Below are positions 1 to 64,000 of a DNA stretch of 64,000 nucleotides, piece after piece. The stretch is from positions 5,270,001-5,334,000 of the forward strand of contig OZ004614.1 of NCBI GenBank assembly GCA_963924565.1, written 5' to 3'. Both the position numbers and the translations under genes were made by a program. Below the pieces are notes generated by a model. The model did no database searches and was not told the origin of the DNA. It saw nothing but the letters and a program-made list of their open reading frames with translations. This DNA is from Ascidiella aspersa. Taxonomy: Eukaryota. Each line of letters begins with the position of its first letter. Within the stretch, counting starts at the first letter, position 1.

Positions 1-170
1 TTGAAAGTCGTATAATGTCGCTCAATTACGATAAGAGTAGGAACTAGGCTCCGCACGAACTGAGGAATTGAATTCGATCATACAGACAGTTGTTTGACAT
101 TTCAGACAAATAAATATAAAGTTAAAGTCGATGTCATCTAGAATGGATGTTAATGCAAAATGCCAAATAA
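1..170 (+). repeat. Fragment of the 3' flank of the LDLa-GPCR duplication unit; suggests a further copy left of the window
   Basis: Near-identical to 15648-15819 and 23936-24106 (ttgaaagtcgtataatgtcg...gccaaataaa), then diverges abruptly. Confidence 0.85.
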
Positions 171-755
171 AACATATAAAAATTAGCAAACAAAAAATTA
201 CCATTGAGATTCTTACAAAAACAAATTGCCATTAAATTAAGCTGATTGTAAATAATTAAATGCAACTCCAGATAAAACATTGGTTTTCTAATTTAAGAAA
301 ACAAAAAATTATCTAATTTTATTTCTAATCCGATTTGGAAAAAACTACAATGATCTAAATCTAATCTACTTTAAAAAAGCTTAGGTAAATCTATTTATCC
401 AAGTCTGCTGGTACACCACCCCTTTTTTCCCATTTTTGTTTACTTTCGAATCATATTTGTGGACGCAAACTTGACGTCAGGACCGTTATTGCGTCACAAG
501 GAACTCATGTGGCAGCTATTTGCCCGTCTTCCAAACAAATAGACTACTAGAAAAATGTGTGTATGGTGAATCACAGTAGACATAATTTCACGGATATACG
601 GGCTCATTTTGGGAAAAATTTATTTAAAATCTATATCTATTTTTTCCAAATTAATATCTGTCTTTAAACATCGGCACATTTATGGTTTCGTAGCACATAC
701 TAACAAGGAATTTTATAGTCTAGCGCGTCACAACATTATGTCTCCGCCTCAACAG

Positions 756-934
756 GCAACTTCGACCAATCGGAGATGGAGGAGCACTGCATGACGTCAT
801 TCGCTGACGTATGCGCCGGCCGTGACGGCCGCATCACGTACGTGGAATTCACGGAGTACTATGAGGGTGTGAGCATCGCCATGAAGCGTGACGATGACTT
901 CGTGAACATGATGAAAAACTGCTGGGGCGTTTAA
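756..934 (+). CDS. CAPS2: Terminal coding exon of a calcyphosin-2-like EF-hand protein (possibly an orphan duplicated exon)
   Basis: Acceptor aacag|GC at 755/756. Reads (G)NFDQSEMEEHCMTSFADVCAGRDGRITYVEFTEYYEGVSIAMKRDDDFVNMMKNCWGV*, matching the calcyphosin C-terminal pattern (EF-hand DGxIxxxEFxxYYEGxSI...DFVN..W). No upstream exon seen in the window. Confidence 0.75.
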
Positions 935-3900
935 ATGAAAGGTTCTTGAAAGTTTTTTACCGCGGAAATCTAAAATTTTGTTTTTTGCTTTTTCAAAAGG
1001 GCGTCATACGTTGACGTCACAATGCAAAAAGACTCCATAAATTCGGTCCAAAAAATGTACAATGAAATGGACACAACATACAGCGCAAAACCGTTTATTT
1101 TTTAATTAAACTGTTTCCTTTGAAAAGTCCATTACTTTCTAGAAACATTTTCATTGGGCCTTGATGGACATCTTAAAACTACCTGGTTTAGATAAAAGGT
1201 TCGGGCAAAGGAATCCTAAGCATGCTGTATTTTACATCACATTTTTTTTCTTAAACTATTTTTTGTTTTCTCTACTGTTACTCCATATTTTTCTGTTTTC
1301 CTTTAAAAACACAGTTTTGGTAATTGTTTTTCTTATAATCTTAACAATTTTCAGGTCATTATTTTATTTTGTTGGCTATTCTTTCAAAAGCTGTCCAAAG
1401 GTATCAAACTTTGTGTATTAAAAGTTTTTTTCGCCTAATTTTGCTTGATAAACTTCCCTTACAACTAGGTTGGCGAACCATGTGGCCGGATCAGTAAGGA
1501 AACGACAACCGTCGTATGTTGTAAAGCATGGTTTATGATTGCCAGCATTTGGGGCAACAATATAGTTCAGCTTTTCTGAACTTGACAACCATGACTGACC
1601 ATTTGTGGTTTGTGGTTGCATTTTTACCGTATTTCTGCAGCAAAATACCTTGGTGCACTTTAACATCGATAAATCTATAATCCGACTGGGAAATTGATCA
1701 GCGACTAAACAAATCACGTAAAAAATCCACAATCGTATGCGCTCCTGTGCTGGTGGTGTTTCTTAAATGCAAATATTAGAATTTTGATTGCGAATAATTT
1801 GGGCTCCGCATTATCTTTAAGTTACTACGGAAAGGCCTTAAACAAAAGCAACATTTATATCGTATCCCATGGCTTTCATTTAATAGCAAATAAACTTTTG
1901 ATAGTTCCACTCGTTTATGTTTTGTATTTACTGGGCAATTGTTGTTGACTTTCATCCTAACTGTTATATAGCGCGCAGTTTTTAACCGATAATATTTTTA
2001 ACGGCAATATTTTATCGCTTTTTGTGCTTTACTTGTCCGATGCAAGTGCGGATTGTTTCACATTCGGTTTCTTCAGTGTACTGTAGATTATACTTTTTTG
2101 TCTTTAAAATCATTGCTTTTTACCAAATACATTTGGTACCAGCCAAAAAAAAAACGGTACGACTTTTGTTCTTTACCAGTAATAATTCCACAAAAAGTTG
2201 TGGTTAGCTTTTAAAACAGTTTATTTGTTGCTATCAATAGCACACGAAAAGATCAGCCTAAAAACGAAAGTTATAAAAAATCACAAAGCGAGAAGGCTGT
2301 TTTTATAGAAACTTTGTCACGTACCTTTTTTATTGGCCGACTTGCAAAATAAATGTTTTTTTCTCTTTCGACGAACTTTTCATGACATATTCAGACACTG
2401 ATTAGCTCCTCTAAACATTAAAACATTGACGAAACACTACCTGGTATTTTTGTACTCTGTATGTAGCATTCTTCTTTACCGGAGTGTTAACAATGCGTAA
2501 CGAACCGCCGCCCATAAGTGTACAAACATTGTAAACAACAGTAAAATGAAAGCATCCGTCCAAAACAGTTGTTTTTAACTGGCGGCGCCCAACAATTTTC
2601 AAGGGGGTGCGAGCTCTACTCTAATATTTGAATTTTTATAATGATTTTATTGGTTCCATGTTGCGTTTGTTGTTAAATTTGCTTTCATGCTGTCCTATGC
2701 TTCGGATCAAAATTACGCTTGTGTAGATATAAACTGAAGAAAAACGGTTCATAATTTTGCGATTTGCGAACTTTATTTCGCTAATATGTGTTAATAGTTT
2801 CTTGTTTTTTGGGCAATATTTGCTACTTATTACGACCGATTTAGGAAGTTTTTAATCACAACAATATATTTAATCAATTTAAGTCAACAATTCTTATCAA
2901 AACTTGGTGGTTGACGAACGCAGAAAGCGGACGTAATTCCACACGATTATGAATTATCAACAAAACAAAACTGCAAAAATGTATTGTGGGTGGTGTGTAT
3001 TAGGTTGCGGAAAATGTACAAGTTGTGTGAAAGTTGAATATCTGGATTGCGCTGATCGCTGCTAATTTTGTTTGTTCTTCTATGTAACAAGCAGCATAAT
3101 AAAAAAAAACGTTTGCTCTTTTAAACTTATTTGAAAATGAATTATTTTTCAATCAATTTCAAGGTTTATCTTAGTTGTAAATTAAACGAAAAGAAAAACA
3201 AATTCGCTTTACGCAGCTAAAAATGGGTTGGGGGCGTACAATGTAATTCGTTGATATACCTATGAAGTACATTCCAGTGCATCATATACTATAATTAAGC
3301 CTGCAATGTGTATTAACCTCATATGGCTTCTTTATGTGAGCGTTAGCACAGATCAACAAGCTTCCCATAAAAGGCCTGGCGGTGCCTTCGGGCATCGTCC
3401 ATAAATAACTGGCAGTTGCATATTTGCTGTTGAACTAACGACGGCATGAAATAGGCTGCCAGGTTCTGATTTGAGGGGACAATTACATACGAGTGTACAG
3501 TAGCCGATGCCTGATTACAATTGTATTTTATTTTCGTCCCAGATTCAAAAAAAAGTCAGGTAAACGTCTTGTGGCAAAGAAGACAGTTTAAATATAACGA
3601 TGCTGGTACAGATACAAGGCAACTGTAGCTGCGGAATTACACCCAAAGTAAAACGATATGGGCTATATAAAAATATAGTTTCATTGCAAGAATATTTGTT
3701 GTTCCTAATGTTGACAAAACTCAAACAAGAAAATTTGAAGACGTATGTAGTTTTGTAGGTTTATACGCTCAATACATATTATTTCAGGTTGGTGGCAGAA
3801 ACTAAAATTGACGTCTTTCACTCTTTTATAACGCAGATTTGCAGTTTTCAGTTAATAATCTCACAAAATGCATACAGCTTTATTAAACAATGTGTCTTTA

Positions 3901-5136
3901 GTAAACAATGTGTAAACGTTTCACACAACTAAATATGGGTAGCCGCACTTACACTGTGCCCCATTTTTATCAATGGGGTTTAGGATTTAAATAATTAAAA
4001 TAAAGCAATCCTGGGTTTAGAAAAGTCGAAGCCGCCAATTTTAGCTTGTAATAAACAGCATCTCAGAACCAACGTGCGTGGTATACTTTAGAAGTATAAT
4101 AGTTGGAAAGGACATAAGAACAAAATGGATGTTTTTCAGTTTAAGTAGTTTATGTTAATGTAAGAAATGTTGGCTCTAAGGTTGTTACTTCGCCTAGCTA
4201 CATTTTGACAGCCGCTCTTAAGACTGTGATTACAGGGCGAGCGGATATGTCAGTAATACGCATAACACACATCGACACGTTCATAGTCTGTTGTTCATTA
4301 TCTCTGCGCGTGGTGCATCCGTATTGAATGACACTTTAATCAATTAATAATCTGTAGCGTACAACAGCTTGGTGTTGTAAAGGGGATGTGTATAAAACTG
4401 TTGTTTGTTCAATTCTGTCGCGCCTGCAATAAACGTGATACAAACGATACATGTCCTGTCGAAACCAAGCGGATTCATTGCTCGATATAGCGGTATAGCG
4501 TAGATAGCGCAATACAATTTTAAATCGAGGAGGACATGGTATGGAAACTTGTAGAGATTAATTTCCACTGTGAAACTGTTTTAAAAGTATATTGCTGTTT
4601 TAAAGCTTGAAATAACTATCAAAGCACATTATAACATGTATACCGCATTATGTAAACGTTCAAAGAAAGTTTTATGCAATTTTAGGCCGTAATGGTTATG
4701 CTGTAAATAATTAATAAGATAATATCAAAACAACCATAGGGACGGATTCTTGTCTGCAACTAAAATGAATATTTTTTCTTCACAAAAGTTCGTTGTCAAA
4801 AAGTTAGCTCTTTTTATGTTTTAATTGAATTAGAGGGGTCAAAACTTTTTACAGTTGCTTCTTACAAAGAATGTGGCATAGGCCTACATAAGAATTTGCA
4901 TTTTGGCATTTATTTCGTTACAATTGCCTAGAAGTTTGCTATTCGATTTGAAAAAGCTTGGCAATAAAAGTGATAATCCAACAATAGTAGAATGACACCA
5001 AACAGTAGGTCGCTATTCTTCTGAGCAGAGTCTGCTTTAACACTTCACATTTATTTTCAATAGCAGGAAGGCTAAACTAATAGGTAGCTAAACAAGCACT
5101 TACGAATAGTAATTCCGGATAACTTTTAAAATTTAA

Positions 5137-8100
5137 ATGGAGATCATAACTGTGGAAGCTGTGCTGATAGCTGCTTTGTCGAGCCTCTACATACCAGCAA
5201 CCTGCAGCCCTTCAGTCGACACCAATACAAGGTTAGATGACAAGCACGATTGTCCTATCAGTTGCACTTGGCGACAGGAAACTTGCATCACTGAAGCCCA
5301 GATGTGCGACGGCGAACCCGATTGCGCTTATGAAGACGAGAAGTATTGCGTTGAGTGCAAGAACGACGCGTTGTTGTGCGGGACGGCGTGTATCTCTCAA
5401 GCCAATATCTGCTCAGAGTTTTACGGAGTCGACAAATCTCAATGCGTCGGTCGCACAGACGCACTGAAATGCGCGAACACATGCCCGAGTGGATGGTGGT
5501 CGTGTCAGTCAGGTAACAACACTTGCATTGCTCACAGTTTGGTTTGTGACGACAGGACAGACTGCGACGACGGCAGCGACGAGTCAAACTGCGAAACTTG
5601 CCCCGACGATCGGCCCTGGAAGTGCGTCAGCGGAAGTCGGTGCATAAATCAAAGTCGTGTTTGCGACGGTAACGCGAACTGTAGTGACAGAAGCGATGAG
5701 ACCAACTGCACGATTTGCCCCAAAGCTCGGCCCTGGAAGTGCAAATTTGGAACTAAATGTATCGCCCAAAAACAGGTTTGCGACGGCGTAGAGGAATGCG
5801 AAAACGGTGGCGATGAATTGGATTGCACAAACTGCCCGGATAAACGATCATGGAAGTGTAAGACGGGAACCCGATGTATCGATGCAAGTTTGGTTTGCGA
5901 CGGCACCTTTAATTGCGAGGACCGTAGTGACGAGTCGAACTGCACAAGCTGCCCCCAAGATCGACCTTGGAAGTGTACAGACACAACTAGCAAGTGTATT
6001 CGCGAAAGTAAGTTGTGCGACGGCGAACATGACTGCAGCGACGAAAGCGACGAGTCGAACTGCACAACTTGCGCCAAAACAGCGTGGAAATGCAAATCGG
6101 AAAACAAGTGCATCAAGCGAACAGCTGTTTGCGACCTCATTCCAGACTGCGCCGACTCGAGCGACGAAAACTGCAAAAAAAATTGTCCGGAAGGCGAGTT
6201 TCGGTGCTTGGACGGAAGCAACTGTATTCCGAACGAGTGGAAATGCGGTGGCAGGTTCTGTTTGGACAACAGCGGCAGGCGAAACTGCACCTGCAAGAAC
6301 TACGAGAAAATGTGCGAGTGCTTGGACGGAAGCATTTGTCCGCCCACCGGCCAATGTGTTTTCGATAAATTTCTGGCCGACGGCTACAAGCACTGCCATG
6401 GCGGAGAGGACGAACCGTGTGAAAACATCGCCGAGGGAGTAATGCTCTGTTCCGACGCTAGACACAAAAACATCCTGCAGTCATTTCAGAACTACAGAAA
6501 CTCTACCTGCTGCAAGATCCACCGATCGCAACGGGATAACCGAGATGAGGTGGTGGTAACTAGAAGTTGGCTGTGCGTTAAAACTGGAGATTGCCGCTCC
6601 TATTACTTTTGTAACGAGAACAGAGCGCTTCCCACTTGGCACTTCTGTAGCAACCACTTCGATCCAGAGTGCAAGGATTCGATCAGCGGCTTCGGGTTCA
6701 AGTGCGCCGGACCCAGCAACACGGGAGTGTGCATTTTGCCTCAAATCAATCTCTACGACAACACGGCGCAGTGCTTAGACGAGTCAGATCTATGTTTCGT
6801 CGATGGCAAGTTCAAATGCTTCCTGTGCTTGGACAAGCGACTCGTCATATCGCAAAGCCAGGTTTGCGACGGGGTGGTCGACTGCTACGATCTTTCCGAC
6901 GAGTGCTTGTGCGGAAATCAAACGGTTTGCGACGATATCCTGGGCAACGCTAGGGACACTTGCCCTTCCAATCAAATGCACTGCCGCAACGAAACGGACT
7001 GCGTTGATATGGACAGAGTGCTGTGCAACGAGAGCACAAACTGCGAAAGCAATTCCACACGGCAGCGATGTCACCACGGTTTGCAAGATATAAGCGGGGG
7101 GAATGAAACAGTGACTTGCTACAACACCGCATTCAACAACACGCGCAAATTGGTGCGAGCGGTGAAATGCGATGGAAGGCCCGAATGCTGGGATTTGTCG
7201 GACGAATGTTCCGGCTGCCAAAGTCCTCCAGCCTTGTGTAACGACTCGTGTGTTGTCGTTAAATCGCAATCCGGACCGGTGTGTCTCGGATCGCCCAAAC
7301 TCGCCGGGCCTTTCATATGCGCCATTAATGAAACGCTTCTCTGCCCAAAGCGCTACATATGCTCCAACGGTGACCTCACGAGCATTGACGTCAATCTCTT
7401 TTGTGACGGCATAGCAGACTGCGACGACGGCTCCGACGAACTCGAAACGCGTTGCAACGCGACACGGTTTTATTGCCGCAACAAGAAGCCGATTTCCGTG
7501 GCAAAGAAATTCGTTGAAGACGGATTCAAGCAATGTTCGGACGGAAGTGACGAATGCCCGGCTGTCAGTAAGCGAAACTCGATCTTTTCCAATCAAAAGG
7601 AAATGATCGCGAACCCCTTTTTCAGGGCTTGCTTTTGGATTATGGGAAGTTTAGCTTGCGTGTTTAACCTGCTAGTTTTTGGCACCACCTTTAAAGAATT
7701 TTTTCTCCATCGTGATGATAACAACGTGCTGAAAGAAAGCACACACGTTTTTATAATGAGTCTGTCGGCTGCTGACTTTATGATCGGTTGTTATCTGCTT
7801 GCAATCGCTGTCAAGGGCCTTCAGTTTTCGGGTGATTACTGTTCGGTGGATGCTGCTTGGCGCACAAGTTCGACTTGTGCCGGGTTGGGATTTACACTGG
7901 TAGCAGCTTCCCAAATCAGCGCGTTCACAATGACAGCAATGACCGCCTTTCGCCTCTACACTGTGTGCAACCCATTTAACTCCAGATCGCTTAAAATGAA
8001 GTGGGTCTATTTGAGCTGCGTTAGTTGCTGGGTTTTAGGTTTTCTTTTAGCCGCTATTCCGTTGTTTCACTATTCGTCTGGTTATTTTGTTGCCTACGTT

Positions 8101-8727
8101 TGGTTTTCGTCTAGATTTTTTCGATCGGACACAATATCTTCTTACGCCATGTTTCAACTGGCGCACAGAATACAACGCAACTTAACCAACCCCACTTGGT
8201 TTGACGTGACACGGCTGATAGGCAAGACCTTTCCCAACCTTCCAATAACTGGCATCTTTGGTTATTATGGCGAAACTAGTGTTTGCATGCCCAGACTCTT
8301 CGTTTCTGTTAACGACCCTTCCTGGCAGTACTCTGTGCTTCTTATCACGCTTAACTTTACCATGTTTATTTTCATGCTTGTTTCGTATGTTATGATTTAT
8401 ATACAAAGCAACAAAATGAGCAAAGCAAGACAGAGTCAAGTGAATAGCAATATGCAAAAACGTATCTCTCGTTTGCTTATTACTGATTTTTGTTGCTGGA
8501 TCCCGCTGTGCGTTTGCGGTTTCTTGGCGGTAGCTGGTGTTCCCCTTACTAACGATGTTTACATTATCAGTGCTGGTATTTTGTTGCCCATCAACAGTGC
8601 TTTAAACCCGCTGCTATACTCCACGTTTCTAAAACAAATGTTCACTCGAATTAAAAAGCGTGCGAGCTCTCATAGTCAAAAGACTACCAGGCAAACTGAA
8701 ATGGGTGTAGTTGGCACACATAGCTAA
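5137..8727 (+). CDS. LDLa-repeat GPCR (GRL101/RXFP-like 7TM, no LRR), copy 1, intact, intronless, 1196 aa
   Basis: Signal peptide; ~15-16 LDLa-like modules (CD..DC.D.SDE..C); hinge SIFSNQKEMIANPFFRACFWIMG; TM2 SLSAADFMIGCYL; TM6 TDFCCWIP; TM7 LPINSALNPLLY. Confidence 0.93.
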   Translation: MEIITVEAVLIAALSSLYIPATCSPSVDTNTRLDDKHDCPISCTWRQETCITEAQMCDGEPDCAYEDEKYCVECKNDALLCGTACISQANICSEFYGVDKSQCVGRTDALKCANTCPSGWWSCQSGNNTCIAHSLVCDDRTDCDDGSDESNCETCPDDRPWKCVSGSRCINQSRVCDGNANCSDRSDETNCTICPKARPWKCKFGTKCIAQKQVCDGVEECENGGDELDCTNCPDKRSWKCKTGTRCIDASLVCDGTFNCEDRSDESNCTSCPQDRPWKCTDTTSKCIRESKLCDGEHDCSDESDESNCTTCAKTAWKCKSENKCIKRTAVCDLIPDCADSSDENCKKNCPEGEFRCLDGSNCIPNEWKCGGRFCLDNSGRRNCTCKNYEKMCECLDGSICPPTGQCVFDKFLADGYKHCHGGEDEPCENIAEGVMLCSDARHKNILQSFQNYRNSTCCKIHRSQRDNRDEVVVTRSWLCVKTGDCRSYYFCNENRALPTWHFCSNHFDPECKDSISGFGFKCAGPSNTGVCILPQINLYDNTAQCLDESDLCFVDGKFKCFLCLDKRLVISQSQVCDGVVDCYDLSDECLCGNQTVCDDILGNARDTCPSNQMHCRNETDCVDMDRVLCNESTNCESNSTRQRCHHGLQDISGGNETVTCYNTAFNNTRKLVRAVKCDGRPECWDLSDECSGCQSPPALCNDSCVVVKSQSGPVCLGSPKLAGPFICAINETLLCPKRYICSNGDLTSIDVNLFCDGIADCDDGSDELETRCNATRFYCRNKKPISVAKKFVEDGFKQCSDGSDECPAVSKRNSIFSNQKEMIANPFFRACFWIMGSLACVFNLLVFGTTFKEFFLHRDDNNVLKESTHVFIMSLSAADFMIGCYLLAIAVKGLQFSGDYCSVDAAWRTSSTCAGLGFTLVAASQISAFTMTAMTAFRLYTVCNPFNSRSLKMKWVYLSCVSCWVLGFLLAAIPLFHYSSGYFVAYVWFSSRFFRSDTISSYAMFQLAHRIQRNLTNPTWFDVTRLIGKTFPNLPITGIFGYYGETSVCMPRLFVSVNDPSWQYSVLLITLNFTMFIFMLVSYVMIYIQSNKMSKARQSQVNSNMQKRISRLLITDFCCWIPLCVCGFLAVAGVPLTNDVYIISAGILLPINSALNPLLYSTFLKQMFTRIKKRASSHSQKTTRQTEMGVVGTHS

Positions 8728-11641
8728 ATTTATTTTTCACGTTTTGTCAAAAGTATATTTTTAGGGGTTATTTTTTGACGTCACTGTATGTTATTTATTA
8801 TCTGTATAAAAAAACCTTGTAATGTCCAACATAATGTTAAACTTTCCCATTATCTCCGTTTGGTTTATACTGCGTCGAAGTTTTCGTGCGTCGTAATGTT
8901 ATTGATCCCCTAAGTCGCATAAATATATGCATATATTTATTTATATTTGTTCTATACACGAATCAAGTATAATCCATTGTGTAACTTTCCATATACTTGT
9001 GGTTTGGTTGGTTTTCTTCTCTTCTCCGTATTTGTAATTTTAAACACAAAGTTTGTTCACAAGATATCTCTTCTGAATTGGTAAATATAGTACAAAACGC
9101 GCAACATATAGCATTGAGTTTGGTAAGGTTGCCGTTAATAGCTGGCAGCTTTGATGTTTAACAAAAAGTGAAAATGTTTAATATCTTTATGAGAAATTAC
9201 TTACATGACGATAATCAAGGATACAGCGTCTTGGTTAATTCGCCTTAAAAGCCCATGCAATGCCGCTTATTCACCTTAAGAGCCGGCCCAGTTCTAGGCT
9301 CGGCACCAACTGACGAACTGAATTCGACTGAATTGACAGTTGTTTAACACTTCAGAAAAATAAATATGGAGATAATATCGATGTCATCTAAACTGGAAAT
9401 TAATGCAGACTGGCCAATTAAAAGTGGCTTTTGACACAGCCAATTATAATTGTATTTGAAATATTTCAAAAATATTTTGTTTTCTTTGTATCTGTAGTAA
9501 GACGTTTGCTTACTCGCTAAACCAGGGTTGTCATGGGCAACCTTCTTCAACCTATAGCTGCTTGTGGTCCATGTAACAAGCAGCATAATAAAAAAAAAAA
9601 AAAAACATTTGCTCTTTTAAACTTATTTGAAAATGAATTATTTTTCAATTTCAATGTTTATCTTAGTTGTAAATTAAACGAAAAGAAAAACAAATTCGCT
9701 TTACGCAGCTAAAAATGGGTTGGGGGCGTACAATGTAATTCGTTGATATACCTATGAAGTACATTCCAGTGCATGATATACTATAATTAAGCCTGCAATG
9801 TGTATTAACCTCATATGGCTTCTCTATGTGAGCGTTAGCACAGTTCAACAAGCTTCCCATAAAAGGCCTGGCGGTGCCTTCGGGCATCGTCCATAAATAA
9901 CTGGCAGTTGCATCTTTGCTGTTGAACTAACGACAGCATGAAATAGGCTGCCAGGTTCTGTTTTGAGGGGACAATTACATACGAGTGTACAGTAGCCGAT
10001 GCCTGATTACAATTGTATTTTATTTTCGTCCCAGATTCAGCCTATTTAGTTTGAAAAAGTCAGGTAAACGTCTTGTGGCAAAGAAGACAGTTTAAATATA
10101 ACGATGCTGGTACAGATACAAGGCAACTGTAGCTGAGGAATTACACCCAAAGTAAAACGATATGGGCTATATAAAAATATAGTTTCATTGCAAGAATATT
10201 TGTTGTTCCTAATGTTGACAAAACTCAAACAAGAAAATTTGAAGACGTATGTAGTTTTGTAGGTTTATACGCTCAATACATATTATTTCAGGTTGGTGGC
10301 AGAAACTAAAATTGACGTCTTTCACTCTTTTATAACGCAGATTTGCAGTTTTCAGTTAATAATCTCACAAAATGCATACAGCTTTATTAAACAATGTGTC
10401 ATTAGTAAACAATGTGTAAACGTTTCACACAACTAAATCTGGGTAGCCGCACTTACACTGTGCCCCATTTTTATCAATGGGGTTTAGGATTTAAATAATT
10501 AAAATAAAGCAATCCTGGGTTTAGAAAAGTCGAAGCCGCCAATTTTAGCTTGTAATAAACAGCATCTCAGAACCAACGTGCGTGGCATACTTTAGAAGTA
10601 TAATAGTTGGAAAGGACATAAGAACAAAATGAATGTTTTTCAGTTTAAGTAGTTTATAGTTAATGTAAGAAATGTTGGCTTAAAGGTTGTTACTTCGCCT
10701 AGCTACTTTTTGACAGCGGCTCTTAAGACTGTGATTACAGGGCGAGCGGATATGTCAGTAATACGCAAAACACACATCGACACGTTCATAGTCTGTTGTT
10801 CGTTATCTCTGCGCGTGGTGCATCCGTATTGAATGACACTTTAATCAATGAAAAATCTGTAGCGTACAACAGCTTGGTGTTGTAAAGGGGGTGTGTATAA
10901 AACTGTTGTTTGTTCAATTCTGTCGCGCCTGCAATGAACGTGATACAAACGATACATGTCCTGTCGAAACCAAGCATATTCATTGCTCGATATAGCGGTA
11001 TAGCGTAGAAAGCGCAATACAATTTTAAATCGAGGAGGACATGGTATGGAAACTTGTAGAGATTAATTTCCACTGTGAAACTGTTTTAAAATTATATTGC
11101 TGTTTTAAAGCTTGAAATAACTATCAAAGCACATTATAACATGTATACCGCATTATGTAAACGTTCAAAGAAAGTTTTATGCAATTTTAGGCCGTAATGG
11201 TTATGCTGTAAATAATTAATAAGATAAAATCAAAACAATCATAGGGACGGATTCTTGTCTGCAACTAAAATGAATATTTTTTCTTCACAAAAGTTCGTTG
11301 TCAAAAAGTTAACTCTTTTTATGTTTTAATTGAATTAGAGGGGTCAAAACTTTTTACAGTTGCTTCTTACGAAGAATGCGGCATAGGCCTACATAAGAAT
11401 TTGCATTTTGGCATTTATTTCGTTACAATTGCCTAGAAGTTTGCTATTCGATTTTAAAAAGCTTGGCAATAAAAGTGATAATCCAACAATAGTAGAATGA
11501 CACCAAACAGTAGGTCGCCATTCTTCTGAGCAGAGTCTGCTTTAACACTTCACATTTATTTTCAATAGCAGGAAGGCTAAACTAATAGGTAGCTAAACAA
11601 GCACTTACGAATGGTAATTCCGGATAACGTTTAAAATTTAA

Positions 11642-38900: not shown

Positions 38901-39552
38901 TTCGTCTGGTTATTTTGTTGCTTACGTTTGGTTTTCGTCTAGATTTTTTCGATCGGACAGAATATCTTCCGACGCCATGTTTCAACTGGCGCACAGAATA
39001 CAACGCAACTTAACCAACCCCACTTGGTTTGACGTGACTCAGCTGATAGGCAAGACCTTTCCCAACCTTCCAATAACTGGCATCTTTGGTTACTATGGCG
39101 AAACTAGTGTTTGCATGCCCAGACTCTTCGTTTCTGTTAACGACCCTTCCTGGCAATACTCTGTGCTTCTTATCACGCTTAACTTTACCCTGTTTTTCTT
39201 CATGCTTGTTTCGTATGTTCTGATTTATATACAAAGCAACAAAATGAGCAAAGCAAGACAGAGTCAAGTGAATAGCAACATGCAAAAACGTATCTCTCGT
39301 TTGCTTATTACTGATTTTTGTTGCTGGATCCCGCTGTGCGTTTGCGGTTTCTTGGCGGTAGCTGGTGTTCCCCTTACTAACGATGTTTACATTATCAGTG
39401 CTGGTATTTTGTTGCCCATCAACAGTGCTTTAAACCCGCTGCTATACTCCACGTTTCTAAAACAAATGTTCACTCGAATTAAAAAGCGTGCGAGCTCTCA
39501 TCGAAGCACTACCAGGCAAACTGAAATGAGTGTTGTTGGCAGGGATAGCTAA
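35968..39552 (+). pseudogene. LDLa-GPCR copy 5 (most divergent), single nonsense codon
   Basis: Colinear and in frame apart from TGG>TGA at 38017-38019 (RPEC*DLSDEC vs RPECWDLSDEC). Confidence 0.88.
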
Positions 39553-40940
39553 ATTTATTTTTCACGTTTTGTAAAATGTGTAATTTTAAGGGGTCATTTT
39601 TTGACGTCACTGTATGTAATTTATTGTCGGTATAAAACAACACTTGTAATGCAAACATCAAGTTTGAAAAGTTTTCTATTTTCTCTTTATGTTTATACTG
39701 TGTCGGAGTTTTCGTGTGTCGTAATGTTTTTAATGACCTAAGTCGCAGAAATGTATGTATATGTTTATTTCTATTTGTTCTATACACGAATCAAGTATAA
39801 TCTATTGTGTAAATTTGCATATTTTCATTCTCTTCTACGTATTTATAATTTCAAACACAATGTTAGTTTACAAGAGAGAATTATTTTCTGAATTTGTAAA
39901 ATATAGTGGATAACGTGCACCATATTGAATTTAGCTTGATAAATTTGCCATGAATAGCCGACAGCTTTGATTTTTAACAAAAAATAGGATGTTTTACATC
40001 TTTACGAAAAATTGCTTATATGGCGTTGAGAAACGATACAGAGATTATAGGTTAATTCCCTTAAAAGCATTATGATGTCGCTTAATTACGATAAGAGCAG
40101 GAACTAGGTTCAGCACCAACTGAGGAATTAAATTAGATTATACTGACATTTGTTTGACATTTCGGAAAAAGAAAAATGGATAAAGGTCACTGTGATCTAA
40201 AATAGAAATTAATGCAGACTGACAACTTAAAGGTTGCTTTTAACATAGGCCTGCTGCACGCAGGCTTTCTAATTGTATTTAAAATTGTTCAAGAGTTTAT
40301 CATTTATAAGACGTTTGCTTACGCGCTACACCAGGGTTCGGCAACCTTCCCTAACCTATAATAAGGCATGTTTATTACAACATTGTTGGGATAAATTTTC
40401 ATGTTCTGCAAAGACCTATTACAGTTTCGTTTTGGTCCAAGACACGAACATGGTTTCCGACCCCAGTGCTACACGAATAATAACTTAAATGTTATCAAAT
40501 TGGTTTCATAGTTTCTTGTACATAACATTAACTGTTTTAGGCAAGTTAATTGTATCGCTAAATGAATGTGCTAACCGGGGGAGATTCAGAAACCAAGGCT
40601 TCCAAAGGAACCAAAATTAGTTGAAAGTCGGACGTGATTTATCAATTGCCAAATATTAAATAATTTCAGCAAACTTTCGACGCTGTATAATTGCATGGTT
40701 GTCAAATTTTCAGTTGTCAGAAAAAAAATAATAAGGAACTTTTCTGTAAAGTAATGCGGTCGGAAACCTATAGTGACAACGGGGCGCCGTAATTCAACTT
40801 TAAAATCAAGATCATTTTTGCTATGCTCGGTTGGCACTTCGCGTGTTCAGGAATTATAAATAAATTTAACAGGCTTTGCATGTATAACGTTATCTGAAGT
40901 TTTGATCACAATTCGCCTTAAAGGGAATTTCTAAGGTAAG

Positions 40941-41162
40941 CTAGATGTCATAGTTCAAATCTAAAAACTAGATGGTAATAGCTCAAAATTAAAAACGAGA
41001 TGTCATAGTTCTAAAATCTAAATGTTATTAGCCCAGAGCTAAAAACTATATGGCATACCTCGAACCTAAAAACTAGATGGCACAAGAGAGCTAAAAACTT
41101 GATGTCATAGCAGAGCTAAAAAATAGATGTCATAGTTCCAAGCTAAAAATGAGATGTCATAG
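40941..41162. repeat. Degenerate ~28-30 bp tandem repeat (ctaaaaactagatgtcatag...)
   Basis: About 8 diverged units visible. Confidence 0.75.
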
Positions 41163-41455
41163 GAGTTTTTCTAAGTCCTTTGCAGGGTTACACAACGAGT
41201 GACAGGGTCTTGAGTATGTTTTAAACGAGTATTCTATCTAATAGAATGCAATTTTTATTTGAATTAAAAAAATTATGACACCATTCCAACTGAGTCACAC
41301 ATAAATCAAAGAGTGTCAGACAAAGATGAACGTTCAGTTTATTATACTGTCAAATGTTAAGGGTGGAAAACATTAGGGACGGCCTGCTCTAGCTAGCATT
41401 TTTTAAGCTTACACAACAGCGTTCGGTTTCACTTTATTATAGTCACATGTGCGAG

Positions 41456-44400
41456 TCAAGTCTGCGGCAACGTGATGCTTTTTTCAAAGGAAGAGTCCGG
41501 TGCGATTTTATGAATGGGAACGTCGACGCTCTTGTCCCTGCTAGCGCTGGAGAGCATCTTTTGGTTACGCTTATGTCGCCTGACAACCGTTGCTATGATG
41601 ACGACCACGCAGATAAGAACGAGGACCCCAAAGACTCCAGAAATGACGCTGGTGGTTAGGAATTCTGGATAAACAACTTTGTGAAAGTTGTTTAATATAA
41701 GGTGCAAAATCTTGGATTGCAGGTATTATATCAAACTAACACGCAGAATATAGGTTTCAGTCATTTTTTAAAATATTTGTTTTCGTTAAGGACGAATTTC
41801 GCTGTTATACAAGGAGTAGTTTTATTCAAACGTAGAATTTGTACTATGATGTTATTTTAACGTTAGTTAATATATCAATGTATTGGCGACCGATACCAAA
41901 ACCATAAGGCATAAATAATTAGATGATAGAATTTGTTAAATGTAATATATTTTACCGCAATCCGACACCCGATAACAAAAGACAACATTACTATAAACAA
42001 ATTAGATGACATTGAAATGTTTAAACTAATTTTTATTCGGTAAGAAAAGAAAAAAATTGCTTTTACGTTAAAAGAAATTTTAGTTACCATCAGTTATTAA
42101 CCTATAACTGATATTTGAATATTTCACCTTTCAACGTGGAAATCTTTGAGACGGATTGAACATTATGACTGAAATTTCTGTATTATTTTGGTATATATTT
42201 AAAACCCATACCACCTAGTACCTGATGAGCACCGATGTTGCCACTTTGCATCGGGTATCGGCTCCGATCACATAATATGGGACAAAGGAATTACTAGCCT
42301 AATGTGGTATTGCACTTAATGCTGTCTCTCTAAGTATCTCAATCCCTTTTTGCCTAAAGGAACTTACTTGGGTACACTATGCACGAATCTGTAATGTAGC
42401 TTGATAAAGAACTTTGCAAAGCCTAAAAGGTCAAGCAGATCAACATCATCTTTATTAAGACGTTTTAATACGAGCTTGTGTCATCTTCAGTCAAAGTGAC
42501 TGAGAAGTAAATCAAAGCTTAACTTATAAAAGGTAGGCCGTAATTGCTATCATTCTGAGTTTCTATATTGGAGCATTATTTAGCATCTTTAGGTGTTGAA
42601 CAGGTGCAGAAACTCCATATACAATCAGAAAAAAAGGAACTTAAGTCTTAATCAAGATGATGTGGACTCGACCTTTTTGGCTTTGCAATTCGTTAACAAA
42701 GGAAAACTTAATAACTAAAATTCGTTCTTCTAATGTAAACAAAGTATAAACCAACGTTTCGGCAGCAGATACCAGCTGACCTTATCAGGGTTAAAAATTA
42801 AAACGAGAGTGCGTTAGCCAGCTTATATACTAAAAAGTATAAAATAAAAAGACTGTAGATTAAAATTAATAAATCTAAACGTCGCTGAAGTATGCGATGG
42901 AAAACTTACCCTGGTTTAATTTAGGCGCTTTAAGCTTGGTCGTATAGCTGGGGCGACCCTCACCCTTCACCGTTGCCATAGTGATGGGGCCGAACGTTAG
43001 GAACCCGCTCAAATCGCTCGATACCCCTTTGTTGACGATGTCGCGCTTGACCCTCCGTGGGGCGGAATCACCGGTCACCCCGTTACAGAGGGGCTGAGCA
43101 AAACGAACGTTTTGTGTTAAGAGGTATTTTGTTATGTGGTGTGTTGTCAAAGGTAGCCTGTGTATTGAATCTTTGTCAACTCGCCAATTTAAGGTAATTG
43201 AATGTACTGTAGTCACACTAGGGACGAGTTTCCATGTCAACGTTTTGTTTTAAATTGGATCGTATGGGCGCTAAATAGGCACATTGTACATTCGTTATAA
43301 TCCCTAAAATCACCCCTCTGACGTAAAAGTTTAATCCACGGTCCACGACACTTTTTCATCTAGGTTTAGTCCCCACAATTGAAATTAGGATCCAACCAGA
43401 CCCACACATACCAACAACTTCATTTTATAAACACATACATGAAGCGAGGTTTTTAGAATATGTAAATTGTTTTATTAGAATATGTAAATGTACGATTGGA
43501 ATATACACGGAAGACTGTTTTTATAAATTACTTGGTATGCAAACGTCTATTTCTGGGCAAACGTTGTATGTTATATTTGTTTTTCCTGGTATCTCTACTT
43601 TGAAATCACATGAGTTTTTTGGTAAGTAGAAATCAAATATAGTCAACATAGTCTACGTAAACTCTTGCTACCGGGCATGGTTATGTTAATCAAAAGCTTC
43701 TTTGGTAATTTTAATTCCTAACGAACGTTTCGGCAGCCTATATGCAAGTCAATTTCAACAGGGGTGAATAACACCAAAAGTAAGCTAGTACTATAGACCA
43801 GTGCTTCTTAAACTTTTTTAGTTTTGTTCGCCCCTAGCATATATCTCAAGATTTCATTCACCCTTGTCTCATGATATGATAAAACTATCTCATCTATATG
43901 TAACAGCATAAAATTACTTTGGTTGTTTCGTTTGTTAAGGTCAACTCAAGATAAGTTTTACCATCGTGTGTTTACAATTTTTCGAGTCCAGACATATAAA
44001 GCTACAAAAGCACAAAACACAGTCACAAAGTTTAGAAAAACAATTGACTATAATCCATTCCTGACGGTTCACCCTTATTCACCCCTTTTGGTTGATTCAC
44101 CCCTGCAAACATTTTATTCACCCTGGGGTGAACCATTCACCTGATTAAGAAACACTGCTATAGACAACACACGTAGGAAAAAATGCAAAAAAATCCCCTG
44201 TACGTACTTACTAAAATGGGTACTGCCTACCTGGGCTACTACTTAATAAAAGTGCAACCAAGTAAAGAGTGTGTAAGATAGAAATACGCGAATTTGTCTT
44301 ACCCCCTGGCCGGAACATACTTGCGATGATTTGTTACATATCTGGACTCCGCAATGCAGATAGACGTATCTGTAACAAATATACAAATCTAACGTATTTG

Positions 44401-47400
44401 TTGAACTTGTAAACGGGTATTTTAGCATGTCCTTGGTTTTGCCAATTAATTAATGTATAAGCCTAACAAAAATACAATTATTGTTCTCACAGAAAAACTG
44501 TGGTATAAATTTCGTTCTTAGTTTCTGAAAAGCAGTAACAATCTTAAACGGTGTAAGCTAAACTACTTTTTACTCAGATTATTCAATATTATTTTAGATA
44601 ATGCTTGCCTGTACGCCAAAATGTAAGTCGTATTAGTCAATTTTAAAATCATGTCCGAGTCAAGTTGTTTTTCGTAAAATCGCAAGGTACAGTGTACTGT
44701 AAGGCGTCCACTTAGGGAATAAAGAAGCGTAAACTCACTCTTCCCTGCTTATCTTCCACTGGAACATCTGGAACATGAATCTCGCCTTGCGACCTTGACC
44801 GTTCGACAGGATACGGACCGTTCCGTCTTCTGGACTGGCACACCTGTATGTGTAACATTTCTATAGCGTAGCCTATACCAGTGACCTAGTAATGCAGTGG
44901 TAGGGTTCTTAAACTGGGCTCCATCATGGCTACTTGGGATACGTGAACGTGTTTTGGGGGTTTCTCGAAGGCCTAATTAAACCATTAGAGTTTTTTTTTA
45001 TTTTACTTTTGCATTGTTTCGGGCCAAAAGTGGCAGATTTCTGAAGTCTATATGTATTGTTATTTTAATTAATGACGTCATCTATAAAAATATCTTGCCT
45101 ACTTTGACACACGAGTAATAAACAAAAAAATTAGAGCTCCTCTGTGTAAAAAGTTCAGGAACCCCCTGTTATGGCCTATCGATCTAGTAATACAGTTGAC
45201 CTGAACGCAAAATTGTAGGATGTGGTCATAGCTAATGGACAGCAATAAAATCACAAGCAAACGTTGATCGATTGGTTTTATTAGGCCAGTGATTCCCAAA
45301 CTTTTTTTCTCGCGAACCATTTTGAGCTTTTGTACAGTGTTGATGTACCACCTAAGTTACACCTTACCAGAATATCTCAAACTTTAACTCAGTGGTTCTT
45401 AACCTTTTTTCAGCCGCGCCCCCCTTTGGTAATTTTCTCATGTCTTGCGCCCCCCTAATATTTCGACATTTTGCAATTAAATATCACTGAGAAAACAGGA
45501 AAATAGTGAAGGAAGGGATTGTTGGTCGCGCGAAGCGCGAATAATTTTGAGTTTTAGTTGGTCGAATTGGCTAAACTGCAACCGAAGAGGCGTTTCGCAT
45601 TGGGCACGCAACAAATTGCGCGAGCTCGACACATTGATTTTATCGAGCTGATTTTGACAAACGTGTTGCGAGGGCATTTACTCCACAGTTGTAAGAGTTA
45701 TTATGTCGAGCGCAAAAAATGTCAAGCGCAAATATTATACATTGCGTTATCGTGTTTCAAAAGATGTAACGACACACAATACAACGGCAATATTGCAAAA
45801 ACAATATAGTTTCGCGCAAAAAAAGTTCGACTCCCCCTGTTGCTATAGCCTGTTATCATATATAAAATATGGATGAAAAATAGTCCGAAAGGGCGATAGC
45901 TTTTATCGTTTATCTATAAGTTAATTTAATAGGACGGTGATACCATGGATTTTCTAAAAGGGAACTATAAGATTGGCGCGCAGCGCGAAAATTTTTGCAG
46001 TTTTAATGTTAAAGTTGGCAAAAAACAGAGTTTGTATGTAGGAATTATGCCTAACCCAAACGAAACCATTAAAATCACTGCAAAAATTAAAAATATATAA
46101 AGTCGAGCTCGCGCCCCCCTTAGAATTCCTTGGCGCACCCCTAGGGGGGTGCGCCCCCCCAACCCCCCCCCCCCCGGTTAAGAACCGCGAACCGCTGCTT
46201 TAACTATTTTAGCATATTATACAAAATAAGTAAGCAGAATTAAACTTTACCCAGGAAGACAAAGAAGCCATAAATTAAACAAAACCCAAGGTTCAATGCG
46301 ATAGTTGTTTTTTCTTCACCAGCTGGTCGATACATACTACAACTACACCGCTCACTATTAGTTTATTACTACATATATATTAAACCAGCTAACAATTAGC
46401 GTTTTATTATCTTGAACAAGATAAGTGTTACGTCATAAACGTGCGAAACCTCAAGTTAAACGAGGTAACCAAAACGCAGCACGGCAAATTACCCAATCTG
46501 AAAGTTTAAAAAGTTGAACGTTTTCGAAATTTATACGTATGCTGAAGTTAGTCGCGTACCACCTGAAAGACTCTCGCGTACCACCGGTGGTACGCGTACC
46601 ACAGTTTGGGAACCACTGTATTAGGCGGAAAGGCGAGTAAAGTTTAAATTAAAACCAGGTCAGAAATGCAATAACTTTTAGCTGGCCGTTCTTGGGCCAA
46701 ATTAGGAAACATTTAGACAAAGTGTTGATGCTAATAAACTCGTACCCGAATAAAAACCGACAGACAAAAACTTTTGTCCGGCCATACATCTAAAAACTAA
46801 ACGTCAAGCTAATTAAGTGTGGTAAATCGTATAATAATTAAATTGATACAAAGCAAAATTTCAAAGCTATAACAGCTGAAGTAAAATACCTGCCGGTTAT
46901 GAGGTAGTGATAGTTTTTCATCACTTCAAAAGCCTCACTCGTTGTTGCGTAGCAACTGTCCAATGACGTCACTATGTCGTCATCGCCGAATACGTCATCC
47001 ATATCAACCGATACATAAACGGGAACACCTGTCGATTGTTTCGGGTGATTAAAAATGTTATTCAGCTTCCCCTATGCTTTTGGGACGCATAATGTTTGAT
47101 AGCTCTTTCCACGCAAATTTAGTGAAACTGCAAATGACGGTTTCGCTGTTTACTGTTAATATTTTCACAGGGATATCAAAGAAGAGTGTAACATCCCACG
47201 ATTATAGTTCCGGGCTATTCCTTTGCCTACTTTTGTGACGGATCGACCCATGTCCCTAATAAATATTCAGACCATTAATTATTATTTGTCAGGACCTAAA
47301 CTAGTGTGCACATAAAATAAATATTGAAGCTTTCGATCGACGACAGACTTTACGTTTAGTCTAAGATTATTATTAAATTGTCAATAAACCACGGCTCGTT

Positions 47401-50400
47401 GGTCTAGGGGTATGATTCTCGCTTCGGGTGCGAGAGGTCCTGGGTTCAATTCCCGGACGAGCCCACTTTACTACATTTTACATGGTAATCAAAAAGTTTA
47501 TCGATTTTATATCTGAGATTAAATATATTTTGATTGAAAAAAGTTGCTCGTTGGTCTGGGGAAGTTTTTATCAGTCTTTTATTGCTAGCGGCACCCCTCA
47601 GAAATATTAAATGGATTGGGGCATCCCTACAAGATTTTACCGTTGGTAATTTACTAGAATGTCATAATATCGGAACTGGAACAACACTCTTCTACTTTAC
47701 AGAACGCAGGAAGCTATAATTGGATTTATTCCACTCTAAAAAAAAATCAGGTTCTTAAAGATTCCAAAATATTTCTCGGCAACCTTGAGCGTTAGAAATT
47801 GCACCCAAGGGTGCCGCGGCATCCCGGTTGAGAACCAGTGGTCTAGTGTGTGACTCTCGCTTCGGGTGCGTGAGGTCCCTATAGTTTCATTTCTCATTTC
47901 ATTCAAATCCCGGACGATGCCAGTTTCTTTTTCCCTAGACAAAGATTCAGTGTTCACACACTTTAATTCTTTCTCGTTTTCCTTGGCATGTAAAACTTCC
48001 CAGCCACAAAGCCCAGACGATCTGATTTTATTTCATTACCTTTGGTTTATTTAAAATCTTATATATTTCGGTGGAAATTTAAACCATATTTCAGTGGAAA
48101 TTTAAACCAACAAAGTCCAAACTATTTTCATTACCAAATTATATAATTCTTCCCACCTACAACCATGGAAGGCCTGGCGCCCAGTTTGCATACTATTTTT
48201 ATCACCAAATTATATAATTCTTCCCACCTACAACCATGGAAGGCCTGGCGCCCAGTTTGCATACTATTTTTATCACCAAATTATATAATTCTTCCCACCT
48301 ACAACCATGGAAGGCCTGGCGCCCAGTTTGCATACTATTTTTATCACCAAATTATATAATTCTTCCCACCTACAACCATGGAAGGCCTGGCGCCCAGTTT
48401 GCATACTATTTTTATCACCAAATTATATAATTCTTCCCACCTACAACCATGGAAGGCCTGGCGCCCAGTTTGCATACTATTTTTATCACCAAATTATATA
48501 ATTCTTCCCACCTACAACCATGGAAGGCCTGGCGCCCAGTTTGCATACTATTTTTATCACCAAATTATATAATTCTTCCCACCTACAACCATGGAAGGCC
48601 TGGGGCCCAGTTTGCTCTTCGGGTGAAAGTCGCTTCTTTGGTAGAGATTCATCGCAACACTCAAGGTTCCTTGAGATGTGGCGAAGTTCAGTGTCCTGTT
48701 AACATTGCAGCAAAATATAAAACTAGAGCCATATCCGATTTATTATTTATGTAGAAAAATGTTTTTTATATCTTTTTTTTCTGTTTATTGTATCATTTTT
48801 TCAATATCATAAATTGGTGTCGAAATAAAGTATTACATTGGGCCAGTAATCGACACTGACAATAGCAATTGATTAAGTTAAATGCGCAAATTAACGACTG
48901 ACGTGGACGCTTGACTTTTTGCAGCACGTAACCGCTTAGTAAACGATAGGAAATTTACTAACCTATTCGTTTAGATCAGGGGTTCTAAAACTGGGGTCCA
49001 TGGACCCCTTGGGGGTCCGTGAATTAGTTTTAGGGGGTCCATGAAGGCTTAATTGAAATATTAATGTATATTTAAAAAGTAATCATTTTTTCAAAGAAAG
49101 CAGTTTAATTAAAAACAAAACGGTTTTGCACTGACTGTATTTAGACCTCATTTCACTTTTATATTTTTTAGACTGAAATCAACAGATTTATGAAGTCTAT
49201 TTGTATTGTGACGTCAATTTATGACGTCATTATTTGAATTTTTTCATTTCGTGGTTCACGCGACATCAAAAAAGTTTTAGGGGTCCTAGATACCCCACTC
49301 TATGGAGTGTGTGTAACTATTTTATGAGGGTGTGTAACTATTCTATGGTGTGTGTAACTATTCTATTCTGTGTGGGTAACTATTCTATGGGGTTTGTGTA
49401 ACTATTCTATTGGGTTTGTGTAACTATTCTATGTGTGTGTAAGTATTCCATGGGGTTTTGTAATCACGTGTCCCTATCCACAACTTGTAATACAATTCGG
49501 TTGCATTAGGTGATTAGCTTGTCCCTAAACCACCAAGGGGTCCATGGACCCCAGTTTACTAACCCGTGCTGCAGAACTATATAGTTGTCCAAAACTGCTT
49601 GCAGCACTAACCTGACGCGTGGTGTGAGTGCGAATGACGAGCTGACCACGTACTTATCGTCGTACCGACACTCGATGCTCATCAGTTGTTCGTACTTTTC
49701 AGGACTGGAGAAGACAATCTCGTTGAGGAACCTGTACTCGTTTCCGTCATGCTGCGAACATAAACGTTGTACTGCAAAAGCTCTCGGGTTAAGGCTCGAT
49801 CGCTGTCATATTTATTGATCTTTCTAAATTGTCATTTTTCCCAATTCTGATTAGGGTAATCAGGTGGCACTCTATGAAGACAAATTGCTTTGAATTCTTG
49901 ACAAGCTTTCGCACAACCGTGCTTCATCGGGTCAAACTGGAAATGCAGGCAATTAAAACGTTGTAATAGGGTTGGTTTTTACCAAAAAATAGAAAAAAAG
50001 TTTTTGAATACATTTCATTCAAATTGTCACTAAACAGCGTGAGGGCCTTTTCTGTTTATTGGCTATCATTCCTCAACAAACTTGCTGATAAGTGTTTGTG
50101 TCGCAAAAACGCGATCCGCGGCCCAAGCAGTTTATTTCGGCCCGCTGCTTTTTTTAGTTATTTCAGAGTATTTTCTATAATGTATTACGCTTGGAAGGCA
50201 TCCTAGGATATTCCTACTCTTACCAGCTTATCAGAACCATGGAATTTAAAGATTATTTTAAGATGAATCACACGTTGTATTAATGTATTCGAGATCCCAA
50301 TTTTTCATCCCGCCAAGACATTTTCTGCTTCTGTTCAAAACGAATTGTCCACCCTTGCTCTATACTTACAATCACCCTCATGCCGCAAGTGGCGTATGGA

Positions 50401-51859
50401 GAGTAGACGGTCATGACGTAACTGTCTCCCACGCGGTCAGCAAAGCATTCCATCGAGTTGCGGAAGTGGATTTGTCGACGATCGGTGACGGAAATCTTGT
50501 TGGCAGTCAAAAAGCTGCAAAACGTTGGTTAATTATGTTTAAGCTTTAAGTATGGGGTGAAGTTAATGTAAATTTGTTTGCCACTTTCACCAACAGTCGA
50601 ATTTTGAGGCTACAGCCTTTAACACTTGATCGAATATCAACCTATCACATAAACAAATATAAACCTATCACATGAACCAACATAAACCTATCACATGAAC
50701 AAACATAAACCTATCACATGAACAAATATAAACCTATCACATGAACAAATATAAACCTATCACATGAACAACTATAAACCTATCGAGTTACGCCGTTCCT
50801 TTTTACGTTTTAAATTATTTTTTTCTTAAGGAATTAGTGCCCATATAATTAATTTTCAAGTGTCAGATCATGATAATCGGAAATCAGATCATGATAATCT
50901 TATATCACCAATAAGCTACCAACTTCTTAAAATGTAATTAGGGAACGCCTCCATACAATGTCGTTGTCTATTTTAAGGCTCACCTGTCTGGTATTGAAAC
51001 GTGTATGCTCCCAGAGTTACATCGCAGTTCCGGTTCGGCTAGGGCTGAAAATGTATCAAAATTTAATAAGAATATCAAAGCCCATACAGAAGTAGGTATC
51101 ATTTTGAACGTTTCGAATAACTCTTTATTCATTTTCAACATAGCTATGTTGAAAATGAATAAAGAGTTATTCGAAACGTTCAAAATGATACCTACTTCTG
51201 TATGGGCTTTGATATTCTTATTACGTCTGACTACAACCTCCAACCATTATGCTCCAAAGTATCAAAATTTCTTACACTTATTTTTCAAACAAAAACTTAT
51301 TTCCATTTTATTAAGCGTTATAAATGCAAGGCATATAGTTTCCCCAGTAAGTCAAATAAATTAATGGGAGTATAACTTACTCTAAAGTTTTCTGTTTTAC
51401 AATTTCTTGTTTTAACAGGAATGCCAATTTACTTATTTTTATGCGTGCAAAAACGACGAAGCAGTTGGCTTAAAGAAAGCAGTTAACTTTCGGTTACAAT
51501 CAGAATTTTCTTTCGAAAAACAGAATCTGCCTAAATCCGAATAGTGCAAAAGCAACGATTCTGGTTGCACATCAATGATAAGGATATAGTAAGTACAGAA
51601 CCTAGTAAACCGAAAAATATTTACCATATAGCATCCAAACAAACTGATTGTCGGTTTACTAAAATAAGTTCTGTACTTCTGTGTTGTTTAATCTCTGTGT
51701 TTTCCGTTAGGCGAGAAAATAATGGTGGAACTATGCATATATGAGTTAACCTAAAGCAATTAAATGTGCCTGCTGATTACTTCAATTACAATCACGTTTG
51801 CCTGATTTTTTCCCACCTGCACAAAAGGACGTCAGCAGCAGAACAGTAATTGGCTTCAT
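41456..51859 (-). CDS. Zona pellucida (ZP) module transmembrane protein, ~401 aa, 10 exons
   Basis: Exons 51859-51817, 51044-50984, 50514-50370, 49751-49612, 48695-48583, 47028-46890, 44843-44739, 44369-44303, 43093-42910, 41664-41456. All GT-AG and phase-compatible, total 1206 nt. Signal MKPITVLLLTSFCAALA; four ZP-N cysteines; ZP-C motifs DSCYAT, ARFMFQMF, VYLHCGVQIC; furin site RVKR; hydrophobic patch LTFGPI; TM helix followed by RRHKR. Extra small exons at 42125-42420 are possible. Confidence 0.85.
42455..42495 (-). ncRNA. Degenerate Penelope-type minimal hammerhead motif
   Basis: Minus strand ttga-CTGAAGA-Tgacac...gtatt-AAAACGTC-ttaa; GAAA core changed to AAAA. Confidence 0.4.
42748..42793 (-). 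ncRNA. Penelope-type minimal hammerhead motif with core G8A change
   Basis: Minus strand aacc-CTGATAA-ggtcagc tggtatct gctgcc-GAAACGTT-ggtt. Stem I aacc/ggtt; palindromic ACGT stem III. Confidence 0.55.
43719..43764 (-). ncRNA. Degenerate hammerhead-like motif related to 42748-42793
   Basis: Minus strand ccc-CTGTTGA-aattgacttgcatataggctgcc-GAAACGTT-cgtta. Confidence 0.3.
43799..44157. mobile_element. hAT-type MITE, family A
   Basis: TIR cagtgcttcttaa/ttaagaaacactg; perfect 8-bp TSD ctatagac. Confidence 0.9.
44901..45168. mobile_element. Diverged MITE, family B
   Basis: agggttcttaaactggg...aggaacccctg ends; internal similarity to 48977-49290. Confidence 0.55.
45287..46618. mobile_element. 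hAT-type MITE (outer element of a nested pair)
   Basis: TIR cagtgattcccaaact/agtttgggaaccactg; perfect TSD tattaggc. Confidence 0.88.
45390..46197. mobile_element. hAT-type non-autonomous element nested in 45287-46618
   Basis: TIR cagtggttc/gaaccgctg; perfect TSD ctttaact. Confidence 0.85.
47393..47464 (+). tRNA. tRNA-Pro(CGG)
   Basis: GGCTCGTTGGTCTAGGGGTATGATTCTCGCTTCGGGTGCGAGAGGTCCTGGGTTCAATTCCCGGACGAGCCC, the canonical metazoan tRNA-Pro sequence; TTTT shortly downstream. Intronic and antisense to the ZP gene. Confidence 0.95.
47546..47921 (+). pseudogene. tRNA-Pro(CGG) pseudogene split by a MITE
   Basis: 5' piece gctcgttggtctgggg (47546-47561). 3' piece gtctagtgtgtgactctcgcttcgggtgcgtgaggtccc...ttcaaatcccggacgatgcc (47841-47921), with a ~22-nt T-arm insertion. 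Confidence 0.75.
47562..47840. mobile_element. Decayed hAT-type MITE inserted in the tRNA A-box
   Basis: Right end ggttgagaaccagtg; flanks gtctgggg/gtctagtg both derive from tRNA GTCTAGGG. Confidence 0.65.
48121..48614. repeat. 71-bp minisatellite, ~7 copies, spanning the ZP exon 5 donor
   Basis: atggaaggcc recurs at 48165, 48236, 48307, 48378, 48449, 48520 and 48591. Confidence 0.95.
48977..49568. mobile_element. Composite MITE (family B) with internal ~22-bp tandem repeat
   Basis: ~35-bp TIR caggggttctaaaactggggtccatggaccccttgg / ccaaggggtccatggaccccagtttactaacccgtg; tgtgtaactattctat repeats at 49305-49455. No clear TSD. Confidence 0.7.
49897..49936 (-). ncRNA. Minimal hammerhead motif, U4C core variant (Penelope-like remnant ~49858-49936)
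   Basis: Minus strand ttgac-CCGATGA-agcacggttgtgc-GAAAGCTT-gtcaa; homologous to 53815-53892. Confidence 0.6.
50639..50784. repeat. 24-bp tandem repeat, ~6 copies
   Basis: Unit aaacctatcacatgaacaaatata. Confidence 0.9.
51064..51223. repeat. Perfect 160-bp palindrome in ZP intron 1
   Basis: Centre catag|ctatg at 51143/51144; 80-bp arms exactly reverse-complementary; decayed relative at 53933-54085. Confidence 0.95.
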
Positions 51860-52719
51860 CTTTGTCGCATTTCCCGAACTCATAAACCCAACAACTTTAT
51901 GTTTGCTGAATCTCAGGTAAATTATCTTGGACCTAAAGAACAGTAGCCTACGCTGTTATATTGACGATGCTACAATTATGCGTAATCCTAAGACGCCTTT
52001 AGTTTCGCGCACACCGTATTATGGACTGGCCTAAAGAACTTTCTTCGCAATGCTGTGAAACAAAACCTGTTTAACCAGCCAGCTAAACACCGCACGTTTA
52101 AAGTGCACGCCTTTATTAAACGCAGGCGCCGCGGCAGACATAAAGCTGTTCTTTCGTGTTTTTATACTTTTGTGTACGAGCAGTCGAATATAATAAATCT
52201 ATATAATTTATTTTCCAAGTTGTCTTTACATTAGGTCGGGTGAGGGCATAATTTAACGATATTCCTAGTAAACAAAATGTAAGTTCAACAAAATCAACAA
52301 GCAAGTTGAAAGCAAACTTTTTAAACTTTATTTAAACCTTTTCACAACGGTTATATAAAAAAGTGTTATCTCCGAAAAAACCTTTCAAATCTCAAAAAAA
52401 CTTCCAAAATATGTATTGCTCGCAACAGTTAAACTACAGTTTATCATCGAATTCGTCTCAATAGGCCAAACAGCGCGCAAACAAAGGCCCTCTAAACGCT
52501 CAACTAATACTGATTGCGGCATTACCGAAATCACTGTGTGTACGGCCCTGCTTTAAATTCCGCTCAGGCGCTCTACATGGAAACAAGCGTAGCCTAATGC
52601 CGTGGAATTGCCCAAGGGCATAAGCAGATCGCAGCTTGGCATCGCGAGTTTCATTTATCTCCTTTACGATCTTTAAAACAACGTGTAATGGAGACGCAAG
52701 GGCGATTCTGCACGTTTTC

Positions 52720-52800
52720 GTAAAGTACCGAGGCGCGTTAATAGGAACGCCCGCCAAGAAAAGGCGCATTACTCATTTAGAGGCCCGCCTGATTGGAGCT
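52720..52800. promoter_or_regulatory. Candidate promoter elements between the divergent ZP and GPCR genes
   Basis: Two cccgcc GC boxes and ctgattgg (reverse CCAAT) in a locally GC-rich patch. Motif evidence only. Confidence 0.25.
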
Positions 52801-53772
52801 CATTCCACCTGTCGGCAGACTCCTTTACATATTTTATTTTACGTAAAAATCTATGTTGCCTAGGAAGCCCCTGCCTTTGCTTTTGTTGTTGACATTTTTC
52901 TGTAATTTATAGAATTTAAGAAAAAAAAACTTTTGTTTCAAACAAAATGAATATGACAAACATTCCTATATACGCTGTACATTTTGCTTGCTTAGTTTAA
53001 AAAAACACTGCCGACTAATTTCGCAAAAAATGTTATTTCGATGAATTTGAATTATTTCCTTAGGAACTGGAAAGCAAACTAGAACGATATTCACATAACG
53101 AAAAAAAATTAAAATATCTTCCAATTAGAAATCAAAACCAAGTTGTCCAAGATCCGCAATGTCTGTTTTGTAAACTCTCACTTTTTGTAACGCACACCCG
53201 GTTTTAAAATGTCCGAACAATTTTAGGCTTATGCTTTGCGCCACGTTTTTCCGCCAGAAGGGTTTACCGCTTAAGATTTTATCACAGCGTTCAAGCCTAT
53301 CGTGTTACGTTCTCGCAGAAGACGGAATATTGAACAAGCTTCATGTTGTATTCTAATAAACGAGGATCGTCAAAATAATAACTGAGGCTTATTTTACATT
53401 TTTTTAGCTACACTAATAGGCAAACAAACGCACTAATTTCCATTTGCATACGTATTTCGTGGTGTTTCGTTTTGTGGTACGTCGCTAAGCGCTTCTAAAT
53501 TTATTTTGAATAACCTTGCGAATTCATTTTTTTAACCTTCCTTACAATTTATAGTAATTCACGCCGGTCTTTTACATCCCTGAATAACACACGTGTTTTG
53601 TAAACCGGAATTGGACAAAAATTATTATCTTTTTTATGAAGAAAGGCATTTTGTTTTTGGGTAAACAAATAGGAATATTTTTGTAAAACAATTGATTTTT
53701 GTTCAATTATAATTTTGGAGCATAATGGTCGAAGGTTGTAGTAACCGTAGCAAGAGTAACAAAGAACATACA

Positions 53773-53932
53773 TCTTTGTATATGGCCGTATTTGTCCAAA
53801 TTCTAAATAGAGAAATCAGGTGGCACTGTATAAAGACAAATTGTATTTGATTCTCGACAAGCTTTCGCACAACCGTGCTTCATCAGGTCAAAGTATGATA
53901 CTTTGACCTGATGAAGCACGGTTGTGCGAAAG
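53773..53932. mobile_element. Penelope-like retroelement remnant with inverted hammerhead-bearing ends
   Basis: Perfect 35-bp inverted repeat 53862-53896/53898-53932; flanked by direct repeat aaagaacataca (53761-53772 and 53929-53940). Confidence 0.65.
53853..53892 (-). ncRNA. Minimal type I hammerhead ribozyme motif with intact core
   Basis: Minus strand tttgac-CTGATGA-a-gcac ggtt gtgc-GAAAGCTT-gtcgag. Stem I ttgac/gtcga, stem II gcac/gtgc, palindromic AGCT stem III. Confidence 0.7.
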
Positions 53933-54085
53933 AACATACAGAAGTAGTTATCAATTTGAACTTTTCGAATAACTCTTTATTCATTTCCAACAGTCCATGA
54001 CCACATGACTATCTTGAACAAACATAAAGAGTTATTCGAAATGTTGAAAATGATACCTTCTTCCATATGGGCTTTGATATTCTTC
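53933..54085. repeat. Decayed copy of the 51064-51223 palindromic element
   Basis: catacagaagtag...ttcgaataactctttattcattt and ataaagagttattcgaa...atgggctttgatattctt arms. Confidence 0.8.
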
Positions 54086-54702
54086 GTACGTGTTCAATTA
54101 TATACATCGTAAACCAATATTTAAATTAAACTGTTAAAAAAACGCTTGACTTAAACAACAACATTTGCTCCGTAAACCCAGTTGACTCTTCGTACCAGAA
54201 TGCCCAGGTAATGGATTCATCTTAGTGACTTTACCGACAGTTATCAACGCTGCGGTAGTGCTAATGGATCGTCAATAGTGCATTTTATATAATTGATCCA
54301 AAGCGGACTGACTGCACTACAAACGATATTCAACCAATTTAACATGGTGGTTTACTAAGTTAGATTGTATGATTTTGTGTTGGACAGTTGTTATTATAAC
54401 AAAGCGCAGCAATTTCAAAACCGTCGTGTTTATCCTCTTAAAGGGCGTTTACGAAAATGTTTGATTTGTTTTTATAACGCTTAGAATTATTGAAAGATAA
54501 ATAAGGAATTAAAAGCCATAAAAAAACTATTTGTGAGAAAGTTGAAGAGTCGCCGCATATTGTAGTTTGCAATAGCCACTTGTCGGCTAAAATTTCCATA
54601 AAATGTTACGTTTTAATGATATAACAGAATTGTAACAAAGCATAAGTTGTCCAGCTAACTTTAAAAACACTGTTGCTTAAACGTTCAACCATTACAGGTA
54701 GT

Positions 54703-57700
54703 ATGTCAAACTATGCAGCAAGTCAAAGCACTGTAACAGTCCAGTCAGTTGTAATGGACGCCAGCAGCCCTTCGTCTCACAACTCTTCAAGCATCACCAT
54801 GCAAAACTTCACGACTCCGGACGAGGCAGCAACTTTCGCGAGTGGAGATTTCTATTCAGGAAGTGGGGCAGTTTCCCTGCAAAGGAACAGTAGCCTTCTT
54901 GGCTCAGCCGTAGCCGCCGGGAGTATTCCTCTGATATCTTTTGGAGCGAATGCTAAAGCGGTGGTGTCGAAAGCTGACCAAAACTTGACTGGAAACCAGC
55001 AGATGCTGTATCTCACAAAGTCGTGTGGATTCCCAACCTTCTGCTCAAACTTGGCCTACGAGCGTTGTGCTTTGACTGAGTTAAATCAGTGTAGCGAGTG
55101 TAGCACGGGCCGGGCCTGGGCATTCTTGGCCGGAGTTCTGGTTCTGGCTTTTTCCATTATGGCGGGAAACGCAATGGTCATCACGGTGGTGAGAAAAAAC
55201 GGAGGAAAGAGCATTTTCGACAAGATCAAGACCTCACTTGCGGTGGCCGACATGTTGGTTGGTAAGCATACGAGCACTTAAGTCGGTGTTTTTTTAATGA
55301 CTTTACTTGATTTAACTTAAGTATTTTGGGGGAGTTTGCCTTTACTTGGACATGCTAAATTTTGATTAAATTTTCATCCCTATTTTGTTTTTTGAAACAG
55401 TATCAGCAAATAAATTTACATGGTTAAAATGAAGTGTTTCGTTTAAGTATGTTTTGTAAAAAAATTGATCTATTTATCCGAATTTTCACATAAATCAAAT
55501 CGCTTGATATGTTGCGTTTTTGTTTCATTTTTTAGTTCAGGTATTGTTCATGATCGGACTAGTTTAAATATTAATATAACTTAACGTTTTATTTTATAAC
55601 AAGAACGTGACTTAAAGTTGACTCGCTCTAATTGTGACTTGACTGGGACTTGACATGCGCAACTGATGACTTGGACTGGGACTTGACTTGTTATTTATTC
55701 AAAAGACTTGAATTTGACTTAAGTTATTTTACAAATGACTTGACTGGGACTTAAGTCTTTTTGAAATGACTTGTTTATAACACTGGGAATAAGTACAAGA
55801 ACAGTTGGGAAACACTCATATAGTATGTGAGGCTGTTATTTGTGTTCAAGAATACTGCTTCACCTTTAATTTGCTATCTTTTTAATTTATTATCATCACT
55901 TTTAAACTGAAAAGGGAAAAAGACAGTTTACTCTTTAAACTTTATACATTTGCATTATAGTTATAGAAGTGCTTAACATCACTATCTTTTTCACTTACTT
56001 TATTTTAATTTCAAATTATCTAATCACATTTTGAAACTAATTGATGTTCAAGAGAACCAAATATTGCCCTCATTTTGCATATGTCTATTTTACAACGTTG
56101 ATGAATAAAAGGTTCTCTTTTATATTGTTGTACAGGGCTTCAGATCAGCCTAATCGTCCCGCGCAACTTCAGCTGGGTGCTGCGCAGCACGTCGGTAGAG
56201 GTTTATGAAAAGCAACTGGGATTACTCGGCTCCCTACAGGCGTCTTTTGGAGGAATAGCCCTTCTTTTCTGCTTCGGTTCTTCACTCAATCACTTGGCGT
56301 ATCTCAGCCTTCAGCGCTTGTACGCCGTCAGCCGACCGATATCCTATAAGATGCAGGAAGATTGGCACATCTTCGTGGGTCTTGGAGTTGTCTGGGGCTG
56401 CAGCTTGATTTTCGCCACACTTCCAGGTTATTGTTATTAGTAGGGCGAATATTTTTTGACCTAAAAAATAGGAAATTTTAACCTGCAAAATTAAAATTTT
56501 GAAAAATTTTAACCTAAATATAATTTATTTTGACAAAATTTTGACCTGTTAGAAATACATTGATTTAAATGAGCTAGGCGACATTAATCAAGCGTTTTTT
56601 ATACCGTATATTGCTCTAATAAAGATAAAATACGCTTAAAATGACTTTAAACACAAATCAAAACTTAATTGTTTTGATAAAATTGAACGATAAACATCAA
56701 AAAAAAAAAAAAATGAACGACGAATTTCAAAAAGCTGACTATATATTCTTTTAATTTTGTATACGATTTATGTGCATTTTTATTTGATTTTGAAAAAATA
56801 TTCCCCTATAGTTATTAGGGTAAAATGAGGGTTTGATGCAAAGCTTTCTTTGGCTCGAACCAATTATTCAAAATCCGTTTTTCAAGTTATTTTTTATACA
56901 AAACTACAGAAACAATTACACAAACAATTTGCTGAATAAGGCCTATATGGCAAAATAACGCTTGGAACTGTGTGGAAAGGATATGGGACGATCGGGGGCC
57001 ATCGGTCTGGCAACGGCCTTTTTGGTGTCGGCGTTAGGGTGCCACTGTTTTGGCACCAGATTATTTGTCCAAGCAGTTTGGGGTTAGTGGTGGGTAATAG
57101 TAGGGGTTAGACATTGGGTTGGGGTAAAAAGTATTCGGACTTTAGTGCGGGGAAAATTATTAGGAGAGTTTCAGCGTGGGCTGCTCGGAAAAGCACCATT
57201 GAATCATCGTTTGTGTAGGTCACAAACGTTATCCCGATATTCAACCCTGCTTAAATCAGCTATATCAAGCCATTTGATTTGTTTGCATGTAGTATATTAC
57301 GCAAATCGATTACTAGTTGATGAAAATATTTTGACCCAAATTTATTCAAACAGTCGCCCTTAGTTTATTACTGTTTCTATACAAATCCTTTTGGATAGCC
57401 TTCATTTCGTACAATAGCGTAGCTTACCTTTATTTACAATTATGTTCAAGGTTTTACGAAAACCATTTGCAGCATTTTCTGCTAGCTACATGCACAAGAA
57501 AAGCTTACAGTCCAAAAACTAAAATCAATATGAATGATTTATTCAGGAATACATATTTTGCCTTTTATTTACTTTTAATTTATCATTTTTTTTGCTGATG
57601 ACCCGGCCCCCGAAGTGTTTTATTGTTACAGAAATCTCGAGCTAAATTTATTTTTTCCTCCTAGGATAAACATAATTTTTACTTAAAACGGACGATCTCG

Positions 57701-60700
57701 CATTTTACAAGGATTTTTTTTTGTATACGTCCTAGTTATGTTTCCCGACAAGCTCGTCTTCACGTACCAACATCTTGTCTTCATGTACCTTATCTCAGAG
57801 AGGAGCGTCGCAGTGGAAAGTCGTTCGGCAGTTAACGCCCTTCTGGGCATCGTCTACGTATCACCGTTTGTCATTATGGTGAGTTTGTTAGATCAGTGCT
57901 TCTTAAATATTTTTAGTTTGGTTCAACCCTAGCATCTATCTCCAGATTTTATTCACCCTTGTCTCATGATATGATAAAACTATCTCGTCCATATATAACA
58001 GCACAAAAGGACTTAGGTTGTTTAAGATTAACTCAAGCTAAGTTTTACCATTGCAAATCTACAATTTCTCCAGAAATATAAAGCTACAAAAGCACAAAAC
58101 ACAGTCACCAAACTTTTGTACTTGTAAATTCAGTGCAAACCAACTTCACTATTACAATATGCGATAAACACCAAAAAACAACAGTTAAGTAGTCTATTTA
58201 CTGCAGAGCTTCCTTCCATTTCTGACCCTTATTCACCCCTTTTGGTTGGTTCATCCCTGCAAACATTTTATTTACCCTGGGATAAACCATTCACCAGTTT
58301 AAGAAACACTGTGTTAGACTATCTTTGGTATATAGAGTTGTAGCGTATTGCTAATGGCGTTAAACAAGTGAATATAGTTTCGAATTCAGTGATAGAATAC
58401 ATCTATTTAAAGACTGTTGTCACCATAAAAAAATGTAACATATAATATTAATCCAGCAAAAAAATCGAAAACCAGTTTGTTACTAAATGTGAAGACCTGT
58501 GAATATCATATAGGAGTGAAATCATTTTATTGTTATTATTCAGTGTTTTTCAACTCATAGGACTTGATTGATTTAGTTGAGTCGTCGACTGCAGTTTAGG
58601 CCTATACGGTTAGATTTATTGAGATGGACTAAGCTAGATTTATTTGAAACTTGAAAAAAATAGCAAAAGTATTACGAATACACGGCTAGTTTCAATTGAG
58701 CTTGAACTTATTTATGAAAAGACATCTGTATTTTATTATTTAAAAAATGTTCAGAGAAGAGAACAGGGCAGACAAAACTTCTCTGTTATGCCCATGTGCT
58801 TAGTATTTTGGTTGCTGCGACGGTTGAGAAACACTGACCTAAAACAAACAACTTTTGATTTCTGAGATATTAGGTTAGAGTGAAGAATACAAAAAAACAG
58901 TTTCAATTTTCATTCTTTTAGTTTTCTTTATATAAATTGTGATAAACACCGAAAAAACTAAAAAATATTATTAATTGCAGCGGTTTGACAAAGGCTGTTG
59001 CTTACCAATGTAGACCCGTATCAATTTTTGAGAAATCATAAACATCCTTGAAGCAAGCAATCTTGGCAATACATCATTTTTCTTTTATACAGATATTTGG
59101 CCACTTGTTGCGAACAAGTGGTTTAAAAATGCAGACATTCTCGCGATGCGAAAATTGGAAAATTACAAGGCACTTACAGTTTTAAATTGTAACCTCAAAA
59201 GTAAAACCAGGTTTACTTTAGCCTTTATAAAACCTTTAGTGAACCGACGTTCTTGACACAAGTTTAATGTACAACAGACGACCTTTAACGTGGCTACGGG
59301 CATCACCATGCGCAGATCGGTTGCGCGCAGACCGGGCGAGGATCACCATGGCAACGGCCGCAAGGTCAACAACAGAGCGACAAACCACAATCGGGAATAC
59401 GAAGCTTTTAAGACTGTCACCATTATGCAGGCCGGCTTTATACTGACATTGGGTACACACCTTTTAATCCAAATAAAGTTTGAAAGTCGCAATTCCTGCA
59501 ATTGGTGACATTCGTTTGGAAACCAACTATCCTGTAGTTTATTAAGCAAACACCAATAGCAGACCATAGATTGCAGGGGCGGATCCATGATTTGTGAAAA
59601 TATAGTCAGTGATAACGTCACAAATTTACGTCAAATCGTGACGTCACAAGTTACGTCAAAACGCCATAAGACACGTCATAAAGTACGTGGAATATCTTTT
59701 ATATTGTAATGACAAACAACTGATCGTGTGCAGCGTTAAAAATTACCTTTGTTAAGTTACTCAAACCTTCCTATTGAAATGCAATAAGACCAGCGGCAAC
59801 TTAGGGCTAAATCGGTTTTACCCAAATGGACTAGGCATACCAGAAGCGTTGTTAGGATTCCAGCAAAGCGCAAGACGTTTTTGCTTTTACGTATAGGTCA
59901 CAAAAGGCAATAGATAAAGTTTGGGGGACTTGACCATATACCCTCTAGATCCGCCCCTGATAACTTGTTAAATTTAGGATTTCAATATTGTCTGACCTGA
60001 ATTGCTAGCTTTGCTAGAGTATATTCTCCTATTACTGATCAGAAATTAAGGTAAATGATTTAAGAAACAGTACAATAGACATATATGTGTTGCCCACAGT
60101 GCCGTTGATAACTTGCTACTCACTGTTCTACGCTGGGATTCTTCATTGTGGCAACATGTCGGAAATCTATTGCATCTGCTTCTTCCTTACTATGACAAAC
60201 AGGCAAGTGCGACCGGTTTCGAGAGAGACTTTCAATTACACAATACACGTGTTGCAACCAGATTTTCATCAATTGTAATCTGTAATTGTAATTGATGTAA
60301 TTAATAACAGGTTCTAATGTAATTGTAATTGTAATGTAATTGAGGCATTTTTATTCTTTGTTATTCTAATTGTAATTGTGATTTGCTAAAATTTTGGCTC
60401 ATTACATTGATATTGAGATAATTGAAGTTTTAATACCGAAAACTGTCATTGATGGGATTAATTACAGTTTTTAATGTAATTGTAATGTAGTTGAAACATT
60501 TAGGGTGTAATTGTAATAGTAATTGAACTGAACTAATGTAATTGATCCAGCTCTGGTTGCAACATTATAAGCAATAATTTTTGAATAAAAAAACAATACC
60601 TACCGTTAATTTTTTCGACAAATGTTGCAACTATTAAAATCAGAGTCCACCCAATGGTATACCGCATAAACTGCTACATCTAATAGTTTTTCAACAAAAG

Positions 60701-61091
60701 AAAGTATAAATAAACCACTATTTGCCTGCCTATATACATTAAAGTTTCGATTTGTTAGGCTAATTTATTACTTTTTTAAAGGGTTTAATATTTTTTGTAA
60801 CTTTCAGAAGATTTATCATATGATGTTAATTTCTTTTAGGATTATGTTAGTTTCATGTTTTTCATTCAATCACATTCAATACGTTTGGTCAAACGAGTAA
60901 CACGATAGTCGTAGCTTTAACTGATCGGTTGTGTCACTTTTCACAGTCTGGTAAATGTTCTGGTGTACAGCCTCCGAGACCAGAAGTTTCGTTCCGGTGT
61001 AGCTTCCTTGTTCGGTTGTGGATCCGGCCGGCCCGAACCTCATGTAACATCGCGAGGGCTGCACATCACCACTACAACGATCCAGGAATGA
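54703..61091 (+). CDS. Orphan rhodopsin-family (class A) GPCR, ~471 aa, 6 exons
   Basis: Exons 54703-55261, 56136-56426, 57736-57878, 59278-59452, 60100-60202, 60947-61091; phase-compatible, 1416 nt. TM1 GN, TM2 SLAVADMLVG, TM3 SLQRLYAVSRP, TM4 W, TM5 P, TM7 NSLVNVLVYSLRDQKFR. Confidence 0.88.
55600..55784. repeat. gacttga-rich MITE-like repeat; related sequence ~61330-61701
   Basis: Clustered gacttgac/gtcaagtc motifs ending in aacactg. Confidence 0.4.
56441..56810. mobile_element. Probable MITE
   Basis: Ends tagggcgaatattttt / aaaaaatattccccta; flanking gttattag on both sides. Confidence 0.5.
57894..58311. mobile_element. hAT-type MITE, family A
   Basis: Same TIRs and body as 43799-44157; TSD tgttagat/tgttagac. 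Confidence 0.88.
58541..58836. mobile_element. Probable MITE
   Basis: TIR cagtgtttttcaac/gttgagaaacactg; no TSD preserved. Confidence 0.5.
59574..59959. mobile_element. MITE with CAGGGGCGGATC termini
   Basis: caggggcggatc...gatccgcccctg; flanks atagattg/ataacttg. Confidence 0.75.
60259..60555. mobile_element. hAT-type MITE with internal tgtaat repeats
   Basis: Perfect TSD gttgcaac; imperfect TIR caga....atcaatt/aattgat....tctg. Confidence 0.75.
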
Positions 61092-62554
61092 GCTTCTTTG
61101 GCCTGAAAATGGTCGCAATGTGACCTGTATCCCTTACTATTCGTGTAATGTTCGGGTTGGCGACCATTTTCTAGTCTTGGACAAAACCAAACTCAGAAAG
61201 ATCTTTGTGGAACGTAATAAATTTATACTGATAATTTTGTACTTAAAATAAGTTAAGGCACTTTATTATAAGTTGTAAAAGGTTGCCGACCCATGGTATA
61301 GCGTGTAAGCGATCGACAAAGTCCCAATCTATTCATAGACAGTTTAACTTAAGCCCACGTTAAGTCAAATGTGAAACATAAGAAGTCAAGTCTTTGTTCA
61401 AGTTACTAACATAACAATTCAAGTCATTTAAATAAAAATAAAATGTTAAATCATTTACAATTGGTAAACTCATCGGATCCTGAGCGACAGTATAATAACC
61501 AAACAAAACAAAAAAGTAACATATTTCGAGAAAACTGCTTTAAAAGCAGAAATTTGGGGGAAATAGGCAATTTTTCTAAAAAAATATTAAGTTCATGTCA
61601 AGTGAAGTGAGTCGACCCAAAACACTTAGGTCAAGTCAAATCATTGTGAAATATCGACTTACGTGCACTTAAATTCATTGACTTAGGTCGTTACAACACT
61701 GGCAAATCGTATACCTGATGCTTTCGTGGTGCTCGCAATTTATAATTTTTCACGTTAAAATACTGCTTTATTGTTTGTTATGCACATTGTTGTTGTGCTT
61801 TTATGTGAAAAACGTTCACTAGTATACAATTCTAATGTTTTAACCAGAAATGTATTTGACTTAAAAACACAACAACCAAACTGGTTACTTTATTTATTTG
61901 TTTATGTAAACATGGCCATCGAGAAAGACGTTAATTATATTTGTTTAAGGCGAAACCTAAAAAAAAACTGAAGTAAAAAAGCAAAAAAGTATTTACAAGC
62001 AGGGTCTTGCATACTAAAATTTGGACAAAATCTATATTGCAAAACTCAGAAAGGCTATTAAAAAAATTGGCGGAGGTAACCAATCAAAGCCTTCAATCAA
62101 CTAGTTTTGATATCAGAAAAAAAAAACTATATCTATACAAACTATAGGAGATAGAGGTTAAACAATTAGTGGATTAACATGCCATAAACGGTTAAATATT
62201 CTTAAGGATGTAATTTTAACGTTAAATAGGTAAGTATGAAGTCATTTAGCTGTGACGTAAAGCATTTTGGCCACCGGGAACTGTCGTCTTACTGGAGGAT
62301 TTAAGTCTAAAAATAGGTTTAGATACAAAGAAAATGAAAGATTACTGAAACGTTTTACTTGAAACAAAGCATATATAGTAGAATATAAATATTGTTTTAC
62401 GCCTAGTTCTCTTCCCATGATTCCAAACCACCTGTATTTACACCTTTTTGAAAAAGGATTAATTTTTTAGCAAGAGAAAAAAAAAACAGAAAAATTCGCG
62501 AAATCCCCATTGTGAAATCTGACGTGTCGTAGCTGAGCAGGTGCTGGATACAAA

Positions 62555-63008
62555 TATAAAACCTGCGGGCGACAGGCCTATGTTAAACACCACCCTTAAT
62601 TGGCCATTCTGCATTAATATCCATTTTATATAAAATCGACCTTTTATATCATGTTTAGTTTTCTGAAATGTCAAACAACGGTCAGTATAGTGAAACTTTA
62701 TTCGTAAGTCACTGCCAAGCGTAAAATTGGGCCGGCTATTAAGGTAATTAGGCGTCGGTTTTAAGGTGAATTAATCTATAGACGCTGTATCTTTTCTTAT
62801 CGTGGTGTAAGTGGTTTCTAATAAAGATAATAAACATCGTCACTTTAAGTTAAAAATCTTTCCTACCGGCTATTTACGGCAAACTTAGCAAACTAAATGC
62901 TACATGTTGCACGTTTTGTACTATATTTACAAATTCGGAAAATAATTCTTTCTTGTGAATTACCAGTGTGTTTAAAATCATGAAGCCGGAGAAGAAAAAC
63001 CAAAACCC
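62555..63008 (-). repeat. Inverted, diverged copy of the LDLa-GPCR 3' flank
   Basis: Reverse complement aligns by eye with 9001-9440 and 39830-40265 (e.g. aaatatagtacaaaacg.gcaacat.tagcatt; ttaatgcaga.tggccaattaa). Confidence 0.8.
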
Positions 63009-63338
63009 ATGTTAGATTGAATTGCATTGAGAGTGATCGAACTAGCATGGAAATAGGAATCTGCAAGCGAAGAGCATGGAACAGTTATAATGGCCATATG
63101 AAAACTCCCTCCATCGTTATTATTGGACCTTCGGAAATGTGTTACTTTACAACGCATGATACAATGGCATTGGAGGTGTATTTAATGATATGACGTAAAA
63201 GATTCACACAAGTCGTTAAATTTGCCACGCATTTATATCAATTTGCACTTTTATTTAACTTTGATTTATTTACTTTTTTGTGCCATTGGTATGCACTGTC
63301 GATCTTGGACGATTGTTAAAGCAGACCATCCGGTAGCA

Positions 63339-63775
63339 CAGTGCTTCTTAAACTTTTTTATTTTTGTTTACCCCTAGCATCTATCTCCAGATTTAATTTC
63401 ACCCTTGTATTGTGGTATGATAAAAATATCTCGTCTATATGTATATAACAGCACAATTTGACTTAGGTTGTTTCAATTTTGGTTAAGATCAACTCGAGCT
63501 AAGTTTTACAAATCTACAATTTCTCGAGTCCCGAAATATAAAGCTACAAAACACAAAACACAGTCACAATTTTTTTGTACTTAAACACTTAGTGCAAACC
63601 AACTTCACTATTACAATAAGCAAAAAAAAAACAGTTCAGTAGTCGATTTACTGCAGAGCTATCATCCATTTTTGACGGTTCACCCTTATTCACCCGTTTT
63701 GATTGGTACACCCCTGCAAATTTCAATTTTTTTTTTCACCCTGGGGTGAGCCATTCACCTGTTTAAGAAACACTA
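63339..63775. mobile_element. hAT-type MITE, family A
   Basis: Same TIRs and body as 43799-44157; TSD cggtagca/ctgtagca. Confidence 0.85.
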
Positions 63776-64000
63776 CTGTAGCATACTGATAGTAAAATGT
63801 TTTGCAATTAAGGTATAGAAGGCAGAAAGTCTAGTTTTCTCTAGGGGGAATGGCTTCGTAACCGAGAGATTAGGCACCTACTAATGTTTATCAAGCGGAT
63901 GTTTTTTTATAATGTATACTATGTGGACTACTGATCGCCATCAGCAGAGACGATCCACAAAATCGGTTGAACGTATATCTTGCAAAATTAATTTACGATA

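What the first reader, a model, noticed from the sequence alone, without database searches (positions are those of the whole stretch)
5137..39552. Tandem array of intronless, LRR-less LDLa-GPCRs behaving like a diversifying receptor repertoire
Seen: five recent paralogs, each a single 3.5-kb ORF with ~15-16 LDLa modules joined directly to an RXFP/GRL101-type hinge and 7TM, with no leucine-rich repeats. Known: RXFP1/2 and GRL101 carry LRRs between LDLa and 7TM, and LDLa-repeat GPCRs are expanded in ascidians. Inference: variable ectodomains on a near-constant signalling domain, plus module gain/loss, mosaic exchange and frequent disabling, look like a birth-and-death recognition system (immune, allorecognition or chemosensory) rather than a hormone receptor.
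Basis: partly seen in the sequence, partly recalled or inferred. Interest (0 to 1): 0.85.

Follow-up and report, generated by a model that had tools for sequence, protein, structure and literature searches.

The report
Sea-squirt LDLa-repeat GPCR gene array
This is a cluster of recently duplicated, single-exon receptor genes in a sea-squirt genome; the family (LDLa-repeat GPCRs without leucine-rich repeats) was described in Ciona in 2008 and is still orphan, and here it has at least 133 copies that are being shuffled, resized and broken, as in sensory or immune receptor repertoires.

Summary
Five + strand paralogs lie at 5137-39552. Two are intact (1196 and 1162 aa) and three are broken. Three more copies flank the window, so the local cluster has 8 copies, 4 of them intact.

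Each protein has a signal peptide, 8 canonical LDLa modules, a family-conserved Cys-rich core of about 440 aa holding 6 LDLa-like modules, and an LGR-type 7TM. No LRR was found by Pfam (24 paralogs) or in AlphaFold models.

The architecture is not new. Kamesh et al. 2008 (PMC2396169) described these "LDLRR-GPCRs" in Ciona, with ESTs mostly from haemocytes.

What this genome adds:
- It has at least 133 loci, and the 24 I examined are mostly whole-CDS single exons.
- They carry 0-22 N-terminal modules on a C-terminal part of constant length.
- The expansion is species-specific.
- Gene conversion is strong (Rm 69; 0 of 2000 permutations).
- dN/dS falls from about 1 in the first modules to 0.1-0.2 in the 7TM.

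Birth-and-death evolution is supported. Positive selection is not shown, and the immune or chemosensory function remains inference. RNA reads were almost absent.

First readers of this scan noted the same family on other pieces of this genome.

The parts
5137..8727 (+). c1: intact single-exon LDLRR-GPCR gene, 1196 aa
   Evidence: ORF. Pfam gives Ldl_recept_a x10 plus 7tm_1 and no LRR.
5251..6288 (+). c1 N-terminal array of 8 canonical LDLa modules (aa 39-384)
   Evidence: Cys-pattern and family-HMM hits. The number of modules in this part varies from 0 to 22 across 24 paralogs.
5206..5451 (+). Variable patch 1 (about codons 24-105: end of the signal peptide and modules 1-2)
   Evidence: 51% of aa sites vary among 6 in-frame copies. 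Omega is 0.94-1.7 in most intact pairs and 6.0 for c6-c7, p=0.014 uncorrected. Depth of an independent DNA run collapses at 5273-5469.
5906..6025 (+). 120-nt indel of exactly one LDLa module (present in c1, c2, c5, c6, c7; absent in c0, c3, c4)
   Evidence: Alignment gaps and coordinates. A joint that skips 5905->6026 is seen in DNA run X10 (5 reads) and in one X1 contig. Those reads may come from c3 or c4.
6103..6390 (+). Variable patch 2 (about codons 325-420: junction of the array and the core)
   Evidence: 45% of aa sites vary. dN is 0.09-0.23 but dS is also high, 0.2-0.6 in most pairs, which points to old segments kept apart; omega is 0.3-0.7. X10 depth is near zero at 6258-6454.
6292..7584 (+). 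Conserved Cys-rich core of about 440 aa (aa 386-816) with 6 LDLa-like modules and a sub-domain of unknown fold
   Evidence: The C-terminal part from here to the stop is 797-834 aa in 22 of 24 paralogs; a 731-aa copy and a copy that begins at the core are the exceptions. There are many invariant Cys and Asp. AF2 gives pLDDT 79 and no solenoid. The sub-domain aa 415-565 has a best VIA Z of 3.5.
7585..7614 (+). P10-like stretch just before TM1 (FSNQKEMIAN, aa 817-826)
   Evidence: It aligns with FNPCEDIMGY of LHCGR and TSHR. F817, S818, E822 and N826 are invariant in 24 paralogs.
7615..8724 (+). LGR-type rhodopsin 7TM and C-tail, with a ~60-aa ECL2 insertion (motif at 8266-8294)
   Evidence: PDB sequence hits to LGR, RXFP1, TSHR, LHCGR and FSHR. 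Foldseek top hits are LHCGR, TSHR, FSHR, RXFP1 and LGR4. The ECL2 motif pattern hits 133 loci and the reversed control hits 0. Omega is 0.09-0.24.
11642..15148 (+). c2: pseudogene (+2 at 13456-13457, +8 at 13732-13739, 94-nt deletion after 13798)
19948..23436 (+). c3: intact gene, 1162 aa, lacks one LDLa module
28296..31788 (+). c4: pseudogene (1-nt deletion after 28916, 4-nt deletion after 30439); shares a tract near 29520-29820 with c5 and c0
35968..39552 (+). c5: most divergent copy, with a single nonsense codon TGG>TGA at 38017-38019

Best explanation
The region is part of an 8-gene tandem and inverted cluster of tunicate LDLRR-GPCR genes (LDLa-repeat, LRR-less, LGR-type rhodopsin GPCRs). 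This orphan family was first described in Ciona.

Shown here:
- In most of the 24 members I examined, the whole CDS from signal peptide to C-tail is one exon.
- This genome holds at least 133 such loci, many in tandem arrays.
- Most of the expansion took place within this species' lineage, separately from Ciona's.
- The local copies evolve by unit duplication, by frequent gene conversion or unequal exchange (including between the inverted sub-arrays), by in-register gain or loss of LDLa modules, and by pseudogenisation.
- Constraint rises from the N-terminus (near neutral) to the 7TM (strongly purifying), and every Cys of the intact copies is conserved.

Inferred mechanism:
- The variable N-terminal LDLa array captures extracellular protein or lipoprotein ligands through its Ca2+-caged acidic pockets, as in LDLR, LRP and megalin.
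- The family-invariant Cys-rich core, the P10-like stretch before TM1 and the enlarged ECL2 pass that event to the 7TM, by analogy with the tethered-agonist hinge of glycoprotein-hormone receptors and the LDLa-dependent activation of RXFP1.
- Biologically it is a fast-turnover exoreceptor repertoire for environmental or non-self proteins, most likely on haemocytes. It is not an endocrine receptor.
For: - Architecture.
- Published family and haemocyte ESTs: PMC2396169.
- Nearest 7TM relatives are Ciona 42-46%, Phallusia 41%, Clavelina 39% and Styela 37%. Every Pfam-annotated hit has LDLa and/or 7tm_1, and none has an LRR family.
- Family size: 109 scored 7TM matches, 10 further loci, and 133 motif loci against 0 in the control.
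- Single exon: 20 of 24 members start with a signal-peptide-like Met in the same open frame as the 7TM.
- Constant C-terminal part of about 800-834 aa against 0-22 N-terminal modules.
- Species-specific clades: 22 of 24 own members form one clade (SH-aLRT 99) that excludes 13 Ciona members.
- Exchange.
- Selection gradient.
- P10-like alignment.
- An independent DNA run loses depth exactly at the two variable patches.
Against: - No ligand, cell type or signalling output was tested.
- The only RNA run sampled gave 7 reads, all in the 7TM part that the paralogs share. Transcription of these particular copies is therefore unproven.
- dN/dS near 1 in patch 1 fits relaxed constraint as well as diversifying selection.
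- Half of the local copies are broken, so this particular array may be decaying rather than adaptive.
- The E/D of the DRY motif is replaced (FRL), so G-protein coupling cannot be assumed.
- The haemocyte expression comes from Ciona ESTs, not from this species.
Confidence: 0.7

Rival explanations
1. It is a chemosensory repertoire. The family would serve as the ascidian counterpart of odorant or vomeronasal receptors, with one or a few genes expressed per sensory cell in the siphons, coronal organ or larval papillae, detecting waterborne proteins.
For: - Intronless CDS, tandem arrays, at least 133 genes, pseudogenes and species-specific clades.
- Near-absence of reads in a bulk RNA run, as expected for genes expressed in rare cells.
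- Ciona lacks vertebrate-type olfactory receptors (table in PMC2396169).
Against: - Ciona ESTs for the family come mostly from blood and haemocytes, not from sensory tissue.
- LDLa arrays bind macromolecules, not small odorants.
- No expression data exist for this species.
Confidence: 0.2
2. The array is mostly decaying, neutral copy-number noise. The family has an ordinary physiological role, for example lipoprotein or vitellogenin sensing by a few members. This array is a recent segmental amplification drifting toward pseudogenes, and its variability reflects relaxed constraint only.
For: - 4 of the 8 local copies are broken.
- Omega in the variable patches is not significantly above 1.
- Almost no RNA reads.
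Against: - The four intact copies keep all 115 Cys and a 7TM with omega 0.09-0.2 at dS about 0.1, so purifying selection has acted since they duplicated.
- Outside this array about 92% of the loci scored keep open frames of 700 aa or more.
Confidence: 0.2
3. It is an assembly artefact. Stacked haplotypes or mis-joined repeats would inflate the copy number.
For: - Ascidians are highly heterozygous.
- One block pair (13799-25432 against 22087-33828) is 95.9% identical over 11.7 kb, which lies within the possible range of allelic divergence.
Against: - There are eight copies, each with its own lesions, indels and mosaic pattern. Pairwise divergence reaches 10%, and two copies are inverted.
- There are no N gaps in the window.
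- The same family sits in many arrays on nine large contigs.
- Haplotype stacking can give at most one extra copy.
Confidence: 0.04

Closest known systems
Ciona LDLRR-GPCRs (Kamesh, Aradhyam and Manoj 2008, BMC Evol Biol 8:129, PMC2396169)
   Same: Both have N-terminal LDLa repeats, no LRR, and a 7TM most like the INSL3/relaxin and LGR receptors. Both are lineage-specific expansions and orphan. The 7TM is 42-46% identical to Ciona members, and the two group together, apart from the LRR-bearing GRL101-like receptors.
   Different: - At least 133 loci here, against 14-15 confirmed (plus 14 unclassified) in the 2008 Ciona set.
- Up to 22 N-terminal modules (29 LDLa-like in all), against 1-10.
- Expansion is independent of Ciona's.
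- The paper I read does not describe the single-exon structure, the conserved 440-aa core, the P10-like stretch, the ECL2 insertion or the gene-conversion dynamics.
RXFP1/RXFP2 (type C LGRs)
   Same: The 7TM is of the LGR type (7tmw E 1.7e-20; Foldseek rank 8), and LDLa is present in the ectodomain. In RXFP1 the LDLa module is needed for activation (cited in PMC2396169).
   Different: RXFP1 and RXFP2 have one LDLa module plus 10 LRRs that bind relaxin or INSL3. Here there are no LRRs, there are many LDLa modules, and there are no orthologues across genera.
Lymnaea GRL101 and GRL101-like receptors of protostomes
   Same: Multiple tandem LDLa modules sit on an LGR-type 7TM. Both have been proposed as sensors of large (lipo)protein ligands.
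   Different: GRL101-type proteins carry LRR Pfam domains (P0017, P0019, P0020, P0033) and form a separate clade (SH-aLRT 100).
Glycoprotein-hormone receptors (LHCGR, TSHR, FSHR)
   Same: They are the best Foldseek matches for the 7TM. The stretch before TM1 aligns with their FNPCEDIMGY hinge end, and ECL1 WxTxxxC is shared.
   Different: Their ectodomain is LRR plus hinge and binds cystine-knot hormones. They are conserved single-copy genes. Their DRY-equivalent is ERW, against FRL here.
Vertebrate odorant-receptor and innate immune receptor repertoires (analogy only)
   Same: Intronless coding exons, tandem arrays, birth-and-death turnover, pseudogenes, gene conversion and species-specific clades.
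   Different: They are unrelated in sequence apart from the rhodopsin fold. Here ligand recognition would rest on a modular LDLa ectodomain, not on the TM pocket, an LRR or an Ig domain.

Membership tests
Tunicate LDLRR-GPCR (Kamesh 2008) | Rhodopsin-family 7TM most similar to LGR/INSL3-relaxin receptors | tested here: met
   PF00001. The best PDB hits are a C. elegans LGR, RXFP1, TSHR, LHCGR and FSHR.
Tunicate LDLRR-GPCR (Kamesh 2008) | One or more LDLa modules in the N-terminal ectodomain | tested here: met
   PF00057 at E 1e-54 with 10 stretches. The family HMM finds 14 modules in c1.
Tunicate LDLRR-GPCR (Kamesh 2008) | No leucine-rich repeats | tested here: met
   No LRR Pfam family in c1-c5, in the mid region at E<=10, or in 24 paralogs. 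The AF2 models show no solenoid, and the ectodomain matches only megalin/LRP2.
Tunicate LDLRR-GPCR (Kamesh 2008) | Groups with Ciona LDLRR-GPCRs, apart from LRR-bearing LGRs | tested here: met
   All 43 tunicate rows fall on one side of a branch with SH-aLRT 100, separated from 4 GRL101-like rows. The top 7TM hits are ascidian proteins with LDLa and/or 7tm_1 and no LRR family.
RXFP1/2 (type C LGR) | LRR domain between the single LDLa module and the 7TM | tested here: not met
RXFP1/2 (type C LGR) | Activated by relaxin or INSL3-type peptides | not testable with these tools
   This needs a binding or cAMP assay.
GRL101-type receptor | Multiple LDLa modules followed by LRRs | tested here: not met
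   LDLa modules are present and LRRs are absent. It forms a separate clade.
Birth-and-death multigene receptor repertoire (evolutionary mode) | Large family in tandem arrays with species-specific clades and pseudogenes | tested here: met
   At least 133 loci, arrays on C2, C5, C6 and C8, species-specific clades, and 12 of 109 loci with open frames under 700 aa, 4 of them in this array.
Birth-and-death multigene receptor repertoire (evolutionary mode) | Positive (diversifying) selection on ligand-contact sites | tested here: inconclusive
   Patch 1 has omega 0.9-1.7 in most pairs and 6.0 in one pair, p=0.014 uncorrected. Patch 2 has omega 0.3-0.7 in most pairs. Recombination rules out tree-based site tests.
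Birth-and-death multigene receptor repertoire (evolutionary mode) | High polymorphism or copy-number variation between individuals | tested here: inconclusive
   DNA run X10 shows many differences and loses depth at the variable patches, but reads from paralogs cannot be told apart from alleles.
Chemosensory or immune receptor (function) | Expression in sensory cells or haemocytes | not tested
   One RNA run of unknown tissue gave 7 reads. Haemocyte ESTs are reported for Ciona only.

The most novel reading that the evidence does not exclude
The LDLRR-GPCRs would be the main diversified exoreceptor repertoire of ascidians. In this reading they form a protein-sensing GPCR system of a hundred or more genes. 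A plug-in array of 0-22 LDLa modules sets specificity. A constant core, a P10-like tethered agonist and the 7TM convert binding into G-protein signalling. The system is used by haemocytes or sensory cells for non-self or environmental recognition. No such modular LDLa-based recognition repertoire is known in any animal.
Probability: 0.3. Interest if true: 0.8.

Novelty: new member of a known kind. Interest (0 to 1): 0.45.

Why it matters
Tunicates are the sister group of vertebrates. They lack vertebrate-type odorant receptors and adaptive immunity, and how they sense their surroundings and non-self is still poorly understood. This orphan GPCR family has been known since 2008 but has drawn almost no follow-up in the literature I could search.

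In this genome it has at least 133 single-exon genes with a swappable LDLa array on a constant signalling chassis, and it evolves as sensory and immune repertoires do. That makes it a concrete, testable candidate for such a system. It would also be a natural experiment in how LGR-type receptors can be driven by a non-LRR ectodomain.

If the family proves to be an ordinary lineage-specific expansion without a recognition role, the finding stays a well-documented example of gene conversion and module shuffling.

Tried and rejected
- Cryptic LRRs: rejected (Pfam; AF2; Foldseek).
- Known fold for the non-LDLa sub-domain aa 415-565: none. The best VIA Z is 3.5 and pLDDT is only 67.6.
- ESM Atlas on the core returned only generic LDLa clusters at scores of 0.77 or less.
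- Tandem Repeats Finder on c1 found no DNA-level repeat. The modules within one gene are too diverged, so the 120-nt indel is a rare in-register event, not slippage of near-identical units.
- Expression: one RNA run with about 6% of it sampled gave 7 reads and no splice joints. This is not evidence of silence.
- Reads as a test of polymorphism or copy number: confounded by paralogs that are 94-100% identical.
- Tree-based site tests of selection: not attempted, because of pervasive recombination.
- The 40-64 kb part of the window has no Pfam-recognisable ORF.
- Literature: four further searches found no paper on this family other than PMC2396169. The library does not hold most subscription journals.
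- The species name was not determined. The runs are coded "organism A", and the nearest homologues are ascidian.


Full report
**Observation.** Two are intact: c1 at 5137-8727 (1196 aa) and c3 at 19948-23436 (1162 aa). The other three are broken:
- c2 has a +2 insertion at 13456-13457, a +8 insertion at 13732-13739 and a 94-nt deletion after 13798.
- c4 has a 1-nt deletion after 28916 and a 4-nt deletion after 30439.
- c5 has a single nonsense change, TGG>TGA, at 38017-38019.

Self-BLAST shows repeat units of 6.5-8.3 kb that include about 3 kb of upstream and about 1 kb of downstream flank. Identity is 85-97% and changes along the unit. There are no N runs.

Fetching the flanks showed that the array is larger. 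A broken copy, c0, lies 0.5-4 kb upstream of the window; it has a TTG>TAG nonsense change and a 1-nt deletion near the end. Two intact inverted copies, c6 and c7 (1199 and 1198 aa), lie 0.35-11 kb downstream. A more distant member of 1370 aa lies about 21-25 kb upstream. The cluster of close paralogs therefore has 8 copies, 4 intact and 4 broken, with CDS identity of 90.3-97.3%.

**Architecture.** Pfam finds only Ldl_recept_a and 7tm_1. It finds no LRR family on the proteins, none at E<=10 on the stretch between the LDLa array and the 7TM, and none in any of 24 full-length paralogs from this genome.

An HMM trained on the family's own modules counts 14 LDLa-like modules in c1, 8 canonical ones at aa 39-384 and 6 further ones at aa 401-806.

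AlphaFold2 on aa 386-1196 with a 54-sequence alignment gave pLDDT 79 and pTM 0.69, with small disulfide-type modules and no solenoid. Foldseek matched the 7TM to LHCGR, TSHR, FSHR, RXFP1, LGR4 and a C. elegans LGR. It matched the ectodomain only to megalin/LRP2 LDLa arrays. A sub-domain at aa 415-565 is Cys-rich and beta-rich but is not LDLa. It folds with modest confidence (pLDDT 67.6) and matches no solved fold (best Z 3.5).

**The family in this genome.** The 7TM of c1 found 109 scored matches, all at E<1e-100, out of 311 first-look candidates. A Ciona homologue used as query added 10 further loci. A degenerate DNA pattern for the near-invariant ECL2 motif YGETSVCMPR hit 133 loci, against 0 for the reversed control. 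So there are at least 133 members on nine large contigs, many in arrays such as C2:35.36-36.69 Mb, C2:38.30-39.24 Mb and C6:1.42-2.44 Mb.

In 20 of the 24 members I examined, a signal-peptide-like Met opens the same uninterrupted frame that ends after the 7TM. The CDS is therefore a single exon.

The C-terminal part, meaning the Cys-rich core plus the 7TM, is 797-834 aa in 22 of the 24. The exceptions are a 731-aa copy and one that begins at the core. The N-terminal part ranges from 38 to 989 aa, which is 0 to 22 LDLa modules. The core is conserved across the family and in other ascidians, with many invariant Cys, Asp and Glu.

Of the 109 loci scored, 12 have open frames under 700 aa, and 4 of those belong to this array. 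Disabling is therefore frequent here (4 of 8) but not across the family (about 8% elsewhere).

**What is already known.** Kamesh, Aradhyam and Manoj (2008, PMC2396169) described this architecture in Ciona intestinalis under the name LDLRR-GPCRs. Their account includes:
- 14-15 confirmed members with 1-10 LDL-A repeats;
- no LRRs;
- TM regions like the INSL3/relaxin receptors;
- a lineage-specific expansion;
- a proposal that the ligands are lipoproteins or large protein complexes;

The nearest 7TM relatives of c1 are Ciona (42-46%), Phallusia (41%), Clavelina (39%) and Styela (37%) proteins. Every Pfam-annotated hit has PF00057 and/or PF00001, and none has an LRR family. The host is therefore an ascidian, and these genes belong to that family. 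The architecture itself is not new. Four further literature searches found no later work on the family.

**Evolutionary mode.** In a tree of the hinge plus 7TM region, all tunicate members separate from LRR-bearing GRL101-like receptors (SH-aLRT 100). Of the 24 members sampled from this genome, 22 form one clade (99) that excludes all 13 Ciona members grouped with them. The other two form a second own-genome clade. Expansion has therefore been independent in the two lineages, and no 1:1 orthologues are seen. Sister receptors with almost identical 7TM regions differ by up to six modules, for example L041 with 8 and L046 with 14.

Within the local cluster, one exact 120-nt module is present in five copies and absent in three. 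The best-matching partner of each copy changes every few hundred bases. For example:
- c1 is 100% identical to c4 over nt 1-150 but only 70.7% to c6 and c7.
- c1 is 98.7% identical to c6 over nt 1351-1500 but only 88% to c4.
- c0, c4 and c5 share a tract at alignment 1351-1650.

Among 245 informative sites, incompatibility between neighbouring sites is 0.363, against 0.517 +/- 0.007 after permutation, a value reached in 0 of 2000 permutations. The Hudson-Kaplan minimum is 69 exchanges. Gene conversion or unequal exchange, including exchange between the inverted sub-arrays, is therefore well supported.

**Selection.** The table gives Nei-Gojobori omega between intact copies by region.

| Region | Omega |
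|---|---|
| First 350 codons | 0.59-0.93 |
| Core | 0.31-0.54 |
| 7TM | 0.11-0.24 |

Variation is focal. Among the in-frame copies, 51% of aa sites vary in aa 1-115 and 45% in aa 350-430, against 19-21% elsewhere in the ectodomain and 11% in the 7TM. All 115 Cys are conserved in the intact copies.

Patch 1 has omega of 0.9-1.7 in most intact pairs and 6.0 for c6-c7 (p=0.014, uncorrected). Patch 2 has high dN but even higher dS (0.2-0.6 in most pairs), so it consists of old segments that have escaped homogenisation.

The pattern fits a conserved scaffold with fast loops. It is compatible with diversifying selection but does not prove it.

**Reads.** I laid four runs on window 3500-9400, within the 6,000-letter limit.

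The RNA run X11, with about 6% of it sampled, gave 7 reads. All lie in the 7TM part that the paralogs share, and there were no splice joints. Expression in that sample is very low, and transcription of c1 itself is unproven.

The DNA run X10 comes from another sample of the same species label. It shows many differences, most of its reads are 97-99% rather than 99% or more identical, and it loses depth at 5273-5469, 5667-5863 and 6258-6454. The first and last of these are the patches that vary among paralogs. A joint that skips exactly the 120-nt module appears in X10 and in one X1 contig. These data are compatible with high allelic or copy-content variation. They cannot be separated from cross-mapping of paralogs.

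**Mechanism (inferred).** The stretch before TM1 (FSNQKEMIANPFFR) aligns with FNPCEDIMGY(D/K)FLR of LHCGR and TSHR. From established knowledge of those receptors, that segment is their hinge-end tethered agonist. F817, S818, E822 and N826 are invariant in 24 paralogs.

ECL2 carries a conserved insertion of about 60 aa relative to the LGRs and RXFP1. The Arg of DRY, the CWxP motif and the NPxxY motif are kept, but DRY reads FRL.

I therefore propose three steps. The variable LDLa array captures protein ligands. The invariant core, with its two membrane-proximal LDLa modules, repositions the P10-like stretch and ECL2. The 7TM then signals. None of this was tested.

**Verdict.** This is a well-supported new set of members of a known, orphan, tunicate-specific GPCR family. 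Its scale and dynamics here (at least 133 single-exon genes, 0-22 modules, pervasive conversion) are not described in the literature I could search. The functional reading (immune, allorecognition or chemosensory) remains a reasonable hypothesis, and its only outside support is the haemocyte ESTs of Ciona.

Noticed in passing
window 5137-6290 (and the family consensus, alignment A1): Nearly every canonical LDLa module ends in ...SDExNCTxC. This puts an N-C-T glycosylation sequon on the sixth cysteine of each module, so the array may be glycosylated at every module boundary.
   Followed up: no
window 8050-8300 (c1 aa 975-1055): ECL2 is about 60 aa longer than in the LGRs and RXFP1. It is predicted to be structured (two helices and short strands) and ends in the near-invariant GYYGETSVCMPRLF.
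   Followed up: partly
window 47393-47464 (+): There is a tRNA-Pro (CGG) gene in the 22-kb spacer between the + strand copies and the inverted copies. No Pfam-recognisable ORF lies in 39.6-64 kb.
   Followed up: partly
window 53855-54070: Long near-perfect hairpins match many miRNA-precursor models on both strands, well below their gathering scores. No hammerhead family appears in Rfam at E<=1, so another first-reader note of a minimal hammerhead here is not supported by this scan alone.
   Followed up: partly
G000:C2:35.36-36.69 Mb (e.g. L054): A large array of 861-889-aa family members has no N-terminal LDLa array at all, only signal peptide, conserved core and 7TM. This shows that the core alone is a viable receptor form.
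   Followed up: partly
window 9008-9439, 15406-15822, 23694-24110, 32058-32460, 39828-40278 and 62548-63005 (-): A 3' flank segment of about 430 nt, 70-75% identical between copies, follows each + strand copy. It recurs inverted about 1.3 kb downstream of c6, so the duplication unit includes it.
   Followed up: no
window 6790-7596 (-) and 37618-38424 (-): ORFs of 268 aa lie antisense to the receptor CDS in several copies. They are probably a by-product of codon composition and were not examined.
   Followed up: no

What the first reader, a model, noticed from the sequence alone, without database searches (positions are those of the whole stretch)
6340..6675. Focal hypervariable patches in specific LDLa modules
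One module reads CVFDKFLADGYKHCHGG / CVHDILLANGYKNCPGG / CVDDSQLADGYKDCRGG / CVYYNWLANGFKDCPGG / CVLNFRLSDGTKHCWGG in copies 1-5, all different with Cys and Gly fixed. Similar patches: CIKRTAVCDLIP / CINRRFVCDLIP / CIKRRAVCDLLP / CIERKAVCNFLP / CIEPSAVCDNHQ, and NHFDPEC / NRFDLGC / NRFKPRC / NRFDFER / NRFDFEC. Other modules and the 7TM are almost invariant. The changed residues lie between the third and fifth cysteines, the ligand-contact face of LDLa modules. Inference: CDR-like sites under diversifying selection.
Basis: partly seen in the sequence, partly recalled or inferred. Interest (0 to 1): 0.8.

Follow-up and report, generated by a model that had tools for sequence, protein, structure and literature searches.

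The report
Variable binding pockets in tandem receptor genes
A sea-squirt genome carries eight side-by-side copies of a receptor gene that are kept almost identical except for a few short islands at predicted ligand-binding positions; this looks like selection for varied binding sites, but accelerated protein change is shown firmly only for islands outside the ones reported.

Summary
All three sets of peptide strings are in the window as written. Patch A has 6-12 nucleotide differences per 39 nt, against 3-8% in its flanks.

The genes are tandem, intronless members of the ascidian LDLRR-GPCR family (LDLa repeats plus a relaxin-receptor-type 7TM). This family was described in Ciona in 2008. There are five copies in the window and eight at the locus. 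Four of the eight are broken as assembled: copies 2, 4 and 5, and one copy upstream of the window.

The copies form a fine mosaic made by gene conversion (Rm = 68). The variable codons sit at the Trp and Asp pocket positions of LDLa-like modules.

The CDR-like reading is only partly supported:
- Silent divergence also rises in and next to the patches.
- Within-patch N/S ratios are 0.71 (A), 1.97 (B) and 0.85 (C).
- The site-model signal for patches A and B (omega about 14, codons 411 and 412) has p about 0.05 under a null with fine-scale local histories.
- Patch C shows no signal and is not in an LDLa module.

Best reading: old cassette-like pocket variants kept diverse by selection and reshuffled by conversion. 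The scan has one other note, on this same window, and it agrees.

The parts
5137..8727 (+). Copy 1: intact intronless LDLRR-GPCR gene, 1196 aa. Signal peptide, about 14 LDLa-type modules, then a 7TM.
   Evidence: ORF and translation. Pfam Ldl_recept_a x10 (1e-54) and 7tm_1 (3e-16).
11642..15148 (+). Copy 2: disrupted as assembled. TA insertion near 13456, 8-bp duplication near 13732, 94-bp deletion after 13798.
   Evidence: Nucleotide alignment. Stops in frame.
19948..23436 (+). Copy 3: intact, 1162 aa. Lacks one 40-codon LDLa module.
28296..31788 (+). Copy 4: disrupted. 1-nt deletion at 28916 and 4-nt deletion at 30439. Also carries Cys>Arg in patch C.
35968..39552 (+). Copy 5: in-frame TGG>TGA at 38017-38019. 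The most divergent copy in the window.
6361..6399 (+). Patch A in copy 1 (codons 409-421), in module M10, a degenerate LDLa-like module with Ala in place of Cys4. Homologous positions: copy 2 at 12866-12904, copy 3 at 21046-21084, copy 4 at 29402-29440, copy 5 at 37189-37227.
   Evidence: The core 18-mers of copies 1-3 are unique in the genome.
6115..6144 (+). Patch B in copy 1 (codons 327-336), in module M8, a bona fide LDLa module.
6229..6261 (+). Further variable island (codons 365-375) in module M9.
6655..6672 (+). Patch C in copy 1 (codons 507-512), in a Cys-rich stretch without LDLa signature. Its haplotypes are shared among copies.
5266..5436 (+). N-terminal hot region (codons 44-100, modules M1-M2). 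The only place where omega above 1 survives the stringent null.
7627..8646 (+). 7TM domain of copy 1, nearly invariant among copies. Of the LGR/relaxin-receptor type.
   Evidence: dN 0.006-0.026. N/site 0.048. Best PDB sequence matches include RXFP1, LHCGR and TSHR.

Best explanation
The window holds five of eight tandem, intronless paralogs of the ascidian LDLRR-GPCR family. Each has an ectodomain of about 14 LDLa-type modules, without LRRs, on an LGR/relaxin-receptor-type 7TM.

Pervasive short-tract gene conversion keeps the 7TM, the membrane-proximal modules, the canonical modules M3-M7 and even the 5' flanks nearly identical. A few short islands stay highly divergent: M1-M2, M8, M9 and M10. 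These islands fall on the positions that in solved LDLa modules form the aromatic and acidic ligand-docking pocket.

My reading is as follows. The islands are cassette-like pocket variants, older than their homogenised flanks. Selection for different ligand specificities preserves them, and conversion reshuffles them among copies, so the array encodes receptors with different binding pockets on a common signalling chassis. The array turns over by birth and death; half the copies are broken.

Shown here: the array, the family, the mosaic, the islands, and their mapping to pocket positions by alignment. Inferred: that selection maintains the diversity, and that the variable modules bind ligand while the invariant proximal modules and 7TM transduce. 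Accelerated replacement (omega above 1) is robustly shown only for the N-terminal modules.
For: - Family and architecture.
- Eight copies, four of them intact.
- Mosaic structure: nearest neighbours switch every 75-150 nt. Hudson-Kaplan Rm is 68, with four intervals inside patch A.
- Hot and cold modules, and hot positions relative to Cys4 (-5 to -2, +2 to +4, +7).
- Mapping to pocket positions: codon 412 aligns with Trp, and 415, 417 and 419 with D, D and D of an LRP1 module.
- The islands are far more divergent than their flanks.
- Linked silent divergence peaks beside hot codons, as expected for old maintained variants.
- Cassettes are shared across otherwise different copies.
- No extant donor outside the array.
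- Site models: the zone gives 2dlnL = 14 and the N-terminus 37.7. The N-terminal signal lies far beyond the recombination-aware null, 60.4 against a null maximum of 27.5.
- In another individual's DNA reads, depth on copy 1 falls to 0-1.3x in 6216-6463 against 10-30x in the 7TM. The reads laid at patch B carry the copy-3 variant.
Against:
- The per-site test with site-specific dS is not significant.
- Within-patch N/S is at or below 1 for A and C.
- Four of eight copies are disrupted, so part of the change is neutral decay.
- Non-scaffold LDLa positions are the least constrained in any case.
- There are no ligand, expression-site or structural data. Only 7 RNA reads were laid, all in the 7TM, and the AF2 model failed.
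- A second tandem cluster of the family shows no hypervariable codons. It is much younger, so this is a weak control.
Confidence: 0.6

Rival explanations
1. Neutral or relaxed drift plus recombination artefact. Under this view the islands are simply the unconstrained loop positions of degenerate modules, in an array that is half pseudogenes. They are older tracts that escaped conversion by chance, or because their own divergence blocks heteroduplex formation. No selection for diversity is involved.
For: - Silent divergence rises with replacement divergence in and next to the patches.
- The M0 omega of the patch A block on its own tree is 0.97.
- A nearly-neutral null with local trees reaches the observed LRT in 3 of 58 replicates.
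- The FEL-like test is not significant.
- Four of eight copies are broken.
- M10 and the N-terminal module fail the Pfam LDLa threshold.
Against: - The scaffold residues inside the same modules (Cys, Gly, Asp-Glu) are invariant in all eight copies, so the modules are still under constraint.
- The islands sit at the same codons in every copy, within sequence that is otherwise 92-100% identical.
- The N-terminal LRT is far outside the same null.
- The equivalent non-scaffold positions of M3-M7 and M11-M14 hardly vary.
Confidence: 0.25
2. A local mutational process. Multi-nucleotide replacement events would be the cause: templated micro-conversion from donors absent from this haploid assembly, or targeted hypermutation. 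These would hit the codons and their immediate neighbours, with selection only filtering the results.
For: - Most hot codons differ at 2-3 positions, even between copies that are about 97% identical.
- Silent changes are enriched only within 1-3 codons of hot codons.
- Kappa is about 1 in the hot segments against 3.0 in segment 426-520.
- Four-gamete breaks occur every 5-15 nt inside patch A.
Against: - No donor 18-mer is found in the 308-Mb assembly, and no 12-mer in the array or in 22 paralog loci.
- There is no nucleotide-specific pattern such as A-only or C-only changes.
- Invariant scaffold codons are interleaved with the hot ones.
- No such mechanism is known in tunicate germ lines (my own knowledge).
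Confidence: 0.1
3. Assembly or alignment artefact. The patches would come from mis-assembled or collapsed paralogs.
For: In an independent individual's short reads, depth on copy 1 is very low across 6216-6463 at 97% likeness.
Against: - Four copies keep intact 1162-1199-aa frames through the patches.
- The variation respects codon and scaffold structure.
- There are no N runs.
- Reads and contigs from other runs support the flanks, the 120-nt module-deletion form and the copy-3 patch B variant.
- The low depth is equally explained by allelic or copy differences between individuals.
Confidence: 0.03

Closest known systems
Ciona LDLRR-GPCR cluster (Kamesh et al. 2008, PMC2396169)
   Same: Tunicate lineage. 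N-terminal tandem LDL-A repeats with no LRRs. Rhodopsin-type 7TM similar to INSL3/relaxin receptors. Best database matches of the 7TM are Ciona, Phallusia, Styela and Clavelina proteins with LDLa plus 7tm_1.
   Different: Only 14 confirmed members with 1-10 repeats were described in Ciona. This genome gives 310 first-look candidates, 116 of them scored at E below 1e-93, and these copies have about 14 modules. Tandem concerted evolution and hypervariable pocket islands were not described there.
RXFP1/RXFP2 (LGR7/8) relaxin-family receptors
   Same: The 7TM matches RXFP1 at E = 1.7e-20. An LDLa module sits in the ectodomain. In RXFP1 the LDLa module is needed for activation (cited in PMC2396169).
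   Different: RXFP receptors have one LDLa module plus LRRs that bind the hormone. Here there are no LRRs and many LDLa modules, and the paralogs vary in LDLa pocket residues.
Lymnaea GRL101
   Same: Multiple LDLa repeats on an LGR-type 7TM. Public annotation calls tunicate relatives 'GRL101-like'.
   Different: GRL101 also carries LRRs and is not a tandem multigene array (PMC2396169).
Ligand-binding complement-type repeats of LDLR/LRP
   Same: Module M8 matches LRP2 and LDLR repeats. M10 aligns to an LRP1 repeat so that the variable codons fall on the Trp position and on the Asp positions after Cys4. In solved complexes these dock ligand lysines (my own knowledge: Fisher, Beglova and Blacklow 2006).
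   Different: In LDLR and LRP these pocket residues are conserved. Here they are the most variable positions, and M10 lacks Cys4 and fails the Pfam threshold.
Multigene receptor arrays that combine gene conversion with diversity at binding sites (MHC peptide-binding region, vertebrate V1R/V2R/OR clusters, plant NLR LRRs)
   Same: Tandem birth-and-death with many pseudogenes, mosaic conversion, a conserved signalling part, divergent binding-site codons, and linked silent diversity peaking at those codons.
   Different: The protein fold and the lineage differ. This is a resemblance in evolutionary mode only. No function (chemosensory, immune or allorecognition) is shown.

Membership tests
Ascidian LDLRR-GPCR (Kamesh 2008) | Rhodopsin-family 7TM | tested here: met
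   Pfam 7tm_1, E = 3.4e-16 and 59.9 bits against a cut-off of 30.5.
Ascidian LDLRR-GPCR (Kamesh 2008) | TM region similar to INSL3/relaxin and other LGR receptors | tested here: met
   PDB sequence search: RXFP1 1.7e-20, LHCGR 4e-20, TSHR 1e-19, FSHR 3e-18, LGR4 1.5e-7.
Ascidian LDLRR-GPCR (Kamesh 2008) | Tandem LDL-A repeats in the N-terminal ectodomain | tested here: met
   Pfam Ldl_recept_a in 10 stretches, E = 1e-54. Module table.
Ascidian LDLRR-GPCR (Kamesh 2008) | No leucine-rich repeats | tested here: met
   No LRR family among Pfam hits at E up to 0.01 on the whole protein, or up to 1 on the five ectodomain pieces searched, which cover all of it except residues 113-299.
Ascidian LDLRR-GPCR (Kamesh 2008) | Tunicate lineage and closest relatives | tested here: met
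   Best named hits are Ciona intestinalis, Phallusia mammillata, Styela clava and Clavelina lepadiformis proteins carrying PF00057 and PF00001.
LDLa module (PF00057), applied to the patch A module M10 | Reaches the Pfam gathering score | tested here: not met
   Residues 376-432 give no Pfam family at E up to 1. There is only a weak phmmer match to LRP1 CR (2knx), E = 0.011.
LDLa module (PF00057), applied to the patch A module M10 | Six cysteines (C1-C3, C2-C5, C4-C6) | tested here: not met
   Cys4 is Ala (Ser in copy 5) in all eight copies.
LDLa module (PF00057), applied to the patch A module M10 | Acidic calcium cage (D..D..D-E) | tested here: inconclusive
   D425 and E426 are invariant. Position 415 is D or N, and 419 is H, D or N, depending on the copy. 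Copy 3 has the full set.
LDLa module (PF00057), applied to the patch B module M8 | Pfam score, six Cys and acidic cage | tested here: met
   Pfam 3.8e-13. Matches LRP2 and LDLR repeats. The module reads CIKRTAVCDLIPDCADSSDENC.
LDLa module (PF00057), applied to the patch C stretch | Any LDLa signature | tested here: not met
   Residues 430-562 give no Pfam family.
Sites under positive (diversifying) selection, omega above 1 | Site-model LRT significant with uniform dS | tested here: met
   Segment 321-425: 2dlnL = 14.0, codons 411 and 412. Segment 1-110: 37.7, 11 codons. Segment 426-520: 0.
Sites under positive (diversifying) selection, omega above 1 | Signal survives recombination and local rate variation | tested here: inconclusive
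   Zone: 0 of 50 under the 3-block null, but 3 of 58 under the 10-block null. N-terminus: 0 of 56, observed 60.4 against a maximum of 27.5.
Sites under positive (diversifying) selection, omega above 1 | No parallel rise of synonymous divergence | tested here: not met
   S/site is 1.30 in patch A, and 0.89 at invariant codons adjacent to hot codons against 0.18-0.25 far away. FEL-like alpha is high at 409, 411 and 412.
Sites under positive (diversifying) selection, omega above 1 | Sites exposed on the ligand face | tested here: inconclusive
   Alignment puts them at Trp and Asp pocket positions. The AF2 model has mean pLDDT 40.7 and is unusable.

The most novel reading that the evidence does not exclude
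The LDLa pocket islands could be a germline combinatorial recognition system. In this reading, ultra-short conversion tracts reassort a population-wide pool of pocket cassettes among tandem paralogs and alleles of a GPCR family with more than 100 members. That would give this tunicate, which lacks vertebrate-type odorant receptors, an individually variable repertoire of receptors for environmental, microbial or allogeneic ligands. LDLa modules would then serve as variable recognition units, in the way LRRs do in VLRs or NLRs.
Probability: 0.15. Interest if true: 0.8.

Novelty: new member of a known kind. Interest (0 to 1): 0.45.

Why it matters
Tunicates lack the vertebrate odorant-receptor families, and how they sense chemicals or non-self is largely open. 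A family first described with 14 members in Ciona has at least 116 scored matches here, most of them in long open frames. In this array it varies at the residues that would contact ligand, while the signalling half is held constant. That makes these genes concrete candidates for a diversified sensory or recognition repertoire.

The case is also a caution. Standard site models call omega about 14 at two codons, but the signal largely dissolves once fine-scale gene conversion and linked silent divergence are modelled.

Tried and rejected
- AF2 on residues 300-432 with the eight-copy alignment gave mean pLDDT 40.7, so no structural mapping or fold search was attempted.
- FEL-like per-site tests have too little power with eight sequences.
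- A donor search found nothing beyond chance. I searched 12-mers across the array and 22 paralog loci, and 18-mers with one mismatch in the whole genome.
- A first parallel simulation run timed out because the machine has effectively one CPU.
- I took a second tandem cluster (C2:35.36-35.79 Mb) as a control. It has no codon with four or more states, but its tree is about six times shorter and its ectodomain still gives 2dlnL = 10.2. It is therefore neither a clean negative control nor a replication.
- RNA reads were too few (7, all in the 7TM) to assign expression to any copy.
- The literature held here has nothing on selection or function for this family beyond Kamesh 2008.
- Pfam finds nothing in the ORF at 54673-55281.
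- I rejected the assembly-artefact reading (intact frames, codon-structured variation) and intragenic module-to-module conversion (no shared 12-mers).
Full report
**What is there**

The window contains five head-to-tail repeat units of about 6.4-8.3 kb. Each carries one intronless gene of about 3.5-3.6 kb. Copy 1 (5137-8727) encodes 1196 aa: a signal peptide, ten Pfam-detected LDLa stretches (E = 1e-54) and a rhodopsin-type 7TM.

A search of the window's own 308-Mb genome found three more close copies just outside the window. One lies upstream on the + strand and two lie downstream on the - strand, so the array has eight members. I fetched and aligned all of them.

As assembled, four copies are intact: copies 1 and 3 and the two downstream ones. 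Four are disrupted:
- Copy 2 has a TA insertion, an 8-bp duplication and a 94-bp deletion.
- Copy 4 has -1 and -4 frameshifts.
- Copy 5 has TGG>TGA at 38017-38019.
- The upstream copy has an in-frame stop and a 1-nt deletion.

The window has no N. The gene has no introns, so no spliced model was needed.

**Family**

- The 7TM part finds only tunicate proteins with LDLa plus 7tm_1: Ciona, Phallusia, Styela and Clavelina, at 32-46% identity.
- Against solved structures the 7TM matches RXFP1, LHCGR, TSHR, FSHR and LGR4.
- This is the 'LDLRR-GPCR' cluster described in Ciona by Kamesh et al. 2008 (PMC2396169): tandem LDL-A repeats, no LRRs, a relaxin-receptor-like TM, and 14 confirmed members.
- In this genome the 7TM query gives 310 first-look candidates. 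Of these, 116 were scored, all at E below 1e-93, and most lie in open frames of 860-1400 aa. The family is therefore much larger here.
- I found no later paper on this family in the held library.

**Checking the observation**

Every quoted string is present. Patch A is codons 409-421 (6361-6399), patch B is 327-336 (6115-6144) and patch C is 507-512 (6655-6672).

The focal character is real:
- Between the young copies, patch A carries 6-12 differences in 39 nt. The 33 codons on either side differ by 3-8% (Poisson p 3e-5 to 2e-3 for five of six pairs).
- 21 of 24 codons with four or more amino-acid states lie in 18% of the protein (p = 4e-13).
- The N:S balance differs among regions (chi-square p = 1e-6).
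- The 7TM has N/site 0.048 and the canonical modules M3-M7 have 0.097.

A module-by-module table shows five hot modules (M1, M2, M8, M9, M10) and nine cold ones. The hot positions relative to Cys4 are -5 to -2, +2 to +4 and +7.

**Are these LDLa ligand-face positions?**

- Patch B is in a true LDLa module (Pfam 3.8e-13; LRP2 and LDLR matches).
- The patch A module gets no Pfam hit and has Ala or Ser where Cys4 should be. It aligns weakly (E = 0.011) to an LRP1 complement-type repeat. In that alignment codon 412 falls on the conserved Trp, and 415, 417 and 419 fall on the three Asp positions after Cys4.
- From my own knowledge of LDLR and LRP complexes, that Trp-plus-Asp set is the lysine-docking pocket.
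- Patch C lies in a Cys-rich stretch with no recognised family.
- An AF2 model of residues 300-432 from the shallow eight-copy alignment had mean pLDDT 40.7. Exposure could not be tested.

**Mosaic evolution**

- Nearest neighbours among copies switch every 75-150 nt.
- The Hudson-Kaplan minimum number of recombination events is 68 for eight sequences over 3.6 kb. Four of the intervals lie inside patch A.
- The 2-kb 5' flanks of copies 1-4 are 95-99.5% identical, yet coding dS between them reaches 0.04-0.11. This fits import of variation from the older copies by conversion within the coding region.
Copies 4 and 5 are 97.5% identical in 6533-6733, against 83.5% just before.
- With eight copies, patch C reduces to four haplotypes, three of them shared by two copies each. 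Patch A variants are partly shared as well: YD(N/D)W occurs in three copies, and one downstream copy combines elements of copy 3 and of the other downstream copy.

**Is it diversifying selection?**

I wrote a GY94 (F3x4) codon-likelihood program and ran M0, M1a/M2a and M7/M8/M8a on segments with their own ML trees. Results:

| Segment | Contains | M1a/M2a 2dlnL | p | omega class | Codons with posterior above 0.9 |
|---|---|---|---|---|---|
| 321-425 | patches A, B | 14.0 | 9e-4 | 13.7 for 2.2% of sites | 411, 412 |
| 426-520 | patch C | 0 | n.s. | none | none |
| 1-110 | M1, M2 | 37.7 | 6e-9 | 5.5 for 20% of sites | 44-46, 61, 64, 65, 69, 84, 90, 93, 95 |

- Tree-free minimum-change counts give S/site 1.30 and N/site 0.93 in patch A (ratio 0.71). 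Patch B gives a ratio of 1.97 and patch C 0.85.
- At codons whose amino acid never changes, silent changes per site are 0.89 next to a hot codon, 0.41 at 2-3 codons, 0.30 at 4-6 codons and 0.18-0.25 far away.
- A per-site test that lets dS vary finds nothing at 409-412.

I then simulated the nearly-neutral M1a model without any omega>1 class:

| Segment | Null design | Observed LRT | Null distribution | Replicates reaching observed |
|---|---|---|---|---|
| 321-425 | three block-specific trees | 15.5 | maximum 11.2 | 0 of 50 |
| 321-425 | 10-codon blocks, each with own tree and length | 15.5 | 41% above 5.99; 95th percentile 15.6 | 3 of 58 |
| 1-110 | 10-codon blocks, each with own tree and length | 60.4 | maximum 27.5 | 0 of 56 |

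The 10-codon-block design represents an old-cassette, intense-conversion scenario. Accelerated replacement is therefore robust for M1-M2, marginal for patches A and B, and absent for patch C.

**Other rivals**

- *Donors elsewhere.* The 12-mers across patch A are unique to each copy within the array and 22 paralog loci. The 18-mer cores of copies 1-3, with one mismatch allowed, occur nowhere else in the genome beyond chance. DNA similarity to the about 75%-identical paralogs only begins downstream of about 6640.
- *Relaxed constraint.* This alone does not explain why scaffold residues in the same modules are invariant, or why the equivalent loop positions of nine other modules hardly vary.
- *A block-replacement mutational process.* This cannot be excluded. 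Hot codons usually differ at 2-3 positions even between near-identical copies. Kappa is about 1 in the hot segments against 3.0 next door. No known mechanism or template supports it.
- *Assembly error.* This is unlikely given intact frames and codon-structured variation.

**Reads**

- In an independent DNA run of the same species label, depth at 97% likeness is 10-30x in the 7TM, where the paralogs cross-map. It falls to 0-1.3x across 6216-6463.
- Reads laid on patch B carry the copy-3 variant, not copy 1's. The islands, or the copies themselves, therefore differ between individuals.
- One RNA run gave only seven reads, all in the 7TM, so expression cannot be assigned to a copy.

**A second cluster**

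Eight intact 858-aa paralogs lie at C2:35.36-35.79 Mb. They have no codon with four or more states, against 24 in the window array. Their tree is about six times shorter, and their ectodomain still gives 2dlnL = 10.2. The cluster is neither a clean control nor a replication.

**Verdict**

The thing is a tandem, conversion-homogenised array of LDLRR-GPCR genes with short divergent islands at predicted LDLa pocket positions.

The most likely mechanism (0.6) is selection that keeps pocket variants different among paralogs. It acts on cassettes older than their flanks, and conversion reshuffles them. Nearly-neutral drift of loop positions plus a recombination artefact (0.25) and a local multi-nucleotide mutational process (0.1) remain open.

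These genes are new members of a known family. The hypervariable pockets and the size of the family in this genome are, as far as the held literature shows, undescribed.

Noticed in passing
whole genome G000 (e.g. C2:35.3-36.7 Mb, C6:1.3-2.4 Mb, C5:0.45-0.53 Mb): The LDLRR-GPCR family is very large here. There are 310 first-look candidates and 116 scored 7TM matches at E below 1e-93. Most lie in long intronless open frames and many form tandem clusters. Ciona was reported with 14 confirmed members.
   Followed up: partly
window 3079-5136, 9568-11641, 17877-19947, 26193-28295: The roughly 2-kb 5' flanks of copies 1-4 are 95-99.5% identical, which is more alike than synonymous sites of the coding regions (dS 0.04-0.11). 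Copy 5's flank is only 67-93% identical.
   Followed up: partly
window 5906-6025 (copy 1): A precise 120-nt (40-codon) LDLa module is present in copies 1, 2 and 5 and both downstream copies. It is absent from copies 3 and 4 and from the upstream copy. Reads and a contig from other runs show the joined form (skip 5905 to 6026).
   Followed up: partly
window 7143 (24-nt indel) and codons 666-669: A 24-nt insertion in copies 3 and 4 sits next to two more codons with four amino-acid states (668, 669), outside any recognised LDLa module.
   Followed up: no
window 9008-9439, 62578-63003 (-), 44-172: Part of the 3' flank of copy 1 recurs at 75-80% identity elsewhere in the window on both strands. It is probably a dispersed repeat.
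   Followed up: no
window 54673-55281 (+): A 202-aa open frame ends in hydrophobic stretches that by eye resemble the start of another membrane receptor. Pfam finds nothing.
   Followed up: partly
segments 321-425 and 1-110 against 426-520 of the coding alignment: The transition/transversion rate ratio (kappa) is about 1.0-1.4 in the hypervariable segments and 3.0 in the adjacent segment.
   Followed up: no
G000:C8:5247293-5249200 (about 20 kb upstream of the window): A more distant family member (56% identity in the 7TM, 1370-aa open frame) lies next to the array.
   Followed up: no
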